Below, one piece after another: positions 1 through 64,000 of a stretch of DNA of 64,000 nt (positions within the stretch are counted from its first letter, which is position 1; each line of letters opens with the position of its first letter). Source of the DNA: Trueperaceae bacterium. Its GTDB lineage: Bacteria; Deinococcota; Deinococci; Deinococcales; Trueperaceae. The DNA lies in assembly GCA_965213705.1 (NCBI GenBank), contig OZ243913.1, positions 4,096,001-4,160,000 of the forward strand, read 5' to 3'. Under the pieces are notes generated by a model, which saw nothing but the letters and a program-made list of their open reading frames with translations, did no database searches and had not been told where the DNA came from. A program made the translations under genes and the position numbers.

Positions 1-321
1 GGTGGTCGAAACGCCTGCGTTGTTGACAAGTATGTCGAGGCGGTCATGGCCGTGCGTAAAGGACGCCGCAAAGTTGTGGGCGGACTCGAGGCTGGCTAAG
101 TCGAGCTGTATGACGACCGCGTCAGCGCTACCAAGCTCACGCTTTATCTCAGCTACTGCTCTTTTTGCCTTGTCCTGATCGCGGCACGCCAGGACGACTC
201 GAGCCCCCTTGCGGGACAGTTCTTTGGCGGTTTCAAAACCGATGCCGCTGTTCGCGCCTGTGACGATGGCGACCTTGCCCGTTAAGTTAGGGATGTTTTC
301 GGTTGACCATGTGTTGCTCAT
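1..321 (-). CDS. Short-chain dehydrogenase/reductase (N-terminal part; truncated by window start)
   Basis: Manual translation from ATG at 321: MSNTWSTENIPNLTGKVAIVTGANSGIG...RLDILVNNAGV; TGxxxGxG and NNAG motifs; paralog of 456..1421. Confidence 0.9.
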   Translation of the reverse strand, partial: MSNTWSTENIPNLTGKVAIVTGANSGIGFETAKELSRKGARVVLACRDQDKAKRAVAEIKRELGSADAVVIQLDLASLESAHNFAASFTHGHDRLDILVNNAGVSTT

Positions 322-455
322 CCGTTCGACCCTGTTTCCGCTTTAGCTAAGCTGGCAACGTCTGATGCGAACGTCCATGACCAAAGGGTGAACACGGACA
401 GCCCGACAAAGCCGGTAAACAAACGGAGGATAAGGTTTATTGCTTTCTTTGCGGC

Positions 456-1421
456 TCACCTGCGTTGAGCCGTGAGCGTGTCTGCGGCTTGTCGGCTAAA
501 GTCGTAGCGCACCCCCGTAAGCGCTTCGGAAACCTCCCAGAAACGCTTTCGGGCGTCGGCGTCGTAAGCGTCTTTATTGGCTTTCTTCTCGGCGGGGTAA
601 CCTTTCAGGTTCAACGTCCTCGGTCCGTAAAAAGCGCCGCCCTCAGCCTCTTGCGCCGTTGCGCCGTAAAGCTGCGGGAGAACGCCCATGCTCACGTCCT
701 GCCCCATGAGCGGTCCGGCGACGCGGTACAGGAAGCCCTCAACCCCCGTTCCCGACTGTTCGACGCTGTTGGCCTGTAAGTTGCCCATCACGAGACCGGG
801 ATGAGACGAGTTGGCGATGGCGCTGTGCCCGGCTGCGCTCAGACGTTTTTGCAATTCAAAAGTGAAAAAGACGTTCGCCAGTTTGCTCTGGTTGTAGGCC
901 GTCCAGCGACCGTAGTCCTTTTCGCCCATGAGGTCGTCGAAATCGATGCTGCCCATGTAGTTGGCGCTGCTGCTGACGGTGTGAACACGCGCGTTCGGCG
1001 TTTGGGTGATGACGCCCAGCAGCAAACCTGTAAGCGCAAAGTGCCCGAGGTGGTTCACGCCGAGTTGCGTCTCGAAGCCGTCAGGGGTTTCTCGGCGTGG
1101 GATAGCCATGACGCCGGCGTTGTTCAGGAGGATGTCCAGGCGGTCGTACCCGGCTTTGAACGCGTCGGCAAATTTGCGCACCGACTCGAGCCTGCCGACA
1201 TCGAGCTGCAGCAACGCTAAAGATGCCTCTGGAACTTCCCTCAAAATCTCTTCTTTGGCTGTTTCGCCTTTGGCTAAGTTACGAACGGCCATGACGACCG
1301 TTGCGCCTTTGCGGACCAGCGCTTTTGAAGACTCGAGCCCCAGACCGCCGTTCGCGCCGGTAACGACGACAACTTTGCCGGTCAAGTCAGGGATGTCTTT
1401 TTGGGTCCAGTTCCGGTTCAT
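456..1421 (-). CDS. SDR family oxidoreductase (retinol-dehydrogenase-like)
   Basis: TGANGGLG, NNAG, YNQSK catalytic motif. Confidence 0.93.
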   Translation of the reverse strand: MNRNWTQKDIPDLTGKVVVVTGANGGLGLESSKALVRKGATVVMAVRNLAKGETAKEEILREVPEASLALLQLDVGRLESVRKFADAFKAGYDRLDILLNNAGVMAIPRRETPDGFETQLGVNHLGHFALTGLLLGVITQTPNARVHTVSSSANYMGSIDFDDLMGEKDYGRWTAYNQSKLANVFFTFELQKRLSAAGHSAIANSSHPGLVMGNLQANSVEQSGTGVEGFLYRVAGPLMGQDVSMGVLPQLYGATAQEAEGGAFYGPRTLNLKGYPAEKKANKDAYDADARKRFWEVSEALTGVRYDFSRQAADTLTAQRR

Positions 1422-1447
1422 TTTGCTCCTTTAGGGTGCTACTCGCA

Positions 1448-2467
1448 TTAGAAAAAAGCAGTCACGCCCAGGCGTAGCCCGTACACCGTAGCAAACTCGG
1501 TATGGTTGAAGGTCGGTCCAACCGTAAGCTGATAATCGCTCTCGCTGTGCGTGTAAAAAAGGCTGCCCGAAGCTTGCAGGGCGCTCGAGCCCTCCGAAAA
1601 ACTGTCTACCAAACCGAAGCTGGTGTTCAAGTCCAAGTTGCCCGCGTCGCCCACCGGCAAGCTGAGCTGTCCTAAGAGTTGCGGGTAAGGGTTCGCTAGG
1701 TTGAGAAACGCCCCTTCAAAGTCCAACTCCGTCTCTATCGCCGTGTCAAGCGGGTCAGCCGCGTAAGCTGCCTCCACCGTCCAGAGTAAATCATCCCAAA
1801 AGCCGCTCGCGCCCAACGCGCCGCGCCCGTCCCAGGGATTGCTCAACAGCCAAGCCTCACCGTAGACGACAATGTCGCCCAACAGACCGCTGCCGCCCAA
1901 GCCCGCCGCAAAGCCGTTCAGGTAGACAAGATGCGCCTCGAGGTCGAAACTACTGAACTCGCGCCGCACGCTCACCACGCCGCCGAGCTGGTCGTCCTGA
2001 GTGCGGTAAAGAAGGGCAGGGCGAACGCGCCAGTCCTCGAGATAAACATTGGCTCTCACGCCCAGCAAGCCCAGAGGTTGGCCCAGTCGGTTTACCGGCT
2101 CAACGCGAAACGGAACGCTGAGGCGGGCGGTCTCGAGCGGCAAGCGCTCCAAGCCCGCACTAAAGTCCACCGTGTCCAAACGGTAAAGCGCAAAGGCTTC
2201 GGTCAAACCAGGTTCGGTAAGAGCGCTGTCCAGCCCGGCGTTTGTCACACGCAGAGTTGGGTCGAGGATAAGGCGGAAATCTAAGGGCTCGATAGAATAG
2301 TCGGCCTCGAGATGCCCGCGCAAGCTGAGCCCAACCGCTTCGTTCAGCACTTGGTTTGTAGAGGCCAAAGAGAGGTCGGTGGAGACTTCGAGTTCGCCTC
2401 GGTAGCTGAGCTGAGCGAAGGAGAGAGACGTAGCAAGAAATGCGAACAGGATGAAAAGAGGTTTCAT
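1448..2467 (-). CDS. Secreted, probable outer-membrane beta-barrel protein associated with the ABC exporter
   Basis: Signal peptide MKPLFILFAFLATSLSFA; amphipathic beta-strand pattern; C-terminal Phe; last gene of the ABC cluster. Confidence 0.6.
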   Translation of the reverse strand: MKPLFILFAFLATSLSFAQLSYRGELEVSTDLSLASTNQVLNEAVGLSLRGHLEADYSIEPLDFRLILDPTLRVTNAGLDSALTEPGLTEAFALYRLDTVDFSAGLERLPLETARLSVPFRVEPVNRLGQPLGLLGVRANVYLEDWRVRPALLYRTQDDQLGGVVSVRREFSSFDLEAHLVYLNGFAAGLGGSGLLGDIVVYGEAWLLSNPWDGRGALGASGFWDDLLWTVEAAYAADPLDTAIETELDFEGAFLNLANPYPQLLGQLSLPVGDAGNLDLNTSFGLVDSFSEGSSALQASGSLFYTHSESDYQLTVGPTFNHTEFATVYGLRLGVTAFF

Positions 2468-2513
2468 GATGGTTCCTCGAGAGCAAGGGTTAGAGCAGGC
2501 CCTTTAGCTTCCC

Positions 2514-3212
2514 TCAAGCAAGAACCGCCTCGCGCTCGCGCGCCCCGACAACCCGACCATCCTCTAAGTTGACGGTACGCTTCACGTGTTCCAACAGCCT
2601 CGGGTCGTGCGTCGAGAACACAAACGTGACGCCCCGCTCCTCGTTGAGGCGTTTCATCATCTCGATAAGGTCGCCCCCGGATTTGCTGTCTAAGTTCGCG
2701 GTGGGCTCGTCCGCCAAGATGATGTCGGGCTCGGCGGCGAAGGCGCGCGCCACCGCCACACGCTGCTGCTGCCCGCCCGAAAGCTGGTTAGGGCGGCGGT
2801 CTTTGAAGTCTTCCATGCCCAATGCTCGCAAAGATTCCAGCGCCCTCCTTTCACGCTCCTTTTTGTTGACGCCCTGGAGTTCCAAGACAAACGCCGCGTT
2901 TTCCAAAGCCGTCAACACCGGGATAAGGTTGTAAGCCTGGAATACGAAGCCCAACTTGTCGAGCCGCATCGCCGCGCCTTCCTTTTTGTCCAACTGGTCG
3001 ATGCGTTGGCCGTTTAAGTAGATTTCGCCTGAGGTCGGCTTGTCGAGGTCGCCCATGAGGTGCAGCAGCGTGCTCTTGCCTGAGCCGGACGGTCCGGCGA
3101 TGGCGGTGAATTCTCCCTTGTCGATGGTTAGGTCTACGCCTCTAAGCGCGTCGGTCTTAACATCACCGATTTGATAGGTTTTCTTGAGGTTCTTGACTTC
3201 GAAGAGGGGCAT
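2514..3212 (-). CDS. ABC transporter ATP-binding protein (LolD/MacB type)
   Basis: Start MPLFEVKNLKK at ATG 3212; Walker A GPSGSGKS, LSGGQQQR, ILADEPTANLD. Confidence 0.95.
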   Translation of the reverse strand: MPLFEVKNLKKTYQIGDVKTDALRGVDLTIDKGEFTAIAGPSGSGKSTLLHLMGDLDKPTSGEIYLNGQRIDQLDKKEGAAMRLDKLGFVFQAYNLIPVLTALENAAFVLELQGVNKKERERRALESLRALGMEDFKDRRPNQLSGGQQQRVAVARAFAAEPDIILADEPTANLDSKSGGDLIEMMKRLNEERGVTFVFSTHDPRLLEHVKRTVNLEDGRVVGAREREAVLA

Positions 3213-3247
3213 GTTGTTTTCCTTTCTGTAATGGGTTTTTACAAGCT

Positions 3248-4477
3248 TTACGCCGTATAACGCATCGCCTCGGCGGGCTCGATGTTGGCCGCCATTCGCG
3301 CGGGACCCAGGGCGGCGAAAAAGGCGGTGAGGACGGCGAAGCCCACCGCGAGCAGCACTTGCCACGGTTCGATGGAGAGGTAGAAGACATTGGGCAGGCC
3401 GACTTCCGCCAGCATCTCTTCGGCGTAACCGGGCATGGCAAAACCACTCGAGCCGAGCCAGACAAGCGGTAGGCCAATGGCAAGTCCTAATGCAGCACCT
3501 GAGAGGCACAGCAACACACTCTCCAACGTCACCATACCCAAGACCCTGCGCGCCCCGGCACCCAAACTGAGGATGACGCCGAACTCGCGCACGCGCTCCA
3601 GGGTGCTCAAGTAAACCGTGTTGAGCACCAGCAGCCCCGCCAGCACGAAAAAGATGAGCGACATGACGAGCAGCACGGGCGTGAAGAACTGGACCAACGT
3701 CGCTAAACTCGGGTCAATCTCCCGCCAGCCTTCTACTGTTAAGTTTTCGGGCAGGGCGCTTCTAAGGGCGGCGACTTCGCTTGCTGTTTGTGCGTCCTCA
3801 TCTAGGGTGTTGACGTTTGCGAAGTGAAGCTCGAGCCGACTCACCGCGTCGGGCGCGGCGAGTTCTTGCGCGGCGGCGAGCGAGAGGTACGCCGCGTTGA
3901 TTTCGCGGTTGGGATCGTCGAAGTCTAAAAGCCCTTCGACGGTGTAAGCCGCCGCGCCGTAGCCTTCGGTGCCGGGGGCGTAGACGTACACGTCGTCGCC
4001 TAGACCGACTTCCAACGCCGTCGCCAAAGACCGACCCAGCATGATGCCCGTGATGTTGTCACCCTCGACGAATGTACCTTCCGCGAGGTAATCGTTGACA
4101 AAGTCCTCTTTGAGCAGGTCGGGCCAATCCTGACCCTGTACGGCTAAACCCCTCGAGCGGTCTTCGCCTGCTACCAGCCCAGGGACTTGCAACGAGCCAA
4201 CCGTCACCGCGTCCGGGAGGGTCTGCGCCACCGCCTCTCTCACTTCTGCGGCGTTCTCAAGCAGTCCAGCTCCAAAGTTCCGCGCGTCCCGGTAGCCTGC
4301 GGTGTGAATCTGCACGTTGCCAACCTGCTTGGTCAGGTCCCCGTACATGCCGTTCGTGAGCGCGCCGCCGAAGCTGTAGATGAGGATGGCAAAGAGCACC
4401 ACGAGGGCGACGGCCAGGATGGAAATGAGGCTGCGCCGGCCCTGCCGCCACAGGTTGCGCCAGGCTAAAGCTATCAT
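3248..4477 (-). CDS. ABC transporter permease (LolC/E, FtsX family)
   Basis: LAWRNLWR N-terminus, ERVREFG motif, four-TM layout; ATGA overlap with upstream gene. Confidence 0.92.
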   Translation of the reverse strand: MIALAWRNLWRQGRRSLISILAVALVVLFAILIYSFGGALTNGMYGDLTKQVGNVQIHTAGYRDARNFGAGLLENAAEVREAVAQTLPDAVTVGSLQVPGLVAGEDRSRGLAVQGQDWPDLLKEDFVNDYLAEGTFVEGDNITGIMLGRSLATALEVGLGDDVYVYAPGTEGYGAAAYTVEGLLDFDDPNREINAAYLSLAAAQELAAPDAVSRLELHFANVNTLDEDAQTASEVAALRSALPENLTVEGWREIDPSLATLVQFFTPVLLVMSLIFFVLAGLLVLNTVYLSTLERVREFGVILSLGAGARRVLGMVTLESVLLCLSGAALGLAIGLPLVWLGSSGFAMPGYAEEMLAEVGLPNVFYLSIEPWQVLLAVGFAVLTAFFAALGPARMAANIEPAEAMRYTA

Positions 4478-5214
4478 TCGCACGCCCCCTCACGTTCTAA
4501 CGTGTTCTGCGTAAAGCACGCTTCAGGAATGTCCACACCGAAGTCGGCGTCTTGCCAGGTGACGACGGTTCTGTGGCCCTCCTCGAGCAAATCTTTAACT
4601 TCAAAGCGTTGCGGAATATAGAGGCCGTCTACTTCGGCGTAATCCGACAGGATGTTTTCTTTCACCGCCGTGTCGCGCTGGTCGAAGTAGGTGATGACGG
4701 TAGGTGCGTAAGAGGGTTTTTCGGCGGTCAGGTGAATCTTGCCGTAAGGGGTCGGAGCGTTCGGGTTGGGGACAAGCTCCAAGGTGACACTCTCGTCCGT
4801 CTCCTCTAAAACGCTTGATTGATAATTTTCTTGTAGGTCGTCTCCAGCGAGGTCATTGTACGAGATGTCCGAGCCCAAAAACGAGTCGCTTTGACCGCTC
4901 GGCGGCAACCGGAGCACGCGCTTTAAGCGGGGGTTGTAGATAAAAACATTGTCGCCGTCGTTTAAAAAAGCTTGCCCGGCGTCGCGGGGCGGGGCGACAA
5001 CGCGCGTGAGTCCTTTGTCTTCGCCTTCGCTGTAGATGCGCATGGTGTAGGTGTCTTTTTCGTCGGGGCGAATCACCTCCATGTTCAACGTCGCCACCTG
5101 CGACTCGCCGCGCAAGTTACTCACAATGGTGTCTAAGATGCTCGCCGCGTCCTCTTGGGCACTGGCGAAGCCCAAGCTAAGCAAAACGGTTAGGGTGATT
5201 AGAAGGCTTTTCAT
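4474..5214 (-). CDS. Outer-membrane lipoprotein-sorting (LolA-like) protein
   Basis: Signal peptide; SFLGSDISYNDL motif; lies between two LolC/E-like permeases. Confidence 0.85.
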   Translation of the reverse strand: MKSLLITLTVLLSLGFASAQEDAASILDTIVSNLRGESQVATLNMEVIRPDEKDTYTMRIYSEGEDKGLTRVVAPPRDAGQAFLNDGDNVFIYNPRLKRVLRLPPSGQSDSFLGSDISYNDLAGDDLQENYQSSVLEETDESVTLELVPNPNAPTPYGKIHLTAEKPSYAPTVITYFDQRDTAVKENILSDYAEVDGLYIPQRFEVKDLLEEGHRTVVTWQDADFGVDIPEACFTQNTLEREGACE

Positions 5215-5232
5215 GGGAATTCCTTTCCGAAA

Positions 5233-6459
5233 TTAGCTCGCCCGCATCGCCTCGGCGGGGTTGAGGTTGCGCACGCGCCTGCCGGGCACGACGATGGCGA
5301 GTACGGCGGCAATAAGGATGGTGATGGCGGCCCAGGCGAGGTAGGTCAGGCTCGAGGCCAGCACAAACTCATCGCTCAGCGCTAAGCCCGACAGGTAAGC
5401 GCCGTAAAAGGTGTTGATAAAGGGTCCTAAAAGGTTGGTTGCAGACGCGAGTGCGCTCAGGCCGAACCCGAGCACCGCGCCCGCGGCAAAACCGATAAAG
5501 GTGGTGTAGACGGCCTCGAGCGTCACCATCCGCGCCAGTTGCCCCTGGCTGAGCCCGAGCGATGTGATGACGCCGAACTCCCTGGTACGCTCAATGACGC
5601 TGACAATCACGGTGCTCATCACAGTTACCGCGGCGAAGAGGGCGATTATCAGGACAATTGGAATCATCGAAGTGCGTTTGCCCTCGATGCCCGCCATGAT
5701 GCCGCCCAGCAGTTCCGAAATCGGGTAAGCCGCCACGCCTTGCGGCAAGACTGAGGCCGCGTTAAGGGCTTCGGCCACCCCTTCCTCGTCGCCCTGCCGC
5801 ACGTCGAGCGCCACGCCCGTGGCGGTATCTACACCCGTGAGCGTTCTGGCATCCGTTAAGTGAACCAGCACCACACCTTCGTCTACGGGGTTGATGTTGC
5901 TGTCGATGATGCCCACGACTTGCAGCCCCGCGCCCTGCGAGCCGCCCACGGACTGCACGTCGAGCGCCAGGCGTTCGCCCACCCGCACGTCCAAATCTTC
6001 GGCGAGAACTTTACCCAGAACGAGTTCGCTCTCGTTCTCGACCATGCGCCCCTCGCCAATGTCGCCGCCGATGTCACTGACTTGTGGCTCTAAACTCGGG
6101 TCGATGCCGCGAACTTGCGCGCCCAAGGTGCGGTAAGGGGAACGCAACAGGGCCTGGAACTCGAGCCTCGGCGCAAACCCCCTTACGCCCTCGACCCCTG
6201 TGAGCGCGTCTTCAAAATCCAGGGTCGGCAGGCTGTTCTCCGGGTCGGGGTCGGTGCGATACGCTTCGGTCTGCACCATCACCGGGGCGCTGAGGTAACG
6301 CGCCTGACCGCCTAACAAGACGTTGACAAAGCCGTCATAAAAGCCCCAGAAGAAGATGATGGCGACCGTTGCGTAGGCCACTACCGCCAAGAGAAGCTGC
6401 GTGCGGCGCTTGTGCCGCCACAGGTTGCGCCAAGCGAGTTTGGAAATGGAGGTAGTCAT
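5233..6459 (-). CDS. ABC transporter permease (LolC/E, FtsX family)
   Basis: LAWRNLWR, ERTREFG, C-terminal PAEAMR. Confidence 0.92.
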   Translation of the reverse strand: MTTSISKLAWRNLWRHKRRTQLLLAVVAYATVAIIFFWGFYDGFVNVLLGGQARYLSAPVMVQTEAYRTDPDPENSLPTLDFEDALTGVEGVRGFAPRLEFQALLRSPYRTLGAQVRGIDPSLEPQVSDIGGDIGEGRMVENESELVLGKVLAEDLDVRVGERLALDVQSVGGSQGAGLQVVGIIDSNINPVDEGVVLVHLTDARTLTGVDTATGVALDVRQGDEEGVAEALNAASVLPQGVAAYPISELLGGIMAGIEGKRTSMIPIVLIIALFAAVTVMSTVIVSVIERTREFGVITSLGLSQGQLARMVTLEAVYTTFIGFAAGAVLGFGLSALASATNLLGPFINTFYGAYLSGLALSDEFVLASSLTYLAWAAITILIAAVLAIVVPGRRVRNLNPAEAMRAS

Positions 6460-6565
6460 CCCTTTCTCCTTTCAAAAAATACAGAAACCGCTGACTTTCT
6501 TCTCAAAAAATCTTCGTCGAAGGAAGTCGCTATAAACAAGGCCGCGAGGCCACCTGTAAGGGTCG

Positions 6566-7042
6566 TCATGCCGGAATCAACTCCTCTGACACTTTCAGCG
6601 CGTCCCAGCGCTCGAACACGCTCGGGAACTCGCGCTCGACAAAGCTGTAAAAGTCGCGCATCTCCTCGAGCCCACGTTTCACCTCGGGGTCGCTAGAGTC
6701 GAGCAGCCCCAAGCCGCGCTCCGCCAGTTCCCGGTACAGCCTCGCTTCCTCTAAACCCCGCCTCGTCATCTCCACCCAGGCCCCCGGCTTGTTGCGAAAA
6801 TAACTGCGCCGCTCGCCAGGTTTCGAGATGCGCTCGATAAAACCGAGTTGAATAAGGTAGCGCGTGGAGGTGCTAATGGAGCCCCGGCTGGCTTGCAAGG
6901 TCGCGGCCAGTTCATCGGCGGACTGTTCAGCGGGGTCGGCCACAAGGAGCGCGCCCAGCACGCGCCCGGACATGCGCGTCATGCCGCTCTGCTCGAGCTT
7001 TAAGCCGACTTCCTCGATATACTTTTCCTTGGCCTTGCTCAA
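6566..7042 (-). CDS. GbsR/MarR-family transcriptional regulator
   Basis: GMTRMSGRVLGALL...SRGSISTS...GERRSYF winged HTH; AGGAGG RBS before TTG. Confidence 0.88.
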   Translation of the reverse strand: MSKAKEKYIEEVGLKLEQSGMTRMSGRVLGALLVADPAEQSADELAATLQASRGSISTSTRYLIQLGFIERISKPGERRSYFRNKPGAWVEMTRRGLEEARLYRELAERGLGLLDSSDPEVKRGLEEMRDFYSFVEREFPSVFERWDALKVSEELIPA

Positions 7043-7076
7043 AAGACACCTCCTGTGCGTGACGAAGATTTGGAAC

Positions 7077-7094
7077 TTTCAAGACTTACTGAAA
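7077..7094. promoter_or_regulatory. Palindromic operator TTTCA-N8-TGAAA, probably bound by the GbsR-like regulator
   Basis: Inverted repeat between the -10 (TAAGTT, 7102-7097) and the RBS of the regulator gene. Confidence 0.5.
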
Positions 7095-7195
7095 TCAACT
7101 TACAGTAGAAATATAAAGATTCTGCAAAGATAGGCCGTGGTGCGCGTTGCTGAAGGGGCTAAAAGGATGTGTCAAGGCGCTCAGCGTCCCATTCG

Positions 7196-7385
7196 CTGTT
7201 GCCAGCGAAACAGCCGCGCCGCCAACACGCCACCGACGACCAAAATGCCAAGAAAAGTTCAGACCGACAGCGCAGGCCAACCCTCCCCAAACGACAACGA
7301 CTGCGTCACCACGGGTGTCAGCATCAACGGCGGCAAAATCCCCGTATTGCTCGGTCAGATGACGCACAGAGCCAACGGGTGACGA
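7196..7385 (-). pseudogene. Remnant of an ABC-2 transporter operon (ATPase N-terminus joined to permease C-terminus)
   Basis: One frame reads VRHLTEQYGDFAAVD (ABC ATPase start); another reads FGEGWPALSV*TFLGILVVGGVLAARLFRWQ (ABC-2 permease end, internal stop). Confidence 0.5.
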
Positions 7386-7538
7386 CTTATCCTGGAAATC
7401 TCGTGTTATGTATGGGTTCCCTGAGTCTTGCCAAATCCTATAGACGTCGACATTCTCGCTTTTTGCGATTTCAGTAACGAACCTGGACTACGCGCACCCC
7501 TCCAGCACAAAGCCCCCCGTGCCCAGGGGTGCGGATGT

Positions 7539-7742
7539 TTAGCTTTTTCGAGCCTGCACGCACCCAATAACGCTATCTAAAAAGGCACCCGTAGCTGCAC
7601 CAATGCCAGCACCAGCACCCGCGCCAAGACCTGTAAGCCAGCCAACGAGCGCTCCAGCTCCAAGACCAGAACCAATGCCTGCGCCCATACTGGCACCAGA
7701 ACCGGCCCACCTACCTGCATGAGACGTGTTATTTGCATTCAT
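7539..7742 (-). CDS. Small glycine-rich (glycine-zipper) membrane protein
   Basis: GxxxG repeats; AAGGAG RBS. Confidence 0.6.
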   Translation of the reverse strand: MNANNTSHAGRWAGSGASMGAGIGSGLGAGALVGWLTGLGAGAGAGIGAATGAFLDSVIGCVQARKS

Positions 7743-7833
7743 CTGTTCTCTCCTTTTCTGCCCTTGTGTTAGGGCGCGGCACGTTTTAATTGCGCTTAGT
7801 AGCTTCAGTTTATTGAAAAATCATCAAGAATCA

Positions 7834-7868
7834 GGCAAGCCTTTATCAAAATTTGATAAAGGCTTGCC
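7834..7868 (-). terminator. Perfect 17-bp inverted repeat downstream of the SDR gene (terminator-like)
   Basis: GGCAAGCCTTTATCAAA-A-TTTGATAAAGGCTTGCC. Confidence 0.6.
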
Positions 7869-7979
7869 GTGCGTACTGAGATTTAACGGTCGAGTTTTTA
7901 CATCCGGCGAGCTTGGCTTAGCATCGTCCGACGTGGCTCGAGCAACCGGGTCGTCAGGCTGTCTGCCTGCGTCAACGCG

Positions 7980-8744
7980 CTAAGCGGCTTGCCACCCTCC
8001 GTCCGCCGGGATAGCGGCACCGTTAATCAGCTTAGACTCGTCTGAGGCTAGAAAGAGGGCCAAGTCGGCGATGTCGGTGGGCTCGAGCATTGCCGGCATG
8101 ACGGCTTGGTACTTCTGCAAGCGCTCGGACGCGAACGGGTCGAGCTTGCTCATGTCGGCTTCACCCATGATGTTGGTTCTGACCCCACCTGCGACGATGC
8201 AGTTGCAGCGAATGCCTTTGGTCGCGTAGATATAGGCGGTGCTGCGAGTCAAGCCCACGACGGCGTGTTTCGACACGGTATAAGCCGCCCCCGCTGCGCC
8301 CCCGCCGACCCCGGCGGCCGACGCCGTGTTGATAATCGAGCCGCCGCCGTGTTGGGCCATATATTGCACGGCCTTGCGGCTGGCGTACATGGGGCCGTCC
8401 ACGTTGATGCTCATGACGCGCTCCCACAGCTCATCACTCAGTTCACCGACGCCGTGCATCAAATCCATGACGCCCGCGTTGTTGCACAGGATGTCGAGTT
8501 TACCGTAGGTTGACAGGGCGGTTTCAATCAGCCGTTCGGCGTCCTCCTTGATCGATACATCGCCCTGCACACCGGTAATCTCACCCTTCGCCGTCCCAAC
8601 CTCGTCAACAACCGCGGCAAGCGTGTCTTGTTTCCAATCGCCTGCGACGACCCGAGCGCCTTCTTTGGCGAAAAGGTGCGCCATCGCGCGACCCATGCCG
8701 GAACCTGCGCCCGTTATGACGGCTACCTTACCTGAAAGTCTCAT
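7980..8744 (-). CDS. SDR family oxidoreductase (FabG-like)
   Basis: [20 protein letters not shown] near C-terminus. Confidence 0.93.
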
Positions 8745-8807
8745 GCTGTTTCTCCTTTGCTGGAATGTGTTTAGGTTTCATAAATGGCTTTGCTGTGTAC
8801 CCTAACT

Positions 8808-9701
8808 TTACACCACCCCGCTCGTCAGCGCCAAAAAAGCGTCGATGGCCGCCGTAACTGCTGCCGGTTTTTCCAAATGGGGCGCGTGTCCAGCGCCCAT
8901 AATCCACTGCAAACGGGCAGCGGAAAAGCGGTCGGTTGCCCCGGCAAAAGCTCGCGAGGGTTGTGTGAAATCCATGTCGCCCTGCAACAGCAAAACGGGC
9001 ATTATCATTCGAGAAAAACGTTCTTGCTGTTGAGCCACACTGACTAAAGCGAGCGCTCGAGCGTAGCGCGGCACCGCTGCGGCCACCCCCGGACGCGAAA
9101 ACGCCGCGACGAGCCGCCGGTAGTCCTCCGGCTGAACCGGCTCTTGAGTTCTAGCGCCGTAATGCTCGCGCAGAAAGTCTTCAGGGTCGGTCAGCAAGAG
9201 CGGGGCCAGCGCGGGGTCGCCCAGAATCGACAGCGCCGTGTGAAAAAAGGGCTCGAGCCGCGCGACGGGCAACTGCATTCGGACGTAGCTCAGCACCCGG
9301 TTCGGCACGCTACCGGCTACCACGTCGCCGATGACGCTGCCGAGTTCATAAGTGACGAGGTGAAACCGCTCGAGTCCAATGTTGCCGAGCAGCCGCATGA
9401 TTTCCGCGGCGACACCTTCGGGTGAGTAGTCGCCGTCGTTTTTGTGAGACTGTCCGAACCCTTTGAGGTCGAGCGCGATGACGTGGTAATCGGCTGAAAG
9501 TGCCTCGAGTTGGTGATGCCAGGCGTACCAGTATTCCGGGAAACCGTGGAGGAAAACGACAGCTTCGCCCGCGCCCGCCTCGACGTAGTGCCAGCGCTCA
9601 CCCTCGACCTCGGCAAAGTGATGCTCGAAAAAGATGTTGTGGACTGAACTGCTTACCGGCAACTTGAGCGCAGAAGCTCCAGCACCTAACGACTTATTCA
9701 T
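8808..9701 (-). CDS. Alpha/beta hydrolase (epoxide hydrolase-like)
   Basis: FLHGFPE, DLKGFGQS, GAGHAPHLE; ATG 9701 preceded by GGAGG. Confidence 0.85.
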   Translation of the reverse strand: MNKSLGAGASALKLPVSSSVHNIFFEHHFAEVEGERWHYVEAGAGEAVVFLHGFPEYWYAWHHQLEALSADYHVIALDLKGFGQSHKNDGDYSPEGVAAEIMRLLGNIGLERFHLVTYELGSVIGDVVAGSVPNRVLSYVRMQLPVARLEPFFHTALSILGDPALAPLLLTDPEDFLREHYGARTQEPVQPEDYRRLVAAFSRPGVAAAVPRYARALALVSVAQQQERFSRMIMPVLLLQGDMDFTQPSRAFAGATDRFSAARLQWIMGAGHAPHLEKPAAVTAAIDAFLALTSGVV

Positions 9702-9814
9702 TTCGGCCTCCACCTAAAGCATGGAGAACGTCTGCAAAGATTCGCTATAGAAAGCGTCAAGATTCCGTAAAGGCTCTTGATGAAATCTTTATAAACCCCC
9801 TTTAGCCTGGTGGA

Positions 9815-10512
<698 letters not shown>

Positions 10513-10513
<1 letters not shown>

Positions 10514-11706
10514 TGAACAGCCTCTGGCTGCGCATTGCCCTGGTCAGTTCGCTGAGCGTCGTGCTGACCGTGATCTTGTTCCTCGTGGTACAGGACTACT
10601 ACTTCAGACGGGCTTTTCAAGCAACAAGTCCTATTTTTCAGCAGGCGCTCACCGAAGTCATGAGCAATCCCGCCTTGAGTGCCGACGAACAGCTTGAAGT
10701 GTTGCGTGTGGCAACGCGCGAAGTAACCGAGGACAACGAGGCGTTCCGCCAGTACATGACGCAGCTTACGAACGTGCTGGACACTCGACAACGCCTGCCG
10801 CGGATTGCCGCGCGTATCAGTCTACCCGTATCGCTGATTTTCGCGCTCCTGCTCGCCTGGTACATCGCCCGGCCCATTCGGGGTGTTACGTGGGCCGCCA
10901 ACCAGATTTCCCAGGGCAACTTGACAGCGCGCGCACCCGTGTCGGGGGGTGCCTGGCTCGCCCCGAGCGAGTTGACGGGACTCACGCGTGACTTCAACAC
11001 GATGGCGGCAACGCTGGAGCGGCTGGAAACCGAACGGAAAAACATGATTGCCGACATCTCCCACGAACTGCGCACGCCCCTGACCGTCATGCAGGGGCAA
11101 ATCGACGCCATGACCGAAGGCGTGCGGCCCTTAAGTCACGAGTCGCTGGCTAAGCTGAACCGTCAAACCCAGCTCTTGTCCCGGCTGGTGCAAGACCTGA
11201 GGACGCTGTCTCTCGCCGAGGCGGGTCGTTTGTCGCTCGAGCTTCTTCCAATAGACATAGCTCGACTCGCCAAAAGCGTGACCACGGGCTTCGAGGTTGC
11301 GGCCGCCGAAAAGCAAATCCGTTTGACCTTTGAGAACAGTTTATCGCACAAAGTCATCCTTTCAGCCGACCCGGACCGGCTCGAGCAGGTGCTCGCTTGC
11401 CTGCTCGACAACGCGGTGCGCTACACGCCAAGTGGCGGCTTTATCGAGGTCGAATTGACAGCAGAGGACGAGCAAGTCCTTTTTTCCGTCAGAAATTCCG
11501 GCGCCGGCCTCAGCGAAGACACTCTAAAGCACGTCTTCGACCGGTTTTACCGAAGTTCTGCGGCGCGTGAGCACGTTCTCGGCGGCAGCGGCTTGGGACT
11601 CGCCATCGCCAAAGCCCTCGTCGAGGCGCATGGGGGTGAGGTGAGTGCGGCCAATCACCCCGGCGGGGGCGCTGTGTTTGCCTTAACGCTTGGGGGAAAA
11701 AGTTGA
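10513..11706 (+). CDS. HAMP sensor histidine kinase (BaeS-like)
   Basis: Two TM segments, HAMP, SHELRTPL H-box, FDRFYR, GSGLGLAI. Confidence 0.95.
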
Positions 11707-11761
11707 GCCCTTGGGCGTGGCATTTGGTTTATCCGGCAAGGTGCAACCGTACCGACATCGT

Positions 11762-12739
11762 TCATGTTTTGTGTCTAGCTTGAGTATCTTCTAACTGTCT
11801 CTGCCACCAAGCCCACGCCGACGTGACAATAGTTTTCAGGTCTGAACGGTAAGGTTGCCAACCGAGTTCCCGGCGTGCCTGGCTCGAGTCCACAACGGGG
11901 CCACCCGTAGGCACGAAAACTTTGGGCTCTAAAGGAACATTCCCAGTTACCCTGCGGCACATCTCGAGTATTTCATCGGTAGAGAAGCCTCGGTCGTTGC
12001 CGAGAATGTAAGTTTTGACATCTCGTAGCTTTAGAGAAGCTAAAGCCAAAACGCAGGCGTTGGCGATATCGACAACATGAAGGTAGTCATTCGTTTCATT
12101 ACGCACCGAAGTCAAATTAGGGCGGTTTTGAGGGGCAGATGTGGCTCGCCCACTTTGAGCGTTCCATAACGTTTGGTGGATCAGGTTCGTCTTCAGCCGC
12201 GGAAATTCACCGTATTCTTCTGACGCTCCTGCAGCGTTGGAGTACTGCAAATGTACATAGCCGAATTCTGAAGGTCGGTCGAGTAAGTTGAGCAGTTCCT
12301 GTATATGTGAGCTTTTGGTGTTAGAACCTTCAGATTTTGCAAAAGATTTGTAAGGAGCACCTAGAGTACCAAACGTACTTAGTAGGTTTGTAGTTGACGA
12401 CAAAACAAATTTTGTTACACCGTGCTTTAGAAGGGTTTTGAAGAGAGTAAGGGTGTTTCCAGTATCGAAGAAGGTTCCAAATTTGTTTTGTTGTAAATTT
12501 TTATCGAGCGACGCAGTAGCAAAGTGAATAACGGCCTCAACATCGTGCTCAAGCGCAGCAAAAGCTAACCTTTCACCCTCTCCGACATCAGCTAAGACGA
12601 AAGCGGCTTCCGGATGTACCGCTCTCCGGTAGCCGGTGCTGAGGTTGTCAAGGACAACAACGTAATGTCCCGTTTTAATTAGCGCTTCGACGGTGACGCT
12701 ACCGACGTATCCTGCTCCCCCGATGACAAGTACGTTCAC
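11762..12739 (-). CDS. GalE/UDP-glucose 4-epimerase-like protein, degenerate
   Basis: GGAGYVGS, DNLSTG, DYLHVVDIA, ELGWQP; no canonical YxxxK at the expected position. Confidence 0.75.
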   Translation of the reverse strand: MNVLVIGGAGYVGSVTVEALIKTGHYVVVLDNLSTGYRRAVHPEAAFVLADVGEGERLAFAALEHDVEAVIHFATASLDKNLQQNKFGTFFDTGNTLTLFKTLLKHGVTKFVLSSTTNLLSTFGTLGAPYKSFAKSEGSNTKSSHIQELLNLLDRPSEFGYVHLQYSNAAGASEEYGEFPRLKTNLIHQTLWNAQSGRATSAPQNRPNLTSVRNETNDYLHVVDIANACVLALASLKLRDVKTYILGNDRGFSTDEILEMCRRVTGNVPLEPKVFVPTGGPVVDSSQARRELGWQPYRSDLKTIVTSAWAWWQRQLEDTQARHKT

Positions 12740-12747
12740 GCGTCACC

Positions 12748-12912
12748 TCAATCGCCTGACGTGCAGAGAAAAAGCGTTTGGCGCGCAGTAGCGTGATCAC
12801 CTGACATATGAATCAGGGTGGGCTCATTCTCCGATACCCCCAGACTCTCTCTGTTCTTACGTTCAGAAGGGTGACTTCTACCACTGCTGGTCCAACCTAA
12901 AGCGTCATTCAT
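12748..12912 (-). CDS. Small hypothetical protein (54 aa)
   Basis: AGGGGGAG RBS before ATG; lies between a predicted promoter and the galE-like gene. Confidence 0.35.
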   Translation of the reverse strand: MNDALGWTSSGRSHPSERKNRESLGVSENEPTLIHMSGDHATARQTLFLCTSGD

Positions 12913-13056
12913 TACTCCCCCTGTTGTTACAACGACGCTCAGGAATAATCCCCTCAAGAAAAAGCTGATGTTCTAGGCGTTGAGAATATCTTAAGGATGT
13001 TGAAAACCTGTTGAAAGGCAGAAAAGGCTTCGTTGAAGAAGTGTTGAAATCGCCCT

Positions 13057-16023
13057 TTAGGACAGGTTTTTCTCTAAACTTTCCCACCTACGCCGTATCA
13101 ACAAAGCCGCCGCACTATTGTGAGTATGCTCGTAAAGGAGACCGAGTTCTTCGTAAGCTTCATACAATAAAGAGTCAATCTGGATAGCTTTTTCATACAT
13201 TTCGACAGCAAGTTGCGGTGCGGCTTCTTGGTTTTGGCGTGCGGCAACAAGGGCAAACGAAGCTGCCAGCTGCTCGTAGTAACGCCTAGCTTCCAACACC
13301 CAGTCGCTATCGTGGAGGGGCAGAAACTCTCCCTGGTAATCCCTAACCGCCTGCAACAGCGCACTACTTGAAATACTGCCGACGTCAGCTGTCCTCAGCA
13401 AAGCATTGATGTCGGAAACAACTTCGATGTCTTCGCTTAGTCCATAAGTACCGTCTATGGTGGGTATAGGGTCGAGTTGAACGTCGAGCACTTGGGTAAG
13501 GGTTTCGCGCAAGCGCCTCACGTGTTGGGCAAGGGTTTGCTTGGCCGAGCGCAAACTCGCTTCGGGCCAGAGTGCGTCTGCGATGGTGTCGGTACGAGTT
13601 CTCCCATGAACAGCCAGATAAGCCAACACCTCTTGAGGTTTCGAGGAAAGTTTGACTTCTTTGCCGTCAATTTGTACCTCGAACCCACCGAGCAGGTTCA
13701 GCTCGAGTCTCGGATTAAAGGAGGGAATTACGTTTGTGTAGGTAAAACTGAGGTAGGGGCGAAACCGCTCAGCAAACCAACCTCGCTGAATACATTCACG
13801 GTAAAAACCAAGCAGTGTTATCGCGTATCGCTGAAGGGGCCAATCATAGCCGAAGCTGTCGAGGTTACTTATGAAGGCGGCAACTTGCATACTGTCAAGC
13901 GTTCCTTCTCGGCGGGCGATTTCAAGAAGATGGCCGTGAGCTGTGACGAGTTCAAACGCATCGTCGTGTTGCTGAGCATAGCCATAAGCTTGTTCGAACG
14001 CATCTTTGGCGGCTTTTAAATCGCCATCTACAAGCTTAAGTTCCCCTTCGGCACGGTTGATATGGGCAATACCACTTACATCTTCAGGACTCACCAAAGC
14101 TTTTGCCTTGGCAAGGGGTTCTTCGCCTGCACCTGTCTTGTCGAGGTAAGCGTACATGGAGGCAACGTCAGCAAAGGCATTGACGGCTCGCGAGATGATT
14201 TGAAAGTCCAGGAAAAGTTCAGCGGACGTTTCGTAGTCTCGTAAAGCATCTCCAAACTGTCCTAATTGCTCGTAGACCATCGCCCGCTGATAGAGCATGA
14301 ACGGCTCTGCCAGAGGATAATCGTACTCGCTGTTGAGCAGCATTTGCTCGAGGTAAGGTAGGCTTTCCTGAGCGCGGCCCACTAGCCAGAGCGTATTCGC
14401 GTACGTATCGACAGCCGACATAGCCTTTTTCGGTGCGTCTCGGAGGAGCGCGAGGTCGATGGCGCGGCGTCCGGTAGCTAGGGACTCATCAATGCGGCCA
14501 AGGTTCTTTAAGACGAATTGGTAAACAGCTAGGACGGATGCGATGAGCCCTGGTTCGCCTTGGCGCTCTGCGCGGCGCACACACTCCTCTGCTGCTTTTA
14601 ACGCTTCTTCCTTACGATTTTGGTTGACAAGGGCAGTGGCCTTAACTCGGAGCAGTTCTATGTACTCACGTTGGTCACCCTCTAGGGCAAAACCCGCATC
14701 GGCGTGAGCCAGGGCTTTTTGACCCTCACCGTGCCGATAGTCGAGCAATGCAAGTCCAAAGTAAGTTGTTCTCGTCGCTGTTCCCACTTTCACCTGGTCG
14801 TTGAACAGCTCCAGGCCAGCGTCGGGGGCGCGGGTTTCTACATAGGCGAGGCCAAGCATCGTTAGCGCGTAAGGGGACAGAGTTTCCTTTGGGAAGGGCT
14901 CGAGCACCTTGCGGATTAGCGGCCACTCGGCTCGTCTCTGGTAACGGGGCAACACTTCATCGAGTAGGCGTCGTGCTTTCTCAAAACGTCCCGCCACTCG
15001 GTAATGACTGATGGCCGTCAACATCTCACCAGCAGTCTCGGCAACCTGCGCAGCTCTGGTGTGCAAGTCAGCGTGGCGCACAGGGTCTAGGAGGAGTTGT
15101 TCTTCCAACGTATCGAGAAGGACCTTATGCGGTTGGTACTTGCCATTTCCTAAAGCTTTTAAGGGTAGTCCTACACGCTTAGCCTCGAGAAGCCAAGTTC
15201 GGGGAAGCCTCAACCGTAACGCTTCTGCGTTTTCGCTGGACCAAACGTGGAGTACCGCAGCCTCAGGAATAGAAGTGCGTGTATCTTCCGGCAGATAAGC
15301 GAGAATCCCGCGCACCAAGTCTTGTGGGGCCGCCTTGAGAGGCGCACCGTGCAACAACATGCCGAGTGCCGCCGGCCAGCCTCTGACGGTTTCCCAAGCC
15401 TCTGCTGCGTCTATGCCTAAAGTTGCTCCCTGAAAAAGTGATTGTGTTTCCGCCAGTGAAAAGGCTAAATCTTCTTCGCTAAGGATGAGCGCCTGCCCTG
15501 AAGCGATGAAGCGGCTAAAATCAATGGCAATGTCGCCACCCCAGTAGGTCGCGGCGACTTGATGGCCTTCACCTAGGCGTCTCAAGAAGGTTGTGAGCCA
15601 ACGGCCGGACTCCTCGCTAAGGCTCTCGAGACCTTCGAGCACAATGAGAAGGTCTTGTTCCAGCAGGTTGAGGTCCGAGGCAAGGGCGTTGGCGAGCTGC
15701 CCAGGGTGGGCGTCGAGCACCACCGCATGCTCCCAGCCGGCAAGTCGGCTGTCCGGCAATGCTGCGGTGACGGCTTTGGCTATGGAGCGGCCGATAACCA
15801 ACGCCTCGCTGTCTTCGGAGCTTAAGTTTACCCAGGCTGTCGACTTGCTACCCATGCGAGTGAATTGAGCAACCAATGTACTTTTTCCGTAGCCTGCCGG
15901 GCCAACGACCAACAGGAGTAGCTTGTCGCCTGCCGCTGCGAGCCGCTCGAGTAAGTGAGAGCGGCTAACCTCGAACGGATGAGCCAACGGAATGGCGTAC
16001 TTAGGGTTGACCCTCTGTGCCAT
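13057..16023 (-). CDS. MalT-like STAND ATPase / TPR / C-terminal wHTH-BTAD transcriptional regulator
   Basis: GPAGYGKS, LAFSLAET, GWPAAL, helical repeats, C-terminal LLGGFEV...LWPE...YQGEFL. Confidence 0.88.
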   Translation of the reverse strand: MAQRVNPKYAIPLAHPFEVSRSHLLERLAAAGDKLLLLVVGPAGYGKSTLVAQFTRMGSKSTAWVNLSSEDSEALVIGRSIAKAVTAALPDSRLAGWEHAVVLDAHPGQLANALASDLNLLEQDLLIVLEGLESLSEESGRWLTTFLRRLGEGHQVAATYWGGDIAIDFSRFIASGQALILSEEDLAFSLAETQSLFQGATLGIDAAEAWETVRGWPAALGMLLHGAPLKAAPQDLVRGILAYLPEDTRTSIPEAAVLHVWSSENAEALRLRLPRTWLLEAKRVGLPLKALGNGKYQPHKVLLDTLEEQLLLDPVRHADLHTRAAQVAETAGEMLTAISHYRVAGRFEKARRLLDEVLPRYQRRAEWPLIRKVLEPFPKETLSPYALTMLGLAYVETRAPDAGLELFNDQVKVGTATRTTYFGLALLDYRHGEGQKALAHADAGFALEGDQREYIELLRVKATALVNQNRKEEALKAAEECVRRAERQGEPGLIASVLAVYQFVLKNLGRIDESLATGRRAIDLALLRDAPKKAMSAVDTYANTLWLVGRAQESLPYLEQMLLNSEYDYPLAEPFMLYQRAMVYEQLGQFGDALRDYETSAELFLDFQIISRAVNAFADVASMYAYLDKTGAGEEPLAKAKALVSPEDVSGIAHINRAEGELKLVDGDLKAAKDAFEQAYGYAQQHDDAFELVTAHGHLLEIARREGTLDSMQVAAFISNLDSFGYDWPLQRYAITLLGFYRECIQRGWFAERFRPYLSFTYTNVIPSFNPRLELNLLGGFEVQIDGKEVKLSSKPQEVLAYLAVHGRTRTDTIADALWPEASLRSAKQTLAQHVRRLRETLTQVLDVQLDPIPTIDGTYGLSEDIEVVSDINALLRTADVGSISSSALLQAVRDYQGEFLPLHDSDWVLEARRYYEQLAASFALVAARQNQEAAPQLAVEMYEKAIQIDSLLYEAYEELGLLYEHTHNSAAALLIRRRWESLEKNLS

Positions 16024-16040
16024 AGAGCAAGTGTAGACCG

Positions 16041-16481
16041 CTATGCAGATTCGAAAAGTTCCTGTACGACGACCCGAATCGTTTTGAAATCATTAGGCTC
16101 GAGCGTAGCTAGGTGTTGCTGGAGGCGTTTCGGGTCGAACGCCCGAAGCTGATTCACGACTGCGTAGCTAGTTTTTCCTTTAATCGTGATGGGGATGTGA
16201 TAGGGCCGGTCTCTCGCCGAGCTGGTGAGGGGCACACCGATAAAGAGCTGATCGTAGAACTTCCGCACGATGATGACTGGCCGCCAATAACGCTTTGACT
16301 TGCCATCAATTTCGCTTCCGGTGTTGTGTCCTATCGCGCAGCGCCAGACCTGCCCCTCCAGAAATGGTTTGCGCGGCTTATCTTTGTCTTCTAATTGTCG
16401 TTGATACTCGGCCCAAGCCTGAAAGTCTTTCACTGGTACGTCACATATCTCCTCCGGAGAGGTTAGGGTGTGTCGCTTCAA
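16041..16481 (-). CDS. PemK/MazF-family endoribonuclease toxin
   Basis: GQVWRCAIGHNTGSEIDGK...RPVII...VPLTS...QLRAFDPKRL. Confidence 0.85.
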   Translation of the reverse strand: MKRHTLTSPEEICDVPVKDFQAWAEYQRQLEDKDKPRKPFLEGQVWRCAIGHNTGSEIDGKSKRYWRPVIIVRKFYDQLFIGVPLTSSARDRPYHIPITIKGKTSYAVVNQLRAFDPKRLQQHLATLEPNDFKTIRVVVQELFESA

Positions 16482-16483
16482 TC

Positions 16484-16513
16484 TTGAAAAACTATCCTTA
16501 TGTTTGCTATACT
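16484..16513 (+). promoter_or_regulatory. Sigma70-type promoter of ssrA
   Basis: TTGAAA-N18-TATACT with extended TG. Confidence 0.65.
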
Positions 16514-16538
16514 AGCAGCTCGCCTAAAGGGCACTCGT

Positions 16539-16901
16539 GGGGACGACCAGGTTTCGACGGGGGTCAATGAGGGTGAGGTTGCAGGCCGGGGATGGTGGTT
16601 GGCCCCGTAAAAATCCACCAAAGCCATTAACTGGCAAACAACAGCCCAACTGGGCTCTTGCTGCGTAACCAATCGTAGCGTGTCCGCCGCCTGATCGCCG
16701 TTGTTGGGTGACCGGACATCATTTAGACGGCTCGGTTTAGGTTTCGCATGTTGAACCTAGACGACGTTAAAGACGTGTAAGCCTCGGCACAACGCCTGCT
16801 CGTGAGCCGAGCCGGGGCCGACAATTTGATCAGGAGCTAAGCCTGTAGACGCCCATCTGAAGGGCCTTCGGACGCGGGTTCGACTCCCGCCGTCTCCACC
16901 A
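16539..16901 (+). ncRNA. ssrA: tmRNA; tag peptide (A)GKQQPNWALAA at 16633-16668
   Basis: 5' GGGGACG...GGTTTCGAC; 3' T-arm GGTTCGACTCC and CGTCTCCACCA; resume codon after TAACT; tag ends ALAA-stop. Confidence 0.97.
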
Positions 16902-16930
16902 AAAAAGGGCCACCTTAAGGTGGCCCTTTC
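16902..16930. terminator. Bidirectional intrinsic terminator
   Basis: AAAGGGCCACC-TTAA-GGTGGCCCTTT between convergent ssrA and the element operon. Confidence 0.85.
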
Positions 16931-16941
16931 TCATTTTCAAT

Positions 16942-17622
16942 CTAGTCAGCCGTAGGTGTTTTTCGCCCTAACCGCCGCGTCAATGCCTGCGCTCCCCGAA
17001 ACATCCAGGCCTCGAGCGGCAACGTGTCCAGCGCCTCTTCCACAGTGGGGATGAAGCCCAAGTCGGTTTTGATGTGCGACTCAGCAATGAGGCGCGTCGG
17101 CACACCGTTAGGCAACTCGAGCCCAAACACCTCCTCAACCGTTTGGATGCCCAAAGTGGTGTGTAAGAGGACTCTGTGTCTAGCATCAGGCAAGTGCAGT
17201 CTCGAGCTTTCGAGGAAAGTGTGGATTGGCAAGAAGGCATCTGCTTGACCTCCGAATCGCTTAACACTCCACCTTGCATGAACACTCGGCGTATCGCTGT
17301 CGTAGTTCTCGAGCATCCAGCGTTCTAAAGGCAAGTTCTGAAAACACTGCTGCACACTCGGGATGAACGAAAAGTCCTCCTGCACATGCTGCTCAGCTAA
17401 GGCGCGGGTGGGAATGGGATTGTGGCTCGAGTCCTCAATAGTTACCCCGAACTTCTGTTCTGCGATGAAGATGCCCAAGCTTTGATGTCTCAAGCAGCGG
17501 TGCCGGGCATCGGCAACGTGCGCTTTGGTAGCATCGAACCAACTATGCAAAGCCAGGTAATCTTCTACCCGACCTCCAAAACGTTTGAAACTCGAGAGGG
17601 CGTGGTGATAAGGATGTGCCAT
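16942..17622 (-). CDS. Tandem DUF6915-like domain protein
   Basis: Two copies of H..SxKRFGG..D.L.xH.F.....H..DARHR...H..LGI...E..FG...PTR..AE.H...D..FIP. Confidence 0.75.
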   Translation of the reverse strand: MAHPYHHALSSFKRFGGRVEDYLALHSWFDATKAHVADARHRCLRHQSLGIFIAEQKFGVTIEDSSHNPIPTRALAEQHVQEDFSFIPSVQQCFQNLPLERWMLENYDSDTPSVHARWSVKRFGGQADAFLPIHTFLESSRLHLPDARHRVLLHTTLGIQTVEEVFGLELPNGVPTRLIAESHIKTDLGFIPTVEEALDTLPLEAWMFRGAQALTRRLGRKTPTAD

Positions 17623-17623
17623 G

Positions 17624-18025
17624 TTAAGCGTCCTCGTCCGCAAGAACCCACACCAGGTAGCTGTGCCCGACCTTATCAAGCATCAGCCCGATGAGGTAGC
17701 GCTGTGCGTCGGTAAGTGGGTGTGTTTGGAAGTCGGTCTGGAGAATCTCTTCCTTCGTTAGGCGTTTTTTAAGAGCAGCGTTGATGCCTTTTGCGAGGTC
17801 GTCGCTTTCCAAGCCGCTCGAGCTGAGGTCGGCCAAGGTGTGCTCTTGGTAGTAGATGTCCAGCGGCGTACAACTCGGCCATTCAGCCTGTCGATAGCTG
17901 TTCAACGTCTCGACGGCTTTGACGTGCTGTTCGTCAGGAAACACGCGTTCGGGATAGCCGCCGTCTTGCTCATAGTAGAACTGGTCGTCGTAGTCGTAAC
18001 TCTTAGTCATGATGAGGTAAGGCAC
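17624..18025 (-). CDS. Hypothetical protein
   Basis: GTG start with AAGGAGG RBS; co-oriented in operon. Confidence 0.6.
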   Translation of the reverse strand: MPYLIMTKSYDYDDQFYYEQDGGYPERVFPDEQHVKAVETLNSYRQAEWPSCTPLDIYYQEHTLADLSSSGLESDDLAKGINAALKKRLTKEEILQTDFQTHPLTDAQRYLIGLMLDKVGHSYLVWVLADEDA

Positions 18026-18521
18026 CTTGACCTCCTTCGACACCGTTTGTTGCTTTTGATTCGACCAGAAGGTCTTCGGCGTTCTCTTTAACAAACACCT
18101 TGGTTGGCAGTTTGGGTGAGGCCCTCAAGTTAACCTCGACGTCGTAACCCTTCTCGATTCCGCAGAGTTCCAAGTTGTAGACCTCGTCGTAGTACACGTC
18201 GGCCAGCCACAGCACCGGGTCTTCAGGGGCGGCTTCTTTCAAGTCGGCTTGCAAACTCGGCGATTCAGCCAGCAGCACCAGGAGCCCCACATCGTCGTCG
18301 GGCAGAAGCAGGGGTTGTTCCTCTCTAATCACGGTAATTTGACTGGGACCGAAGCTGTAGTAATGATTGTTGTCGTCATACTCTTGAACCGCTTGCACAG
18401 TAATTGTCGTTGCGCCTGGGTAGTAACGGTTACAAAAGGCATCTAAAACTTGGAAGTTGTGATAGTCCTCGTGTTCTTCGATGACCCGTTGTAAGTCGTG
18501 CCAGCTCAGTTCTTGGTCCAT
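18003..18521 (-). CDS. Hypothetical acidic protein
   Basis: MDQELSWHDL start with AAGGAG RBS; overlaps neighbours. Confidence 0.65.
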   Translation of the reverse strand: MDQELSWHDLQRVIEEHEDYHNFQVLDAFCNRYYPGATTITVQAVQEYDDNNHYYSFGPSQITVIREEQPLLLPDDDVGLLVLLAESPSLQADLKEAAPEDPVLWLADVYYDEVYNLELCGIEKGYDVEVNLRASPKLPTKVFVKENAEDLLVESKATNGVEGGQGALPHHD

Positions 18522-19141
18522 GATGCACGCTCCTTGGCTGCCTTGCGGACACGAATATCCGCGTTGCTGAGGTAGGGCTCGAGGGGTTGACGGGGATTCA
18601 AGGCCAGCGCCACTTTCGCCAGCACCGGCAAGTCGTTGGGTGTTTCTACTAAAGCGCACTCCAGGTAACAAAAGAAGTCGCCGAGCAGGATGAACCTTGC
18701 CAAGGGGGAGTAAGTTCTTGGGATGTCTAACTTCTCCAGGCTCACCTTTAACAGGTATTCGAGGCACAAGGGAGGCAAGTGAGAGGCCAGGAAGCGCTTG
18801 AGCCTCTCACCGTTTAGAGGTTGCGTCACTTCTTCGGGAATGAGGTTGACAAAGATGTCGCTCGGCTCGAGCTGCGTCCCCTCGCAAACATTGACGTGAT
18901 GCTCGAGCCGGTCAAGAAAACTGGTGTTGAAGCGCAGAGCGGATTCGAGTATCTCCGCATTTGTCTTCGGATGCGACACCAGATGTGACAGCACCTGCTC
19001 GTCACCGGTTCGCTTAGCGGCTTCGTCGAATACCCAAGCGGGTGGCGAGGCGTCGGCCAGCAGTTCGCAGAGTTCGCCACTTGTCAAAGCACCGACCGCG
19101 TTCGGGTCGGCGGCAATCCTCAACAGCAGTTCAGCTCGCAA
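18506..19141 (-). CDS. Hypothetical alpha-helical repeat protein
   Basis: Repeated xxHPxT / LNP motifs; coupled to neighbours. Confidence 0.6.
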   Translation of the reverse strand: MRAELLLRIAADPNAVGALTSGELCELLADASPPAWVFDEAAKRTGDEQVLSHLVSHPKTNAEILESALRFNTSFLDRLEHHVNVCEGTQLEPSDIFVNLIPEEVTQPLNGERLKRFLASHLPPLCLEYLLKVSLEKLDIPRTYSPLARFILLGDFFCYLECALVETPNDLPVLAKVALALNPRQPLEPYLSNADIRVRKAAKERASWTKN

Positions 19142-20267
19142 GGCGGGTTACCTCTCCAAAGGGAAAGGCGTCGGTAGGCAAGCCGCCTTCACTCACGACC
19201 CATAAACAAGCGTGGTCACAAGAGATGGGGAAACTGCCATAACCGTCGGTGAAGATGACGAGGGGGGTGGAGAGCTCGAGGTCTTTCACACTCTCGAAGA
19301 ACGGAATGAAGCTCGTGCCCCCACCGCCTTTGGGCGGGGGAACAACCGTGTCCTGAGTCAGGTCGAAAGGTCCGTAGAGTTCGGTGTCGCCATAGGTGAG
19401 GGTGACTTTCACCCCTGGATAGGCATTCAATATGCCTTTCAACTCCGCCAAGAACTGCCCCTGAGACTCTGCATCGTGGAGACTGCCACTGGTGTCGATG
19501 TGAACGGCGGCGGTCAAACCTTGACTCTCGAGCGTCTCGACGTAGATGCCCGCGTAGATGAGCCGAGTATCGAACGCACCGTAGTCGTCATTCGTGTTGA
19601 CGAGGTAGCGCATCAAGACCTCACGCCAGTCGACCTGTTGTTTGCCGAGGACCAGCGCGAGTTCGACGCCGAGCGGCAGTGTGCCCACTCCCGTCATCCG
19701 AGCTAAAGTGGCGGCGCGGCGGAGAACGCCTTGCCAGTGCTCTCGCAAGTCTTCAACCGCTTTCCCTGAAGCGTCGGTGTTGGGCTCGAGCAAATCTTCG
19801 CCTAGTCCGTTACCTCCTCCCTCGCCACTGCCAAGCTCGACTGTGACCGTCGTAGCCTTCACTAACAGCTGCTCATACACTTCCTCGGTACTGAGGTGCT
19901 CGAGCCCTCCATCGCGGGCGATGTCGGCCGGTGCTGTTAAGCCGCTCAATATGAGCATCCCATTCACCACGATGTCGGCTGCAATGTTCCATAACCTAGG
20001 CTCGCGAGTACCCCGCCGCAACGGATGTGACAGCGCGCAGTGCAGCACCTCGTGGGCATAGATGAACAGCTTCTCGGGAACCGGCCGGGTTGTAAAGCCG
20101 CTCGGACTCAGGTAGATGCGCTTGCCGTCGGTGGCCGCTACTGAGATTTGAGGATGCTCTTGGATGAGGACTTCGGCGTGAAGGGCGATGGTGGCTAAGA
20201 AGGGCGCACGTTTCAACAGCTTGAGGTTGAGTTCGCTTACCTTCTCTTTCGTGGCCTTGTCATTCAT
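19131..20267 (-). CDS. Metallopeptidase-VWA domain protein (DUF2201-like)
   Basis: AATDG, HEVLH (HExxH), WNIAADIVVN; MIDAS DTSGS...GGGTSF...FTDG. Confidence 0.88.
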   Translation of the reverse strand: MNDKATKEKVSELNLKLLKRAPFLATIALHAEVLIQEHPQISVAATDGKRIYLSPSGFTTRPVPEKLFIYAHEVLHCALSHPLRRGTREPRLWNIAADIVVNGMLILSGLTAPADIARDGGLEHLSTEEVYEQLLVKATTVTVELGSGEGGGNGLGEDLLEPNTDASGKAVEDLREHWQGVLRRAATLARMTGVGTLPLGVELALVLGKQQVDWREVLMRYLVNTNDDYGAFDTRLIYAGIYVETLESQGLTAAVHIDTSGSLHDAESQGQFLAELKGILNAYPGVKVTLTYGDTELYGPFDLTQDTVVPPPKGGGGTSFIPFFESVKDLELSTPLVIFTDGYGSFPISCDHACLWVVSEGGLPTDAFPFGEVTRLAS

Positions 20268-21280
20268 GCCGCCACCTCGGTGATATGGCGAAGACTTGCC
20301 ATGATGGCCTCGTCGTTTGCCACAGCCCCGGCGAGTTCTAAATACAGACCTTTGGCTTGTAGCGTTTTGACAACGATGCTGGTAGCGACTTGCAAGAACT
20401 CACCGGGTGCTTTGCTGCTGAGCCAGCTGAGGACGTGGCGTCCTTGTTCGACATCTTGGGTGCGTAGGGCAAGAGCTGTCGTCACTGCGTACCGTTGACT
20501 CGCTTCGGCGGGAAAGAGAATGCTCTTGCCTCTACCCTCGAGGATCGGCGTCAAGTCGGGTAGTTCGTCTTTGAGGGCACGGTAGGCTTGGAACTCCGCA
20601 GCGACCGCTTCACCGACAGCCGGTGCGAGGGTGCGACCTGCTTGTAAACGCGGCCAGACGTTCTCGAACCAAATCCTCGGACTCGGCCAGGCGACCGCAT
20701 CGGCCTCGAAGCGGTGCAGGCACTCGGGGCGGAACCTCAAGAAACCGATGATGTCTTCGTGGACGCCTTGTTTGATGAAGTACTCGAGGGCGCTCTCCAA
20801 GTCGGGTACCAGGGTGTAGTGGTCGAAGCGGTTGGCGACGTCGGCGGGCATGTCGAAAGAGCCGGTTTTATCTCCCTTACGGTTGCCGGTAGCGAAGACG
20901 AACCAACCTTCGGGTAAGCAATAGCTCATCGTTTTACGTTCGTGGATGAGTTGTTGGGCGATGCCCTGCATGGTGAAGGGTGCCCGAACAATCTCGTCGA
21001 TGAGGAGGATGCCTTTGCCTTCAGTGGGCAACCCATCCGGGGGTAACCACTGGGTTGTCTTCCCATTAGGAACGGGAACGCCGTTGATTTCGACGGGCGA
21101 CTTGTCGCAGATGCGGAAGACGCGGTGCTCGAGGCCCGTCTCTTTCGCCACCTGTTCGGTGATGCGGGTTTTGCCCAAGCCGGGAGCGCCCCAAATCATG
21201 AGGGGGCGCTGGTAGTCGGACTCGATGGCCCAGGTGAGTTCTCGAACCAAGTCTTTGGCGGTGAGTTCGTGTCCGTACAT
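20264..21280 (-). CDS. MoxR/dynein-like AAA+ ATPase partnered with the VWA protein
   Basis: GAPGLGKT, LLIDE, ATGN, ANRF, SPR.W. Confidence 0.88.
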   Translation of the reverse strand: MYGHELTAKDLVRELTWAIESDYQRPLMIWGAPGLGKTRITEQVAKETGLEHRVFRICDKSPVEINGVPVPNGKTTQWLPPDGLPTEGKGILLIDEIVRAPFTMQGIAQQLIHERKTMSYCLPEGWFVFATGNRKGDKTGSFDMPADVANRFDHYTLVPDLESALEYFIKQGVHEDIIGFLRFRPECLHRFEADAVAWPSPRIWFENVWPRLQAGRTLAPAVGEAVAAEFQAYRALKDELPDLTPILEGRGKSILFPAEASQRYAVTTALALRTQDVEQGRHVLSWLSSKAPGEFLQVATSIVVKTLQAKGLYLELAGAVANDEAIMASLRHITEVAA

Positions 21281-21300
21281 GACTTGTCCTTTCTCAAACG

Positions 21301-21570
21301 TCAGTCAATATCTCGGTAGTCGAAGCTGCTGAGGGCGAACAGACCTTGGAGCGTGCGGTTCCGTTCTAAAACAGGCTTCTCGGCTAACTGCTCTAAGGTG
21401 TCGACGAGCTTGCGGTGTTCGTCGCTGGTCATGTAGCGCAGGCTGCTACAGCCGGTAATCGCGTGTTGCAGGCGGTGGCGTTCGTCATCGGCGAGGCCGA
21501 GCTGGTTGAACAGCACGAAAATGGTGCCGCGGATGTCGGCCCATTCGTCGGGGTCGAGATGTCGGCGCAT
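21301..21570 (-). CDS. Small protein resembling phage Mu GemA/DUF1018
   Basis: LGLADDERHRLQHAITGCSSLRYMT; AAGGAG RBS. Confidence 0.55.
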   Translation of the reverse strand: MRRHLDPDEWADIRGTIFVLFNQLGLADDERHRLQHAITGCSSLRYMTSDEHRKLVDTLEQLAEKPVLERNRTLQGLFALSSFDYRDID

Positions 21571-21592
21571 AGAGGCTCCTTTGCACGAAAAG

Positions 21593-21618
21593 ACCGGTGC
21601 AAGTCGACTTGCACCGGT
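21593..21618 (-). terminator. Perfect 26-bp palindrome followed by CTTTT on the minus strand
   Basis: ACCGGTGCAAGTC/GACTTGCACCGGT. Confidence 0.6.
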
Positions 21619-21642
21619 TCGTTGGCTACGTGAGGTAAGGGT

Positions 21643-22746
21643 TCAAGCCGCTCGAGCCACCCTTTGCCAGTCGGATAAGGGCAAGGTCAACGTCTTCCAA
21701 CCTGCTTCTTCGAGTTCCGAAGCTCGGTCGTAGTCGGCAGCGCCTTCGGCTGTGCGAGTGACTGCGTTCGCCAAACCCCAACGGCTGAAGTCGGCATCTT
21801 GCATGAAGTGTTTGAGGACGGACTCGCTTTCACCCTGGTTAAAGGCGAGTTGATTGGAGAGTTCTTCGACGGCTTTGATGGGCTGCTCGATGGTTTCAAT
21901 TGTTGAGCGTTGCAAGACGGTGACGATTGTCTCAAAGGTTGTGGTCGTGGCCGCAGCACGAACGATGTCTCGAGTCTTGAGCCAGAAAGCTTTGTCGTCA
22001 GCTTCTAGGGCTTCGTCGCTGAAGAGTTCATAACTCTTTTCTTCCGACTCGCTGACACGGCCGATGTGGTGTTTGCGCTGGCCATAGTCGGGGGCAATCA
22101 TGCCGTTGCTACAGACGAGGCGATAAATGAGGGGAGTAACGCTCAACGCCCCCAGTCCGATTTCGCTGTTGCTGATGACGATGCCGCTTTGGACCGGGTC
22201 ACCCTTTTTGACCTCGGCTTCTATCTTGGGAAACACGCACTTCAAGTAGAGCTTGGTCTCAGTAACCTCGCAGGAGAGGATGTCTAAGCCTTTGCCACTG
22301 TCGTCTTTGAGTTCTGAGAGCACCGGCATCACCGCGTGGAGCAGGTCGTAGTTGTCGAGTCTGCGGTAGCGGTTGCTCAGGAAGGCTCTGGCTTTTCCAT
22401 CCAAAGTACGAATCATGCGTTCGCTCGGCTGCTGTTTGAACCAGTGGTTGACATTGTGGGCGAGTAAAGCTGGGGCTTCGGTTTGCAAGCGGTCGTAGTA
22501 CTTGGCGGGGATGCCCAAGTGGCTGCCGATTTGACGGTGGCTGTGAGAAGTTAGAGAGAACTCGAGGGTTGCGTTTTCTGACTTAAGTTGCAGGCTCTCG
22601 GGGATAAGGACAGCTTCGCCTTGCTCCTGCAGCGTGAGGCGGGGGACGAGCTCGAGCTGCCGGGTGTCGGCGATGAAGTCGCGCTTAGAGGTGTGGTGGC
22701 GCTCGAGTTCAATCGCCAACTCAGTTAGGGTTCTGCCTTTTTTCAT
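21643..22746 (-). CDS. DUF932-like phage/plasmid protein
   Basis: MKKGRTLTELAIEL; RAFLSNRYRRLDN; SNSEIG.G; RLVCSNGM. Confidence 0.8.
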   Translation of the reverse strand: MKKGRTLTELAIELERHHTSKRDFIADTRQLELVPRLTLQEQGEAVLIPESLQLKSENATLEFSLTSHSHRQIGSHLGIPAKYYDRLQTEAPALLAHNVNHWFKQQPSERMIRTLDGKARAFLSNRYRRLDNYDLLHAVMPVLSELKDDSGKGLDILSCEVTETKLYLKCVFPKIEAEVKKGDPVQSGIVISNSEIGLGALSVTPLIYRLVCSNGMIAPDYGQRKHHIGRVSESEEKSYELFSDEALEADDKAFWLKTRDIVRAAATTTTFETIVTVLQRSTIETIEQPIKAVEELSNQLAFNQGESESVLKHFMQDADFSRWGLANAVTRTAEGAADYDRASELEEAGWKTLTLPLSDWQRVARAA

Positions 22747-22914
22747 ATTTGCCCCTTCCAAGCAAAGAACCCTCACAGCCAAAGCTGTGAGGGTTGAACT
22801 GGGTAACGAGCCATTTTGCGAATTTATGTACTGCTAGAGGCTTGACCACACCTTGCTGCTCCAGGTTCCCACGGGTCCATCCTTTCCCAACTCGTATGCG
22901 CCGCAAGGCGCTCT

Positions 22915-23415
22915 TTAACAAATCTCGAAGCCGCCGCTCGCCTCGAGAAAGCTGGCAAACTCGGCAACGTTCTCAGCGGAGAAGGGGTAGTTGGCTGCCC
23001 ACGGGGCGATGGTTCCCAAGCCATCACAGCTACTGCATCTGCTTTTTTGCTTAGTGCGGGAATTGAAACGTTCGAGAAGTTTGCGTCTGAAACTAGGGAC
23101 ATCAGCTCGGAGGCCAGAGCCATCGCAGGTCGTGCAGTGCTCGCGGGGTAGGGCTTCGAGGTCGCGTTGGTAGTTAGTGGCAAACTTAGCACAGCGCCCT
23201 GCGTCGAGTTCTTCACGGAGTCGCTCCGCCAGTGCTGTCGCCCCTACTGCATCCAAGCCCCACCCGTCATTGAAGTGGCCGCCGTTGTCCTCAGGGATGA
23301 GATGAGGAGCGATGTGTTCGCAGTAGCTCCACAAGGGGTGCCACCACCACACGTTATTGCGGAAGTAGCGACCTGTTTCGTTGCTTGGGTCTTTGCCGTA
23401 GACATCCATGCCCAT
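22915..23415 (-). CDS. Phage-type hypothetical protein with DnaJ-like Zn finger
   Basis: MGMDVYG...YFRNNVWWWHPLW; CTTCDGSG and CSSCDGLG; C-terminal FLEASGGFEIC. Confidence 0.75.
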   Translation of the reverse strand: MGMDVYGKDPSNETGRYFRNNVWWWHPLWSYCEHIAPHLIPEDNGGHFNDGWGLDAVGATALAERLREELDAGRCAKFATNYQRDLEALPREHCTTCDGSGLRADVPSFRRKLLERFNSRTKQKSRCSSCDGLGTIAPWAANYPFSAENVAEFASFLEASGGFEIC

Positions 23416-23539
23416 CGCTTGCTCCTTTCTGCCGGATGAGTGTCCGGTCTAACATTCATTTGCGCCATTGGCGCTCTTTAATAACTTCGCTAGCTGAAGA
23501 ACAAAGCAAGGGAGTGAAACGGTTCCCTTGCTTTGTTTA

Positions 23540-24676
23540 CTAAGCCACCAATGCAGCGGTGAGCGCCGCGAGCCCCGCCTCTTGCTGTTGGAAGTACTGA
23601 GCGCGTTCGCTTGCTGCCAGCCGTTCTCGCGCCAGTGCTCCCACGAGGCCGCGAGGTGCTTTGCCTTGGACGGTCCGAAGTTGTTCTTCGAGCAGCTCGA
23701 GGTCGGTTTCGGGAACGTCGGTTAGGGCGTGGACTTGAACCTCTACGTCGTCGGCGTCGATTTGCTGGCGGCGTTTAAAGGCAGTCAGATGAAGTGCTGC
23801 CTGTTCCCGGTAACTCAGCGTCCACCAGGAACCGTCAGCGGGACGCGGACCGAGGGCTTGACGGTGAACGAAAGCTTGCATCGCTTGCTGGCAGGCCGCT
23901 GAGTGGTGGCGATACTCGAGCACCCTCATTGCCCCGTGCCAATCGACACGGCTGTACGCTTTCGACCACAAGCGGTCGGGGTGGAAGCGACCGCCGAATC
24001 GGTAGGCTTTGGCGGCTTCTTTCTCGTCGTTTCCGTTCCATGCCTCGTGCTTGGTTCGGTAAGCATTTTCCCATCCCTCTTTTTGCCGGATTAACTTGGG
24101 CTGGAGGATACCTGCGTCGTCATACTCGCCCGAGTCATCTCGAAAGTGCTCGTTGTCATTCGGGTCGAGGTCTTGGGAGGTGTCATTAGGTTCTTCAGGT
24201 TCCTCGACCAAGACGATGAAGGGCGGGAAGTGCGCTTTCTCGACGAGCGTTGCTTGCTTTCGAGTAATGTCGCCCGAGTAGCCCAACACCCGCATGAGAC
24301 TGAAGGGCAACTCGGGCGTGTCGGCTGCTGTGCTTTTGACCCAGGCACGGACTCGCGAGACTTTTTGCCAGACGCGCTTGCCTGAGTAGGGCTGTGGTTT
24401 GAGTTCGAGGTACTGCCACTTGCCTACCTTTCCCTCGGGAACATCGGCGCATTCTTGCTCAAGCAGTTTGTCCAAAACGTGGCGGAGCACCCGTTGCGCG
24501 TTAGGTTTGCCTTCGAGGGTAATCTCGCCGCCGTGTAGCGTTGCCGAGACAGCCGCGTGGAGGAGACTGGCAAACGCGGGAGAGTGCTTGTAACGTTCGC
24601 GAATTTCGAAGAGGAGCTTTGTGGGTTCGTCGTGCTTGCGCCAGAAGCGGATGACAAAGCGCTGCATGTCCGTCAC
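23540..24676 (-). CDS. Hypothetical protein
   Basis: 378-aa ORF co-oriented in the operon. Confidence 0.65.
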   Translation of the reverse strand: MTDMQRFVIRFWRKHDEPTKLLFEIRERYKHSPAFASLLHAAVSATLHGGEITLEGKPNAQRVLRHVLDKLLEQECADVPEGKVGKWQYLELKPQPYSGKRVWQKVSRVRAWVKSTAADTPELPFSLMRVLGYSGDITRKQATLVEKAHFPPFIVLVEEPEEPNDTSQDLDPNDNEHFRDDSGEYDDAGILQPKLIRQKEGWENAYRTKHEAWNGNDEKEAAKAYRFGGRFHPDRLWSKAYSRVDWHGAMRVLEYRHHSAACQQAMQAFVHRQALGPRPADGSWWTLSYREQAALHLTAFKRRQQIDADDVEVQVHALTDVPETDLELLEEQLRTVQGKAPRGLVGALARERLAASERAQYFQQQEAGLAALTAALVA

Positions 24677-24677
24677 C

Positions 24678-24851
24678 TCAGCTCGCGCAGTTCATCGGTG
24701 GGCGGGTGGCGGATGTACGGACGGCGGCTGAGCATGGCGTTGTGACCTTCGTGGCGAGTTCGCTTATACGCTCGTCCCACTCGTCTCGCTCATCGGCGCG
24801 GCGCTCTGAAAGGGGGCCTCGGGACGGACGCGTGCTATACTTGCTGTGCAT
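24678..24851 (-). CDS. Small hypothetical protein (57 aa), first gene of the operon
   Basis: Strong AAAGGAGGAG RBS before ATG 24851. Confidence 0.55.
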   Translation of the reverse strand: MHSKYSTRPSRGPLSERRADERDEWDERISELATKVTTPCSAAVRTSATRPPMNCAS

Positions 24852-24859
24852 AAACTCCT

Positions 24860-25234
24860 CCTTTGAGGAAGCTAGAAACGAAGTGGACTCGAGTGTCTTC
24901 AGCACTCGAGCCCACACTTTTGGCTTATAGAGGTTTAGAGTTTCAAGCCGACAGATACGCTCCTTTCTTCCCAAACGCGACAACCCAAAGGCACCAAAGT
25001 TTTACTGCACACCGTGGGGTTTTGGGTAACTCAGCCGCTTTGCCAAAGTTCGCCCACGAGTGGCGACAAGTCGTAGCGGCTGGGCCTCAAGCTTTAACGT
25101 TTGGGACAGAAATTTCTCAATGAGCAGTCTGATTTGACAAAAAGCTATCCAGCAGGTTCGTCATGTTTTTTACGACCTACCAGACTTTCTTCTACTTTTT
25201 ATAGCCATTTCAAGGGGATGGCTAACTGCTCATT
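24860..25234 (-). ncRNA. Candidate long structured leader / ncRNA
   Basis: Multiple nested inverted repeats; TTGCTG-N17-TATAAC promoter at 25270-25242. Confidence 0.45.
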
Positions 25235-25876
25235 AGGTGAGGTTATAGCAGAGGAGCTTAACGCCAGCAAGTGAGGTGAACAGCAAACGGCTGTCGGATT
25301 CGCTGCAAAACTTAGTCTTCCATCCATTGACTATGCAAATTCACGCTTATTCGGGGTATAGGTCTGTAGGTGAGACACGCTGAGTAGCGGAACGGCCAGA
25401 TTTGCAAGCAGTATTACGTCTAGGTGGTTACCTGACAACACCTCTCTCAAAATGTTTGGTCGTGTACTTCGCGAAATCGAACTCCGGTTGCCAAAGCCAC
25501 AACTTATTCACCTATGTGCTGTTTCTTAGGACACTAGCAGAATGACGAAGTTTTGCCAAGAAAGCTCTATTAGGCTTCTAAACAGCGTTTATCGCTGTAT
25601 GTCCGACTTTTCGCGGTAGCTGCTTGCCCATACCCAAATTCCGTCCATTTGCCAATTATGGTGAGCAAAGCTCCGTTTGCGCCAAGCCATCTGCCGGTGA
25701 CTTTTCAATCGCAATGCCAACTACTCCAACTTATGGCAGGCTCTCAAAGTGTCGCCGTCGTAAGCTGCTTTCCAAACTCTTGTTCAACCTAACCGTGAGG
25801 AGAAGTGGCGGAAGCCGGCCTGACAGGGTTCCCATACCTGTATTTAGCTGTGCCGGGAATCTCGGCTGGCAGTCCC

Positions 25877-25898
25877 TTGTAACCGGATGGTGTGACAA
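25877..25898 (+). promoter_or_regulatory. Palindromic operator (WYL-type candidate) upstream of the peptide gene
   Basis: TTGTAACCGGATGGTGTGACAA; 19/22 identical to 29182-29203. Confidence 0.65.
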
Positions 25899-26010
25899 AC
25901 GACCTTCAAACTGACTGAGACGTTAGCGACGTCACGCGTATAGGCCTAGCGACACCACAAACTGCTTTTCTCCCTAGGCGCCCGGAGATGGTAGGAGAAA
26001 AGAGGTTGGT

Positions 26011-26151
26011 ATGAGAAGGCTCGCTTTGTTAGCTCTGGTGCTCATCGGCACTGCAGTGACCACCGTTACTTCCGTTCTTACAGAAGGGCTGGGCGGTTCG
26101 AACCAAGTTTTGCTCGCCGACGGTGACGACTACGACACAGGTAGCGGTTAG
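26011..26151 (+). CDS. 46-aa secreted propeptide (candidate signalling-peptide precursor)
   Basis: MRRLALLALVLIGTAVTTVTSVLTEGLGGSNQVLLADGDDYDTGSG; basic N-terminus plus hydrophobic core; purine-rich RBS; below the ORF-track cutoff. Confidence 0.75.
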   Translation: MRRLALLALVLIGTAVTTVTSVLTEGLGGSNQVLLADGDDYDTGSG

Positions 26152-26163
26152 ACATATCGCATT

Positions 26164-29040
26164 CTAGGGGAGGTGGGGAAGCTCAGAAGTCCCCGCCTCC
26201 TCCAAAATGGATAAAATCAGGGTTGCAACCTGCTCCGACGGTAAATCGCACCAAACCGGTGTACCGTCGTAACTCGGCAAACCTTGAAAAACCTTTCTGT
26301 CCGCATAAACCATGTAGGGCGTTTTGGCCTTACAGTAGGCGTATAGGTCTGCGCTCAGCCCGCACAGGGAATTCTTGGTCCCGGCCTGCAGGACGCCCAC
26401 GAGATGGTGCAAGATGATGGGGTCGCTCTGCGTCCACCGAGCTTTTTTAAGCCCTGCACGGTAGTGTTCAAGAGCACGTTGAGGCTCGTCCTCCAGCAGG
26501 TGGACGGCTCCCAACGTCCCGTGCGCTCTCACCTCCTTGCCGATCGAGCGCTGGGCCCGAGCCTCGGTGAGAACCTCGTAACCGAGCTGTTCGGCACGCT
26601 CGCGGCGGCCCTCGAGGGCGAACAGGTGAGCGAGTTTCGCCCGGCTGAGGAGCGCCCAGTGCGCGAGGCCGAGCGCTTTTGCGCAGTCTGAGGCCTGCTC
26701 GAGCCTGAGGCGCGCCTCCAAGGTGTTACCGGTTTCCAGGGCCAACCAGCCGCCGACATAGTTGCACCAAATCTTTTTAGCCGCTATGCCTTGCTGGTCG
26801 AAGAGGTGTTCGGCCGCCGCGAGGCGCGACCGGGCTTCGGCGTAGTCGCCCCGATTGACGGCGTTGATGGCGAGGTTGGTAAGCGCGCTGGCCGCTTCGC
26901 CCGAATCCGGTTCGGCGTAAGTGAAGGCTGTTTCGAAGTAGCCGCGGGCTTCAGCGAAGCGGCCCAGCGAGTCGTAGGCCGCGCCGAGCGTGTTCAAGCA
27001 GGTCTCTCGCGCGCACCCACCACTCAGCGTCAGCGCTGCCTCGGCGGTATGAACGGCTTCAGCGTAACGGCTCGAGCGCAGCAAAAACCAGGCCCGACTT
27101 GCTTGCAAAGCCACAGCCATACCCTTATCTTGCAGAGCCGCGGCCGCTTCCTCGACAAGCTCGAGGCCCTGCTGCGGGCGTGAGTGCAGGTCGTACAGGC
27201 GTTGCAAGGTGGGCAGGGCAGGTTGCAGGACGTGCATCCACTCCTGCCGAACGGCCCAGCGCCAAGCTGCGGCGATGTTGGCCGAACTGGTTTGAAAATC
27301 GACTTTACCCTTCGAGCCTGGCGGCTTTTCCGAGGGTCGCTCGGGCTGCGCTGCGGCTTGCAAGGCCGTCAGATAAAAGGTCGCGTGCCGACTCCGCAAG
27401 GCTGCCTTAGCGGGATGACGTTCGTACAGGTAGCGCGCGAGCAGCGGATGCAAGCTGTAGCGGTCGCGCTCGAAACTCAGGAGCGAGGCGTCTAATAAGC
27501 GCCTCAAGTGCCGAGGTTTCGCCCCGAGAAGCTGTTCGGCAGCCGAGAGAGAAAAACCGCCCCGAAACACGCTCAGCTCGCGAAAGACGGTGGCCGTTTC
27601 CGCGTCGAGGAGAGTGACCGAAAGGTCGAAGGCGGCGTTCAAGTCTTCCCCGTCCGCAGCGCTCAGCGCGCCCAAGTCGGACCTCGAGCGCTCTACAAGC
27701 TCGGCGAGCGGCAGGCTCGCCGTCCAACCCGCGACGAGCTTGAGGGCGAGTGGGACACCGACTGTGTGCCGACACAGCTCGAGCAGCAGCGGTGCATCCT
27801 CGTCGCTGAAAACCGCCCCTTGCCGCGCCGCCGAACTCAGGAAGAGCTTGCCCGCCGCGCTCCGGCCGAGCTGGGCCAGCGTACTTCCCTGGGGCGGCAA
27901 ACTCAAACCGCTCAGGCGAAAAACCCGTTCGTCCTCGAGCCCGAGCCGTTCGCGTGAGGTCACGAGAATTCGCAACTCGGAACAGGCGCGCAAAAGTTGC
28001 CCGATGACGCCCCTCAGCTGGAGCAAGGCCTCGAAATTGTCGAGCACGAGGAGAATGCGCGGCGCGGCGAGGTGCCCGGTCACGGCTTCGGTCAGGTATT
28101 CGAGCTGCGGCTTCACACCGAGCGCGTCGGCCAAAGCTTGCCACAGCGCGCCAGCGGGCGCGTCTTGCGGGAGGTCGGCCAAAGGTACCAGTGCAATTTC
28201 GTCGAAAAGAGACTCGCTTTGCTGCACGAAGGCTTTGGCAAGCTCCGTTTTACCGATGCCGGCCAATCCCGTAACGGTCACCAGGCGTTCTCCGGCCAGA
28301 AAGTGCTCGTGCAGCTGCGTCAACTCGGCCTCGCGGCCGACGAACAGAGACGTCACGCCGACTTCTTGACGAGGCCGACCTCCCTTTACGCTCACCCTAC
28401 TCGCGAAGCCGCCGTGCCACTCGGCCGTTGCACGCTGCACAGCGTCGGCATCGGCGGGGAAACCCAGCTCGAGCAAAAGCCGGTGCATTCGCTCCACGTT
28501 GTAGAGGCTGGGCAGCGCCACACCGTGCGGCAACCGAAAAGCCCGCAGCACCAACGCGCGCGCTCCCGCCGCCTCGCCCTGCCGCCGGCGCTCTTCGGCA
28601 AGGGTCAGCAAAACGTCGGCAAAGCTGTTTTGCAGGGTTGCACGCTCAATACTCAGCCACTCGCTCACCTCTTCCCCGAGCCGTAGGCGCGTCTCCTCGA
28701 GCCCGTACAGAAACGGCCCCCGGTACAGCGCCACAGCGCGTTCGTACTCTTTTTGGGTAAGGGCGCGCCGAAACTCGGCCGCGTCCACGGGCACATGGCA
28801 GCCGAGTCGCCCGCGCCCCGACTCGAGCAGGTTCGGGTCCAGCTTTTTGAGCCGACGCAGCGCCTCTGAAAGGCTTTTGCTGCGCCTAGTCGCGTCTATT
28901 TGATGGGGCCAGAACAGGGCTTGCAGTTCTTTGCGCAAGCATGTGTCATGCAGCGCAACGTAAGTCAGCAACAAAAGAGGTTGGGGCTCGGCAAAGTCGC
29001 TGCCCTCGAGCCTCAAACCTCCTAACGTCACCAGCCGCAT
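26164..29040 (-). CDS. AfsR/SARP-type regulator: wHTH-BTAD, NB-ARC, TPR
   Basis: LFWP...LYRGPFL (BTAD); FVGREAEL, GLAGIGKT, LVLDNFE, TSRE, GVPLAL, LHPLL; TPR-like C-terminus; TATAAC-N6-ATG leaderless start. Confidence 0.92.
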   Translation of the reverse strand: MRLVTLGGLRLEGSDFAEPQPLLLLTYVALHDTCLRKELQALFWPHQIDATRRSKSLSEALRRLKKLDPNLLESGRGRLGCHVPVDAAEFRRALTQKEYERAVALYRGPFLYGLEETRLRLGEEVSEWLSIERATLQNSFADVLLTLAEERRRQGEAAGARALVLRAFRLPHGVALPSLYNVERMHRLLLELGFPADADAVQRATAEWHGGFASRVSVKGGRPRQEVGVTSLFVGREAELTQLHEHFLAGERLVTVTGLAGIGKTELAKAFVQQSESLFDEIALVPLADLPQDAPAGALWQALADALGVKPQLEYLTEAVTGHLAAPRILLVLDNFEALLQLRGVIGQLLRACSELRILVTSRERLGLEDERVFRLSGLSLPPQGSTLAQLGRSAAGKLFLSSAARQGAVFSDEDAPLLLELCRHTVGVPLALKLVAGWTASLPLAELVERSRSDLGALSAADGEDLNAAFDLSVTLLDAETATVFRELSVFRGGFSLSAAEQLLGAKPRHLRRLLDASLLSFERDRYSLHPLLARYLYERHPAKAALRSRHATFYLTALQAAAQPERPSEKPPGSKGKVDFQTSSANIAAAWRWAVRQEWMHVLQPALPTLQRLYDLHSRPQQGLELVEEAAAALQDKGMAVALQASRAWFLLRSSRYAEAVHTAEAALTLSGGCARETCLNTLGAAYDSLGRFAEARGYFETAFTYAEPDSGEAASALTNLAINAVNRGDYAEARSRLAAAEHLFDQQGIAAKKIWCNYVGGWLALETGNTLEARLRLEQASDCAKALGLAHWALLSRAKLAHLFALEGRRERAEQLGYEVLTEARAQRSIGKEVRAHGTLGAVHLLEDEPQRALEHYRAGLKKARWTQSDPIILHHLVGVLQAGTKNSLCGLSADLYAYCKAKTPYMVYADRKVFQGLPSYDGTPVWCDLPSEQVATLILSILEEAGTSELPHLP

Positions 29041-29077
29041 TCTGCGGTTATAGCACGTAGGCCGTAGACGTGGTGGC

Positions 29078-29101
29078 AGCCTCGTTGGAACGTCGTTGGA
29101 A
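29078..29101 (+). promoter_or_regulatory. 11-bp-period direct repeat TCGTTGGAA (SARP-type activator site)
   Basis: AGCCTCGTTGGAACGTCGTTGGAA; 22/24 identical to 39520-39543; 10 nt before TATGAC. Confidence 0.7.
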
Positions 29102-29180
29102 AACCGCGTGCTATGACCAGAAGCATGTTGAGCACGTTCGACGGCGGCGTTTCTCTCACCGCTTATAAGTTCTATCAGGG

Positions 29181-29204
29181 GTTGTCACCAGAGGGTGTGA
29201 CAAC
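29181..29204 (+). promoter_or_regulatory. Palindromic operator GTTGTCAC-N8-GTGACAAC (WYL-type candidate)
   Basis: Perfect 8-bp arms; TGTGAC-N10-TACCGT-N6-ATG(29224). Confidence 0.7.
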
Positions 29205-29223
29205 GCCTCTTTACCGTGAGGCC

Positions 29224-29982
29224 ATGAAGCCTTCTTTTTCTTACAGCCTCAGCCACACGCTCCGCTGCCCTCGCCGCTTTCACTCAGAGAAGTTGCAAAA
29301 GGAACCCGTCCTCGCTCCGTTCGCCTCGAGCACCCTCGGGCGCGAGGTTCACGTGCGCGTCGCCGCCAGCCTCCACAGGGGTACACCCGCCGACGAACGC
29401 TCTTTCCGCTTGCCGAAGCGCGTCTTGTTGCAAGCCGGAGAAAACCTCGACGACCTCGTCTGGCGCGCTCACTGCGCCCTCAGCTTTTACAACGCCAAGT
29501 GCCGCGCCTGGCTCGCCAGGAAAACCACGACCTGTGTTGAGCACTACGTCAGCCGCCCCTACCCACTTCAAAGCGAGACCGTGCAAGTGAGTGGTATTTT
29601 CGACCTCGTTCTTTCTAGCGCCAAAGGAGACGTGCTCATCGACTGGAAAACGGGCAGCGCGCAGCGCAGCGAAGACCAGCTCAAGTTTTACCTCATGCTG
29701 CGCTTTTTAGAAACCGGGCGGCGACCCCGGCACGCCGAGGCGGTGGCGTTAGGGACGGGCGAGCCTTTGTGCATCGTTTGGGACAGCGAGGTAGAACCTT
29801 GGTTCGAAGACAAGCTCGAGGCGATGCGCCGCGACCTGGCCGCTTGCCATACGCGCGCGGCCGTCCCAGGGTTTCACTGCACCTACTGCCCTTACGCGCA
29901 GCGCTGCGAGGCCAGCGAAGCGCCGAACAGATGGGTGCTCGACACTTTTACCGGGGAGGTGACGCACCTTGGGCAAGCGTGA
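29224..29982 (+). CDS. Cas4/RecB-like PD-(D/E)XK nuclease with Fe-S cysteines (alternative in-frame starts 29113/29125)
   Basis: CPRRF, G..VH, GIFDLV, IDWKTG, QLKFY, CTYCPYAQRC. Confidence 0.88.
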   Translation: MKPSFSYSLSHTLRCPRRFHSEKLQKEPVLAPFASSTLGREVHVRVAASLHRGTPADERSFRLPKRVLLQAGENLDDLVWRAHCALSFYNAKCRAWLARKTTTCVEHYVSRPYPLQSETVQVSGIFDLVLSSAKGDVLIDWKTGSAQRSEDQLKFYLMLRFLETGRRPRHAEAVALGTGEPLCIVWDSEVEPWFEDKLEAMRRDLAACHTRAAVPGFHCTYCPYAQRCEASEAPNRWVLDTFTGEVTHLGQA

Positions 29983-30937
29983 AAAAGGCGAGGCGACGCT
30001 GAGGCTCGTCGAATTCGTCGACTACCTCCGCGAACACCCGGAGCAACACAAGGTTGCGGCCTTAGCGGGGCACTTCGGGGTCGACCGTAATCAAATTTAC
30101 CGCTGGGCCAAGTACGCTTATGACCGTTACGGCATTCCCATCGACCTGCCGCCCTTGGTCGAACGCGGCTGCGTCAAACTCGGTGAGGGCGACCACGCGC
30201 TCAAACGAGTCACCTTGGACAGAATCGAAGTCGAGGCGCTGCTCGCAGCCGCCGTCCGCATCGAAGCCTTGACCCCCTATGCCAGACAAGCCCTCGACAA
30301 GCTCGAGGATGCCCGGCGCTTGCCCGAAGACACCCTGCAAGACCCCGTCCTCTACAGCCCGCTCATGGACGAATACGCCCCCGAACTCTTCGAGCGCGTC
30401 GTCAAAGCCGTCAGAGACTACCGAGTAGCACAGGTCAGCTACACCAACGCACGGGGCGAGCGAAAAACGTATCTCTTCAACAGCTACGCGCTCATCGCGG
30501 ACGGGCAGCACCTTTACCTGGTCGGTATCGCCCACAGCAGCCTAGAGGCCGGTTACGACACGGTCATCCCCTTACGCCTCGACCAGATAGAGCACTTCGT
30601 CCTTCAACAAGGTTCGTTCAAAAAACCGTCTTTCGACGCGAAAACCTACGCGCTCAGAGAGTTCGGCCCGTTCAAAGCCGAGGGAGAGGTGCTCAGCATC
30701 AAAGTTCGGTTTTCTGCTGAAAAAGCTCGCTACATCGAGCGCACCAGGCGGCACGAGAGCCAAAGGTGTGTAAAGCATGCGGACGGCACGCTTCTGTGGA
30801 GCATCAGCGCGCCGCTGAACGACGCGCTCGTTTACTGGATTACGAGCTACGGGCCGCACGCCACGGTGCTCGAGCCCGAGGAGCTGAGAGAACAGGTGCT
30901 CGAGTGGGCGCAGGGGAGTGTCAATGCCAATTCATAG
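29969..30937 (+). CDS. HTH-WYL-WCX transcriptional regulator
   Basis: N-terminal HTH; YTNARGE...LYLVG...LRLDQI; WITSYGPHATVLEPEELR. Confidence 0.9.
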   Translation: MGKREKGEATLRLVEFVDYLREHPEQHKVAALAGHFGVDRNQIYRWAKYAYDRYGIPIDLPPLVERGCVKLGEGDHALKRVTLDRIEVEALLAAAVRIEALTPYARQALDKLEDARRLPEDTLQDPVLYSPLMDEYAPELFERVVKAVRDYRVAQVSYTNARGERKTYLFNSYALIADGQHLYLVGIAHSSLEAGYDTVIPLRLDQIEHFVLQQGSFKKPSFDAKTYALREFGPFKAEGEVLSIKVRFSAEKARYIERTRRHESQRCVKHADGTLLWSISAPLNDALVYWITSYGPHATVLEPEELREQVLEWAQGSVNANS

Positions 30938-30954
30938 CCTAACGTCGATACCCG

Positions 30955-31221
30955 CTAAACAGCCGTTTTGGGACGAAGCTTATAAACCTCAGCAAGCTCA
31001 TGCTCGAGGTCTTCTGCGCTGTAATCGGGGTAGTAATAGCCGTGTGAGGTGTACCAGCGGATGGCCTCGAGCCGGTTCAAGCCCAACAGCGAACCTGCCT
31101 TGCCGACACTCATGCGCTCCTCGCGCACCATTTGCAGCAGCAGGCTTTCTAAGACTTTGCGCTCTAAGTCGTCTCCGTAGGCGGCGAGTATTTCGGGGGG
31201 AAGCTCGAGGGTTATGGGCAT
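30955..31221 (-). CDS. UPF0175-family protein (antitoxin-like)
   Basis: ITLELP...MSVGKAGSLLGLNR; TACAAT-N6-ATG leaderless start. Confidence 0.8.
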   Translation of the reverse strand: MPITLELPPEILAAYGDDLERKVLESLLLQMVREERMSVGKAGSLLGLNRLEAIRWYTSHGYYYPDYSAEDLEHELAEVYKLRPKTAV

Positions 31222-31282
31222 ACAGAGATTGTAGAGCAAAAAGAACTAAGGAGGCCAGTTTATAATGACCTCCTCTTCCACC

Positions 31283-31361
31283 ATTATCCTCTGCGAGGTT
31301 GGTTCACGTATCTCTTTCATTGTTTCAATCTTCTTACGAAGATGTTTTGATGATAGCAAAG
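31283..31361 (-). CRISPR. Degenerate CRISPR mini-array (CreR/CreA-like regulatory crRNA)
   Basis: Pseudo-repeat ending ATCTTC-GTAA-GAAGATTGAAAC; spacer AATGAAAGAGATACGTGAA; partial repeat AACCTCGCAGAGGAT. Confidence 0.8.
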
Positions 31362-31418
31362 TTGGTCTAGGTGTACGTAAACTTAGAGTTCAATTTCACG
31401 TTCTTCTCTCATTAACCC

Positions 31419-31447
31419 TTGACAAAGAAAATTCTTTCTCTTACACT
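31419..31447 (+). promoter_or_regulatory. Strong sigma70 promoter of the cas interference operon
   Basis: TTGACA-N17-TACACT. Confidence 0.85.
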
Positions 31448-31536
31448 CCCATAAACCAGCAGGCTGGCTTCGCGCCTACCAAGCTATCAAAGCCAGCTGC
31501 TGCAACGAAAGGCTTCACTGAAAGGAGTGAAGAACT

Positions 31537-31725
31537 TTGTCTATGGGATTATACAACCTTGATCTTGAAACAATTCTTCAGGAGTTTACAAGGGAAACCC
31601 TTGCTACTCTCGAGAAAGAACTTTCTCCCGAGCAATATGCATTTGTCGAGACGCGGCTACAACAGCTTGAGGCTGATAAAGTTTTCGAGCTTTATGAGCA
31701 GGAACTCTACGGAGTTGATTCGTAG
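31537..31725 (+). CDS. Small acidic protein, first gene of the cas operon
   Basis: AAGGAG RBS; stop directly precedes the cas3 RBS. Confidence 0.65.
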   Translation: MSMGLYNLDLETILQEFTRETLATLEKELSPEQYAFVETRLQQLEADKVFELYEQELYGVDS

Positions 31726-31737
31726 GAGGATAGTGAT

Positions 31738-33804
31738 ATGAGAGCCGCATTGAGCCTAACTCTACTCGAGGCCTGGTCAAAACGCTACACGGGAGGCCTG
31801 AATTTTGCCTTGCCAGAGGGTTGGCAACTCGCCACTCACCAAAAAGAGGTGTATGACACGCTGCACGAGCCTGATATAGATGTTGTGTTTGATACGGCGA
31901 TGACCGGGGACGGGAAGAGTTTAGCCGCTTATTTACCCATGCTTCGCCCGCAGGCTAAACGGCTGGGTAATGCTGTAGTCGCCTATCCAACCAATGAACT
32001 CATTCGCGACCAGGAAAGGCAGGTTAAAAACTACTTGGATGATTTCTCTGTTGACTTGAGCTTCCAAAAACTCAACGGAGAAACTATAGGAAGCGTGGCT
32101 AAGGAAAACGAAGTATCCCGCTACGAGTCAATTAAAGATTTGGTCTACAGGCAAAAGCTTCTGCTGACCAATCCCGATGTTTTTAATCTTATCGAAAGCT
32201 TTGCCTACACTAGCCCTATCAATCCGGCAACGCTTGCCCAAGAGTTTTCCAGCCTCTTTCGTTATGTGGTTTTTGACGAGTTTCACATTTTTGCGGCTCC
32301 GCAGATAGCCGCGATTATCGACGCCATGCTGTTCATTCGGGCAAACGGCAGTGCGAACTTTCCGACTAAGTTTCTATTTCTGTCGGCAACCCCGAGCCCC
32401 ATTCTCAGAGACGTCCTGGACAACGCTGATTTCAGGTTCCGAGTTATCGAGGGAAGCTACCAACACGGTCCCAAACCCAAAGGTGCTTACCGAAGCATTT
32501 TGCAAGAGGCAACCCTCGAGCTTGAACCCTGCGAGGCAAATACTGGTGGCATTTTGGGGTGGGCAACAAACAATCTCGAGAAAATCAAAGGGTTTTATCG
32601 TGAGAATCCGGGAAGTAAAGGGTTGATTATCTGTAACAGCGTATTTACGGCAAAAAAGCTGTATGCCTATTTGCGAGAGGGCTTGGTCGATACGGGAATC
32701 TCTTTAGGTGAAAATACAGGTTTGACGGGCAAGGAAGAAAAGCAAAGGTCATTAGAGCAAGACCTTGTTGTGGCGACATCAACAGTGGACGTTGGTGTCG
32801 ATTTCCGCATCAACTTTCTTATTTTTGAGTCTTTGAATGCCGGTTCTTTTATTCAACGTTTGGGTCGTTTGGGCAGACATAAAGATTTTCCTGTCTATCA
32901 CGCAGTAGCGCTATTGCCACAGTTTTTGGTTGAACGCTTTGCAAAGCATTATCAAGATGGGCAGACGGTTGACAGATGGTCTTTTTTTCAAAACTTGAGT
33001 GAGATTAAAGACGATAAAGCCGAGCAAATTTTTCCGCCGGAACAGGAGTTCAAGCCTTATATCAAACGTTGGGGCGGTGTCAAGGCAGTTCAGCGTCTAG
33101 GCAAGCTCTATAAGTATGGGGGTAAGGACAAATATCAGACACTTATACAGCGCTATCAACCGAATGCCGCTCAGGTTTTCAAGATTGCGAGCACAACCCA
33201 GGCTCGAGCAAGGCGACTTGAACCGGCTGTAAACAAAGAACTGTTCTCCTTCCGGGGTGCCGGACTGATGGACATCTGGACCTTTGACCCTTCTTCAAAA
33301 GCAGTAACTACGGTAAATGTTCTAAGGCTTTTGGCGGGGACAGAGTTTGGGTTGATCAGCAAACAAGAAGCGGAAGCTATCGCCATAATACACAGCACGC
33401 CTTTTTATCCAACTTACCTGAATCTCTACGCCAAAATCCACAGCTATAAGGAGGAGTACGACTTTGTTCAACTCCGCTATCAGCACACTTTTGGAGATGA
33501 TGGTCAAGCTTTCAATCACGCAGCAGACCGCGCCGGGTTTTTACTAGAAGCCGCTCATCCCGATATTCGCAAGGTGAGCCAAGCTCTCGTCAACAAACCT
33601 CTCTGCAGTTGCGTATGTGATAAAGAGCTGAGTGGTGAAAGCCCGCGAAACGCCCAAAGAATTTTGAGTTTGCCACCCCTGTTCAGTTTGGCCCAGGTCA
33701 TCGATAGCACCAACACTTCCTATACCGTTGCCTTTGGTCACGAAGCCCTTCTGCTGGACAGCCTTATTCACTGGCGAAAAATAAACGACTATTTCATTGC
33801 TTGA
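31738..33804 (+). CDS. cas3: Type I-D helicase Cas3' (no HD domain)
   Basis: TAMTGDGKS, YPTNEL, FDEFH, LSAT, STVDVGVD, QRLGRLGRH. Confidence 0.95.
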   Translation: MRAALSLTLLEAWSKRYTGGLNFALPEGWQLATHQKEVYDTLHEPDIDVVFDTAMTGDGKSLAAYLPMLRPQAKRLGNAVVAYPTNELIRDQERQVKNYLDDFSVDLSFQKLNGETIGSVAKENEVSRYESIKDLVYRQKLLLTNPDVFNLIESFAYTSPINPATLAQEFSSLFRYVVFDEFHIFAAPQIAAIIDAMLFIRANGSANFPTKFLFLSATPSPILRDVLDNADFRFRVIEGSYQHGPKPKGAYRSILQEATLELEPCEANTGGILGWATNNLEKIKGFYRENPGSKGLIICNSVFTAKKLYAYLREGLVDTGISLGENTGLTGKEEKQRSLEQDLVVATSTVDVGVDFRINFLIFESLNAGSFIQRLGRLGRHKDFPVYHAVALLPQFLVERFAKHYQDGQTVDRWSFFQNLSEIKDDKAEQIFPPEQEFKPYIKRWGGVKAVQRLGKLYKYGGKDKYQTLIQRYQPNAAQVFKIASTTQARARRLEPAVNKELFSFRGAGLMDIWTFDPSSKAVTTVNVLRLLAGTEFGLISKQEAEAIAIIHSTPFYPTYLNLYAKIHSYKEEYDFVQLRYQHTFGDDGQAFNHAADRAGFLLEAAHPDIRKVSQALVNKPLCSCVCDKELSGESPRNAQRILSLPPLFSLAQVIDSTNTSYTVAFGHEALLLDSLIHWRKINDYFIA

Positions 33805-33815
33805 AAGGAGTAGTA

Positions 33816-36800
33816 ATGGATGAAAACGAAGACATCTTAACCGAGTTCAACTTTGAAGACTGGGAAGAGCCTTTAGAACCAAAGGCTTATGAGCAGGTAC
33901 AAAGGCCCCCATTTGCAAAACTCATACTCGACACGGTTCAGGATGCGCCCTCAGCGCTTCAGGATTGGGCAGAACTGGTTGTACCTAAGCTTCTCAGTGT
34001 TCTGGCGCTGCGTAACGCGAAAGGCATGGGCGAGGTCGAAGCGAATCGGTTCTTGGGAAAAACGGATTTCAAGTCAGGTCAGGCTCGAGCCAAAGCGTTC
34101 AAAAAATTAACCGAAATGCCCGATCAAAGTCTCGCCGTTCACACCCTGAATGCGGCTTTGGGTGGCTGGACGGTCGTTGCGCTTGCGAACCTTGATGATT
34201 TCGAGCAACGCCTGTATTTAGCAGGGATAACCTTGCACGACCTCAACAAGATGTTGGGAACAACTCTGCGTTTGCAGGGTGAGCAGAAAGAGGCCTTTGA
34301 GGAAGCTTTCAAAGCCTGGGCTGAACGCCTTGGCCTTTGGCAATTTATAGGCGAAAACCACTGGGCCGATGTTGCTTACTTGGCTCAAAACGCAGAAGCC
34401 GTCAAGGGTGAGAACCGCACACTCTTCAACTACGACCAGTTGCAAACATCACCGGAAGACTTGGAGCCTATCAGCGATTTTGTTCGCTTGGCCGATCTCC
34501 TGGCAAGCGCAGCCAAACACCCTGACGACGTTTTAAACATGGGAGGCGGCAATAAAGTCATAGAAACGCTTCGGCGCGTTCTACGGGGGAAATATATACT
34601 TCGTTACCACAAAACCGCCGACAACCGTGGCTTACTCACCCAACTGATTCACAATGCTGTTTTAGAGCAAGCCCAAGAGAAGGGTTGGCTACCTTTCCTG
34701 TACTTTCCCGACGGCGTGACTTACTTAGTCCCTAAAGAAGCGGAGAACATCAATCTCGAAGACGTTCCCCAGCGAGTTAGGCAAATGCTTGTAGAGTCCG
34801 TAGCCGACAAGCTGGGTCAACTGGTGGCTCGAGCCCCCACCGGAATGCGTTACAAGCCCGAATTTATCGAACTTTTGACACCTGCTCGAGCTTGCAAGTT
34901 GGCAATCCAAAGGATTTTGGAGATTATCAGCGACAAAAAGCCTCCCGTGACCGACGAGCGAAAGGCGAAGACTGTACTCCGCAAAGATGCCACGGTCAAG
35001 CTCGATTTTGACTATGGCGCTTCTCTGAACGCCGACCGATTGGCGGAAGGCTTGTTCGGTGTGTCGAAAATAATCTTCGACTATTACGGGGATGATAGAG
35101 AGACACATGGGGGGTCCCTCATTTGCGCACTTGGGCTGGGGGATTTGGTAGAGACATTCAGGTCTATCGAATTTACAGGCGGCGTGGGTTATCCCTGGTA
35201 CTACATCGGGGGTCACTACATACACCGCAATCCCGGCTTAGATGCCAACGACGTTGAAAACGTGATGCAAAAAGCGGTAACTCAGGTTTTAGGCGACCTC
35301 GGTGAACCGAAAAAAGAGCCCCCTTTCGGCTTTTTGGAAAGTTACATCGGCCAAACACTCAGCACAGGCACCGAGCGTGAAGCATGGAACTTCTCGGGCG
35401 AGTTGGAGCGGTATGTCGTCAGTAAAAAACTACGCAGTGGACAGCGAGTTTGTGCAGTCTGCAACAGTAGCTTTGCTGTAAGAGCAGACTACTCGACATT
35501 TTCTAATAAGCAAGTTGCAGGCTACGCCGATGCGCGCCGCGGTATCTGTCAGATCTGTCAGGCCGAAAATCTACTGCGCCGCTTCACGCTCGGAAAAGAC
35601 ATGCTGTCAGATGACGGCACGAAGTTCTTGCATCTCTACCCAACTTACTTCTTTACACCTATCACAGCGAAGGTGATGCAACACGCCTATCAATCTTTCA
35701 AACAAGCCACTTTTGCCGAAATTGCCAAACCTTATCAGCAAGCCGATTACGAGGTCAGGGCGATTCTCCATGCTGACGTTTTCCAGGTTTTGAAAGCCGA
35801 TAACCCCAAAAGACGACTTGACAGAGTGGACTATCCCGAGGGACAGATGCACGGTTACTTCCTGCTCGGAGTTCCGTACTTGGGGCGCGACCCGAGCGAT
35901 ACCGAGACGTGGGTCATGCCTGCGCTGCTGGCGCTGCTTTCCCCTTTACTGTTCGGCACGAAAGCTGTGGTCAGCGATTCGGCTTTACCGCTGTTTACGA
36001 GCGGTGCGGACTTTCCCGAGACGGTCGTTCTCGACGCGCCCCACAGCTTTTGGCAGCACGGCATAAAGAAAACGAGGTTTCGTCTGGATGAACTCGAGAA
36101 AGGTTTGCATACAGTATTGGCACTTTACGGTTTGGTCAGCGAAGCCTACAAAGACGGCAAGGGTTATGCCATTTGGAATCAGCTCGGCTCGGTGGCTCGA
36201 AACCTCGACTCCGAACCTCTAAGCATCTTCGGCTACGCGGACCGTATCAGCTCACAGCTCAGCAAGGGAAAAAGCACCCTCACAAGCACCGACGGCATGT
36301 CTCCTTGGTTGGCTCAACGTTTAACAACCTACTACGAATCAACGCTGGACTTCTACGAAACTTACTCTTTAGGAGGTACATCAAGAATGGGATTGATTCA
36401 GGAAACCGTCGATAAATATGCGAAGTTTTACAGGGCGCGAGGCTCGAGTTCGGCTTATGCAAGATTGCGTCCCTTGGACGACGCTATCAAAGTTATTCTG
36501 GCTGCACCGACAGAAGAGCAACTCGACCAAGAAAGCTTGCACCTTGAAATTATGGGGGCGCTGATGGCATATCTAGGCAGAATTAGAGATAGAGATCCAT
36601 CGATTAAAGGCATCATTCCTAAAGGTATGTGGAGTGATGATGTCCTACTCCCTGCGGTGAGCGACTTTGCAACCCACATGTTGGACAAGGTGTTTTGTGA
36701 CTTCGCCGGAGGTGACAGGGCAATTTTGAGGAAGCAACTCAACAAGTTCAAAAATGGTTGTGAAGCTTACTACGTTCTTCATTACGGAAGAAAAAAGACG

Positions 36801-36845
36801 GATGAAAGCGCCTCTACAGAAAATCACGAAAAGGAGAGTAGCTGA
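33816..36845 (+). CDS. cas10d: Type I-D large subunit Cas10d (Csc3) with N-terminal HD nuclease
   Basis: DQSLAVHTLN, LHDLNK, LADLLAS, CAVC...CQIC, HLYPTYFFT; AAGGAG RBS. Confidence 0.95.
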   Translation: MDENEDILTEFNFEDWEEPLEPKAYEQVQRPPFAKLILDTVQDAPSALQDWAELVVPKLLSVLALRNAKGMGEVEANRFLGKTDFKSGQARAKAFKKLTEMPDQSLAVHTLNAALGGWTVVALANLDDFEQRLYLAGITLHDLNKMLGTTLRLQGEQKEAFEEAFKAWAERLGLWQFIGENHWADVAYLAQNAEAVKGENRTLFNYDQLQTSPEDLEPISDFVRLADLLASAAKHPDDVLNMGGGNKVIETLRRVLRGKYILRYHKTADNRGLLTQLIHNAVLEQAQEKGWLPFLYFPDGVTYLVPKEAENINLEDVPQRVRQMLVESVADKLGQLVARAPTGMRYKPEFIELLTPARACKLAIQRILEIISDKKPPVTDERKAKTVLRKDATVKLDFDYGASLNADRLAEGLFGVSKIIFDYYGDDRETHGGSLICALGLGDLVETFRSIEFTGGVGYPWYYIGGHYIHRNPGLDANDVENVMQKAVTQVLGDLGEPKKEPPFGFLESYIGQTLSTGTEREAWNFSGELERYVVSKKLRSGQRVCAVCNSSFAVRADYSTFSNKQVAGYADARRGICQICQAENLLRRFTLGKDMLSDDGTKFLHLYPTYFFTPITAKVMQHAYQSFKQATFAEIAKPYQQADYEVRAILHADVFQVLKADNPKRRLDRVDYPEGQMHGYFLLGVPYLGRDPSDTETWVMPALLALLSPLLFGTKAVVSDSALPLFTSGADFPETVVLDAPHSFWQHGIKKTRFRLDELEKGLHTVLALYGLVSEAYKDGKGYAIWNQLGSVARNLDSEPLSIFGYADRISSQLSKGKSTLTSTDGMSPWLAQRLTTYYESTLDFYETYSLGGTSRMGLIQETVDKYAKFYRARGSSSAYARLRPLDDAIKVILAAPTEEQLDQESLHLEIMGALMAYLGRIRDRDPSIKGIIPKGMWSDDVLLPAVSDFATHMLDKVFCDFAGGDRAILRKQLNKFKNGCEAYYVLHYGRKKTDESASTENHEKESS
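36387..36845 (+). CDS. cas11d: Cas11d small subunit from an internal start in cas10d
   Basis: In-frame ATG (MGLIQETVDKYAKFY) preceded by AGGAGG at 36371-36376. Confidence 0.8.
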   Translation: MGLIQETVDKYAKFYRARGSSSAYARLRPLDDAIKVILAAPTEEQLDQESLHLEIMGALMAYLGRIRDRDPSIKGIIPKGMWSDDVLLPAVSDFATHMLDKVFCDFAGGDRAILRKQLNKFKNGCEAYYVLHYGRKKTDESASTENHEKESS

Positions 36846-37771
36846 TGTTCGACGCATATGAAAAATACTTCCATACGGCAATCCCTCTGCGCCCCGGTGC
36901 AAAGTACGCCCACATCCTAGTTCTCCGCAAAACGGAAAGTTACGCAGTTTTCAAAACAGATGGCGAACTCAACACTGCTAGGGTTAGCTCGGGTCTCGAG
37001 GATAAAACACAAATCTCACGCTTGACGATTTTCAAACGCAAACAGACCACCCCCGAGCGCTTGACAGGCCGAGAGATTTTGCGCCGTTACGAACTCTTAC
37101 CCGCTGACGACCAGTACAACGTGAACTTCACACCCGACTCGCCCGACTCGGTCATTTACGGCTACGCTATTGGTGATTCGGGGTCTGAAAAGTCGAAGGT
37201 CTATGTAGACACAGCCTTTTCTCTCACCAACTACGACGTTTCCCACGAAACGATGACGCTGAACGCGCCTTACGAGGACGGCACCATGACGCGGGGCAGC
37301 AGCACCACAAACCGTTTTAGCGAACAAGACCATGTTCTGCCGGAAGTTTATTTTCCGAGCGTCGTCACCGTTCGAGACCCTACCCAAAATACGCTTGCTT
37401 ACGTCATCAACAACATCAGACGTACCAAACGTTACGGCGCACAAACAACGCGAACCGGACAAGTGTCCAACCAAATCGTCGGCCTTATCTTTGCCGACGG
37501 GGAGATTTTCAGCAATTTACGGCTTGTCCAAGCGATGCACGACCTTTTGGAAAGCGACAAAACCCTCAGCCAAGACGCTGCGATGGTACAGGTCGCCCGC
37601 GACCTCGTAGCACGCGACGGCGTCATTTACGAACTGGTCACGGGTGAACAGCTCGAGGTGTTGCTCACCGAACTCGATGCTGTTTTTACGGATGAAACGC
37701 AGTTGAAAACCTTTTTGACCGACCTCTACAGCGAAACGAAAGCCTACGCTGAATCCGTGAAAAACCAGTAG
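36845..37771 (+). CDS. cas7: Type I-D Cas7d (Csc2)
   Basis: FKRKQTTPER.TGRE, YGYAIG, RYGAQTTRTG. Confidence 0.95.
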   Translation: MFDAYEKYFHTAIPLRPGAKYAHILVLRKTESYAVFKTDGELNTARVSSGLEDKTQISRLTIFKRKQTTPERLTGREILRRYELLPADDQYNVNFTPDSPDSVIYGYAIGDSGSEKSKVYVDTAFSLTNYDVSHETMTLNAPYEDGTMTRGSSTTNRFSEQDHVLPEVYFPSVVTVRDPTQNTLAYVINNIRRTKRYGAQTTRTGQVSNQIVGLIFADGEIFSNLRLVQAMHDLLESDKTLSQDAAMVQVARDLVARDGVIYELVTGEQLEVLLTELDAVFTDETQLKTFLTDLYSETKAYAESVKNQ

Positions 37772-37776
37772 CAGTT

Positions 37777-38433
37777 ATGCATGCTTACCACCTAGAGATT
37801 GACTTACATGACCTCATGTACTACGCTTCTCGCGAACTGGGGCGCATGTACATCAGTGAGCGCTATATCCACAATTACGCGCTGACCTACGCCTTGGGTT
37901 TAGCTAAGAGTGGCTATCACGACGCGGTTCAGGTGCCTCACTACCGAGAAGACTTGGAACCTCTGAATGACGCTGGAGTTTATGTCACTCCTGCCAAACC
38001 CATCCGTGTGGAAACGTCTACGCATACGTTCAAGCTCGCAGACACTCGGTACCAGGTCAAAATGGAGCAGTCGAGCGTCAACATTCCCACCTTTGGACGC
38101 ATTCGCGAGATAAACCCCGAATCGCGTTATGAAGCCTTCGTTCTTACGAAGGAGAAGCTCGAGCTTCCCAAGTGGATTCGGCTTGGTAAGTGGATGAGCA
38201 AAGCCTCGGTAGCAACTGCAGAAGTCGAAGTGAGTGAGGGAAAGAAAACGTTTAGCACTTTGCACCCTCTCAATGGTCTCGACTTACCTTTCGACGCGAA
38301 GCTTTACGACCTTATCAACATGCCTCCGGTCTCTCTTATCGAAAATGCAAGGTTTGAGGGCGAGTGCTACACCCTGAAGCTGAGCGAGAAAGAGACTCGC
38401 GAGTTTCCAAAAGGACTAAGGTACACCTTCTAA
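37777..38433 (+). CDS. cas5: Type I-D Cas5d (Csc1)
   Basis: ASRELGR, IHNYALTYALG, PKWIRLGKWMSKA, MPPVSL. Confidence 0.95.
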   Translation: MHAYHLEIDLHDLMYYASRELGRMYISERYIHNYALTYALGLAKSGYHDAVQVPHYREDLEPLNDAGVYVTPAKPIRVETSTHTFKLADTRYQVKMEQSSVNIPTFGRIREINPESRYEAFVLTKEKLELPKWIRLGKWMSKASVATAEVEVSEGKKTFSTLHPLNGLDLPFDAKLYDLINMPPVSLIENARFEGECYTLKLSEKETREFPKGLRYTF

Positions 38434-39233
38434 TGCCCCATGCTTTCCTCCTCCACCTCACCCCCACCACCCGCGCCCCCGACCACCCCTACCTCCACCA
38501 GTACACCCACGGCCTCTTCTATCACCTGTTGGAAACCATTCATCCCGCGCTGAGCGCCGACATTCATGCCAGCAAGCGCAACCCCTTCACGCTTTGGGCC
38601 AGGGAAAAGGACGGCGGCATCTTGCTGCGCGTGACCGTCCTGAACGATACCCTCTTTCAATCGCTGCTCGAGGTGGTGTTGCAAGAATCCTTGACGGGCC
38701 TGGAGCTGGGCCAGGACAGCTACCGGGTGGCGAGGGTATTAGCGACGCCGGAAGGCCACCGGGACGCGGGCTTCTTAGGCTGGGAAGATGTTTTATGTGC
38801 CCGGCCCGTGAACAGGCTCGAGCTGCGCTTCGTCACGCCGACGGTGTTTGCGACCTCGAAAGGGAAAAAGCGGCACTACACGCCGCTACCCCTGCCGAGG
38901 CTGGTGCTGAAAAGTTTGCTGAACGCCTTTCAAGCCTACAGCCCCGCGCCCTACAGCGAGCCGGAAGCGGCGGGGTTGGAGGCTATGTTCGACGAACTGT
39001 TCGTCGTCACAAGTCACGATATTGCCACAAAGCCCCACAAAGCGGGCAAGGTCAGGCTGACCGGCTTCGTGGGGCGGGCGAGCATTCGCTATCAAGAGGC
39101 GTCGGGGCGGGTCGAGAAAGCGCTCGGGCAGCTTGCCAGCCTCGTCTTTTTCAGCGGGGTGGGGGCGAAGACGCCTTACGGGATGGGGCAGGTGCGTGTA
39201 AAGGTTGGAAGCGGGCAAGTTGGTAGCAAGTAA
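38433..39233 (+). CDS. cas6: CRISPR endoribonuclease Cas6
   Basis: F.TPT.F, GFVG, C-terminal G-loop FSGVGAKTPYGMG. Confidence 0.95.
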   Translation: MPHAFLLHLTPTTRAPDHPYLHQYTHGLFYHLLETIHPALSADIHASKRNPFTLWAREKDGGILLRVTVLNDTLFQSLLEVVLQESLTGLELGQDSYRVARVLATPEGHRDAGFLGWEDVLCARPVNRLELRFVTPTVFATSKGKKRHYTPLPLPRLVLKSLLNAFQAYSPAPYSEPEAAGLEAMFDELFVVTSHDIATKPHKAGKVRLTGFVGRASIRYQEASGRVEKALGQLASLVFFSGVGAKTPYGMGQVRVKVGSGQVGSK

Positions 39234-39266
39234 CGTAGGCACTGGAAAAAGCCCTATGATGAAGCT

Positions 39267-39464
39267 GTGAACGAGTTCGAGCTTTTGAACAGAATAACCC
39301 TCGACCCCGACATCTGTCACGGCAAACCTTGTATCAGAGGGTTGCGCTATCCCGTCGAGACGATTCTGGAACTTTTAGGGAGCGGCATGTCCTTCGGGGA
39401 TCTTTTGGACGACTACGAAGACCTCGAGCGCGAGGACTTGCAGGCAGCTCTAATCTGGCAATAA
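39267..39464 (+). CDS. DUF433-family protein (antitoxin-like; partner absent)
   Basis: RITLDPDICHGKPCIRGLR...ILELL..G. Confidence 0.85.
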   Translation: MNEFELLNRITLDPDICHGKPCIRGLRYPVETILELLGSGMSFGDLLDDYEDLEREDLQAALIWQ

Positions 39465-39519
39465 CCGTCACTGCGCCGCTCGCTGGCAGCCGCTTCTATC
39501 CCTGTAAACCTCATCCGTA

Positions 39520-39543
39520 AGCCTCGTTGGAAGCTCGTTGGAA
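39520..39543 (+). promoter_or_regulatory. 11-bp-period direct repeat TCGTTGGAA upstream of cas4
   Basis: AGCCTCGTTGGAAGCTCGTTGGAA; 10 nt before TACGCT. Confidence 0.7.
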
Positions 39544-39600
39544 CGCCGTCGTTTACGCTTGTCTCGAGCCCGAGACGCCTATCCGATGTACGGAGGTTCT

Positions 39601-40161
39601 ATGGAATATTTGCCCATCAGCAAAATCAACACGGTCGTTTTTTGCCCGCGCCGCTACTACATCGAGCAGCTTTTGGCGGACACCGTGACGAACTATCACA
39701 TGACCGAGGGCACGGCGCTGCACGAGCGCACGGTGCGGACAGGCGAAGGCGTGTGGGTGTGGAGCAACTGCCTGGGCGTCAGCGGGATTATCGATCAGGT
39801 CGTACACGAGGACGGCGAGTGGGTCATCACCGAGTTCAAAAAGGGCTACCTCGGTGAGCACGAGAGCGACCGGGTGCAACTCTGCGCGCTCGCAGTTTGC
39901 TATGAGGAGGTTCACGGCGTGCATCTGAGTCACGGCTACATCTACTACCACCGCACCCGCAGGCGCAGCTTGGTCGAATACACACCCGAGCTGCGGCAGC
40001 GGGTCGAGGCGGCGGTCGCCCTGATGCGTAGGCTCGAGCAGCAAAGCCACTACCCGCCGGTCATCGACAACCCCAACAAATGCCAAGGGTGCAGCGTGCG
40101 CGAACCCTGCCAGCCGACGCTGACGCGCAGGCAGTTACCCCGCTGGAAGGGAGCAGTGTGA
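39601..40161 (+). CDS. cas4: CRISPR-associated Cas4
   Basis: FCPRR, G..LH, GIID, EFKKG, QLCA, CQGCSVREPC; GGAGG RBS. Confidence 0.95.
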   Translation: MEYLPISKINTVVFCPRRYYIEQLLADTVTNYHMTEGTALHERTVRTGEGVWVWSNCLGVSGIIDQVVHEDGEWVITEFKKGYLGEHESDRVQLCALAVCYEEVHGVHLSHGYIYYHRTRRRSLVEYTPELRQRVEAAVALMRRLEQQSHYPPVIDNPNKCQGCSVREPCQPTLTRRQLPRWKGAV

Positions 40162-41135
40162 TGGGTACGCTCTACGTTTTAGAACCTGACGTCTACCTGT
40201 CCAAAGACGGCGGCGTGCTGAAAGTTTCGCGCAGCAAGGGGCGGGAGGTGCTTCTCGAGCGCCCCCTGGCCCACGTGTCCGACGTGGTGATTTTGGGCCG
40301 GGCGACGGTCACTTCGTCGGCCCTTCAAGCCTGCGCCGAGCAGGGCACGGCGATTCACTACCTCACCCGCGGCGGCAAGTACGTGGCGCAGGTCGCCCCC
40401 GTCGAAAACAAAAACGTGCTGGTGCGCATCAAGCAGTACGAAGCGTACCTAAACCCCGAGTGGAAACACAGCTTGGCGCGGCGTTTTGTCGAGGGCAAGC
40501 TCGCCAACGCTATCGTCTTCGCGCGGCGGGGAGGCGCGGAGGTGGGCAGTTTGATGGCGCTCGTCAAACCTATCGCAAGGTGCGACAATACGGAAGCCTT
40601 GCGGGGGCTCGAGGGCAACGCCGCCCGGCTCTACTTCGGCCTCTTGAAAGACAAGTTCCCGGCAGCGTTCGCGCCCGAGTCGCGCAGTAAACGCCCGCCA
40701 CGCGACCGCGCCAACAGCTTGCTGTCGCTCGCCTACACCTTTTTAGCCAAAGAATGCCAGACGGCGGTCCGGGTGGCCGGGCTCGACCCGTATGTGGGCT
40801 ACCTGCACGAAGCCAAGTACGGCAAACCCGCCCTCGCCCTGGACCTGATGGAAGAGTTCCGCTCTATCATCGCCGACTCGGTGACGCTGACGCTCTTCAA
40901 CCGCGGCATGATTACCGAAGACATGTTCGAAGACGAGCGCGGCTATCCGACCCTGGCCGACGAAGGCTTCAAGCAGTTTTTACGAGCCTGGGAAGACCGC
41001 CTCAACCAACAGGTACACCACCCGTACCTCAAACAAAAGCTCGACTACCGGCAGGTGCTGGTGGCGCAGGCGCGCATTTTGGGCAAGCACCTCATGGGCG
41101 AACTGCCGGAGTATCTCCCCTTTACCGTGCGCTGA
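40161..41135 (+). CDS. cas1: CRISPR integrase Cas1
   Basis: RGLEGNAARLYF, NSLLSLAY, GLDPYVGYLH, LALDLMEEFR. Confidence 0.97.
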   Translation: MGTLYVLEPDVYLSKDGGVLKVSRSKGREVLLERPLAHVSDVVILGRATVTSSALQACAEQGTAIHYLTRGGKYVAQVAPVENKNVLVRIKQYEAYLNPEWKHSLARRFVEGKLANAIVFARRGGAEVGSLMALVKPIARCDNTEALRGLEGNAARLYFGLLKDKFPAAFAPESRSKRPPRDRANSLLSLAYTFLAKECQTAVRVAGLDPYVGYLHEAKYGKPALALDLMEEFRSIIADSVTLTLFNRGMITEDMFEDERGYPTLADEGFKQFLRAWEDRLNQQVHHPYLKQKLDYRQVLVAQARILGKHLMGELPEYLPFTVR

Positions 41136-41413
41136 TGTTTTACCTCGTCATCGCCTACGACACGCCCAGCGACAAGCGGCGCATCAAAATGGTGAAGCTC
41201 CTGAAGCGCTTCGGCGAGCGGCGGCAGTACAGCCTGTTCGAAGCGAGGGTCAGCCGCGACCAGTTGGCGACGTTGCAAACCTCGCTGGCTAAAATCGCCG
41301 ACGAAACCGAAGACACACTGGCGATTTACTTCTTGACACCGGAAAGTTTGCAGCGAACTTTCCGCATCGGCCACAGTGAGATAAAATCTTTAAGGGAGCC
41401 TGACTTTGTTTAG
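41135..41413 (+). CDS. cas2: CRISPR-associated Cas2
   Basis: VIAYD, RRQYSLFE. Confidence 0.95.
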   Translation: MFYLVIAYDTPSDKRRIKMVKLLKRFGERRQYSLFEARVSRDQLATLQTSLAKIADETEDTLAIYFLTPESLQRTFRIGHSEIKSLREPDFV

Positions 41414-41635
41414 CGAGCACCGGAGCACCGTTACGCAGAACGACTATGTCGGCGCTGGTTTTTGCGTCGCTCACGTAAACAGTGTTGCTTTATCAGCCCG
41501 CGGGGTGCTCGCAAGCGTCTACGACGGCAAAACTTCCTTTTTAAGCTTCACCCGACAAGCATTTGCTACACTGGCGGAGCGGGTTCTCGTGAAGGTGCTG
41601 CGAGGCTCGTCCAGTCGGCCCGAAAAACGCCCGCG
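41414..41635 (+). promoter_or_regulatory. CRISPR leader
   Basis: Non-coding region between cas2 and the first repeat; degenerate repeat is at the opposite end. Confidence 0.75.
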
Positions 41636-44016
41636 CTTGCAATAACTTCGAACCTCGTAGAGGATTGAAACACTCGAAGAGGAGGCCCGGATGGTTGACG
41701 GCTTCACTTGCAATAACTTCGAACCTCGTAGAGGATTGAAACACGCTCGAGGCGCAGCTCGTGGGACTCGACCTAAACTTGCAATAACTTCGAACCTCGT
41801 AGAGGATTGAAACTGCGTACCAGGTTTTCACAGCGCCACCGCCTCGACTTGCAATAACTTCGAACCTCGTAGAGGATTGAAACTCGTTGTACATCCATAC
41901 GCGCAACCGGTCACGCAACTTGCAATAACTTCGAACCTCGTAGAGGATTGAAACAACGGCGAGGGGGATGATGACCGTGCTGGCGAACACTTGCAATAAC
42001 TTCGAACCTCGTAGAGGATTGAAACTTCACCAAACCGGGTGCGACGTTGGAGATGTAGACTTGCAATAACTTCGAACCTCGTAGAGGATTGAAACACTCG
42101 ATTTTCTTTTTCGGATGGTTGACGGCTTCACTTGCAATAACTTCGAACCTCGTAGAGGATTGAAACTTTATACTAACACACGTAGGTTAGTAATGCAATA
42201 CTTGCAATAACTTCGAACCTCGTAGAGGATTGAAACTCAAAAGGAATGCCGAGCTGTTGAAGGATAGCTTGACTTGCAATAACTTCGAACCTCGTAGAGG
42301 ATTGAAACACTTTGTTGTAATCGTCAGCCGTCCAAACGACGTTCTTGCAATAACTTCGAACCTCGTAGAGGATTGAAACATGGATTCCCAGTCGAGAAGG
42401 CCGTGCGCCACGTCCTTGCAATAACTTCGAACCTCGTAGAGGATTGAAACGTTACTTACCGAGCTGTCCCGGCGCTCATGAGCCCGCTTGCAATAACTTC
42501 GAACCTCGTAGAGGATTGAAACTTATTGAAAAAGGTTCACCACAATGCGCACATGTTACTTGCAATAACTTCGAACCTCGTAGAGGATTGAAACCTGTTG
42601 GAAGAGAGGCTCGAGCTTCCAATCATCTTGCAATAACTTCGAACCTCGTAGAGGATTGAAACAGAGGGTTGAGGACGCTTAAACGGCCCGTGCCGCCTTG
42701 CAATAACTTCGAACCTCGTAGAGGATTGAAACACAGTAAAAACCCAAGTGGTATAGCCCCATCACCTCCTTGCAATAACTTCGAACCTCGTAGAGGATTG
42801 AAACTGGCGCAAGGTCGCCATGCAACTGTTTCAGGACAACTTGCAATAACTTCGAACCTCGTAGAGGATTGAAACCTTTTTGCTCGAGACAGGGACTACC
42901 TCACCATTGACTTGCAATAACTTCGAACCTCGTAGAGGATTGAAACAAAGTTGGACTACCGAGGTAAATACCTCGTCATCTCCTTGCAATAACTTCGAAC
43001 CTCGTAGAGGATTGAAACACCCACCGGGGCCGCATCGTCACCCTGAAAGAACTCTTGCAATAACTTCGAACCTCGTAGAGGATTGAAACAACTCTGTCCA
43101 ATAACTCACTGTTCACCTCCTGACACTTGCAATAACTTCGAACCTCGTAGAGGATTGAAACTTTGGACGTTGAACGTACTGCTGAGCATCGCCTTCCTTG
43201 CAATAACTTCGAACCTCGTAGAGGATTGAAACAATTTTACCTCAACGACAACCTGAAAATCATCCACTTGCAATAACTTCGAACCTCGTAGAGGATTGAA
43301 ACCCTTTGCCCCGCACGGTGGCCCGCTCGAAGGGGTTGCTTGCAATAACTTCGAACCTCGTAGAGGATTGAAACACAAGCTAACCCGGCTTAGCACGCTG
43401 CTCACGCTAACTTGCAATAACTTCGAACCTCGTAGAGGATTGAAACTCTTTTGGTACGGCCGCCTGCACATCCATGTTGAACTTGCAATAACTTCGAACC
43501 TCGTAGAGGATTGAAACGGCCTGCTATCGTAGCAAGCGAAGGCGGGGCCAGCTTGCAATAACTTCGAACCTCGTAGAGGATTGAAACATAGCTCAGTACG
43601 ACGTGACCAACGGCGTTTGGAAACTTGCAATAACTTCGAACCTCGTAGAGGATTGAAACCTCAGAGATGAGTTTCATCCCCAACTCTTTCCCGGCGTCTT
43701 GCAATAACTTCGAACCTCGTAGAGGATTGAAACAGCGTCCAGAGATTCGCCGGAGACGCGGCGTAGCCTTGCAATAACTTCGAACCTCGTAGAGGATTGA
43801 AACTCGACACCCTTACGAATCGCTAGATTCTCGGTGTCTCTTGCAATAACTTCGAACCTCGTAGAGGATTGAAACCGGGACAGTCTTTACGCGGCGCTCG
43901 CCACGGCAACCCTTGCAATAACTTCGAACCTCGTAGAGGATTGAAACGAGACGTCGCCGTTCCAGGCGGCGATGACCATGCTTGCAGTAACTTCGAACCT
44001 CGTAGAGGATTGGAAT
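41636..44016 (+). CRISPR. CRISPR array: 34 repeats (CTTGCAATAACTTCGAACCTCGTAGAGGATTGAAAC, 36 nt), 33 spacers of 32-38 nt
   Basis: Counted by hand; last repeat degenerate (CTTGCAGT...GGATTGGAAT); 3' ATTGAAAC handle gives + orientation. Confidence 0.98.
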
Positions 44017-44035
44017 GAATCGGTACAGGCCAATC

Positions 44036-44719
44036 TCACAATCCATGCACTCCAACCTCGGTAGCGTGAACTTCGCGGCGCACCGCTTTCTGAAGTTCAG
44101 GGTAGTTGCTACCTTCTTGTTGTCCGTTCACAAATACGGCAGGTACATGTTTTATTCTGAATTGGTCGGCTAGCGCCTTATCGGCCTCGACTGCCGCCTC
44201 ACCCTTTCGCGTGTTTATGCACATTTCTAATTCTGTGATATTGATGTCCGCGAGAGCTTCACTTTCGGCGGCTTTTATAAGTCGTTCGGGCGTCGCCCAC
44301 CCTTGAAGAGGGCGCTGCAACTCAAAAACGGCGCGCGTGTACGGCCAAAAAGCCTTTGGATTTTGCTGATAAACGCATTCCGTAGCCACCGCCGCTGTGT
44401 AGGAACCCTCGCTCATGAACGGGTTGTGCAGGTAAATGATGCTTACTTGACCTGAATTGACAAACTCGCGCTCGAGCTTTGGCAACACCTCACGCTCAAA
44501 GTCGCGGCAGTGGGGACACTGAAAGTCAGAAAAGACCACGATAGAAACGGGGGCATCCGCACGTCCGAGTATTGGCCGGTGCGACAGCTCGAGGTTTGCC
44601 GGAAGTACAAGCGGTGGTTCTGGCACTAAGCGCGGAACCAGCAACCAACTGAGAACGGCAAGATAAAGAACTATAAACCCGAGAAGCCAACGCGGTAAGG
44701 GGCGCAGCAGAGGTTTCAC
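44036..44719 (-). CDS. DsbA/BdbD-family thiol-disulfide oxidoreductase, membrane-anchored
   Basis: SDFQCPHC, cis-Pro HVPAVFVNG, N-terminal TM. Confidence 0.9.
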   Translation of the reverse strand: MKPLLRPLPRWLLGFIVLYLAVLSWLLVPRLVPEPPLVLPANLELSHRPILGRADAPVSIVVFSDFQCPHCRDFEREVLPKLEREFVNSGQVSIIYLHNPFMSEGSYTAAVATECVYQQNPKAFWPYTRAVFELQRPLQGWATPERLIKAAESEALADINITELEMCINTRKGEAAVEADKALADQFRIKHVPAVFVNGQQEGSNYPELQKAVRREVHATEVGVHGL

Positions 44720-45690
44720 GCTGCCCCCGCCAGCCACCGACCGCGCGGCTTTTTACCCATCAAGACACTGTCGACAGCTTCCTCGAGGTTCTCGAAATAG
44801 TAAAGTTGACCCTTACCGCGCACTTCCACGGCGGCGCTAAAAACCGGGAGAGACAAGCGGCGTTGTTGCGCTGTGTCGAGACCGCCCAGCAGCGGCACCA
44901 GGTCGGGGTTATGCACGACCTTCGCCAGCGTTCTTCCGTGTACCGTGGCAACCATTTTCACACCACGCTGCACGATGGTGACGGCGTTTTCAACATCCCG
45001 TCGGTAGCCCAACTCGTCAATGACGAGGCACTCGGGGCCGTGGTTCGCGAGCGCTTCCATAAGCACTTTGGCTTGCAATGAGGGGTCGGGAACCTGCAAG
45101 CGCCGGGCAGCGGCAAGGCCGGGATGGGACGTTTTACCATCGCCGCCGATTTCGTTGCTGGTATCGACTACGACCACCTTCGGGCCTTGGGCCTCGGCCA
45201 GGATGCGAACAACGTCTCTTAGCAGGGTCGTCTTGCCCGCACCGGGCGGACCGATGAGCATAAGGCTCTCGTCACCGCTCAGCAGCACCTCGCGTAGCGG
45301 TTCGGCCACCCCGACGAGAAAGCGCCCTAGCCGTATCGTCGCTCCGGTAATTTCGCCGTAGCGGTCACGGATGGCGCTGATGCGGTGAAGGGTGCCCTCG
45401 AGCCCCGCGCGGTTGTCCTCGCGAAAACCCCCGAGGCGGTGGATGAGGTAGTGGAGGTCGTCTTTGCCGACACAGCGCGAGTAGCGCCGGTAGCTGTTCG
45501 CGCAACTGAGAGTCAAAGGTCGGCCCAAGTCGAGCGCGAGTTCTTCCAACCCGTCCAGGTTTTCTTCAGCGGCCTCTTGAATCCAGGCGGGGAGGACACG
45601 AAGAAGAGCCTCGAGGCCGTCAATAGCTTCACTTTGCACAGCGGGCGGTTTACTCAGTAGTACTGACACGCCGTCGCCTAAGGGATTCAT
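44716..45690 (-). CDS. Ycf45/SpoIIIAA-like AAA ATPase
   Basis: LHRISAIR, GPPGAGKTTLLRD, VDTSNEIGGDG, IDELG. Confidence 0.88.
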   Translation of the reverse strand: MNPLGDGVSVLLSKPPAVQSEAIDGLEALLRVLPAWIQEAAEENLDGLEELALDLGRPLTLSCANSYRRYSRCVGKDDLHYLIHRLGGFREDNRAGLEGTLHRISAIRDRYGEITGATIRLGRFLVGVAEPLREVLLSGDESLMLIGPPGAGKTTLLRDVVRILAEAQGPKVVVVDTSNEIGGDGKTSHPGLAAARRLQVPDPSLQAKVLMEALANHGPECLVIDELGYRRDVENAVTIVQRGVKMVATVHGRTLAKVVHNPDLVPLLGGLDTAQQRRLSLPVFSAAVEVRGKGQLYYFENLEEAVDSVLMGKKPRGRWLAGAA

Positions 45691-46180
45691 AAAGGTTCAA
45701 CACCTCCTCGACGTAAGCTTGCGTTTCTTCGAAGGGTGGCACACCGCCGTAGCGTTGCACCGCCCCGGCCCCGGCGTTATAAGCCGCTAGGGCAAGTGTC
45801 CAGTCGCCGAAGTCGTCGTATCGTTCACGCAGGTACTTGGCTGTACCCCACAAGTTTTGGTCTATGTCTTTAGGGTCTACACACAGTTCGGCCGCCGTAA
45901 GGGGCATGAGCTGACCGAGGCCCAAGGCACCCTTCGGGCTTACCGCTGTTGGACAGAATCTCGATTCGGCCCAAACAAGCGCTACCATCAGGTCGGGCTC
46001 GAGGCCGAAGCTGCGGGCGTAGTGTTCGGTTAGGCTTACCAATTCCGGAGTTGCACAGACTGAGGCTAGCGCGAAGGTGGCGGTCAACATCACAAAAGCC
46101 GAGATGCAATACTTCAGCACCCGTTGAAACTTTACCCAGCAGCTGGCAAAAGAACGTCTACAAATTGTTTCAGTAGTCAT
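45650..46180 (-). CDS. Lytic transglycosylase (VirB1-like)
   Basis: AES.F...AVSPKGA.GL.QLMP, LAAYNAG, ETQAYV. Confidence 0.92.
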   Translation of the reverse strand: MTTETICRRSFASCWVKFQRVLKYCISAFVMLTATFALASVCATPELVSLTEHYARSFGLEPDLMVALVWAESRFCPTAVSPKGALGLGQLMPLTAAELCVDPKDIDQNLWGTAKYLRERYDDFGDWTLALAAYNAGAGAVQRYGGVPPFEETQAYVEEVLNLYESLRRRRVSTTE

Positions 46181-46400
46181 CCTTTTGTCCTCTCGTGAGG
46201 TGCCGCCGAACGCGCCGGAGTTCATCCAACAGTTGCACCGCGAGGTACAGCAGCGCCACACCCCCAAAGAAGAGCAGGCCGAGGGACACGCCGCCGGGGT
46301 TGCCGGTGCTTAAAAACGCGAGCCCGGCGACAAAATACGCTGTTCCAAGGGCAATAGAGAGAGAGCGGACGAGTCGCGTCTTGAGTTTGCTACGGTTCAC
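46170..46400 (-). CDS. Small two-TM membrane protein
   Basis: Two hydrophobic segments; overlaps neighbours. Confidence 0.6.
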   Translation of the reverse strand: MNRSKLKTRLVRSLSIALGTAYFVAGLAFLSTGNPGGVSLGLLFFGGVALLYLAVQLLDELRRVRRHLTRGQKDDY

Positions 46401-46912
46401 GGTTGTCCTCCTGTTGGTGCAGGAATGGTGGGCTCGTAAAGGGCGGCGTCGCGGAAGGCTCCATAGAACCAGGTGATCACCCGGTCTACATCGTTTGAAC
46501 TGCGGGTTTGGGTCGTTTCTTCAACCTGCGGTGTCGCCTCGAGCGCCGCGAGGAGCGGCCCACTGACCAACCACTGTCGATCCACGACCAGATAACTCTC
46601 TGCCACTGGGGCAAGGCGCACCCTTGCGCCGGCGAGACGCAAACTCATAATGTACGATGCGCGGCTGTCGGCGGCGTCGGGAGAGACGAGGAGATAGACG
46701 GCTATACCACGAACCACCATCGCCTCGCGCAACGCTTCGGCTAACGGGTGCGAGAGCAGCACAGGTGTGACGAAAAGAATTTCGTTCGTGGCAGACGCTA
46801 TTAGTCGCGCTACTTCATCCTGGGTGGTTACAGGAGACGCTGCACCTGTCACATCTTGGCCCCAAACCCAGCCAATAAGCATCGTCATTAACACAACTCC
46901 TAGCCGCTGCAT
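46397..46912 (-). CDS. Secreted protein with a degenerate PLD-like fold
   Basis: Signal peptide; LIASATNEI...ALREA..RGI.V.L...YLVVD...GP, lacking HKD. Confidence 0.55.
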   Translation of the reverse strand: MQRLGVVLMTMLIGWVWGQDVTGAASPVTTQDEVARLIASATNEILFVTPVLLSHPLAEALREAMVVRGIAVYLLVSPDAADSRASYIMSLRLAGARVRLAPVAESYLVVDRQWLVSGPLLAALEATPQVEETTQTRSSNDVDRVITWFYGAFRDAALYEPTIPAPTGGQP

Positions 46913-49812
46913 CAGAACGCCTCTTCAGCGAAGGTGTAGGTCTGAAGCCGCCGCTTGCGCCGCTGGGGGCCGTGACCGATGGTGAGGTCACGGCGGCTCG
47001 TTCCGTCGGGCAATTTACCGAGAATGCGCTGGTACTCACGTTTGGGCAAGGCGACCGCTTCTTCTTGATACAAGCCGACGGGCTCGAGTTCGTCTTTGTC
47101 CTCGCGCACTTCAAAGGCGGGGTGACCTTTGAGCAGGTGCGTGTGGTCGCGGCACCAGGCGAGGAGCTTGGGGTAATGCTCGAGGTCGCCTACAGAAATC
47201 TCCGACCCCTGCCGGTTGTCAATCCGCACGGTTTGCAGATTCTCCGGAAGCTCACCTACAAGCTGCCTGAATGTCTCGTTGGGCAGACGAACTGTGCGCG
47301 GCTGGTACCATCCTAAGAGGTCAGTCGCAACTTTGTCGTCCTCGCCAAGTGCTTCGTACTCAGGGTGGCCCTCGAGCTGCCGCCCATTGGCAGTAATCCA
47401 GGTGCGAAGCTGCTCGGCCGTCTTGTCCTTTCGATAAGGACTCAAAACGTTGCGAACACGCACCCGCGCCGCCTGTTCGCCCTGTGCCTTCTGCCGCTGT
47501 TCAAAGAGGATGCGTGAACGCTTGACCTGACCCTCGCCGATAAGCTTGTGGCCTTCGCCAACGATGGCGAGCGTGTCGCCCGCTTGCATCACCCAGCCTC
47601 GCGCTGTCCAAGCCTTGAGCCCGTCGGGTGCTCGGAGTGCAGTCGGTAGCGATGCGCGCGGCACGACCAAGCGCGCGACCTCATGATGGCGGTGGGACAC
47701 CATCTCCACCTGCACGGGGACATCGTGCTCGAGCACTGCCACGAACCATTCTCGCAGCGCATGATGAGCCGTCTCGCTCGGGACGCTCGAGGTTTGGTTG
47801 GGGGTGGCGTTGCTCGACTGTGGTGGAATTTTCTTCTCAGGCCCGTGACCAAAGTTTGATGTCGGATGAGATAGGTCGTCTACTGCCTCGTCAACCGGAG
47901 TGGGTGCTGCTGAAGAGGCTGCGTACTGCTGCCGCAAATTCTGCAAGCGGTACTGAGCGGTCGAAGCATCCGAAACGCTTTTACGCTGTTCTAAAACATC
48001 ACGTGCTACTCGAGATACTTCAATTTTCCTTGGTGCCAACCTTCGGTAGATTTGGTGCAAAGGATTTCGCACCTCCAGCAGACGCCGCTCGTCAAGTCGT
48101 GGGAGGAGCACCTTTGACGGCGGGCTGCCCCCTTGCAACAGCACCCCCATCCCCTCGGGCCAGTCGCGCATCTCTTCAATCGACAGGAGGGGACGGCCCA
48201 CCTCTTGCTGGCGGCGGTGGTGGTTGGGCCAGTCGAAGGCGTGCTTGCGCGTCGTTCCGGTCGTTGTCGAAACGGCCGTCAGTTCGCCCATCGCTTCGCT
48301 GAAGTAGGTGGCGTCTTCAAAAGAAAGGTAGCGGGGAAAAATAAGGGTCTGCCTCAAGTTGCCGCTGACGAATGAGCGAAAAGCCTCCCGTCCATAAACG
48401 GCTTCGCCCTGCGCGCGGTTTTGTAGCGAAACGTGATAGGCGACCCGCCTCGAGCGCATCGTCGCAAAGCCCTCGCCGACGTTCGGCAGAGGACCCAGTG
48501 AGGCGAACTCGTCTAAGTAAATAGATGTATGCACCGGAAGCTGTCCGCCGTGCGCGTTCGCGGTGCGGATAAGCGCGCTGTCGAGAATACGTTTGACGAG
48601 TTGGAGGAGCGTTTGGCCGCGGGAACGCATAAGTTCGTCCTGCGGGATGCCGATGTAAAGCAGCGTAGGGCGTGCGCCGATGGTTGCGAGGTCTATGTTC
48701 TCTTGAGGATTGGCCGAGGCGGTCGTCGCGTGCTCGAGGCGTGGGTCTAGGAAAAGCTCGAGTTCTTCAACGAGTCCCCGCACCACACCATGACGGATAC
48801 GCGTCTCCTGCTCGAAAAAGCCACCGAGCCGCTCACGCACCTCGGCGTCGGGGTGAGAGCGCACGTAGGCGGCGACCTCGTGGGTGCCCGCTAACAAGAG
48901 TCTGGCAACGCCTGCCAGTGAGGTCTCGCCGCGCCGAGCAAACCCGAGGATGAGACCTGCAAGGAGCGCCCGTTGCTGCTTGCTGAAGAAGCCACCGTCG
49001 CCGCCGGTATCTCGCAGGGGCGTCAAGATATCGGTTATTTGCGCCGCCGTAATGCTGTCTTCCGCTCCCTGCAAGAGGGGTAGGCGTAAGGTGGTCGTGT
49101 CGAAGGGCAAGAACAGTTGCACGTCGTGACCCGCCTTTGCAAAGACCGGTACCAGGTCGAACAGCCCGCTCCTAGTGTCGGGATATTTGAGGTCGATAAC
49201 AGCAGCGCTGCATCTTTGAAGCGCGTCCATGAGGAGGTTCGGTTTGTAATAGCCCGTCGATTTACCCGCACCCGTACCCCCGACGAGGAGTGTGTGGGCG
49301 CAGCGTAGACGTTCGGGTGGGCGGAGCGGCTGTCCACTTGAATGCACCCCAAGGTAGCCGCGCTGAGGATTGTCACGCTCTCCTCGCAAGAGCGGTTTCA
49401 GGTCACCTTTCGTCGCCCACCGCGCGCCGCCGGGAGCTTTTTGCAAGCCCGGCTTTTGACCCAAGGTGGCAGCGACGGCGGCTCCGATCGCGCTGGCAAA
49501 AAACACGCCGCCCAGCAGGGGCCAAGGAATCTCTGTCTTCACGCCCTGCCAAGCTTGCTCGAGAACTGGTTTACAGATGGGGTCTCGAGCACAGGCCGAG
49601 ACAAAGACCACGGGGTTCGCTTGTGGCTGACCCACGTACGCCGCCCAGCCGAGGTCAATCAACTGGGTGAGCTTCTGAATCCATGCCCAGAGCCCCCAGC
49701 CCAGACCGCCAACTAGGGTAACAACAGCGATAACGACAAGGGGCCATCTCAGCGCTGCGAAGCGGAAGTTGTTTGGTATAAATGCTCTTTCGATACCGAG
49801 GCGCATGGTCAA
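46912..49812 (-). CDS. virD4: Type IV coupling protein VirD4/TraG with long C-terminal extension
   Basis: N-terminal TMs, GARWA, GGTGAGKS, IDLK, YLDEF, Q...Q...YG. Confidence 0.9.
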   Translation of the reverse strand: MTMRLGIERAFIPNNFRFAALRWPLVVIAVVTLVGGLGWGLWAWIQKLTQLIDLGWAAYVGQPQANPVVFVSACARDPICKPVLEQAWQGVKTEIPWPLLGGVFFASAIGAAVAATLGQKPGLQKAPGGARWATKGDLKPLLRGERDNPQRGYLGVHSSGQPLRPPERLRCAHTLLVGGTGAGKSTGYYKPNLLMDALQRCSAAVIDLKYPDTRSGLFDLVPVFAKAGHDVQLFLPFDTTTLRLPLLQGAEDSITAAQITDILTPLRDTGGDGGFFSKQQRALLAGLILGFARRGETSLAGVARLLLAGTHEVAAYVRSHPDAEVRERLGGFFEQETRIRHGVVRGLVEELELFLDPRLEHATTASANPQENIDLATIGARPTLLYIGIPQDELMRSRGQTLLQLVKRILDSALIRTANAHGGQLPVHTSIYLDEFASLGPLPNVGEGFATMRSRRVAYHVSLQNRAQGEAVYGREAFRSFVSGNLRQTLIFPRYLSFEDATYFSEAMGELTAVSTTTGTTRKHAFDWPNHHRRQQEVGRPLLSIEEMRDWPEGMGVLLQGGSPPSKVLLPRLDERRLLEVRNPLHQIYRRLAPRKIEVSRVARDVLEQRKSVSDASTAQYRLQNLRQQYAASSAAPTPVDEAVDDLSHPTSNFGHGPEKKIPPQSSNATPNQTSSVPSETAHHALREWFVAVLEHDVPVQVEMVSHRHHEVARLVVPRASLPTALRAPDGLKAWTARGWVMQAGDTLAIVGEGHKLIGEGQVKRSRILFEQRQKAQGEQAARVRVRNVLSPYRKDKTAEQLRTWITANGRQLEGHPEYEALGEDDKVATDLLGWYQPRTVRLPNETFRQLVGELPENLQTVRIDNRQGSEISVGDLEHYPKLLAWCRDHTHLLKGHPAFEVREDKDELEPVGLYQEEAVALPKREYQRILGKLPDGTSRRDLTIGHGPQRRKRRLQTYTFAEEAF

Positions 49813-51143
49813 CCTATCCTCGGCGGTGGCAGCTGGCGCGAGTTTCCACCGGGTGGGAGCATAGGCCTTACGTCACGTCCCGAAGGAAGTTGAGAAGGGG
49901 TTGACGAAACCACAACTACACTGCCGCGCGTGCTCGAGCCCGAAAAGCCAACGCTTCCAGTAGCAGGACCAAAACTTCGAGGTGCCGACGACCCAGCTGT
50001 GCTTATCTGAGCTGCCCCACCCCCACCAGAGCGTAGAGCTTTGTAGAGAAGCGCACGGCCTAGAAAGCCCGGTCCACCCACGCCGCTCGCCAAGCCGCCC
50101 ATAAAGCCCATTACATAGCGCTCCATGCGCAGGAGTAAAAAGAGTCCCATCATAAAGCCGACGAGGATGGTCAGGATGCCGAAGAGCCAACCGAGCAACA
50201 CCCCGAACACTCCTCTCAGCGCCTGCTCTCCCGCCGTGTAAAAAGCCTGGCGCGCCCGCTCGAGCGTGGCTTGAGCGTCACCGGGCAATGGCCCGGTTTG
50301 TCCGACGGCGTCGCGCAAGTCCTGAAACGCTCCGTCAAGGCTCGTAACCGCTCCATTGAAGCTGTCGACGCTTTGCTGCATCGCCTCGTTGGTGTGCTCC
50401 AGAGGTTGCGCGATGCCGAGTTCCACCACGATGCTGACGGCTACGGGCAGGAACACCACCACGAAGAGGGCTCCTAAGTTCATGCGCAGCCAAGCCCCCA
50501 ACCACGACACGGCGCTGCCGCCGGGCATTAGCAGGAACACCGCTGCAAGAGGTAAAAGCACAAGTCCGATTAGGACAGTCATCCCTGAAACGAAGATGAC
50601 GACCGTGTAAACGCCGAAGAGGACGGGCAACATCACCGTGAAAATCACACCTGCCACCCAAGTCACGACTTTGCTTAGAGTCGTTGCGGCGTCGCTCGGC
50701 TCTTCGGCGGCGAGGCCTTCGGTCGTGGCGTCGTACTGACCCGTCGAGGCTGACTGAACGGCGTACGAGCTGGCGAGGAAGCTCGGTAAAATGTTTTTCG
50801 TGTCCTCTGAGGCACTCAGCAACCGGTCGAAGGTGCCGCCACCACTCGTCCCCCAAATGCCGCTCGACCAGGTATAGACCGATGTCCAGCTATTGAAGAC
50901 CACACTGCGCAAGGTAGGCAGCATCGCCATGAGCGCGACGACCAGCAACGTCCGACCTGCCAACACTGCAAGCTCGCTGCCCCGTCCGTACCAAATAGCT
51001 CGAATCATGCCATAGGCGAAGAGCATCGCTGCCAAGCTGTAAGCCAGCGTCTCGACCGACGGAACGATTCCGTGCTGCTCGACGAGCGTCAGCATTCGGG
51101 TGAGCCAGACGATGGGATTAAAGTTGAAGTCGACGGTGGGCAT
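49809..51143 (-). CDS. VirB6/TrbL-like polytopic membrane protein
   Basis: Multiple TMs, Gly/Ser-rich tail, position in T4SS operon. Confidence 0.65.
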   Translation of the reverse strand: MPTVDFNFNPIVWLTRMLTLVEQHGIVPSVETLAYSLAAMLFAYGMIRAIWYGRGSELAVLAGRTLLVVALMAMLPTLRSVVFNSWTSVYTWSSGIWGTSGGGTFDRLLSASEDTKNILPSFLASSYAVQSASTGQYDATTEGLAAEEPSDAATTLSKVVTWVAGVIFTVMLPVLFGVYTVVIFVSGMTVLIGLVLLPLAAVFLLMPGGSAVSWLGAWLRMNLGALFVVVFLPVAVSIVVELGIAQPLEHTNEAMQQSVDSFNGAVTSLDGAFQDLRDAVGQTGPLPGDAQATLERARQAFYTAGEQALRGVFGVLLGWLFGILTILVGFMMGLFLLLRMERYVMGFMGGLASGVGGPGFLGRALLYKALRSGGGGAAQISTAGSSAPRSFGPATGSVGFSGSSTRGSVVVVSSTPSQLPSGRDVRPMLPPGGNSRQLPPPRIG

Positions 51144-51144
51144 C

Positions 51145-52218
51145 TTAAGGACCGTTCAAGCGGATGAAAGCCGTTTTGAGGTCTGTCGTGTCAGCCGCGA
51201 GGACGCCCGAAACGCCCTGAGCGACTCCGGAGAGCGTTTCGCCCATCTGCCGCCCGAGTTCACTCTGTTGGGCGAGGCGCGTTTGTAACCTGGCCCGCTC
51301 GCGGGCGATTTGGCGCTCCTGCTCACTTACCAACACGCTCACCGCGTGCTGCAACTGCCAGGTCGTCAGCACTTGTTGTTGGGACAACACCCGCAGGTGC
51401 TCGATAGTCGCCCCTGAGAAAGCTGCGTCCTGGCGCATCAGGTCGGCAAGACCTTCGGTTAGATAAACGAGTGCGGTGCGCGTCGAGTTGGCGAGTTTGG
51501 CTTTTTCCTCGAGCTTGTTGGCTGTTCCTGGGTTTGGATTGGGAACACCTGAAACAGTAGGTAGACCCAGAACAGCCGTCATGGCGTCGCGGGACGCGGT
51601 CGATTCGCTAACCTCCTTGGCGAGCGCTTCGTTCATCGCGTGAGCGGCGTGCGCTTCAGCGTTCATTGTGGCAAGTTCGGCGATACGCTGCTCGTTCCTC
51701 GCCTCACCGACGGCTAGGTTGGGGTTGGCGCGCGTAGCTTGCTCGAGCCACCAGTCGGGCGTGTTTTCGGGGGCTCGAGGGGCGGAACGGTTCGAAAGAC
51801 GAAGCTCGTCCATGACCTCGCGTACCTTGGCTCTAAAGACGTCCGGACCTTCGGTAATCGCGTTTTGCAACTCCTGTAGTGCCCCGTCAATGGCAGCGCC
51901 GGGAAGGTTCGCCCCGAGCGTTCGCAACGAGTCGCTAAACCAGGTGTCGAAGAGGTCTTGGGCAAAAGCGGCCATGTCCGTGTGCAAGCTCGTGACCAGG
52001 TCTTCGACCTTGCCGACGAGTTGACCGGCGGTGCAAAGCCATTCGAAGTTCTCGTCAGCTACCTTTGTAACAGTTTGACAAGAACCGCCAAAAGCATCGG
52101 AAAGAGATTGAGCGCGTCCCGCACTGGTGATAGACAGAACGCCTACGACAAAGAAAGTTGACAGTAGAAACGCCAATCGTCTTTTTCGCCGCTTCAAAGT
52201 GCTTAATGCTGGAGACAC
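51145..52218 (-). CDS. Secreted coiled-coil T4SS protein (VirB5/TrbJ-like)
   Basis: Signal peptide, helical Gln-rich C-terminus, between VirB4 and VirB6-like genes. Confidence 0.55.
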   Translation of the reverse strand: MSPALSTLKRRKRRLAFLLSTFFVVGVLSITSAGRAQSLSDAFGGSCQTVTKVADENFEWLCTAGQLVGKVEDLVTSLHTDMAAFAQDLFDTWFSDSLRTLGANLPGAAIDGALQELQNAITEGPDVFRAKVREVMDELRLSNRSAPRAPENTPDWWLEQATRANPNLAVGEARNEQRIAELATMNAEAHAAHAMNEALAKEVSESTASRDAMTAVLGLPTVSGVPNPNPGTANKLEEKAKLANSTRTALVYLTEGLADLMRQDAAFSGATIEHLRVLSQQQVLTTWQLQHAVSVLVSEQERQIARERARLQTRLAQQSELGRQMGETLSGVAQGVSGVLAADTTDLKTAFIRLNGP

Positions 52219-54879
52219 TTATCTCACCTCGACTGTCTGGGTCTGCTGGTTATACGCTTCATGTCCGCGCTTTAGTGACAGCTTTTCTTGTTTCTCTATG
52301 TCAACTTTTCCCTGACGCATTCCCTGTGGGTAAAGAGCTGCCAGTTCCTCGAGCGCCGGTAACCAGTGACCGCTGTGCCGTTCGAGCGCCCGGTCGCGCT
52401 CGGCAACGTCGTTCGCGTTGGTGGTGAAGGCCCAGTATTCCAGCGGCCTCGGCACCACCCGGAGCACGTCGCCCTCGAGCTTGCCGTCGCGGCGCACCCA
52501 GGCGAGCAGTTCGCGGTAGCGTGGGTCGGTGGAGAGTCCAAAGTAAGCGTCCATCGCCCGCTCGCTGAGGTGGAGCAAATTTCGGACCGCCTCCGCTTCG
52601 CCCGGTAGGGGCAAAAGAAAGTGGTAGCTGGTGTTTTGAAGGATGCCTTGCGCAGCGTCTTCTGTGAAGTCTTTCAGCGACTGCGTCACGGCATAGGCGG
52701 CGGCGTTGTAGCGGCGGAAGCGGCGATAGAGTTCGACGACGAAAGCCGCCGCTTGAGGCATTTTGAGGAGTGACCAAAACTCGTCCATGACGATGAGCTT
52801 GCGCCGTTCGGGTGTTCGCTTGACCCGTCGCCACACCGCGTCGGTGATGAGCAGCGTGGCGACGTTCTGGAGCTTCGGGTGACCCTCGAGCCCACTCGTT
52901 TCAAAGTAGAGGATGCTCGCGTCAGGAAGAACTGTGCTCTCGCGGTCGAGAAGGTTGCCAAAGGGCGTGTCGCCGGTCCAAGGTTGAAGCCTCAGCGCCA
53001 AGCTGCGGGCGAGGTCTTTTTCCACTCGGCTGGCCGGGCGCTCCCCAACCTCCTCGAGGGTAACGAGCACCCGCACCAGGTCGGACAGCCGCGCGCCGCT
53101 AAAGGTTTTCTTAACGCTGTTTCCGTCCCTGCGCTCAGAAAGAGCGCGGGCGTAGGTCTGCTGAACGGCCGCCATAAAGAGGGCGTCCTCGACCGCCGCC
53201 TCGTTCCCGTCTTCGGCCGGCACCATCGCCCGGAGAAGTGCCAGCAGAAAACCTTTCTTGGTATCGTCCGGCTCGAGCTGGCCGACGGGCAGGTCGAAGG
53301 GGTTGAGGCTGACCGCTCCAGCCGCATCGAAAGGAACGATTGCCCCACCGTAAAGCTCGACGAGGGGCGCGTACCCGTAACCGCGGTCGACAATCATCAC
53401 GTCGCAGCCATGTCCGAAAAGCTCGTTGATTAGAACTTGAGTAAAAAAGGTCTTGCCCGAGCCCGAGCCGCCGACCACGATGGCGTTCCAGTTGGCAGCT
53501 TTGGGGTCGAAAGGGTCTAAAGCTGTAAGGCTATTCCAGCGGTTGAGGAACAAAGCCGTGGGACGGTCGGCCCCGCGCCAGGGTCCACTCAAAGGGACGA
53601 AGTCGGCGGCGTTCTCCTCTAAAACCAGGTGCATGTGCTCGTTCGTGCGTCCGGAAAAAGGGGCTAGGGCGAAGAATTGCTCGAGCAGCGCCACGCCCTC
53701 CTGATAAGGCGTCACGCCGGGTAAGCTGGCAAAGGCGCTCACCGTCACCTCTAAGTTTTGGTGCAACGTTTCGCGCTCGCGGTCACACAAGAAGGCCGTC
53801 ATTCCAATCTGGAAGAGGTGACCCCCGGTGCGCGTCACGTGCAGGACCGCTTCATCGGTTTCTGCGGCTCCGGCGCGCACCGACGCGTCAACGTGGTCGG
53901 TGAACCCGCCTGTGTCACCCTCCGCCGACGTAAAACGCCGCGCCTTACTCTCGAGCGCCCGCGTGGTCGGCCCCTGCGGTTCATGCCGGTAGTCGACTAC
54001 CAGCCAGTAGAGGCCGGGAAGTCCCAACAAGCGTCCGGCCATGCCGACGTGCGTCTCGCCGCGCGGCAGCGTACCCATCGTCACTGCGCCGACGACGTAG
54101 TGACCGGTGCGCAGGTGGTCCCAGTGGTGATGAGCAAGGTCGCCACCTGCGAGGCGGGTACGCAGCGTATGCGGCGCGCGGTGCGGTTCTTTTTGAACGT
54201 AGCGGTGGGGCAGGTAGACTTCGGGAGGGTGGTACTGCGGCACCTCTCCCAGCCGCGCGCCTGGGTTGAAATAGCGCCACAGCAACTCGAACAAGCCTTG
54301 GTCGAAAAGTGGAGTGGGGCCGAAGCCGGCACTTCCCAAAAAGTTGGTGAGGCGCGTACGCACCGCCAAGGCGCGCCGTTCCCAAACCGCCAACTCATCC
54401 GGGCTGAGGCTGGGAACGGTACCCGGACGCCGTGGTTTGAAGCGGCCCGGCTGCAACACGCTACAGGTGAGATAGGCGCGAACTTCCACAAGTTCACCTT
54501 TTTGCCGAGCGGTCTCTAAGAAGGCGGTTTTGTCTTCTCTAAACGTTTGGGCTATTGGATGGCTACTGGTAAACTCATCCTGATAGCTGTTGAGCAATTG
54601 CTGTCTAAGAGGTGCTACCTCAACGAACAGCCGCAGCCGTTCCCCCTCCGGCACAGCAAAGCGAAGAGTGGAGAGAAGCGCACTGTGTAGACGCAGCAGG
54701 TCTTCATCACTCGCAAAGGTCGTCACGGGGAGGCGAAGCTCGAGCCCGACTTCGCATTGGCCGGTACTCAGAAACACGAGACCATTTCGAATTTCCCAGT
54801 AGGGTAGCGCCTTTGCAAGGCCCATTTCTCGTGGGCGGGTCAGCCCCGCAGTAACCTTGTCAAGCCAGGGGAACAACAC
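52219..54879 (-). CDS. virB4: VirB4-family conjugation ATPase
   Basis: GGSGSGKT, LNPFD, IVMDEFW, RRFRRYN, TQS. Confidence 0.92.
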   Translation of the reverse strand: MLFPWLDKVTAGLTRPREMGLAKALPYWEIRNGLVFLSTGQCEVGLELRLPVTTFASDEDLLRLHSALLSTLRFAVPEGERLRLFVEVAPLRQQLLNSYQDEFTSSHPIAQTFREDKTAFLETARQKGELVEVRAYLTCSVLQPGRFKPRRPGTVPSLSPDELAVWERRALAVRTRLTNFLGSAGFGPTPLFDQGLFELLWRYFNPGARLGEVPQYHPPEVYLPHRYVQKEPHRAPHTLRTRLAGGDLAHHHWDHLRTGHYVVGAVTMGTLPRGETHVGMAGRLLGLPGLYWLVVDYRHEPQGPTTRALESKARRFTSAEGDTGGFTDHVDASVRAGAAETDEAVLHVTRTGGHLFQIGMTAFLCDRERETLHQNLEVTVSAFASLPGVTPYQEGVALLEQFFALAPFSGRTNEHMHLVLEENAADFVPLSGPWRGADRPTALFLNRWNSLTALDPFDPKAANWNAIVVGGSGSGKTFFTQVLINELFGHGCDVMIVDRGYGYAPLVELYGGAIVPFDAAGAVSLNPFDLPVGQLEPDDTKKGFLLALLRAMVPAEDGNEAAVEDALFMAAVQQTYARALSERRDGNSVKKTFSGARLSDLVRVLVTLEEVGERPASRVEKDLARSLALRLQPWTGDTPFGNLLDRESTVLPDASILYFETSGLEGHPKLQNVATLLITDAVWRRVKRTPERRKLIVMDEFWSLLKMPQAAAFVVELYRRFRRYNAAAYAVTQSLKDFTEDAAQGILQNTSYHFLLPLPGEAEAVRNLLHLSERAMDAYFGLSTDPRYRELLAWVRRDGKLEGDVLRVVPRPLEYWAFTTNANDVAERDRALERHSGHWLPALEELAALYPQGMRQGKVDIEKQEKLSLKRGHEAYNQQTQTVEVR

Positions 54880-55255
54880 CGACCTCCTTGTCGTTGACTT
54901 TGATTGTCCTAACGCTCAGAGGGAGGGGACGTTGACGTTTCCGTTGCATAACTGCTGGGTCAACAACTAGGGGAATGGCTCTATAGTCTGGACGTACTCG
55001 GTAAACTTCGGGCTCGCTGAGCCAACGGAAGAGGTGCAGGAAGAACTTGTTGGGCAACTGGTCACGTAGCGCCTGCCAACCCTTGAAGGTCAGGAAGATG
55101 AAAGCACCCGCAAACACGAGTCGCCAGCGGCCGGGAAAGAGCGCACCAAAGACGTTGAGGCCGATGAGCACACTAAAGAGGATGACGATAAAGTCCTGGG
55201 GGCGAAGACCCAACAGGCTGACGCCGTGGGTGAGATGGTAGACGCGGTGACGCAT
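54860..55255 (-). CDS. VirB3/TraL-like membrane protein
   Basis: Two TMs, directly upstream of virB4. Confidence 0.6.
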   Translation of the reverse strand: MRHRVYHLTHGVSLLGLRPQDFIVILFSVLIGLNVFGALFPGRWRLVFAGAFIFLTFKGWQALRDQLPNKFFLHLFRWLSEPEVYRVRPDYRAIPLVVDPAVMQRKRQRPLPLSVRTIKVNDKEVGVVPLA

Positions 55256-55264
55256 TCAATAAAC

Positions 55265-55624
55265 CTATTGACAAGCGTTTGTGGCGCTGGGAAAGAGAGT
55301 GAAAAAGAGGGTCGGCAAGCTGACGAGCGCCGTGATGGCGATGACGCCTTGGCCGATGCGTGAGAGAGCGCCACGGGCACCAATAGCCCAAAGCAAACAG
55401 CCGATAGCGAGCACCACCAGCGATGCGGCGATGCCGAAAGTGCTGGTCAGCGTCGTGTAGATGCTGCAAAGAAAGGTCGTGACATCCGCCAGCGGGTCGC
55501 TGCCTTGCTGGTTACCGCCGCCCTGCTGGGCATAGGCGAGACTCCCAAAGAAGACAACCGTTCCATATCCAAACCAAACGTGACCTATGGTGCGCCGAAA
55601 AAGCCTAAAAAACCTTCGAATCAT
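55265..55624 (-). CDS. VirB2/TrbC-like pilin
   Basis: Signal peptide ending AYA-Q, two hydrophobic helices, first gene of operon, GGAGG RBS. Confidence 0.7.
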   Translation of the reverse strand: MIRRFFRLFRRTIGHVWFGYGTVVFFGSLAYAQQGGGNQQGSDPLADVTTFLCSIYTTLTSTFGIAASLVVLAIGCLLWAIGARGALSRIGQGVIAITALVSLPTLFFTLFPSATNACQ

Positions 55625-55729
55625 GGTTTTACCTCCGCAGTCAAGGTAGCGAACCCTTGGTGCAGAGGCGTGACAGGTAGAGCTTTACCAGGAAGGCCTT
55701 TGCAGAGGACGGTGTACTACCTTAGGGTC

Positions 55730-57403
55730 ATGAGCTACCTCAAACTCAACCCCGACATCCGCGAACACGTCAAAGCTGAAACGGGTTCCGACATACCTGA
55801 TCCCAACACTCCCGCCTTCGAACCCTTTCTAGCGGACCTCAAGGAGACCCGGCCAGAACTGGCGGAGGCGCTGGTGCAGGGACTCGAGGTCGAAGGTGCC
55901 GAACTGCCCGAGGAGGTACAGGCGCGCAGGGCCGGACGCCGTGAGGGGCGCAGGAACATCTTTCGCCGAATCTTTTTCAGCCGCAGTTATGAGGGAGACC
56001 CCAACCTCAACAAACGTAAGACGTTGTTCGTCATTGTGGCTGTGCTGGTGGCCGCTTTACCGTTCGCTTTTTTGGTTGACCAGCTTGCTGCCCGGCGTGC
56101 AGCGGCGCGTGAGGCGAGCTTAGCTGCGCTGGCAGTAGTGGACGAACCGCCTATAGTCTCAATTGCACCGCCGACGCCTGAAGAACAGCCGTCACAAGCG
56201 AATGCCGTGGTGGTTGAGCCCGCCGATTTGCCGAGTCCACCCTCGAGCCCGGTTGTAAGAGACGACCTCCCCCCGCCGCCCGGCCTGGTGGACCCAAGCG
56301 TTGTGGGTGCGCCGCCCAACACTGCTTCATCTCTCAGCACCTTTTTATCAGTGGTTGAGCATTCTCCAACCGCCTCACAGCCACAGGGGCTTCGCGTCTT
56401 CGCAGAGCCATTGTCACCACCGACCGCATTAACTGTAGCCACCGCAACCACCGCGCCCGGACAACTCAACCTACTCGCCAGCACAGCACAGGGTGCTGCC
56501 TCGCTGACCCCAAAAACACAAGCGACAGCGCTCAATATCGCAAAAGCGCAACCCGCCTCTACGCCCGCTTCTACCCTTACTGTGCTGAAGGATGTGTTAC
56601 CCGACGATGCAGCCCTGACAACCTCATCCTATTCGACTTCGCTCGAGCTTTCCAGCGCTGAACCGAATGCGTCCAGAGGCTCGAAAAGCTCTTTTCCTCA
56701 GTCAAGCGCTCAGCAAGACATCCATGAAGGTGCCGAGCCTCCAGTGTTACCGGAAGAAACCAGCCTGACGGCGTCCAGCCAAGAGGTCGGTGCTACCCAA
56801 GAGCAGCTGGCAAATAGGGAAAACTCATCTGCGCCGTCTAATGAACCTCCTATTACCTTTCAGCCCGGTGCTCGGATACCTGCACAGTTGGTGACCAGCG
56901 TCGCCGTGACGGAGGGCGTGAGTTCGCCGGTCGTCGCCGAGACACCCGCGGGTGGCACTTGGTGTATTGAGAAGGAGTGTCCTGCAGTGATTTGGCTCGG
57001 TACAGCCAAGCTCTCGCTCCCAGGAAGGGTAGAACTCAGGCTCGAGCAAGCGGTTGTAGACGGTGAAGCGCGAGCGGTGACGGCCACCGCGCTCGACAAG
57101 GACAACCTACCTGGACTTTCGGCGTCAGTAAGTGACTCGTCCCCGACGGTGGTTCAAGACCTTTTGCGAGCCGCCGCGGGCGGTGTGAGCGACTACGTTG
57201 AAGCCTTAGCAAACCGTCAGTCGGTCACAGTGAAAGAGGGAGGCGTAATCATCCGAGACATTGAAGTACCCTCACTCGACCAGTTTCTCCTGGGACGCGC
57301 TGCTAAGCTCTTCGACCTTCCGAATATGCAGACGGCTGTTGTCAGGTTGGCTCAAGTTGAGGCCGGGACGGAACTGAGTGTGCTTTATGGCGTCGGTGAA
57401 TGA
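55730..57403 (+). CDS. VirB10/TrbI-like protein
   Basis: Single TM, long Pro/Ser/Ala linker, PGARIPAQLVT...V.AGT C-terminal domain; TACCTT-N6-ATG start. Confidence 0.65.
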   Translation: MSYLKLNPDIREHVKAETGSDIPDPNTPAFEPFLADLKETRPELAEALVQGLEVEGAELPEEVQARRAGRREGRRNIFRRIFFSRSYEGDPNLNKRKTLFVIVAVLVAALPFAFLVDQLAARRAAAREASLAALAVVDEPPIVSIAPPTPEEQPSQANAVVVEPADLPSPPSSPVVRDDLPPPPGLVDPSVVGAPPNTASSLSTFLSVVEHSPTASQPQGLRVFAEPLSPPTALTVATATTAPGQLNLLASTAQGAASLTPKTQATALNIAKAQPASTPASTLTVLKDVLPDDAALTTSSYSTSLELSSAEPNASRGSKSSFPQSSAQQDIHEGAEPPVLPEETSLTASSQEVGATQEQLANRENSSAPSNEPPITFQPGARIPAQLVTSVAVTEGVSSPVVAETPAGGTWCIEKECPAVIWLGTAKLSLPGRVELRLEQAVVDGEARAVTATALDKDNLPGLSASVSDSSPTVVQDLLRAAAGGVSDYVEALANRQSVTVKEGGVIIRDIEVPSLDQFLLGRAAKLFDLPNMQTAVVRLAQVEAGTELSVLYGVGE

Positions 57404-57932
57404 GCGGATAGCCTATCTTAAACATGACCTCGCGACCGACCGCGTCTTGAGCAGCGGGCAGCTCAAACAGTATTACAGCCTGTCTGTGAATGAACTCAAG
57501 GACACTGACTTAAAGTTTGTCGAGGCCTTCCTCTCTCCAAGCCGGGGGAGCATCCGCTATGCCCAAATTTCTTTTGTGGGTTTGTCTTCCAGCATTGGCA
57601 GGCTCGAGGGAAACTCGCTACGGCATCTCGCCGGGATTGCCGAAATGCGGCGTGTCTTAGGTGCTCTTCCTGAAGACTGGACGAGCTTAGCAGCAGCCCG
57701 TCAGCAGCCCCGGACGCCGGACGCATTTTGGGAGACAGAGCGAGGGCTCTTGGCAATTGAGTACGACGTCGGCAGTTACAGCCCGACCCAGATCAGCGAG
57801 AAAGCAAAAAGCTTCAAGCGCTATGCCGGACAGGTTTGGGGCGCGCCAAGTCGACAACGTGTGCGGCACCTGTGGCATTTGCTCAAGCCGCTAGACAGCC
57901 ACTGTGTTGTTCTCTATGTGGCGTGGGCGTAG
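57378..57932 (+). CDS. Replication-relaxation-family-like PD-(D/E)XK protein
   Basis: LRHLAGIAE, TPDAFW, LAIEYDVGS; start uncertain. Confidence 0.6.
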   Translation: MCFMASVNERIAYLKHDLATDRVLSSGQLKQYYSLSVNELKDTDLKFVEAFLSPSRGSIRYAQISFVGLSSSIGRLEGNSLRHLAGIAEMRRVLGALPEDWTSLAAARQQPRTPDAFWETERGLLAIEYDVGSYSPTQISEKAKSFKRYAGQVWGAPSRQRVRHLWHLLKPLDSHCVVLYVAWA

Positions 57933-58885
57933 ACATTTTGTTCTGCCTTCCGAGGTTTTGTGCAGCAGTTGCGCGCACGCTAGCCGCAGAAGCCTGCGGA
58001 TTAGCTGCCCGGTTGTTCCGTTGTATTCTGCCAGGCGCAGTTTCTCGCCTGACAGAATACTCCCGCGCCTTGAGTCTATAGAAGCCGGTCAATACAGCAG
58101 AAAAACCGCAATCACCTAAGTATCTCCCGGCTATACATTGAGGTATGCCCACGCCTTTACGCTTTTTAAGCTTGACCGCAGAGCAGGATGAGACTTTGCG
58201 CGAACTGGAACTGAGTCCGCTTGTGAACGCCAAAGTGAGGTTGCGGGCGAGCATCGTCCGGCTGAATGGAGCTGGTTGGAGTGCTGGGCGGCTGGCTGAA
58301 CATTTCGGACGCAACCCACAAAGTATCCACAACGACTTAGACCGTTTTGAGGAGCAGGGGCTTGCAGGCTTGAGTGACGGCAAGGCCAAAGGTGCCAAGC
58401 CGAAATTCACGCCTGAGATAGAAGCGTTCTTGCACGACAAGCTTGCCGAGGCGCGCATCTGGAACAGTGGATTACTGGCTGAGGCGGTTGAGGAAAAGTT
58501 CGGGGTGACTTTGAGACGCGAGGCTGTGCGGGTAAAGTTGCTGGACCTCGGCTATACCTGGAAACGCAGCCGCTATGGGCCGGGCAAAACGGTAGACCCT
58601 AAGGTGGTAGCGGAACACCAAGCGTCACTCGAAACGCTCAAAAGGGGGCGCTGGACGAGAAGCTGACTTTGAAGTACCTCGACCAGATAGAACGGGCAAA
58701 GCCCGGCCCGTTGGGCCTAGTTCAGTGGCTTTTCTCTGATGCTGGGTTTGTGCTACAGCTGGTACCAAAAAGGCTCGGGAAAGCAGTTCGAGATACCTAC
58801 CCGCTGGAGTTCTAAAGGCCGGCTCAACCTCATCGGTTCGCTAGCCTGGAGTTGGTACGGGTTGAACGGACACAAAGAGTTTAGC

Positions 58886-59761
58886 TTATGCTGCTAACCT
58901 TTCCAAGCTCTGGGCTTCATAGCTTACAGGTGTCTCATAGCCCAGGCTGCTGTGGAGCCGCCAGCGGTTGTAATAGCCTTCGATAAACTCGAATACGGCA
59001 AGCCTCGCCTCCTCACGAGTGGCGAAGGTGGTTTGGTAAACGAGTTCTTTTTTCAAGGTAGCGAAGAAGCTTTCGATATAGGCGTTGTCTAAGCACGCGC
59101 CGGTGCCGGTAAAGCTCGGCCGCATCCCCCAGGTCGCCAGCTCCCGCTGATAGGCGTGACTCGTATACTGAGAACCCTTATCCGAGTGGTGGATAAGCCC
59201 CTTGCAGACGTGGCGCTGCTTGGTTGCCATCCGTAACGCCTGAACGACGAGGTCGGTTCGCATGTGCCTGTCCATCGCATAACCGACGACGCGCTTGGAG
59301 TAGGCGTCCATCACCGCGGCTAGATAAAGCCAGCCCTCAGCCGTCTTGATCAGGGTGATGTCCGAGTACCAAACCTGATTGGCAGCCGTGATGTCGGGCT
59401 TGGGCACGAGCAGGTTTGCTGTTTGCAGCGTATCTAAGGCTTTGCGCTGCTTATATTTGTGTTTGGGTACAGCGTAAATGCCAGCTTGCCGCATCAACCT
59501 TTTCACCCTCCGAAGCGAGCAAACAACACGTCGTTTACGCAATTCGGCGTGGATGCGGGGGCTACCATAGCGCTTACAGCTCTCCTCGAAGATAGCGTTG
59601 ATCTGCTCTAGCAGCGTTGTGTCCTCTCGTTCGCGCGCCGAAGGTCCTAGATTTGCCCGAGTCAGATAGCCGTAGAACCCGCTCCTGGATACCCGCATCA
59701 GCTTACACATCAGCGCTACTGGGTAGAAAGCGCGCCACGACGCGATAAAGGCAAATCTCAC
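58886..59761 (-). CDS. IS3 transposase OrfB (DDE)
   Basis: YGSPR, WYSDIT, HHSDKGSQY, DNAYIESFF, YYNRWRLHSSLGY. Confidence 0.95.
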   Translation of the reverse strand: MRFAFIASWRAFYPVALMCKLMRVSRSGFYGYLTRANLGPSAREREDTTLLEQINAIFEESCKRYGSPRIHAELRKRRVVCSLRRVKRLMRQAGIYAVPKHKYKQRKALDTLQTANLLVPKPDITAANQVWYSDITLIKTAEGWLYLAAVMDAYSKRVVGYAMDRHMRTDLVVQALRMATKQRHVCKGLIHHSDKGSQYTSHAYQRELATWGMRPSFTGTGACLDNAYIESFFATLKKELVYQTTFATREEARLAVFEFIEGYYNRWRLHSSLGYETPVSYEAQSLERLAA

Positions 59762-60060
59762 CTCTGATTCCTCGCAAAGTACGCGCTCGCCTTTTTTAGA
59801 ATCTCGTTCTCCATCTCCAAGCGCTTGTTCTCTGCCCGCAAGCGCCTCAGTTCTGCCTCTTCAGTCGTCGGCTGTGCCCTTTTGTGTCCTGGCGCGAGCC
59901 GCCCGTCGCGATATTGCTTGCGCCAGTTCGACAGGTTCGACTTCGGTATGCCCAACCGTTGCGCCGCTTCAGGAACGCTATATCCCTGCTCCTCGACCAG
60001 CCGCACCGCGTCTAACTTGAACTCAACCTCATACTGCCGCACAACCCGTTTCTCACTCAT
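59758..60060 (-). CDS. IS3 transposase OrfA
   Basis: EFKLDAV...LSNWR...ENEILKKA. Confidence 0.93.
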   Translation of the reverse strand: MSEKRVVRQYEVEFKLDAVRLVEEQGYSVPEAAQRLGIPKSNLSNWRKQYRDGRLAPGHKRAQPTTEEAELRRLRAENKRLEMENEILKKASAYFARNQR

Positions 60061-60530
60061 TTGGACCCCTTTCGAGACTTTCAATTCGTCTCTACTTTAG
60101 GTGTCCGCCACCCTGTCACCAAGTCCAGCCTTGTTCGGCAAGAACCAGCAGTTGAAAGTGCGTGAGCTTGAAGGTGCCTGTAATCAGACCCAAGTTATCG
60201 CTTATCTTGAAACCCTAGCCGAGAGTTGCAATCCCAAGCGCATTACCGTGGTTGTTCTCGACAACGCACCCTTTCATAAAGGCAAACAACTCACCCAGCG
60301 TCGAGCCGCCTGGGAAGCGAGAGGTCTTTATCTACGTTACTTGCCCGCTTACTGTCCACAACTCAATCTCATCGAGGGCATCTGGCGCAAGCTTAAAGGT
60401 TTCCTCATGCCCAGGCGCTGCTACGACACTCTCAAGCAGCTACAAGAAGCCCTCTTACTCGCACTTAAAGCCCTAAACGCAGTCTTTATCTAAATCTTTG
60501 CCGGGAGATACTTAGATTCAGCTACTCCCC

Positions 60531-61004
60531 TCAAACACAACAGGCCCCGCCTCTCGCCGAGGGCACAACTACGGGGGCATTCCCAGCTTGCTCGTACCGC
60601 GGTTTGCACGCGACCCCCGGCACGCTCAGGCTCACTCTCACGGCGTCGCCTGCCACATCCACACCACCAACCAGGTAACTGATGGCAGGTTCACCTATAT
60701 CCCCGTACTCGAAGCGCAGCACGGCCCCACCGTCGATGGGCACACTCGAGGCGACGCTGCCGTAGATGTCGAGGAATTTCCCGACCGTCATATAGCCTTC
60801 ACGGCTCGAGTCAGGTGCCCAAAGCTGCACCACGGTTTCGTTCCAAGCGTTCGCTCTACCGCCGCAGTCCATCGATCGTACCGTGACCGCCTTAACCTCC
60901 GTGACGTGGTAGCCGGGGGCTATGGTGCGCTCCCCGAGGTCGAAAACCAAAGCCCTGCTCTTGTTGTAGGTTTGCAGCTTATCCAGAAAAGTTTGGGTAT
61001 CCAT
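60531..61004 (-). CDS. DUF6428-like arsenic-cluster protein
   Basis: YHVTEVK, MDCGG, VQLW, C-terminal ACK and CC. Confidence 0.8.
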   Translation of the reverse strand: MDTQTFLDKLQTYNKSRALVFDLGERTIAPGYHVTEVKAVTVRSMDCGGRANAWNETVVQLWAPDSSREGYMTVGKFLDIYGSVASSVPIDGGAVLRFEYGDIGEPAISYLVGGVDVAGDAVRVSLSVPGVACKPRYEQAGNAPVVVPSARGGACCV

Positions 61005-61013
61005 GTTCGTCTC

Positions 61014-61205
61014 CTAAGCGGGGCAGCACTCGGCTGTTGACCGAGGCGCTGCTGTGAACTTAACTGCTGCGAGCCTGGCAAAGACCGCGCCCGACTCGCT
61101 GACGAGGTGCCGACGCTGGAGCCTGGCAACATAGGCTTCGTGCCGGAGTGCTTGCACACGCGCTTGGGCGAGCTTACTGGCGAAGTAATAAATCTGGGTA
61201 TCCAT
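61014..61205 (-). CDS. Small hypothetical protein ending in CC (63 aa)
   Basis: AAGGAG RBS; MDTQIYYF...ECCPA. Confidence 0.5.
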   Translation of the reverse strand: MDTQIYYFASKLAQARVQALRHEAYVARLQRRHLVSESGAVFARLAAVKFTAAPRSTAECCPA

Positions 61206-61219
61206 ATCGTCTCCTTTGC

Positions 61220-61316
61220 ATAGACACTCGTCTATGCTTCCTTCTGGCTTGACTATACGCTGTATATAGATGGTTGTCAATATGTTCTGAGCTATGACGC
61301 ATAGATGACGCTCTAT
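61220..61316. promoter_or_regulatory. Three ArsR-type operators ATAGA-N6-TC(T/A)AT
   Basis: 61220-61235, 61266-61281, 61301-61316 in the divergent promoter region. Confidence 0.7.
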
Positions 61317-61332
61317 TGATAGACTAGGGTCT

Positions 61333-61650
61333 ATGACTGGTTTATCCGACGAACTCAAGGTGCTGGGCGACCCTACCCGCCTCAAGATTCTGGACTTTCT
61401 GCTCGAGCCCGTCCAGAGCTGTTGCAGCCGCGACGACGGCGTGTGCGGCTGCGACCTCGAAGCGTTCTTGGGGCTTACCCAGCCCACCGTGAGCCACCAC
61501 ATGAAGCAGCTTGTAGCGGCAGGCTTCGTCACGGCTGAGAAGCGCGGGCGCTGGGTGTACTATGACCTCGACCCCGAAGGCTTCCGCACCGTGCAGGATG
61601 CTCTCAACAAATACGCCACTGCCCCCGTACCAATGAGGGAGCCCGCCTGA
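61333..61650 (+). CDS. arsR: ArsR/SmtB repressor
   Basis: LGDPTRLKI, CC...VCGCDL, QPTVSHH, RGRWVYY. Confidence 0.92.
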   Translation: MTGLSDELKVLGDPTRLKILDFLLEPVQSCCSRDDGVCGCDLEAFLGLTQPTVSHHMKQLVAAGFVTAEKRGRWVYYDLDPEGFRTVQDALNKYATAPVPMREPA

Positions 61651-62102
61651 TGCGCCTGCTGGTGCTCTGCACCCACAATTCAGCCAGAAGCCAGATGGCC
61701 GAAGGTTGGCTGAGACATTACGCCAACGAGGTTGGCTTAAAGGCGGAAGTGTTCTCGGCGGGCACCGAAAAGGCCTTTGTGAAACCGGAGGCCGTGACGG
61801 TGATGCAAGAGGTCGGCATTAACCTCTCCGGCCACAGCTCAAAAACGCTTTTCGAGCTGCCCGACATGTGGAACTTCGACGTGGTGCTGACGGTGTGCGA
61901 CAGCGCCAACGAAGCCTGCCCCGCCTACCCCGCGCAGACCACACGCCTGCACGTGTCGTTTCCCGACCCCACAGGAAAGCCGCTCGAGACCTGGCGCGAG
62001 GTGCGCGACGCGATAGGCGTGACCTGCAAGAACCTGATCAAAACTTTGAAAGCAGGTGACACACCTACCGAAGAAGCGCTCTCGGCGCAGGTAAGAGTAT
62101 GA
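61650..62102 (+). CDS. arsC: Arsenate reductase (LMW-PTP fold)
   Basis: [24 protein letters not shown]. Confidence 0.92.
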   Translation: MRLLVLCTHNSARSQMAEGWLRHYANEVGLKAEVFSAGTEKAFVKPEAVTVMQEVGINLSGHSSKTLFELPDMWNFDVVLTVCDSANEACPAYPAQTTRLHVSFPDPTGKPLETWREVRDAIGVTCKNLIKTLKAGDTPTEEALSAQVRV

Positions 62103-62788
62103 CCCCTCGTATCTGGCTGGCAGAGTTTATCGGCACCTTTGCTCTGCTGTTCGTGGGCGTCGGTGCCGTAGCGTCCGGGGCGAGTGGTCTCGCCGTGGCT
62201 TTCGCCTTCGGCCTAACGGTGGCCGTGATGATAGCGGCGGTCGGCCCCATCTCCTTCGCCCACTTCAATCCCGCCGTGACGGTGGGCTTTTTCGTGCTGC
62301 GGCGCATTACCTTCAGAGAGTTGCTGCTGTACTGGAGTGCGGAGCTGGCAGGTGCAACGGCTGCCATGCTCGCCCTACAAACGTTTTATGGCGCGCAGCG
62401 GCTCGAGCCCGTCGCCTACGGCGCGACCCTACTCGCACCCGGCGTGTCTGCAGTTCAGGGCGTGGCAATAGAGGTCATCCTGACCTTCTTTCTGATGTTC
62501 GTCATTGCTACCTGTGTCATCCAGAAGCAGGCTTTGGCAGGGGTTTACATCGGCTTCACGGTGACGCTCGGCGCGATTGCCGGGGGTGCCATGACGGGCG
62601 CGTCGCTGAACCCGGCGAGGAGCTTCGCCCCGGCCCTTTTTGCGGGCGACTGGTCACAGCACTGGCTCTACTGGCTCGCGCCAATCGTCGGCGCATCCGT
62701 CGCGGCGCTCGCAGCGACCTATTTGTGGCAACCTACGCACGATGTACAAGAAGGCAGCAGCCCCGCGCTGCAACGGGTGGGGGACTAA
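62099..62788 (+). CDS. MIP/aquaporin channel (probable arsenite efflux)
   Basis: HFNPAVT and LNPARS NPA motifs; inside ars operon. Confidence 0.92.
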
Positions 62789-62800
62789 GGAGGCCGGACA

Positions 62801-63247
62801 ATGGACAGAAAACGCAAAGTTCTCTTTATCTGCACGGGCAATTCGGCGCGCAGCCAGATGGCCGAAGCCCTCCTGCGCAAACACGCTGGGGATAGGTTCG
62901 AGGTGCACAGCGCCGGGCTCGACCCCAGCGTGATTAACCCCTACACCGTTAGGGTGATGGAAGAAGCGGGCTACGACATGTCGGACCACAACGCCAAGAG
63001 CGTGCGTGAGTATCTAGGCAAAGAGCAGTTCACCTATGTCATAAGCGTGTGCTCCAAAGCCGAGGAGCGCTGCCCTACGTCGTTTCTAGGTGAGCTGCAC
63101 CGCTTGCACTGGCCGTTCGACGATCCCGCCGCCTTCGAGGGCAGTGACGAGGACAAGACCGCATTTTTCAGGCAGATACGCGACCAAATCGAGGCCAAGG
63201 TGCAAAGCTGGCTGAAAGAGTTGGACGCGGCTCATCACTTGGCGTAG
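62801..63247 (+). CDS. arsC: Second arsenate reductase (LMW-PTP fold)
   Basis: [14 protein letters not shown]...EERCP, HWPFDDP. Confidence 0.92.
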
Positions 63248-63322
63248 CAGGATTTCAGGGGGTGCCATAGATTGTGCGGCTGTTCGGCCCGTTCGCAGCA
63301 TAAGGAAGATAGCGCAGTAAGC

Positions 63323-64000
63323 TTAAAATCTGCTTTCTCTCAGCCGTTCAAACGCACGCTCAAAAACGCTACGATCAACTTTCTGAGCGCCTACTCCATG
63401 TCCATATGTCGCCACCCACCGGCAAACCTCACGAATATCCCGCCCGGTCAAGCCGCTGCTCACGCTTGCCAGCCACGCACTTGAGCAGCCAAGCTTATGA
63501 CGGTAAGGCCGAGTGTAAAGCTCGAACAGCCGTTGCCGCGCCATCTCATCGGGTGCGCTGATGTAAACGTGGTAGGACAGCCTCGAGCGCAAAGCCTCGT
63601 CAAGTACGTCCAGGCGGTTCGTAGCGCCTACCGTAAAAACCGGGCGTGAGCTTTCCTTAAAACCGTCGATTTCCTGGAGCAGTTGGCTGGTCGTGTTGTT
63701 ATACCCTCGGACGGCTCCACCCCAGTCCATGCCAGTCGCGCTACGACGCGAGGCCAGGGTGTCTATCTCGTCAATGAAGACGATACAGGGTGCAGCTCGG
63801 CGCGCCTGTTCGTAAAGAGCATGGACTTTCTTCTCACTCGAGCCGACCGCGGCGTCCAGAATATCAGAGGCGCTGACAGCGATGAAGGCGTATCCCGAGG
63901 TGACTGCGAGCGTCCGAGCGATAAGTGTCTTGCCAGTTCCGGGCGGACCGTAGAGGAGTAGACCTAAAGGTGGAGACTGACCCCACTCGCGCTGCAACCC
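63323..64000 (-). CDS. Classic AAA ATPase (C-terminal part; start outside the window)
   Basis: GLLLYGPPGTGKT, FIDEID, GATN, LDEALRSR. Confidence 0.88.
   Translation of the reverse strand, partial: GLQREWGQSPPLGLLLYGPPGTGKTLIARTLAVTSGYAFIAVSASDILDAAVGSSEKKVHALYEQARRAAPCIVFIDEIDTLASRRSATGMDWGGAVRGYNNTTSQLLQEIDGFKESSRPVFTVGATNRLDVLDEALRSRLSYHVYISAPDEMARQRLFELYTRPYRHKLGCSSAWLASVSSGLTGRDIREVCRWVATYGHGVGAQKVDRSVFERAFERLRESRF

Follow-up and report, generated by a model that had tools for sequence, protein, structure and literature searches.

The type I-D CRISPR locus of a Trueperaceae bacterium (genome of 4,246,949 bp, 4.25 Mb) carries a real, conserved and probably new kind of CRISPR control, in which two regulators and a small peptide are connected by two DNA elements, box A and box B. 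We propose a relay, encoded by the locus itself, that switches on spacer acquisition in four steps, and we give it an even chance of operating in this form. In the first step, a WYL protein on box A would sense single-stranded DNA (ssDNA) from infection or damage and activate the peptide gene as well as its own operon. In the second, the propeptide would, as its anatomy suggests, leave the cell, lose all but its acidic C-terminal tail and be taken up again. In the third, the tail would bind the TPR sensor of an AfsR/NLR-type regulator, by which autoinhibition would be released. In the fourth, the SARP-like domains of this regulator on box B would turn on cas4-cas1-cas2 and perhaps, as feedback, the operon of a nuclease and the WYL protein. 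Constant spacer acquisition is risky, and acquisition that begins after a lytic phage has entered the cell comes too late; a signal that the locus encodes and infected cells send out would meet this timing problem.

A circuit of this kind had been proposed in a sequence-only reading of the locus. The assignment of sites to regulators and the pairing of peptide with regulator are now backed by comparison between genomes, while binding, the direction of control and the action on neighbouring cells are inferred.

The locus and its two boxes

The window, i.e., the 64,000 nucleotides that were analysed, contains a complete type I-D set (cas3', cas10d, csc2, csc1, cas6, cas4, cas1 and cas2) together with an array (Table 1). 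Domain matches uphold the identities first given to the regulator, the nuclease, the WYL protein and the type I-D cas genes. It had also been claimed that one motif precedes the propeptide gene and the nuclease-WYL operon, and that another precedes the same operon and cas4-cas1-cas2; boxes A and B are found at these places. The spacers of the array gave no match to a phage collection and no full match to the rest of the genome.

Table 1. Positions of genes and control elements, counted from the first nucleotide of the window
Feature	Position	Strand	Description
Box A1	25877-25898	+	imperfect palindrome TTGTAAC-N8-GTGACAA; peptide promoter element 25877..25912
Hexamer after box A1	25907-25912	+	CAAACT, -10-like, after 8-nt spacer; predicted WYL-controlled peptide promoter
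Peptide 5' leader	25960..26010	+	conserved CTCC/GGAG stem around GGCGCC or GGTACC
Propeptide gene	26011..26151	+	46 aa; basic/hydrophobic N-terminus, acidic C-terminus LADGDDYDTGSG
AfsR-type regulator	26164..29040	-	958 aa; SARP-like N-terminus, STAND NTPase, TPR sensor
Box B1	29082-29101	+	TCGTTGGAA x2, 11-bp period; element 29082..29117; 10-nt spacer, then TATGAC
Box A2	29182-29203	+	element 29182..29217; 8-nt spacer, then -10 TACCGT 29212-29217
Nuclease	29224..29982	+	252 aa, PD-(D/E)XK, Cas4/AddB-like, four Cys
WYL regulator	29969..30937	+	322 aa, HTH-WYL-WCX, DriD-like
UPF0175 small protein	30955..31221	-	inserted antitoxin-like gene
Degenerate mini-array	about 31286..31357	-	spacer about 31300-31321
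Mini-array target	31396-31413		14/18 matches; 5'-GTT PAM on minus strand
cas3' promoter	31419-31424 and 31442-31447		TTGACA, 17 bp, TACACT; target abuts -35
Interference operon	31738..39233	+	type I-D, cas3'-cas10d-csc2(cas7d)-csc1(cas5d)-cas6
Box B2	39524-39543	+	element 39524..39559; 10-nt spacer, then -10 TACGCT; predicted promoter of cas4-cas1-cas2, activated by the regulator
Adaptation operon	39601..41413	+	cas4 39601-40161, cas1 40161-41135, cas2 41135-41413
CRISPR array	41636..44016	+	34 repeats of 36 nt, 33 spacers

The longest open reading frame of the nuclease starts at 29113 and would include box A2. This start was rejected, and an ATG at 29224, which fits the start position in relatives and follows TACCGT after six bases, was preferred. 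With the nuclease probably starting there, box A2 falls inside the nuclease promoter, and it is predicted to be a leaderless promoter of the nuclease-WYL operon under autoregulation by the WYL protein. The regulator gene is probably leaderless too, with TATAAC at 29047-29052, 6 nt before its ATG.

Both motifs are confined to the module. In the 4,246,949-bp genome the pattern of motif A has exactly two matches, even when three mismatches are allowed, and the same is true for motif B. With weight matrices trained only on the sites of relatives, the four sites of the window score 33.6-37.6 bits, and the best site outside it scores 18.6 bits for A and 17.3 bits for B. The concern raised with the first reading, that the motifs may be common throughout the genome and bound by host factors, is thereby removed. 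A second cas locus, type I-E-like and near 2.19 Mb, has neither box.

The locus sits among VirB4, VirD4, VirB6-like and integrase-like genes of a conjugative element, beside tmRNA. A duplicate of the tmRNA end, which could mark an attachment site, was searched for in the genome and none was found; the boundaries of the element are putative. This neighbourhood would suit a role in which the element holding the locus has its transfer controlled in a Rap-Phr-like manner, but such a role is extremely unlikely, in that a genome search found no box A or box B at any conjugation gene and that element genes were not found beside the module in the regions fetched from G004, G023 and G073.

The sequence-only reading had further set the interference genes apart from the relay, and this is borne out: the mini-array is real, and its spacer matches a site abutting the cas3' promoter. 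The spacer pairs at positions 1-5 and 7-9 beside a GTT PAM (the type I-D PAM is given as GTN in PMC10212523), and in G000, G023 and G122 the spacer has changed along with its target. Autorepression by a CreR/crlRNA mini-array has been reported for type I-D (10.1101/2023.03.03.530964), and the pairing indicates that the interference genes are under control of this known type, apart from the peptide relay.

The readers of box A and box B

Box A precedes the peptide gene in all seven aligned genomes, and its exact pattern occurs in nine of the 128 genomes of the family, eight being module genomes. These eight represent five genera of one family, and since all are related the counts are not independent. 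A single box A in G083 has no module gene nearby. The box is also found where the peptide is missing. In another family of the order (f4), with WYL relatives that are 44-48% identical, the WYL gene is divergent from cas4-cas1-cas2, the 14-20 kb fetched contain no regulator, and the peptide gene, searched for in 68 genomes, was not found. Here, box A precedes cas4 at all seven WYL loci examined (two with a more distant WYL gene), TA being equally spaced and the last T of the hexamer after the box absent (0/7). A peptide-less member of the Trueperaceae, G032, has box A, 8 nt, TAAACT, 6 nt and the ATG of cas4, in this order. In G008 and G135, which possess both WYL and cas4, the two boxes are missing in front of cas4; in G135, cas4 comes directly after cas6. 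Box A thus stands at cas4 in eight of ten peptide-less, WYL-bearing loci, the locus of T. thermophilus HB8 not being counted as an extra one among the ten. In HB8, box A is found before cas4 and before the interference genes, and a WYL operator is predicted in front of its cas4-cas1-cas2 and of its type I-B interference genes. CRP-independent induction of cas genes upon phage infection of this strain has been reported (PMC3497052), for which box A is a candidate basis. The contig of G029 ends at its box A, and no WYL ortholog was found in this 280-contig assembly.

These relatives appear to use a simpler and direct wiring from WYL to cas4, which was beyond the sight of the sequence-only reading. 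The comparison supports that, in precisely those loci that have the peptide pair, box B takes the place of box A at cas4. What is a direct link between WYL and adaptation in the relatives thus appears here with a peptide step in between. Replacing the direct wiring in this way would delay the response, set a threshold for it or extend it to other cells.

The WYL protein has the architecture HTH-WYL-WCX, and DriD is the best PDB match of its profile (9PFQ, E 3.5e-12; DriD codes confirmed in PMC13004042). Of the residues with which DriD binds ssDNA, the equivalents of Tyr168 and Arg207 are invariant, Y192 is represented by Tyr or His, and R204 is lost. DriD is activated by ssDNA, and its site is a pseudo-palindrome that covers the -35 position and keeps a fixed distance to -10; the site of PafBC is given as tGTCgg(N10)tA(N3)T (PMC8635444). 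As a site assignment, binding of the WYL protein to box A is very probable. That it senses ssDNA and activates transcription is, from its likeness to DriD, fairly likely. An activator, rather than a repressor, is favoured because the spacing from box A to -10 is fixed and a -35 element is absent.

Most genomes of the family (112 of 128) have AfsR-type genes, but orthologs 48-51% identical to the regulator occur among the 128 in only three other genomes, G004, G073 and G023, all with the same peptide-regulator-WYL arrangement and with boxes A and B at the same four places. The TCGTTGGAA repeat, at one mismatch or less, is found in four of the 128 genomes with two copies in each, and these four are the genomes with the 48-51% identical regulators. 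At two mismatches there are nine matches in eight other genomes, which is the level of a reversed-pattern control, and none is near module genes. Scans with the regulator alignment gave no confirmed locus among metagenome contigs and, among genome contigs, nothing beyond three loci already known. The cas4 clade of the window is carried by 11 of the 128 genomes, and in all eight that also have the regulator, cas4 is preceded by box B, with a TAnnnT hexamer 10 nt further on (8/8). TA lies 10 nt downstream in 16 of 16 tabulated box-B sites, and likewise at the cas4 site of G123.

When the regulator changes, box B changes with it. A sister clade of regulators (G121, G122 and G029), about 30% identical, has TCWCTGGAA repeats beside the regulator and before cas4, and G123 has a third variant of the box at both positions. 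In G121 and G122, cas4-cas1 lies on a separate contig behind an unrelated gene, so that simple synteny is insufficient as an explanation. The sister clade and the first four regulators form one branch (six rows, SH-aLRT 98) in a quick tree of 27 rows, from which three rows with wrong or partial reading frames were excluded. With comparable confidence as for box A, we assign box B to the SARP-like domains of the regulator. It is very unlikely that the boxes are instead read by a host regulator such as CRP, or by the two local proteins with their sites swapped: a genome has two copies of each box, all of them at this locus, box A persists where the regulator is missing, the sequence of box B shifts with the regulator clade while that of box A does not, and the pair of a palindrome and an 11-bp direct repeat fits a WYL dimer and a SARP protein, respectively.

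The profile of the regulator family matches AfsR (E 2.6e-45). Its STAND NTPase matches NB-ARC, NACHT and AAA_22 and has conserved Walker A (GLAGIGKT) and Walker B (LLVLDNFE) motifs, and the C-terminal TPR sensor is detected by domain and profile matches. Pfam BTAD has no match in the regulator of the window and a weak one (E 0.036) in a clade-2 relative, and in the Atlas residues 1-215 lie closest to clusters of the BTAD/Trans_reg_C kind (0.93-0.94). The afs box, to which AfsR binds, consists of two 11-bp repeats at -40 to -19 (PMC10936776), a geometry shared by box B.

At the nuclease-side box B, TA of the hexamer is kept in 8/8 and the last T in 0/8, which makes the feedback arm on the nuclease-WYL operon doubtful. 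Box B1, predicted to be a regulator site, may serve a weak promoter that lies upstream of this operon, or it may act on the divergent gene of the regulator itself. The nuclease is dispensable, being missing from the loci of G023, G359 and G343; where present, it may feed ssDNA to the WYL protein or prespacers to Cas1. The interference genes of G073 are a different type I set, from which follows that the module travels with the adaptation genes and not with subtype I-D.

The peptide and its modelled receptor

In all homologs of the peptide, a basic start is followed by a hydrophobic stretch and then by an acidic tail that ends in glycine, with a conserved DYDTGxG. By inspection the start is signal-peptide-like, and this anatomy points to export. 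Return to the cytoplasm could proceed by an oligopeptide permease; the host genome has 13 family-5 solute-binding proteins. The outer membrane of Deinococcota could retain the peptide in the periplasm. The leader of the peptide gene has a 5-pair consensus stem with no two-sided covariation, and this stem might cover the ribosome-binding site.

A convergent peptide gene was found at seven of 30 regulator loci screened, six of them from the box-B clade, where the screen took one locus per genome and some loci had short flanks; in all six box-B-clade loci with that flank assembled, the peptide adjoins the regulator. G075 and G013 have a peptide and an AfsR-type regulator without CRISPR and with no WYL gene or box A nearby, so that peptide and regulator form an independent unit. 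Metagenomes contain three more candidate pairs, in which peptide and regulator come from contigs of equal length. Five other AfsR-/MalT-like genes of the host genome have no short signal-peptide reading frame within 600 nt.

In a complex model, regulator residues 560-958 and peptide residues 17-46 score 0.88, compared with 0.02 for the best control, and the mark applied is passed by 116 of 157 solved complexes and by 2 of 215 mismatched pairs. The runs share at least 75% of contacts, and the pLDDT of the partner is at least 54. The top contacts are those of peptide D40-Y41-D42 with regulator N683, A687, N722, W758 and Y761. The TPR part resembles solved peptide-binding TPRs (NprR, LGN and kinesin light chain), so the model may pass by likeness. 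Among three orthologs, 31 of 56 interface positions are invariant, compared with 96 of 335 other TPR positions. Identity at the interface and elsewhere is 0.66 and 0.38 for six orthologs (one frameshifted row excluded), and 0.13 and 0.20 for 83 other relatives, all of this computed on the alignment that was also the input of the model and whose rows are kin. Model and conservation together make it likely that the tail binds the TPR groove of the regulator.

The regulator could also read box B in response to another trigger, a phage protein or phosphorylation, and the product of the small gene would then reside in the membrane or periplasm and not be the ligand. Bacterial STAND-TPR proteins can sense phage proteins (PMC12803255), and AfsR is modulated by kinases (PMC10936776). 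We consider this quite improbable, given that the peptide adjoins the regulator at seven of 30 loci and is found beside AfsR-type genes without CRISPR too, and that it is the conserved part of the peptide that is modelled in the groove, on clade-specific residues.

The sign of the peptide's action is a separate matter. By analogy with AfsR, release of autoinhibition by the tail is reasonably likely, if somewhat less so than its binding. The activating sign is chosen because it keeps the logic of the direct wiring, where ssDNA raises cas4-cas1-cas2, and is in this sense the parsimonious one. With the same wiring and the opposite sign, the ligand-free regulator would be active and the peptide would shut it off, as Phr and AimP do; a damage-induced peptide would then limit acquisition, sparing the cell self-spacers during repair, or end a pulse of it. 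The site assignments and the complex model are equally compatible with this reading. Among TPR receptors, peptides that inhibit are common. Sll7009, the only WYL protein of a type I-D locus studied, is a negative regulator (PMC10212523; PMC9122601). We nevertheless judge the opposite sign unlikely. The NOD and TPR parts of AfsR hold the protein off until an effector acts (10.64898/2026.09.02.748808), and in the relatives with direct wiring box A takes up the position in the cas4 promoter that it has in the promoter of the peptide gene, so that an inhibitory peptide would reverse the output.

A loop of export and return is best understood as signalling to neighbours; alternatively, it may serve as a cell-autonomous timer. 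In the former case the peptide would be an alarm pheromone of the CRISPR locus: a cell whose WYL protein senses ssDNA from damage or phage would export the peptide, which would enter neighbours, trip the NLR-like factor and prime their adaptation genes before infection. This extension of the relay is tentative, and we think it rather unlikely. Population-level priming of CRISPR memory would be testable with a synthetic ten-residue peptide.

Relation to known systems

A full-text search of the mostly open-access literature gave no paper on a CRISPR-encoded peptide, on a peptide ligand of an AfsR-type protein or on this WYL operator. If the relay is true, an AfsR-type STAND regulator would have a peptide ligand for the first time, and peptide signalling would have a class of receptors outside RRNPP, in a two-membrane phylum. 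The pair would also put forward a candidate class of ligands for NLR-like regulators of the AfsR type; the native effectors of these are called unknown in 10.64898/2026.09.02.748808.

The mini-array is an ordinary member of the CreR/crlRNA type, with no difference found. The regulator shares with AfsR of Streptomyces coelicolor the order SARP-NOD-TPR, its N-terminus being SARP-like, and an 11-bp direct-repeat box over -35. The targets of AfsR are afsS and wblH, whereas here the candidate ligand is a linked, putatively exported peptide and the predicted target is cas4-cas1-cas2. The WYL protein shares with DriD and PafBC the HTH-WYL-WCX architecture and a palindromic site at a fixed distance from -10 without a -35, and the downstream half-site of box A has the hexamer-N10-TA spacing of PafBC. 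It differs in the sequence of the box and in its predicted regulon, which consists of two local promoters, one of them for a signal peptide, and not of DNA-repair genes. Sll7009 of Synechocystis is likewise a WYL protein in a type I-D locus, but it is described as a repressor, with neither a peptide nor a second regulator.

The sequence-only reading had likened the receptor to those of RRNPP systems, and this did not hold. Shared with Rap-Phr, NprR-NprX and AimR-AimP are a short propeptide beside a TPR receptor and, in the model, a C-terminal peptide in the groove; the TPR profile matches NprR with E 3.7e-17. An RRNPP receptor consists of TPRs with an optional N-terminal HTH and has no NTPase. 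Against this description, the receptor here has 958 aa, with a STAND ATPase and a SARP-like output part; the peptide and receptor genes converge, the host belongs to the Deinococcota, and the peptide promoter carries the box of a putative damage sensor. The regulator, carrying a STAND domain, is not an RRNPP member.

Adaptation genes are raised by AHL quorum sensing through SmaR in Serratia and by the locus-encoded activator Csa3a in Sulfolobus (PMC11535992). AHL reports cell density and acts host-wide, and Csa3a responds to cOA inside the cell; in neither case is the signal an exported, CRISPR-encoded peptide placed after a DNA sensor. The parts of the proposed relay thus come from known families, but a damage-triggered peptide relay with an NLR-like receptor fits neither RRNPP, AfsR nor WYL systems as these have been described.

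Genomic setting of the CRISPR system

A tmRNA is followed by DUF932, AAA/VWA and T4SS genes (VirB4, VirD4, VirB6-like, SLT, DsbA), and by a probable integrase about 10 kb past the end of the window. The CRISPR system is likely carried by an integrative conjugative element; a search for att repeats of this putative element found none. Two antitoxin-like genes (UPF0175 and DUF433) stand at the locus, from which their partner genes, present in relatives, are absent. The interval from the cas3' promoter to cas3' holds a pair of conserved stretches that resemble hairpins, together with an acidic ORF of 60 aa, which matches no Pfam or NCBIfam family and could encode a small Cas-linked protein, or else cargo controlled by the degenerate mini-array. 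In the main array, spacers 1 and 7 have a common 3' part (about 20 nt) and different 5' ends.

Coordinates of the features discussed
Feature	Position	Remark
tmRNA/DUF932/AAA/VWA/T4SS/integrase set	window 16539-16930, 44036-58458; genome 4170466-4171581	
UPF0175 gene	window 30955-31221	
DUF433 gene	window 39267-39464	
Hairpin-like stretches	within window 31451-31725	downstream of cas3' promoter
60-aa ORF	window 31543-31725	conserved in G023, G122
Spacers 1, 7	window 41672-41706, 42096-42130	
Second TPR/ATPase regulator	window 13057-16023	
Type I-E-like cas locus	genome 2187000-2199617	
Propeptide + AfsR-type regulator	G075: L089 9442-15915; G013: L129 1167-3684	
Third box-B variant (G122)	L066 1-240	at contig end
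Second-array leader beside box A1	L021 7700-7990, L024 16500-16800, L029 4600-4900 (G004, G023, G073)	divergent
Box A copies, T. thermophilus HB8 pTT27	L148 3649-3693, 4945-4963	beside WYL gene TTH_RS11130

Regulators and peptides apart from the module

The window has another large regulator of the TPR/ATPase kind, whose C-terminal domain is activator-like (MalT-like order); no propeptide gene adjoins it, and it is not related to the module. The genome's type I-E-like cas locus includes a 1233-aa fusion protein containing WYL, and has neither box A nor box B. Propeptide genes also adjoin AfsR-type regulators in G075 and G013, with neither CRISPR nor WYL nearby; their tails differ (EGGSGSGGG and DGEEYGDGG), and they point to a peptide/AfsR signalling family broader than the CRISPR-linked module.

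Boxes at other sites

In G122, a third variant of box B, the direct repeat assigned to the AfsR-type regulator, has TA at +10 and stands 3' of a cas6-like gene and 5' of a leader-like AT-rich stretch. Box A, the palindrome assigned to the WYL protein, has a copy (A1) before the peptide gene; in three relatives the leader of a second CRISPR array adjoins it immediately upstream, in divergent orientation, so that WYL might drive this array too, unlike in the window, where no array lies upstream of A1. In T. thermophilus HB8, box A copies occur, beside the WYL gene TTH_RS11130, upstream of cas4 and of the type I-B interference genes; the box is a candidate operator open to testing in a model organism.

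Follow-up and report, generated by a model that had tools for sequence, protein, structure and literature searches.

In the Trueperaceae genome analyzed here, a gene for a 46-aa protein stands tail-to-tail with an AfsR-type large SARP regulator, and a type I (mostly type I-D) CRISPR-Cas locus has this pair as its regulatory head. We consider, with a probability of roughly 0.4, that the small protein is an exported peptide signal that would be sensed by the TPR sensor of the regulator and would turn on cas transcription. All positions refer to the window, i.e., the whole stretch of 64,000 nucleotides that was analyzed.

A small gene and its convergent regulator

The propeptide gene (MRRLALLALVLIGTAVTTVTSVLTEGLGGSNQVLLADGDDYDTGSG; 26011-26151, + strand) begins with ATG and encodes an n-region (MRR), a hydrophobic core, a variable linker and the C-terminal sequence DGDDYDTGSG. 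Both the 46-aa ORF and the 12 nt (26152-26163) between its stop codon and that of the convergent 958-aa regulator had been described in the initial annotation and are reproduced here, and the layout that it had recognized, a signal-peptide-like N-terminus followed by a short C-terminal part, turned out to be that of a conserved gene with a near-invariant tail. Convergent homologues lie beside the orthologous regulator in 7 of 128 Trueperaceae genomes (a check set beforehand); homologues measure 41-51 aa (11 sequences compared), and D-Y-[DN]-[TS]-G-x-G is near-invariant at their C-terminus. A profile search of 5.8 billion clusters retrieved seven proteins of 42-51 aa, the window's own included, which end in DYDTGGG in six cases and in DYDTGSG in that of the window, and three further divergent peptides were recognized by position or motif (G029, G122, and G121). 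All matches of the peptide obtained by tblastn and by profile adjoin the orthologous regulator only, and the exact 46-aa protein is already a called gene in a public protein collection. A degenerate DNA pattern scanned against genome contigs hit four stretches, three of them known Trueperaceae loci and the fourth a chance match to an Acidobacteriota MAG, where it falls within an ORF of 253 aa; in metagenomes, the regulator alignment found no locus and the peptide DNA pattern found six stretches, none of them peptide-like. Positions 1-33 of the peptide profile align with the N-termini, i.e., the signal peptides, of two same-family ABC substrate-binding proteins, and the product is predicted to be exported, though anchoring in the membrane would be just as compatible with its hydrophobic N-terminus; as it contains no Cys, it is not a lipoprotein. 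Tyrosine sulfation of the DY motif and Ca2+ binding by the DGDDYD tail were considered as possibilities.

The convergent gene (26164-29040, - strand) encodes an OmpR-type DNA-binding domain plus BTAD (residues 1-210), a NOD/NB-ARC ATPase (~230-560) and a TPR sensor with a C-terminal cap (~585-950), so that Pfam, profile and fold comparisons bear out all three domains (BTAD, NB-ARC, and TPR) that had been read from it earlier. In Pfam, BTAD reaches 22.7 bits against a cut-off of 22.1 (E 1.3e-4) and NB-ARC 23.6 against 23.5; the Walker A motif is GLAGIGKT, and TPR_2, TPR_1, and TPR_12 match at residues 650-708, within a helical repeat array that spans 586-905 in the model. The profile of the family, in which orthologues measure 887 aa (G029) or 924-973 aa (the others), aligns with AfsR (PDB 8k60/8jke; E 1.6e-46) from profile position 160 to 898, covering AfsR residues 197-978. 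When a model of the N-terminal 225 aa (pLDDT 91.5) was searched against the PDB with Foldseek, the six best matches were all AfsR (E 5.9e-6 to 2.9e-5, TM 0.56) or EmbR (TM 0.63). The SARP likeness to PDB entries came from this fold search and the whole-family profile only, the sequence-only PDB searches (the regulator with phmmer, its N-terminal domain as a profile) having returned no SARP match. The full-length model (pLDDT 92.5) has STAND/NLR proteins as its best fold matches. By its SARP fold, NOD, and TPR, the regulator is an AfsR-type large SARP. It does not qualify as an antiviral STAND (Avs) protein: PADLOC gave no match, the N-terminal domain is a DNA-binding SARP domain where a nuclease, protease or other killing effector would be expected, and Avs3 appears only as a generic STAND fold match at rank 30. 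A -10-like TATAAC (29047-29052, - strand) lies 6 nt 5' of the regulator ATG and suggests a leaderless-type start; gtgcTATAAc, 6-7 nt, and then ATG recur at the regulator start in all four subfamily-A genomes.

CRISPR-Cas setting and shared promoter elements

Beyond the regulator, all on the + strand, follow a gene for a Cas4-like PD-(D/E)XK nuclease (29224-29982; start re-assigned from 29113; cas4 model E 1.5e-6, below cut-off), an HTH-WYL-WCX regulator (29969-30937; PADLOC WYL E 1.3e-33), the type I-D interference genes cas3', cas10d/csc3, csc2, csc1, and cas6 (31738-39233), assigned by family matches (Cas10d/Csc3 TIGR03174 E 2.4e-99; Csc1 TIGR03159 E 1.4e-57; Pfam Csc2 E 2.1e-101), the adaptation genes cas4 (start MEYLPISK) and cas1 (39601-41135), and a CRISPR array of 34 repeats of 36 nt (41636-44016). 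G004, G023, and G073 have orthologues of the WYL regulator at the corresponding position, and a type I CRISPR-Cas locus comprising WYL regulator, cas genes, and array is headed by the pair in 4/4 loci with readable context. Cas10d occurs in 4 of the 128 family genomes, and the peptide is present in all four. In G004, G023, and G073, arrays that read away from the peptide gene lie ~350-900 nt upstream of it; the window has none upstream. The pair had initially been placed on a mobile element, a claim that was not supported: genes for integrases, transposases or phage proteins are missing from its flanks, the ORFs scanned in the window include no integrase, and the stretch 16500-64000 contains no att-like pair, direct repeats of the tmRNA 3' end included. 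Literature term searches brought up no SARP/STAND regulator or peptide gene described within a CRISPR-Cas locus, which is not proof of absence.

Two kinds of promoter element recur in this locus. The first is a 22-bp palindrome (TTGTCAC-N8-GTGACAA), a candidate operator that precedes both the peptide gene and the Cas4-like/WYL operon, 8 nt 5' of each -10. One copy (TTGTAAC-N8-GTGACAA, 25877-25898) overlaps the -35 region of the peptide promoter, and the second (29182-29203) ends 8 nt 5' of TACCGT (29212-29217) and 20 nt 5' of the ATG at 29224; at 0 mismatch, these are the only two sites in the 4.25-Mb genome. The palindrome stands upstream of the peptide gene in six genomes scanned and was seen at G121 too, and the distance from its end to the -10-like box is 8 nt in the six genomes compared. 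For the peptide gene this putative box is CAAACT (25907-25912, + strand), and the boxes at this offset across the loci compared read CAAACT, CATACT, CATACT, TATTGT, and CATACT, with AATACT in G023. Generic scans around the ORF in the window found neither a canonical sigma-70 promoter nor an intrinsic terminator, and the sequence preceding the peptide promoter (24900-25876) resembles neither the other loci nor the CRISPR leader of the window.

The second element consists of SARP-type direct repeats, each 8 nt long and set at a period of 11 bp, placed 10-11 nt 5' of a TAnnnn box. It occurs at only two sites in the whole genome, both on the + strand: site 1 (TCGTTGGAAcgTCGTTGGA, 29082-29100) is followed after 11 nt by TATGAC (29112-29117) and faces the Cas4-like/WYL/cas operon, and site 2 (TCGTTGGAAgcTCGTTGGA, 39524-39542) is followed after 11 nt by TACGCT (39554-39559) and faces cas4-cas1. 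TA is found at the same offset in 13/13 repeat sites from six genomes; the spacing from the repeats to the regulator's own -10 varies (15-29 nt). According to the available part of the AfsR paper, SARP repeats are spaced by 11 or 22 bp and the 3' repeat lies 8 bp from the -10 (PMC10936776). A change of regulator subfamily is accompanied by a change of the repeat sequence from TCGTTGGA to ACTGGAA. Only from co-variation and family rules do we infer which protein binds which element, with the palindrome as the candidate site of the WYL regulator. Given that the peptide promoter carries the palindrome and no SARP repeats, the peptide looks co-regulated with the cas genes and not auto-induced by its neighbor, and nothing points to the positive feedback that is common in peptide quorum sensing.

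Pairing and alternative roles of the small protein

All peptide genes found stand tail-to-tail with one orthologous SARP(BTAD)-NOD-TPR regulator. The sample is small and its members are related (7 genomes of 5 genera, with the full context readable in 4). In these seven, the stop-to-stop junction ranges from a 4-nt overlap of the reading frames to a 28-nt gap (-4 to +28), and the flanks of the pair differ (an array upstream in three, none in the window, other genes in G122). Among 30 regulator-family loci scanned, the peptide is present in the four with an orthologous or subfamily-B regulator, an unrelated hydrophobic ORF in one, and no small ORF in 25, counts that leave out three divergent regulator orthologues of 41-45% identity (P0013, P0014, and P0016). 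The co-variation that the initial annotation had asked for is seen in that peptide tail and regulator subfamily change together: the tail is DDYDTG[GS]G in subfamily A and GDYNTGGG or GDYDSGGG in subfamily B, of which the regulator scored (G029) is ~33% identical to that of the window.

This joint shift, and a tail-to-tail junction kept in all seven genomes despite differing flanks, argue against a reading that we regard as possible, if rather doubtful, i.e., that the small protein belongs to the CRISPR-Cas/WYL regulon without being the ligand of the regulator. It would then be a micro-protein, exported or anchored in the membrane, that acts in its own right outside the cytoplasm (e.g., an acidic Ca2+/metal-binding tail, an envelope-level block of phage adsorption or an output signal to another receptor), and it would adjoin the regulator merely because both belong to the head of the locus. 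Several observations fit such a protein: its promoter has the palindrome and the spacing of the WYL/cas operon promoter and not the SARP repeats, the MRR/MK N-terminus and the positive-inside rule predict that the acidic tail lies outside the cell, and the model of the regulator has no membrane segment. Furthermore, the AfsR paper, in its available part, records no known peptide ligand for AfsR-type TPR domains (PMC10936776).

RNA structure around the gene bears on a second alternative. The arms of the 5'-UTR hairpin given in the initial annotation (CTTTTCTCC, 25965-25973, and GGAGAAAAG, 25994-26002; + strand, conserved core TCTCC...GGAGA) are exact and are paired in the minimum-energy fold. 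The fold energy of the 116-nt stretch around them is no better than that of shuffles (z -0.11; 91/200 as good), and what is kept in the 5'-UTR across six loci is only the 5-bp stem UCUCC/GGAGA, with 0 compensatory pairs. Directly 3' of the peptide stop, a GC-rich hairpin (26167-26202) overlaps the last codons of the regulator (..EEAG..); its z-score is -4.66 in the window and -3.4 to -6.3 in G023, G004, and G073, with 0/200 shuffles as good, and it is absent from the two subfamily-B loci tested (z -0.5 and -0.7). Its sequence in the window lacks the T-run that the terminator scan looks for; a bidirectional terminator shared by the two genes is its likely role. Rfam, at gathering thresholds, matches only the tmRNA in the window, with no riboswitch or known RNA at the peptide gene.

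A convergent, 3'-overlapping layout with a strong shared hairpin, and a 5'-UTR stem beside the ribosome-binding site, would suit a type I-toxin-like or addiction element of Fst/Hok-like layout (a transmembrane helix and a charged tail) that stabilizes the CRISPR-Cas locus as CreTA guards do. Convergent transcripts of the regulator gene that overlap its 3' end, and the 5'-UTR hairpin, would then control it. Its small size, hydrophobic N-terminal half, acidic tail, and position within a CRISPR-Cas locus agree with this. We nevertheless hold this to be quite improbable: conservation peaks in the soluble C-terminal octapeptide and not in the hydrophobic segment, the N-terminus aligns with true signal peptides, PADLOC has no match, and the 3' hairpin is missing in subfamily B. 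A CreTA-type guard was examined separately and rejected, the best degenerate-repeat match near the gene being 20/36 (shuffle maxima have a mean of 18.8 and reach 23) and the best complementarity of a spacer to the gene 23/35 positions, a figure without shuffle control.

That the ORF is untranslated and the conserved block is non-coding DNA or RNA of a CRISPR leader or of the regulator 3' end is very improbable, for although Pfam, NCBIfam, and PADLOC contain no family for the peptide, Atlas has no relative scoring at least 0.9, and CRISPR leaders adjoin the gene in three genomes, the window keeps the gene without an upstream array, the ORF's own frame is the only one open in all four subfamily-A genomes tested, dN/dS is 0.21-0.35 (four pairs with computable dS), synonymous change is near-saturated over the invariant tail (in the last 10 codons, 2-5 of ~6 synonymous sites differ versus 1-3 of ~22 non-synonymous), and the start codon is conserved together with a Shine-Dalgarno sequence (AAGGAG or GAGG) 6-8 nt 5' of it. 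This pattern of conservation marks the small ORF as a genuine gene.

Known systems and a proposed circuit

An exported signal sensed by the adjacent regulator, the reading that we prefer, invites comparison with the RRNPP systems (Rap/Phr, NprR/NprX, PlcR/PapR, PrgX, Rgg/SHP, and AimR/AimP). Their five-criterion signature, so far as the available part of its source sets it out, includes a propeptide of 10-100 aa, a receptor of ~250-500 aa with TPRs, direct neighborhood of the two genes, and secretion by the Sec translocon (SignalP) or a match to SHP (PMC10075063). The pair described here agrees in propeptide size, receptor TPRs, and direct neighborhood; its receptor of 958 aa exceeds the length range, so the label "non-RRNPP" given to it initially was right. 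Shared with RRNPP systems are a small propeptide gene beside a cytoplasmic TPR transcription regulator, an export-like N-terminus with a conserved extreme C-terminus, adjacent target genes (candidates here), and the joint diversification of peptide and receptor. In contrast, where RRNPP receptors have an XRE-type HTH, the regulator combines an OmpR-type SARP DNA-binding domain with a NOD ATPase, the genes are convergent, and the host belongs to Deinococcota and not to Firmicutes.

AfsR of Streptomyces coelicolor (PDB 8k60, 8jke, and 8hvr) has the same SARP (ODB+BTA)-NOD-TPR architecture, by profile and by fold, and the candidate targets in Trueperaceae likewise carry two direct repeats with an 11-bp period just 5' of a -10 and no good -35, as the rule in the available part of PMC10936776 has it. 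The SARP domains are only ~20% identical, however, the candidate targets are cas promoters whereas those of AfsR are antibiotic clusters, and the Trueperaceae regulator is paired with a gene for a small, predicted exported peptide, none being mentioned for AfsR in that part of the paper. For the WYL regulator, the discussion of the same paper offers PafBC for comparison, with a -26 element and sigma adaptation (PMC10936776). Another HTH-WYL-WCX regulator, Sll7009, likewise heads a type I-D locus; a review of type I-D systems describes it as a negative regulator whose signal is an open question (PMC10212523). Relative to that system, the Trueperaceae locus has a second regulator, of SARP type, together with a peptide gene and a 22-bp palindrome shared by two promoters. 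In Serratia and Pseudomonas, as far as the consulted portion of PMC5179492 goes, acyl-homoserine lactone quorum sensing raises cas expression, interference, and adaptation. There the signal comes from a global LuxI/R-type system encoded elsewhere, whereas in Trueperaceae the CRISPR-Cas locus itself would contain a peptide-receptor pair dedicated to this signaling.

We postulate that Sec would export the propeptide, that cleavage would leave a C-terminal peptide with ..DGDDYDTGGG as its end, and that the mature peptide, once re-imported, would bind the TPR sensor and release the NOD switch, upon which the SARP domain would bind the direct repeats and, following the SARP rule, activate both cas promoters. 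The WYL regulator would bind the palindrome and thus control the peptide gene plus its own operon, so that a signal could be relayed from cells in which it fires to their neighbors, where interference and spacer acquisition would be raised. The fullest form of this circuit, a peptide alarm, we think rather unlikely as a whole: the WYL regulator would fire in infected or damaged cells and drive the secretion of an acidic peptide of ~10-20 residues ending in DYDTGGG, which would enter neighboring cells, and there the NLR-like SARP-NOD-TPR receptor would bind it and directly activate both the interference operon and the promoter of the adaptation genes cas4-cas1. If true, it would represent the first dedicated peptide pheromone for CRISPR immunity and the first peptide ligand of an AfsR-type STAND regulator, with RRNPP-style signaling outside Firmicutes.

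How CRISPR-Cas loci tell when to switch on, above all for spacer acquisition, is largely an open question, and the locus described here would approach it with a compact five-part circuit composed of two regulators, two sharply defined operators (each present only twice in the genome), and a tiny peptide gene. Even without a ligand role for the peptide, an AfsR-type SARP wired to candidate cas promoters in Deinococcota is unexpected. Should the peptide be the ligand, peptide quorum sensing would no longer be confined to Firmicutes and the RRNPP family, a class of ligands could be assigned to the TPR sensor of AfsR-type SARPs, which is still enigmatic, and immunity would spread from cell to cell via a signal encoded by the locus itself.

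The small gene and its convergent regulator

The peptide ORF starts with ATG, spans 46 codons at 26011-26151 (+) and encodes MRRLALLALVLIGTAVTTVTSVLTEGLGGSNQVLLADGDDYDTGSG. As described in the initial annotation, it converges on the gene of the 958-aa regulator (26164-29040, -) with only 12 nt between the stop codons (26151 vs 26164), and both arms of the hairpin in its 5' leader are exact in the sequence and pair with each other in the minimum-energy fold; overall, the 116-nt leader folds at the level of shuffled sequence (z -0.11). Searching 61 related genomes with the peptide (tblastn) gave two matches below E 1e-4, in G023 and G004, all others lying above E 0.09; no other genome of the 61 has the regulator as a full-length orthologue (48% and 51% identity in these two; next best 35%), and in both the peptide match is convergent with the regulator gene, directly beyond its stop. 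A three-peptide profile recovered a fourth member, in G073, among 128 family genomes (its seven other matches at E <= 0.01 were all partial, to the N-termini of long ORFs) and no additional member across the phylum (364 genomes). Among 5.8 billion protein clusters, the same profile retrieved seven proteins of 42-51 aa, the window's own among them, with the tail DYDTGGG in six and DYDTGSG in that of the window. Divergent members were found by position or motif in G029 and G122 (both with the tail ..YLSDGGDYNTGGG) and in G121 (..DGGDYDSGGG), and a degenerate DNA pattern of tail plus stop codon hit only four stretches in 185,579 species genomes, i.e., three known loci and one chance match. The small ORF is conserved beside homologous regulators in 7 of the 128 family genomes and in five genera, these seven being relatives and not independent. 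Three of the peptide loci sit on short contigs, G001, from the window's genus, has neither a peptide nor a regulator orthologue, and our count of 30 regulator loci takes in one from an unpublished genome (G033) as a negative.

Pairwise dN/dS of the ORF ranges from 0.21 to 0.35 (two of six pairs, with saturated dS, were left out), the last ten codons differ at 2-5 of ~6 synonymous vs 1-3 of ~22 non-synonymous sites, and in all four genomes of subfamily A (the window, G004, G023 and G073) no frame is open except that of the peptide. Together with a Shine-Dalgarno-like AAGGAG or GAGG 6-8 nt 5' of the ATG, these comparisons designate the ORF as a genuine gene. Just past the peptide stop, subfamily A has a strong GC hairpin that overlaps the last codons of the regulator (z -3.4 to -6.3; none of 200 shuffles folds this well); it is absent from the two loci tested of subfamily B. 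Peptide and regulator have diverged together. A generic scan of 25700-26400 found no canonical terminator and no sigma-70 promoter.

The layout drawn from 11 peptide sequences consists of M[RK], a hydrophobic core of ~15 residues, a P/A-rich segment (..TPALIAG..), a variable linker and, at the extreme C-terminus, a near-invariant tail, [SA]DG[DGN]DY[DN][TS]G[GS]G. Profile positions 1-33 align with the N-termini of two ABC substrate-binding proteins (sugar- and peptide-binding) of the same family, Trueperaceae, which lends indirect support to the predicted Sec signal peptide, and as the peptide has no cysteine there is no lipobox.

The regulator matches AAA_22, AAA_16 and NB-ARC at residues 230-440 and TPR at 650-708 (Pfam), and a profile built from 88 members of its family aligns with residues 197-978 of AfsR (8k60, 8jke; E 1.6e-46). 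BTAD passes narrowly on the 225 N-terminal residues (22.7 vs a cut-off of 22.1 bits) and is matched in 6 of 15 homologues. The full-length AlphaFold model (pLDDT 92.5) has STAND/NLR proteins as fold matches, and for the N-terminal 225 residues, modelled separately (pLDDT 91.5), the top six PDB hits are AfsR and EmbR structures (E 5.9e-6 to 2.7e-3, TM 0.54-0.63). Thus, Pfam, profile and fold matches agree that the protein structurally belongs to the AfsR-type large SARPs, and the BTAD-NB-ARC-TPR order first assigned to it holds. Another large STAND protein is encoded in the window (988 aa, 13057-16023, -), with the reversed domain order, i.e., N-terminal AAA_16, then TPR, then Trans_reg_C (OmpR-type) near the C-terminus, which matches PADLOC 'TPR' at E 1.2e-10.

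The CRISPR-Cas setting

Divergent from the regulator run a Cas4-like PD-(D/E)XK gene, an HTH-WYL-WCX regulator gene (29969..30937, +), cas3', cas10d/csc3, csc2, csc1 and cas6, a 65-aa ORF (39267-39464, +), cas4 and cas1, and finally a CRISPR array of 34 repeats. The 65-aa ORF, between cas6 and cas4, presumably resembles DUF433-type antitoxin-like proteins and has no NCBIfam match. G004 and G023 carry the same type I-D gene set, and Cas10d is present in only four of the 128 family genomes, all four of which carry the peptide. In the G073 locus (L069, G073:C2, 3187-15232), regulator, peptide, WYL gene and operators precede a different set, with 770-, 290- and 268-aa proteins without family match and a Cas3 of 910 aa. 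In G004, G023 and G073 the peptide gene has a CRISPR array ~350-900 nt upstream, reading away from it; the window has at that place (24983-25876) ~900 nt of lower G+C (0.53) with no convincing ORF and no similarity to those three loci or to its own CRISPR leader. Within the window's array, the 19 nt before two separate repeats are identical (41688-41742 and 42112-42166), so that the end of a spacer, or all of it, is present in duplicate.

The locus had been placed on a mobile element; as we found neither an integrase among the scanned ORFs nor att-like repeats in 16500-64000, this is unsupported beyond the usual patchiness of CRISPR-Cas. A tmRNA gene lies some 9 kb away (16539-16901, +; Rfam 180 bits, E 1e-71). 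The genes immediately after it, for DUF6915, DUF2201 (VWA-like metallopeptidase), MoxR-type AAA and DUF932 proteins, are on the minus strand and may represent an island at ssrA; no att-like repeat was found for it.

Two candidate operators

A 22-bp palindrome, TTGTMAC-N8-GTGACAA, has two perfect copies in the genome (4.25 Mb); for the window, 0.16 would be expected by chance. The copy at the peptide gene (25877..25898) has a -10-like box exactly 8 nt beyond its end in six genomes (CAAACT, CATACT, AATACT or TATTGT), and the other (29182..29203) ends 8 nt before TACCGT/TACCCT in four genomes, a box located 6 nt 5' of the ATG with which the Cas4-like (or WYL) gene starts. The second element is a pair of 8-nt direct repeats with an 11-bp period, read as TCGTTGGAAnnTCGTTGGA, with exactly two sites in the genome and a TAnnnn box 11 nt beyond each: site 1 (29082..29100) faces the Cas4-like/WYL/cas operon, pointing away from the regulator gene, and site 2 (39524..39542), just beyond the 65-aa ORF, faces cas4-cas1. 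Both places are occupied likewise in G004, G023 and G073. In subfamily B (G029, G122) the repeats become ACTGGAAnnnnACTGGAA, with TAnnnn 10 nt beyond, located once more at the divergent promoter of the regulator and immediately 5' of cas4-cas1, and the TA holds an identical offset in 13 of 13 repeat sites. A third subfamily-B copy (L096, G122:C403, 219-236; TAAGCG 10 nt beyond), on a contig that also bears a Cas6-like gene and a 185-aa ORF, may mark an additional target promoter.

Known SARP targets, as described in passages of PMC10936776, are direct repeats one helical turn apart, of which the 3' one lies 8 bp from the -10, at promoters with a poor -35. The pattern at the candidate cas-promoter repeats is of this kind, with the TAnnnn box as putative -10. 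The main argument for site assignment is that the repeats co-vary with the regulator and the palindrome, the same in both subfamilies, does not; thus, the SARP would bind the repeats and a second protein the palindrome, most simply the WYL regulator of the locus. At the regulator (29040), the Cas4-like gene (29224) and subfamily-B cas4 (L097, 845; L098, 1546), no more than 5-11 nt separate a -10-like box from the ATG, and such short distances suggest leaderless mRNAs for several genes of the locus.

A proposed peptide-responsive circuit

As the most likely reading, with a probability of roughly 40%, we postulate that the propeptide is made from the WYL-controlled promoter and exported by Sec, and that its C-terminal peptide, once released and taken up again, would bind the regulator's TPR sensor, after which this SARP-NOD-TPR protein could activate the adaptation promoter as well as the distal one of the cas operon. 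Somewhat less probable is a co-regulated micro-protein of extracytoplasmic location that does not serve as the regulator's ligand. We consider it unlikely that the product acts as a type I-toxin-like or addiction element, and a non-coding element is hardly credible beside the substitution pattern of the ORF.

The postulated peptide signalling would resemble an RRNPP system in its mode of working, and the pair shares three of the five features of the RRNPP signature as it appears in passages of PMC10075063. Unlike RRNPP receptors, the regulator has another DNA-binding domain and a NOD and comes from another phylum, and its length departs from the receptor length given there; the pair is thus not an RRNPP member, and the initial annotation was right to call it non-RRNPP. 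AHL-based quorum sensing is known to control CRISPR-Cas (PMC5179492), and WYL regulators at type I-D loci have been reported (passages of PMC10212523); a literature term search found neither a SARP/STAND regulator nor a peptide gene described as part of a CRISPR-Cas locus. Given that in G073 the same regulatory head is joined to another type I set, with a Cas3 closest to type I-G models, this module seems to be transferable from one type of effector to another.

Follow-up and report, generated by a model that had tools for sequence, protein, structure and literature searches.

Architecture of the locus

The window, a 64,000-nt stretch of a Trueperaceae bacterium genome, carries cas10d, csc2, csc1, cas3', cas6, cas4, cas1, cas2 and an array, the gene set of a type I-D CRISPR-Cas system (Table 1). 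The interference genes clear their profile cut-offs by wide margins (cas10d 333.7 against 60 bits, csc2 264.2 against 38, csc1 194.6 against 41.4 and cas3' 251.1 against 69.1), and cas6 passes in Pfam. Two further genes, for a nuclease and a WYL-domain protein, precede them, a large regulator gene points away on the opposite strand, and a short peptide gene runs toward the 3' end of the regulator gene, leaving a gap of 12 bp. The first gene of the operon had been called Cas4-like in a preliminary description of this DNA, a label we replace: its product scored 27.4 bits with the cas4 profile, for which the cut-off is 65, and is instead a PD-(D/E)XK nuclease, which in one relative (G023) has shrunk to a short remnant ORF.

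Candidate promoters could be placed around these genes. The ATG predicted for P1 is in frame and open in all six genomes that could be read, and the P1 hexamer lacks the final T and follows an upstream TG in 7 of 7 genomes. The sequence TTATAGCA at the regulator's own promoter is kept in three aligned genomes.

Table 1. Genes, sites and predicted promoters of the locus (positions in the window)
Feature	Position	Strand	Basis
Peptide-gene promoter, predicted to be WYL-controlled: palindrome 1 (TGTAAC-N8-GTGACA), 9-nt gap, -10-like CAAACT	25878..25912	+	
46-aa precursor peptide with a basic N-terminus and a hydrophobic stretch; its conserved C-terminus ends in DYDTGSG	26011..26151	+	
958-aa regulator: SARP (winged helix and BTAD) ~1-210, STAND ATPase ~230-560, TPR ~580-950	26164..29040	-	
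Predicted leaderless promoter of the regulator: TG-n-TATAAC 6 nt before ATG	29047..29055	-	sequence
Direct-repeat site A (9+2+9, 11-bp period)	29082..29101	+	sequence, relatives
Promoter P1: TG-n-TATGAC (29109-29117), ATG at 29125 sharing the frame of the P2 start	29109..29127	+	
Promoter P2, predicted leaderless and WYL-controlled: palindrome 2 (29183-29202), TACCGT (29212-29217), ATG at 29224	29183..29226	+	
PD-(D/E)XK nuclease (the long form begins at 29125)	29224..29982	+	PDDEXK_1
WYL-WCX regulator, candidate palindrome binder	29969..30937	+	
Type I-D interference genes cas3', cas10d, csc2, csc1, cas6	31738..39233	+	
DUF433 gene between cas6 and site B	39267..39464	+	
Direct-repeat site B (39524-39543), 10-nt gap, TACGCT (39554-39559)	39524..39559	+	
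cas4, cas1, cas2	39601..41413	+	
CRISPR array, 33 exact 36-nt repeats, then one degenerate copy	41636..43947	+	

A pair of direct repeats precedes the interference and adaptation genes

The preliminary description had placed one 24-bp direct repeat before both operons. Both strings are present and identical at 22 of 24 positions, but the leading four bases (AGCC) are not kept in relatives, and the element is therefore 20 bp long (9+2+9). As first described, its period is 11 bp, and a gap of 10 nt leads to the hexamers TATGAC (29112) and TACGCT (39554). The genome-wide motif scan suggested there returned two matches to the 20-bp core in the 4.25-Mb genome, sites A and B themselves, and still exactly two when three mismatches were allowed; a single 9-mer alone occurs 24 times. 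Within the window, two matches were found at up to three mismatches, with a mean of 0.01 in shuffled sequences and no shuffle in 100 yielding two.

The site pair is common to seven Trueperaceae genomes (five genera, two clades, all kin), one site lying ahead of the nuclease-WYL-interference operon and the other ahead of cas4. A TA dinucleotide at +11 is present at 14 of 14 sites, compared with 3 of 111 background matches, the background being motif matches from a metagenome scan with at least 120 loci. One comparison gave TA at +11 for 13 of 13 sites with every other downstream offset at 4 or fewer, and the fourteenth site was checked separately. None of the at least 120 metagenome motif loci listed had a cas gene, a member of the regulator family or the peptide gene. 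A search of genome contigs with the nuclease as query gave no loci, a search of metagenome contigs with the regulator alignment gave no loci, and G001, a genome of the same genus, had no motif, WYL or cas4 matches.

A changed form of the repeat was first noticed at site A of G266 and then found before cas4 in G266, G225 and G029, whose regulators are 29-31% identical to that of the window. In a tree that included two of these regulators (G266 and G029), the pair joins the others with a support of 0.998, and the predicted recognition-helix region differs in both. Judged from these sequences, one clade has altered both sites jointly with the regulator, a change that counts as one event because the seven genomes are kin. 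Type I-D genes, WYL and palindromes also occur in G300, a fragmented genome of 90% completeness, where cas4 is preceded by a palindrome but not by the repeat and no regulator-family member reaches E ≤ 1e-20.

It is very improbable that the repeat is read by some other factor, such as the WYL protein, an OmpR-family regulator (for example that at 9815-10513) or a paralog, or that recombination of the 10.4-kb segment separating the copies left it as a scar. Side-by-side binding does occur in OmpR-family proteins as well, according to the accessible part of PMC11301090, and related tandems exist elsewhere: other Trueperaceae have twelve CGTTGGAA-like tandems at a distance from cas genes, so that a paralog of the regulator could, to judge by sequence, read the repeat. 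Three of the twelve stand where a STAND or TPR ORF ends (two by our own profile, one by Pfam), against 1 of 24 controls; none of the twelve has TA at +11, and paralogs with this geometry are rare (one of 30, L117, and one of four, L144, with a different repeat in each). Against these readings, when the two sites within a genome are compared, identity is limited to the 9-mers (16-18 of 18 positions, compared with 2-7 of 10 or 20 in the flanks, in six genomes), and site B of G225 and G266 lies on a different contig, behind an unrelated gene. The WYL-bearing locus of G300, with neither regulator nor repeat before cas4, likewise speaks against them. A target-site duplication was also considered and ruled out, as the likeness of the site flanks is no better than chance.

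The divergent gene encodes an AfsR-like SARP-STAND-TPR protein

The regulator combines an N-terminal winged helix and BTAD with a central STAND/NOD and C-terminal TPRs, the architecture of a large SARP of the AfsR type. BTAD is matched at 22.6 bits (cut-off 22.1), NB-ARC, AAA_22 and TPR are matched as well, and the Trans_reg_C profile has no match in the protein. No sequence-level match to AfsR was found in the PDB. A full-length fold (pLDDT 73) is poor at the N-terminus, matches the STAND-TPR protein 6mfv best and does not recover AfsR, which is recovered by an N-terminal model with a deeper alignment. That model has a pLDDT of 95.7 and AfsR and EmbR as best folds, and the three chains that Foldseek ranks highest are of AfsR, taken from activation complexes (8k60, 8hvr; TMq 0.54-0.66).

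The sites fit an AfsR-type protein too. In Streptomyces, the afs box covers the -35 region with two 11-bp repeats, the 3' unit ending 8 bp before the -10, and all 14 sites here have the same layout if nine conserved and two free bases are counted as one unit. The locus shares with AfsR the SARP-NOD-TPR order and the SARP fold; it differs in the repeat sequence, the Deinococcota host, the cas targets and the adjacent peptide gene. The earlier proposal of SARP geometry read by an AfsR-type activator is thus supported, on sequence and model grounds, by conservation in seven genomes, the joint change of the sites, the absence in G300 and the AfsR fold; it was incomplete in having neither the peptide gene nor the WYL-linked palindromes. 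We consider it very probable that the SARP protein activates both promoters.

A WYL protein travels with a palindrome

The WYL and WCX domains of the second regulator score over their cut-offs, and an HTH was detected only in a 44% identical homolog from G123. All seven loci have a palindrome before the peptide gene, and 9 nt separate the palindrome from a -10-like hexamer both there and at the second operon promoter. The genome contains two full palindrome matches, both at this locus. An unbiased scan of 151 genomes found five distinct palindrome sites, four of which accompany this WYL family, one of these being in G123, a genome of another family; by this comparison, the palindrome travels with the WYL gene. 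From its placement, the WYL protein probably controls P2 and the peptide gene. [quoted passage not shown]

The presence of an HTH-WYL-WCX protein among type I-D genes recalls Sll7009 and, more widely, BrxR, DriD and PafBC; BrxR also has an inverted-repeat operator like the palindrome, and sensing of single-stranded DNA has been shown for PafBC and DriD. Unlike in these known cases, one of the two predicted targets here is a signal-peptide gene, and cas4 lies under the direct repeat.

A small peptide is modelled in the TPR groove of the regulator

The peptide gene has third-position bias (codon-position differences 28/12/96) and a purine-rich ribosome site, and its product has no match in Pfam or NCBIfam. 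A search of 363 genomes gave seven strong matches (E ≤ 3e-10, the next at 2e-4), 41-46 aa long. Each of the seven loci has the gene and the regulator tail-to-tail, and a similar gene is present at one of 30 paralog loci. All six precursors scored, by eye and a hydropathy rule, have a basic residue and a hydrophobic window of 2.5-3.2, and the peptide is likely secreted.

In structural models the C-terminus of the peptide occupies the TPR groove with a complex score of 0.92, compared with 0.02 for the best of three controls, a result that may be reached partly by likeness, because TPR-peptide complexes are frequent among solved structures. Of the solved pairs, 116 of 157 come up to the mark applied to this score, as do 2 of 215 mismatched ones; with our own alignments these counts are only roughly valid. 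Across runs at least 69% of the contacts agree, with a partner pLDDT of at least 55. Interface columns are more conserved (16 of 60 at ≥0.9, against 39 of 313); inner faces of TPRs are conserved also for structure. The invariant N722 and R655 of the regulator are modelled against the acidic-tyrosine core of the peptide, and the families are alike in size (8 clusters for the peptide, about 10 for the regulator subfamily). These models suggest that the peptide is probably the regulator's ligand. A regulator that activates on a different ligand, such as a phage protein, with the peptide gene as linked passenger or separate WYL target, would accord with reports of CRISPR-associated STANDs and of STAND sensing of phage proteins, and neighbouring genes can pass the complex test; we hold it quite improbable, given a pairing that is strict in all seven loci down to 29% regulator identity, the similar small families and the residues modelled at the core.

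Binding of the peptide appears more likely to activate than to inhibit. An arbitrium-like arrangement, with the activator on by default or through another signal and the accumulating peptide shutting off costly cas genes, would fit the complex model equally, which carries no sign, and peptide binding represses in arbitrium (described in the available portion of PMC13220667). We regard this as unlikely, since in AfsR the NOD and TPR inhibit the SARP domain until a stimulus arrives, which favours activation by the ligand.

It is similarly unlikely that the regulator activates both promoters while the peptide acts inside its producer, its tail reaching the TPR upon failed export, an envelope defect or re-import by the same cell, with no signal between cells. 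Co-occurrence and the complex model fit this equally well, there is no dedicated peptidase or importer in the locus, and STAND proteins commonly sense intracellular ligands (PMC13581612, in part). On the other side, a basic start, hydrophobic stretch and short conserved C-terminus are the anatomy of exported pheromone precursors in the sections available of PMC10075063, and the genome encodes 13 family-5 solute-binding proteins, which are general candidates for importing peptides.

Discussion

A circuit may be drawn from what is seen in the sequence (repeat sites and palindromes at fixed spacing, a peptide gene, their joint conservation in seven genomes) and from models that give an AfsR-like N-terminal fold and a peptide in the TPR groove. 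By analogy with known families of such proteins, a WYL dimer on the palindrome would respond to single-stranded nucleic acid, invading or damaged; the peptide would then be made, and its precursor exported, trimmed and re-imported. Ligand at the TPR would relieve STAND autoinhibition, and two SARP domains side by side over the -35 region would recruit RNA polymerase, so that the SARP-STAND receptor would switch on the interference and adaptation genes. We put the whole circuit, in which SARP-STAND-TPR on the repeat activates the interference and acquisition promoters once its TPR binds the peptide tail and WYL likely controls the peptide gene, at somewhat better than even.

The peptide and its receptor resemble the RRNPP systems of Firmicutes (PlcR-PapR, AimR-AimP), which, as far as the consulted part of PMC10075063 goes, likewise pair a small signal-like precursor bearing a conserved C-terminal tail with an adjoining TPR-containing cytoplasmic regulator and nearby targets. 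Precursor length falls within the RRNPP range of 10-100 aa, the receptor has TPRs and the two genes are adjacent; RRNPP receptors are 250-500 aa long, in contrast to 958 aa with SARP and STAND here, and the phylum and the WYL-linked palindrome at the peptide gene also differ. The input of AfsR, in the excerpts available, is phosphorylation and ATP. In Serratia, SmaI/SmaR quorum sensing places interference and adaptation under an extracellular signal (PMC5179492, in part), as proposed here; that global AHL circuit de-represses, whereas here the peptide and activator would be dedicated ones, encoded within the cas locus and with only two sites per genome. In the literature covered, mostly freely accessible main texts, no SARP or STAND activator is described that is paired at cas genes with a secreted peptide. 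CRISPR-associated STAND NTPases are reportedly treated in Shmakov 2018 (cited in PMC13581612), with a STAND gene beside cas genes as here, and the regulator subfamily may figure in that work without its sites or peptide.

When cells should undertake costly spacer acquisition is an open question, and the locus is a compact, fully specified candidate, with a pair of operators, a pair of regulators, four promoters and a single short ligand that can be synthesized; its two natural operator variants permit a clean specificity swap. If the reading is true, it would extend peptide signalling beyond Firmicutes with a STAND-family receptor, give an AfsR-type activator a defined ligand and place CRISPR under control between cells by a danger-induced, not density-induced, signal. 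More tentatively, and with the balance somewhat against it, the peptide may be an alarm pheromone: phage or damage ssDNA sensed by WYL would lead to its secretion, and neighbours importing it would turn on the NLR-like STAND factor, and with it interference and spacer acquisition, before infection. If so, an interferon-like warning would be built into the cas locus.

A direct repeat before both operons of a type I-D locus

The window carries a type I-D CRISPR-Cas locus in which the preliminary description had noted one direct repeat before the nuclease-WYL operon (site A) and again before cas4 (site B), and had proposed that a divergent AfsR-type protein activates the adaptation genes through it. 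Both strings are present at those positions, as the only two matches in the window at up to three mismatches (shuffle mean 0.01), and a scan of the 4.25-Mb genome with the 20-bp core, again at up to three mismatches, returned the same two matches only. Among 61 genomes searched at one mismatch, three matched the pattern, each with two copies 9–11 kb apart; a search of 128 family genomes at two mismatches added G152 with a repeat pair, along with nine lone matches in eight further genomes, none near cas genes among those examined. In three relatives (G004, G023 and G152) the pair again precedes the nuclease-WYL operon and cas4. The relative G266, whose regulator is only 29% identical, has an altered repeat with TCACTGGAA in each half; inspecting cas4 upstream regions after noticing this form, we found it before cas4 in G266, G225 and G029, and at site A also in G029 and G225. 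The total is 14 sites in seven genomes of five genera. These seven are kin, and the alteration counts as one event on a tree of 30 sequences, from which the G225 regulator, split across contigs, was left out; another genome, G033, is counted in tallies only and supports no claim.

TA lies at +11 from the repeat in 13 of 13 tabulated sites and in the 14th, with every other downstream offset reaching at most four, and occurs there in 3 of 111 metagenome motif matches taken as background. Site B has TAnnnT in 7/7 genomes; site A has TG-n-TA in all seven and the final T in none, and within one genome the likeness of the two sites is confined to the 9-mers. In all six readable cases an ATG after site A, at +22 to +24 (four genomes) or +34 (two), shares the reading frame of the nuclease gene, with no stop codon in between; G225 has an extra, out-of-frame ATG at +21. 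In G225 and G266, cas4-cas1-cas2 lies behind an unrelated gene on a separate contig and retains the repeat site, which argues for a promoter of its own. We conclude that the repeat is real and conserved, and that it is probably functional. Away from cas genes, loci L063, L075 and L076 bear CGTTGGAAC tandems with TA at +12 instead of +11, possibly sites of paralogous SARP proteins.

Feature coordinates in the window and in compared loci (L handles)
Feature	Position	Strand	Detail
MalT-like STAND-TPR protein	13057-16023		C-terminal Trans_reg_C; imperfect 11-bp-period repeat just beyond 3' end
Left flank of cas locus	16942-24676		DUF6915, VWA/AAA, GemA, DUF932 genes
Hairpin-like stretch	25960-26000		Upstream of peptide ribosome site; conserved in all aligned genomes
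46-aa peptide ORF	26011-26151	opposite to regulator	Stop 12 bp from regulator stop
Regulator gene	26164-29040	-	958 aa
Site A	29082-29101		
Site B	39524-39543		
Locus gene order			PD-(D/E)XK nuclease, WYL-WCX, cas3', cas10d, csc2, csc1, cas6, DUF433, cas4, cas1, cas2, array
Antitoxin-type UPF0175/DUF433 genes, 62-aa ORF	30955-31725, 39267-39464		Inside operon; presence varies among relatives
Spacer end present twice in array	41688-41742, 42112-42166		
Right flank	44036-57932		Conjugation block: VirB4, VirD4, TrbL, lytic transglycosylase, Replic_Relax
Second array (G004, G023, G152)	L007 before 2950; L008 after 16750; L023 after 13330		Just upstream of peptide promoter, running away from it
Short leader-proximal spacers	L023 13357-14200		Many far below usual 35 nt (repeat spacings 39-61)
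G152 effector block	L023 334-7053		770, 290, 268, 910 aa; only Cas3 core over NCBIfam cut-off
Gene after WYL gene and palindrome	L270 1-1488 (G123:C22)		At least 496 aa; no Pfam match
Non-cas paralog	L101 (G035:C4:1422313-1427448)		Convergent 59-aa signal-peptide ORF, acidic glycine-rich tail

A SARP-STAND-TPR regulator

The divergent 958-aa protein gives STAND and TPR matches and a BTAD match slightly above cut-off. Its N-terminal model (pLDDT 95.7) has AfsR chains in activation complexes as its top three fold matches, with EmbR close behind. Orthologs of about 50% identity occur in G004 and G023 and were not found in the other 58 relatives searched for the regulator. According to passages of PMC10936776, SARP targets are 11-bp repeats whose 3' copy lies 8 bp from the -10 element, two SARP domains sit side by side across the -35 region, and the SARP domain is inhibited by NOD and TPR. 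Taken as nine conserved plus two free bases, our repeat unit fits this geometry exactly; since the contacts of AfsR cover bp 1–8 of its own unit, the register is similar and not necessarily identical. Among paralogs, L117 (one of 30 loci) and L144 (one of four) each have a repeat of another sequence that stands equally far from TAnnnT. In G300, a genome of another family with type I-D genes and WYL, no repeat was found before cas4, nor a regulator-family member at E ≤ 1e-20 (genome 90% complete). Activation of both cas promoters by the SARP protein is a reading we hold with high confidence. We class the repeat operator and its regulator with the AfsR systems, as new cases.

A convergent peptide gene

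The preliminary description overlooked a 46-aa ORF facing the regulator. Its profile gave seven strong hits among 363 genomes of the order, followed by an E-value gap from 3e-10 to 2e-4, and all seven lie tail-to-tail with the regulator; a comparable small gene occurs at 1 of 30 paralog loci, four of which have fewer than 300 bases of downstream DNA. Codon-position differences of 28/12/96 over the last eight codons and a purine-rich site upstream of every start indicate a real gene. The peptide has no match in Pfam or NCBIfam; its family forms only eight clusters at 90%, and 1.84 billion representatives yielded six short hits, the seventh being a 2269-aa repeat protein. The hairpin-like stretch upstream may control translation, and L101 is a possible second peptide-receptor pair.

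Co-folding TPR residues 578–950 with peptide residues 17–46 scored 0.92 (best control 0.02), a mark reached by 116 of 157 solved versus 2 of 215 mismatched pairs, rates only roughly valid as own alignments were used. Runs shared at least 69% of contacts, with partner pLDDT of at least 55. Residues 31–46 are modelled in the TPR groove, D38–D42 contacting A687, N722, I725, W758, Y761, R655 and H794; N722 and R655 are invariant, and 16 of 60 interface columns are conserved at 0.9 or more versus 39 of 313 elsewhere. Because many solved structures are of TPR-peptide complexes, part of the score may stem from resemblance to them. The model supports the predicted binding of the peptide by the TPR domain. 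Less likely readings are that the regulator responds to another ligand, or that the peptide is inhibitory.

A palindrome linked to the WYL protein

Also overlooked was a palindrome, TGTHAC-N8-GTGACA (one base may differ), upstream of the peptide gene and within the 5' end of the nuclease gene. The strict form has two genome matches, both at this locus, and a looser form ten. It lies 9 nt upstream of nAnnnT in 13/13 readable cases at both positions in seven genomes, rows chosen by position from a longer loose-match list, with the second G029 site truncated by a contig end. PafBC sites may have similar spacing. Across 151 genomes, palindrome plus spacing gave five distinct sites, four at loci bearing this WYL family; at the G009 site no WYL-family gene was found within 1.5 kb. 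G300 has the palindrome before cas4 and before cas3', and G123, of a third family, immediately behind a 44% identical WYL gene; the gene that follows there (L270) is a candidate WYL-controlled defence gene. In the portions of literature compared, BrxR, a WYL protein, binds inverted repeats, PafBC and DriD act as activators in response to ssDNA, and Sll7009 represses type I-D. The fixed spacing and weak hexamers suggest WYL activation at the palindromes; a ligand-released repressor would give the same output.

Surroundings and known systems

Its flanking genes and conjugation block make the cas locus likely cargo of an integrative element; the DUF6915-to-conjugation genes were not found in the 18–19 kb either side of the G004 locus. 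No array was found upstream of the peptide promoter in the window. The short L023 spacers reflect either assembly error or aberrant acquisition.

No description of the module was found in the literature searched; supplementary tables that catalogue genes linked to CRISPR, or clades of STAND proteins, may include the regulator. T. thermophilus TTHB186 is a putative regulator adjoining type I-E genes; we take it to contain a BTAD domain. The peptide-regulator pair would work like RRNPP pairs, but receptor length and domains fall outside the RRNPP definition in passages of PMC10075063. Excerpts of PMC5179492 describe AHL quorum control of CRISPR in Serratia, the authors foreseeing peptide-based cases. 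Comparison drew on parts of PMC10936776, PMC11301090, PMC10212523, PMC6789036, PMC11804915 and PMC13581612, and further of PMC7662524, PMC1274311, PMC5179492, PMC10075063 and PMC9122601.

A proposed circuit

In the circuit we propose, ssDNA sensed by the WYL protein would likely switch on the peptide gene and P2, the predicted promoter linked to the palindrome at the nuclease gene, which would serve WYL itself and the interference genes. The peptide precursor would likely be exported and trimmed, and its tail imported; 13 family-5 binding proteins in the genome are candidate importers, none shown specific. The tail would then bind the TPR domain and unlock the STAND protein, and SARP dimers would activate P1, at site A, and the cas4 promoter. 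We lean slightly towards this peptide-activated circuit as a whole.

The module is rare so far, in seven genomes of one family. G152 has a different set of effector genes (910-aa Cas3, weak Csc2 match, two unassigned genes), so the control module persists where the effectors have changed. This block may represent a divergent type I subtype. Relative to G300, cas4 appears to have shifted from direct WYL to peptide control, though a single outgroup cannot order events. That the peptide serves as a cell-to-cell alarm is a tentative reading, which we consider rather less probable than the circuit itself; a peptide acting cell-autonomously is a rival reading to which we give less weight.

Follow-up and report, generated by a model that had tools for sequence, protein, structure and literature searches.

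Circuits in which a CRISPR guide RNA represses its own locus are already known, the type I-D cases among them being predictions. For type I-D, mini-arrays directed against cas10d and against upstream cargo, with empty relatives, have been predicted (10.1101/2023.03.03.530964). CreR guides, which are described without a toxin and are defined by the absence of a coupled one, were tested in types I-B, I-E and V-A only, as far as the account in 10.1101/2023.03.10.532045 goes, and creA-like I-D elements are mentioned there. In the CrePA module of Acinetobacter type I-F systems, the partner CreP is a 103-aa protein with a phage KilAC domain whose toxicity was shown (10.1101/2024.01.05.574328), and in CreTA the toxin CreT consists of a Shine-Dalgarno (SD) motif, a mini-ORF of a few codons and a hairpin (PMC9458426, 10.64898/2026.06.02.729485). 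In the open-licence PMC and bioRxiv literature, only predictions and no experiment on an I-D regulatory mini-array were found. With regard to the I-D machinery, Cas6d is described as cutting the repeat at the base of its stem to leave an 8-nt handle, native crRNAs as 39-45 nt long and the PAM as GTN (PMC10212523), in agreement with the PAM that the original prediction for the present locus had assumed.

The locus analyzed here lies in a window of 64,000 nt from a Trueperaceae bacterium (Table 1). Its cas operon is of type I-D, as cas3', cas10d, cas7d and cas5d match TIGR03158, TIGR03174, TIGR03157 and TIGR03159 above cut-off (NCBIfam); the cas2-like ORF at the operon end is a putative assignment from sequence. 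Upstream are genes for a PD-(D/E)XK nuclease, a WYL/WCX regulator and a UPF0175 protein, followed by a minus-strand mini-array and a conserved 60-aa ORF, which is the first gene under the targeted predicted promoter and is separated from cas3' by 12 nt containing an SD motif, with no terminator found in between. It is very probable that this mini-array gives rise to a CreA/CreR-type guide that directs Cascade to repress the common promoter of the small ORF and the cas genes, a reading supported by the unique target, the position of the PAM and the co-variation of spacer and target in relatives. On these grounds the original prediction, in which a crRNA-like RNA guides I-D Cascade to the cas promoter, holds up in its central part, although it overlooked that the 60-aa ORF is the first gene; its parts were likewise placed correctly, but the predicted terminator (31275-31248), both leader hairpins and the ORF were missed. 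Since the first gene is a conserved ORF that co-occurs with the mini-array, the cassette may be a module of the CreA/CrePA type rather than a stand-alone CreR.

Table 1. Features of the cassette and its surroundings (positions within the window)
Feature	Position	Strand	Remarks
WYL/WCX regulator gene	29969-30937	+	runs into cas operon in cassette-free relatives
UPF0175 gene	30955-31218	-	without partner
Predicted intrinsic terminator ending the mini-array transcript	31248-31275	-	10-bp stem and T-tail
Pseudo-repeat 2	31286-31300	-	hairpin only, handle lost
Pseudo-spacer	31301-31321	-	21 nt, of which the first 19 (31321-31303) face the target
Pseudo-repeat 1	31322-31343	-	Cas6-type hairpin (4-nt loop) and 8-nt handle ATTGAAAC
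Predicted mini-array promoter	31350-31358	-	extended -10 (TG-n-TATCAT), conserved in 3/3 I-D loci
Target (protospacer)	31395-31413	-	about -59 to -41 relative to the inferred start site
GTT PAM	31414-31416	-	invariant in 3 I-D loci
Targeted sigma70-type promoter (predicted)	31419-31447	+	TTGACA-17-TACACT, 10/12 consensus
5' leader hairpin 1	31457-31502	+	-20.9 kcal/mol, z -2.5
Leader hairpin 2	31513-31532	+	contains SD motif (31522-31527)
Conserved 60-aa acidic orphan ORF, candidate Cascade-repressed toxin	31543-31725	+	possible TTG start at 31537
cas3'	31738-33804	+	first cas gene of the operon
Type I-D operon (cas3', cas10d, cas7d, cas5d, cas6, cas4, cas1, cas2-like ORF)	31738-41413	+	NCBIfam, Pfam
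CRISPR array	41636-44018	+	33 exact 36-nt repeats and one degenerate last repeat

Compared with the predicted I-D mini-arrays (10.1101/2023.03.03.530964), both kinds have two repeats, lie opposite to cas3, keep the first repeat better and face a PAM-flanked partial target in a cargo promoter upstream of cas, with empty relatives; the cargo described there comprises toxin-antitoxin genes and regulators, whereas here it is an orphan 60-aa ORF that also occurs with type I-B. The I-D cases in that report are predictions only, and the present loci may already be among them. As in CreR (10.1101/2023.03.10.532045), the first repeat has an 8-nt handle, the second has a 3' part and the target adjoins the cas promoter, but a small candidate-toxin ORF is coupled here, and, in contrast to the tested CreR subtypes, the HD nuclease of type I-D sits in Cas10d inside Cascade. 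CrePA (10.1101/2024.01.05.574328) has in common two pseudo-repeats, a 19-nt partial match with PAM and, within the cas locus, a small ORF some 120 bp downstream of the target; the small ORF of the window is also directly under the predicted repressed promoter, yet it is an unrelated candidate with no Pfam or PHROG family (KilAC) at a meaningful E-value. A CreA-type guide and a hairpin in the repressed transcript are found in both CreTA (PMC9458426, 10.64898/2026.06.02.729485) and this locus, but here a full 60-codon ORF follows the SD motif, and no conserved mini-ORF at usable SD spacing was seen among the cassettes compared. New features are the orphan ORF as a family, its association with the guide in two effector subtypes and the predicted promoter that replaces the 5' half of the repeat.

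The mini-array consists of degenerate repeats of the cognate array, the first of which retains the 8-nt handle. Its hairpin, CTTC-GTAA-GAAG at 31341-31330, the handle at 31329-31322 and the partial second repeat are all at the positions originally claimed, including the compensatory change in the stem. The fold of pseudo-repeat 1 (-5.8 kcal/mol, z -1.5) is weak taken alone, but its stem is preserved through a C-G/U-A change among three loci; a weak match to Rfam CRISPR-DR18 (E 4.1) is below the gathering threshold. While the handle alone is common (23 copies of GATTGAAAC in the genome outside the array), CCTCGNAGAGGAT, a 13-nt motif of pseudo-repeat 2, is the sole genome copy outside the array, and exact copies of the 36-nt array repeat were not found in the genome outside this array. 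Pseudo-repeat 2 is identical to the hairpin of the own array in 4/4 genomes checked (G023, G109, G125 and G320) and differs in one loop base in the window. The length of the pseudo-spacer up to the next hairpin is the same in three I-D loci, and the repeat anatomy predicts a mature guide RNA of 42 nt (31329-31288, minus strand), within the range reported for native I-D crRNAs (PMC10212523). A stem and T-run of other sequence, judged by eye, also follow the mini-array in the related loci L015 and L027.

The upstream part of the claimed repeat appears to have another role. In 3/3 I-D loci, the motif TGnTAnnAT precedes the handle end by exactly 37 nt, even though G023 and G109 have array repeats that are unlike it in their 5' half, and this conservation makes the extended -10 the preferred mini-array promoter, most likely standing in place of the 5' half of the repeat; at the corresponding place it was not seen in three I-B loci. 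The RNA would then start at about 31343, the foot of the first hairpin. Thus, of the degenerate repeat originally proposed for 31361-31322, the hairpin and handle (31343-31322) stand and are probably the only functionally repeat-derived part, whereas 31361-31344 is probably promoter and not a repeat remnant; the likeness of 31361-31350 to the own array repeat may reflect origin or chance. The promoter that had been suggested for the mini-array, TTGAAC-N18-TAGACC, does occur as a string (31393-31364), but it was not scored as a promoter, is in an unconserved stretch and is probably the wrong choice.

The pseudo-spacer is partly complementary to a PAM-flanked site with an intact seed. A recheck of the sequence confirmed 15/19 identities with the target 31413-31395 and mismatches at positions 6, 10, 11 and 12, as well as the GTT next to the -35, the two being 2 nt apart, which places the target beside the predicted promoter of cas and cargo. 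The -35 (31419-31424) and -10 (31442-31447) would give a start site at about 31454. Although TTGACA-17-TACACT is the only sigma70-like site found in 30900-31800, one such site is expected by chance, so the real support for this promoter comes from conservation. Among the 165 sites in the 4.25-Mb genome that have GTN and a perfect seed at positions 1-5, the proposed target alone reaches 14/16 pairing (non-flipped) positions, the runner-up reaching 12; when neither PAM nor seed is demanded, a single additional site, apart from the spacer itself, scores 14. Shuffled spacers scored at least 14 in the intergenic region 31362-31545 in 3 of 100,000 trials, and none of the 32 array spacers tested has a PAM-plus-seed site there. 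The GTN PAM is taken from the literature and not from protospacers of this system, since none were found for the window array spacers in the genome or in the fetched loci of relatives.

Two points from I-D biochemistry bear on the quality of the match. Mismatches at the sixth position are tolerated by I-D Cascade (PMC9881144), and position 6 is mismatched in 4/6 loci, whereas the flipped-base register is worded as "starting at position one" in PMC10212523, which counts against the present reading. In addition, there was no tolerance of seed-proximal mismatches in the I-D transposon assay as described in PMC9881144, and the window guide has mismatches at 10 (a G-T wobble) and 11 and may therefore bind weakly. 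These mismatches are a real weakness, though repression takes binding only.

In a survey of 128 genomes of the family, four had cas10d above cut-off (the window genome, G023, G109 and G004), and the same cassette is present in G023 (L015) and G109 (L027), while G004 has the same neighbors with neither mini-array nor small ORF. In the alignment of the three I-D loci, both hairpins, handle, target, PAM, -35, -10 and leader are kept and the DNA between them diverges, with an identical distance from PAM to spacer. The 17-nt spacing of -35 and -10 is kept in L015 and L027, and with other sequence in L111 and L122. The covariation of spacer and target that the original prediction had proposed to look for was seen at positions 4 and 17, where both have G in the window and A in L015 and L027; however, it rests on two positions in three kin loci, with probably one event each. 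When scored over 15 positions, the L015 spacer fits the L027 target better than its own (15/15 vs 14/15), and the window spacer fits its own and the L027 target equally (13/15 each).

The cassette was also found with type I-B effectors. In a survey of 364 genomes of the phylum, nine had this cas8b, and three of these loci carry a cassette (G008, G125 and G320; cas8b by PADLOC). In G008 and G125, homologues of the ORF are divergent from their own mini-array, downstream of the WYL gene and ahead of cas8b-cas7b-cas5b, the ORF family being thus found ahead of both I-D and I-B effectors. G320, from another family of the order, was found by pattern scan and has a different small acidic ORF upstream of cas8b; in its locus L122 and in L119 this ORF has 53-56 aa and an acidic tail and is unlike that of the window. 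Neither mini-array nor small ORF is present upstream of cas8b in the other six genomes, among which G304 and G057 have other cargo there and G038 was represented by 90 bases only, enough to show a WYL-like end abutting cas8b. Over the 13 I-D and I-B loci, mini-array and small ORF are therefore both present in six and both absent in seven, a coupling in 6/6 genome loci if the G320 ORF, of uncertain homology, is counted. In the metagenome contig L119, near-identical to G320, the ORF has an internal stop and the mini-array is intact; its downstream differences from G320 are largely synonymous.

The spacers of the I-B cassettes are unrelated to that of the window, and for each of them the best GTN site lies in the promoter region of its own cassette. 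Scored over positions 1-11 without 6, at GTN sites only and among loci that are kin, the guide of G125 matches its site at 9/10, where 3 nt separate the PAM from a TTGACT-17-TACACT promoter, that of G320 at 9/10 over the -35, and that of G008 at 7/10 on the other strand, compared with 4-7/10 for spacers and targets of unrelated cassettes. Spacer and target hence change together across six loci, G008 being the weakest and one cross pair beating its cognate. The PAM of the I-B clade is presumably GTN as well, judging from these matches and the shared cas1d-type adaptation genes. In G008 (L098, 10420-10520), the best site overlaps a TAACAT -10 that is apparently the mini-array's own, hinting that this guide represses itself. 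The I-B-like clade (L098, L115 and L134-L146; cas8b of 745-822 aa) has the WYL gene, the repeat family and cas1d-type adaptation in common with the I-D loci, pointing to a possible swapping of effector modules.

The pattern scan for mini-arrays matched seven of the 364 phylum genomes; the matches in G057 and a second one in G008 were short spacers in ordinary arrays and were rejected, the G057 array (G057:C2:2599723-2600272) having several very short spacers of 4-20 nt. Six matches were obtained in the metagenome, five by chance and one real (L119), and none in viral contigs. In cyanobacterial I-D loci (L025, L062, L077 and L085), a handle and spacer with GTN-flanked partial targets near cas3' were also observed, a DUF433 gene preceding cas3' in L025.

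The predicted transcript begins with two hairpins. In leader hairpin 1, three of the eight core pairs are changed on both sides among three loci, and the loop in L027 (2835-2880) has the opposite orientation to that of the window and L015. Such a micro-inversion, lying between the two arms of the stem, suggests that the stem matters and the loop does not. In leader hairpin 2, all seven pairs are invariant in the three I-D loci and so give no covariation support. Sequestration of the SD motif as in type I toxin mRNAs was ruled out, as its unpaired probability in five cassettes (0.67, 0.61, 0.23, 0.17 and 0.17) is within or above the range of six control genes (0.11-0.54).

The 60-aa ORF has the same length in L015, with 58% identity, dN 0.29, dS 1.99 (dN/dS about 0.15) and differences by codon position of 19/12/31, the other frames being much less skewed; by these sequence measures it is a real gene under purifying selection. 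The protein has 14 D/E and 4 K/R and is modeled as a two-helix hairpin (pLDDT 84). Homologues were detected in G109 and, as weak profile matches, in G008 (E 0.004) and G125 (E 8e-4). No match was obtained by word search of the 5.8-billion set, where the family alignment retrieved one match, the G008 protein itself, nor in PADLOC, PHROGs, Pfam, plasmids, phages, a metagenome peptide scan or among longer proteins; the atlas gave none by features and structure rows under threshold, and Foldseek of the model against PDB and BFVD none at E<=0.001. A 614-aa repetitive protein, the sole match in the representatives library, was judged spurious, and weak phylum matches in G084, G236 and G244, located inside long frames, were set aside as chance. 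By these comparisons the protein belongs to no described family, and no toxin family, fold or motif was found for it in the libraries searched.

Taken together, a mechanism can be proposed. Lying between the WYL and cas genes, the cassette would bring its own promoter and its own brake. From the extended -10 promoter, a minus-strand RNA of about 100 nt would be made, in which Cas6, given the repeat anatomy, may cut at both hairpins to release a crRNA-like guide of 42 nt that has a normal 8-nt handle. Type I-D Cascade would load this guide, read the GTT PAM beside the -35 and form a partial R-loop, no longer than 19 bp, over the upstream part of the promoter region; by analogy with CreA/CreR in types I-B, I-E and I-F, such an R-loop should be too short to license cutting by Cas3'/Cas10d and would block RNA polymerase. 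In the repressed transcript, the leader with its two hairpins would come first, followed by the 60-aa ORF and the cas genes, presumably co-transcribed, and the negative feedback would keep the level of Cascade in step with free Cascade. Repression would lift when crRNAs or anti-CRISPRs occupy Cascade, and the small ORF would be switched on simultaneously.

The role of the small ORF within this circuit can be seen in two ways. It may encode a small CrePA-like toxin that halts growth upon loss or blockage of Cascade and is the principal thing repressed, which would make the cassette an addiction module with cas autoregulation incidental through the joint promoter. The shared presence and absence of mini-array and ORF over the 13 loci, the purifying selection, the place of the ORF as first gene of the transcript, after a 5' hairpin that covaries, the occurrence of one ORF family ahead of two effector subtypes, the adjoining conjugation genes and a layout matching CrePA as outlined in 10.1101/2024.01.05.574328 speak for it, whereas the lack of any toxin signature in the libraries searched, acidic soluble helices that fit an antitoxin or inhibitor equally, an SD motif not more hidden than in control genes, the uncertain homology of the G320 ORF together with the disrupted L119 copy beside an intact mini-array, and the chance that co-occurrence reflects one inherited block make an addiction module a tentative proposal. 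The guide may instead be a stand-alone CreR that tunes cas expression, the ORF being a harmless accessory such as a WYL/Cas modulator, and we give this even chances: no terminator separates the ORF from cas3', the ORF overlaps the cas8b start in G125, and CreR without toxin is described (10.1101/2023.03.10.532045), yet among the 13 genome loci every intact mini-array is accompanied by a small ORF, and the 60-aa ORF shows no sign of any binding partner.

Readings without guide-directed repression fare worse. A decayed relic, in which the match arose by chance or local duplication or is no longer functional here, is improbable: spacer and target share an orientation and lie at a distance of 92 nt in AT-rich DNA (42% GC), and the window guide has two mismatches near the seed, but the score is almost never reached by shuffled spacers, conservation is limited to functional elements, the I-B loci have unrelated spacer-target pairs, and the predicted promoter, terminator and cas genes are intact. 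It is highly improbable that the RNA acts without targeting DNA, either as a Racr-like decoy for Cas6/Cas7 or by binding transcripts that read through from the WYL side; I-D Cascade is reported to bind single-stranded RNA (PMC10212523) and the guide is complementary to the plus strand, but such a role needs neither an invariant PAM by the -35 nor the tracking of target by spacer, and the target is upstream of the inferred start site. Repression of the promoter by the guide is accordingly the preferred reading, for which the locus offers a compact and clean test case of RNA-guided self-repression in type I-D, with cassette-free relatives as natural controls. Should the 60-aa protein prove toxic, it would represent a new toxin family for CRISPR-guarding modules, in a module that moves between subtypes by rewriting its guide; if not, the cassette would be one more CreR. 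A further proposal, which we regard as doubtful, sees in the cassette a portable anti-anti-CRISPR addiction module, whose undescribed 60-aa toxin family and re-writable guide would insert between the WYL regulator and I-D or I-B effector genes, take over their promoter and arrest the cell when Cascade is blocked, and which would be a first tested case of non-cutting I-D repression.

The UPF0175 gene was also considered as a member of the circuit and ruled out, as a terminator lies between and the gene is also present in the cassette-free G004 and G057. Its counterparts in L027 and L111 precede a 158-aa ORF, which we take to be PIN-like, although that of L027 has no Pfam match at 1e-5; the C-terminal PKTAV of the window UPF0175 protein resembles the start of this ORF, which suggests that a toxin partner may have been deleted from the window.

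Several other features of the surroundings were observed. A conjugation cluster (44036-54879; thioredoxin, ATPase, SLT, coupling protein, TrbL/VirB6 and TraG P-loop) comes right after the array, and the CRISPR-Cas locus may therefore be carried on a mobile element; an IS3-like integrase is located at 58886-59761. Two large NTPase-TPR (STAND-like) genes are present (13057-16023 and 26164-29040), the latter divergent from the PD-(D/E)XK and WYL genes. Within the array, spacers 1 (41672-41706) and 7 (42096-42130) have their first 6 and last 19 bases in common, probably due to overlapping acquisitions or recombination.
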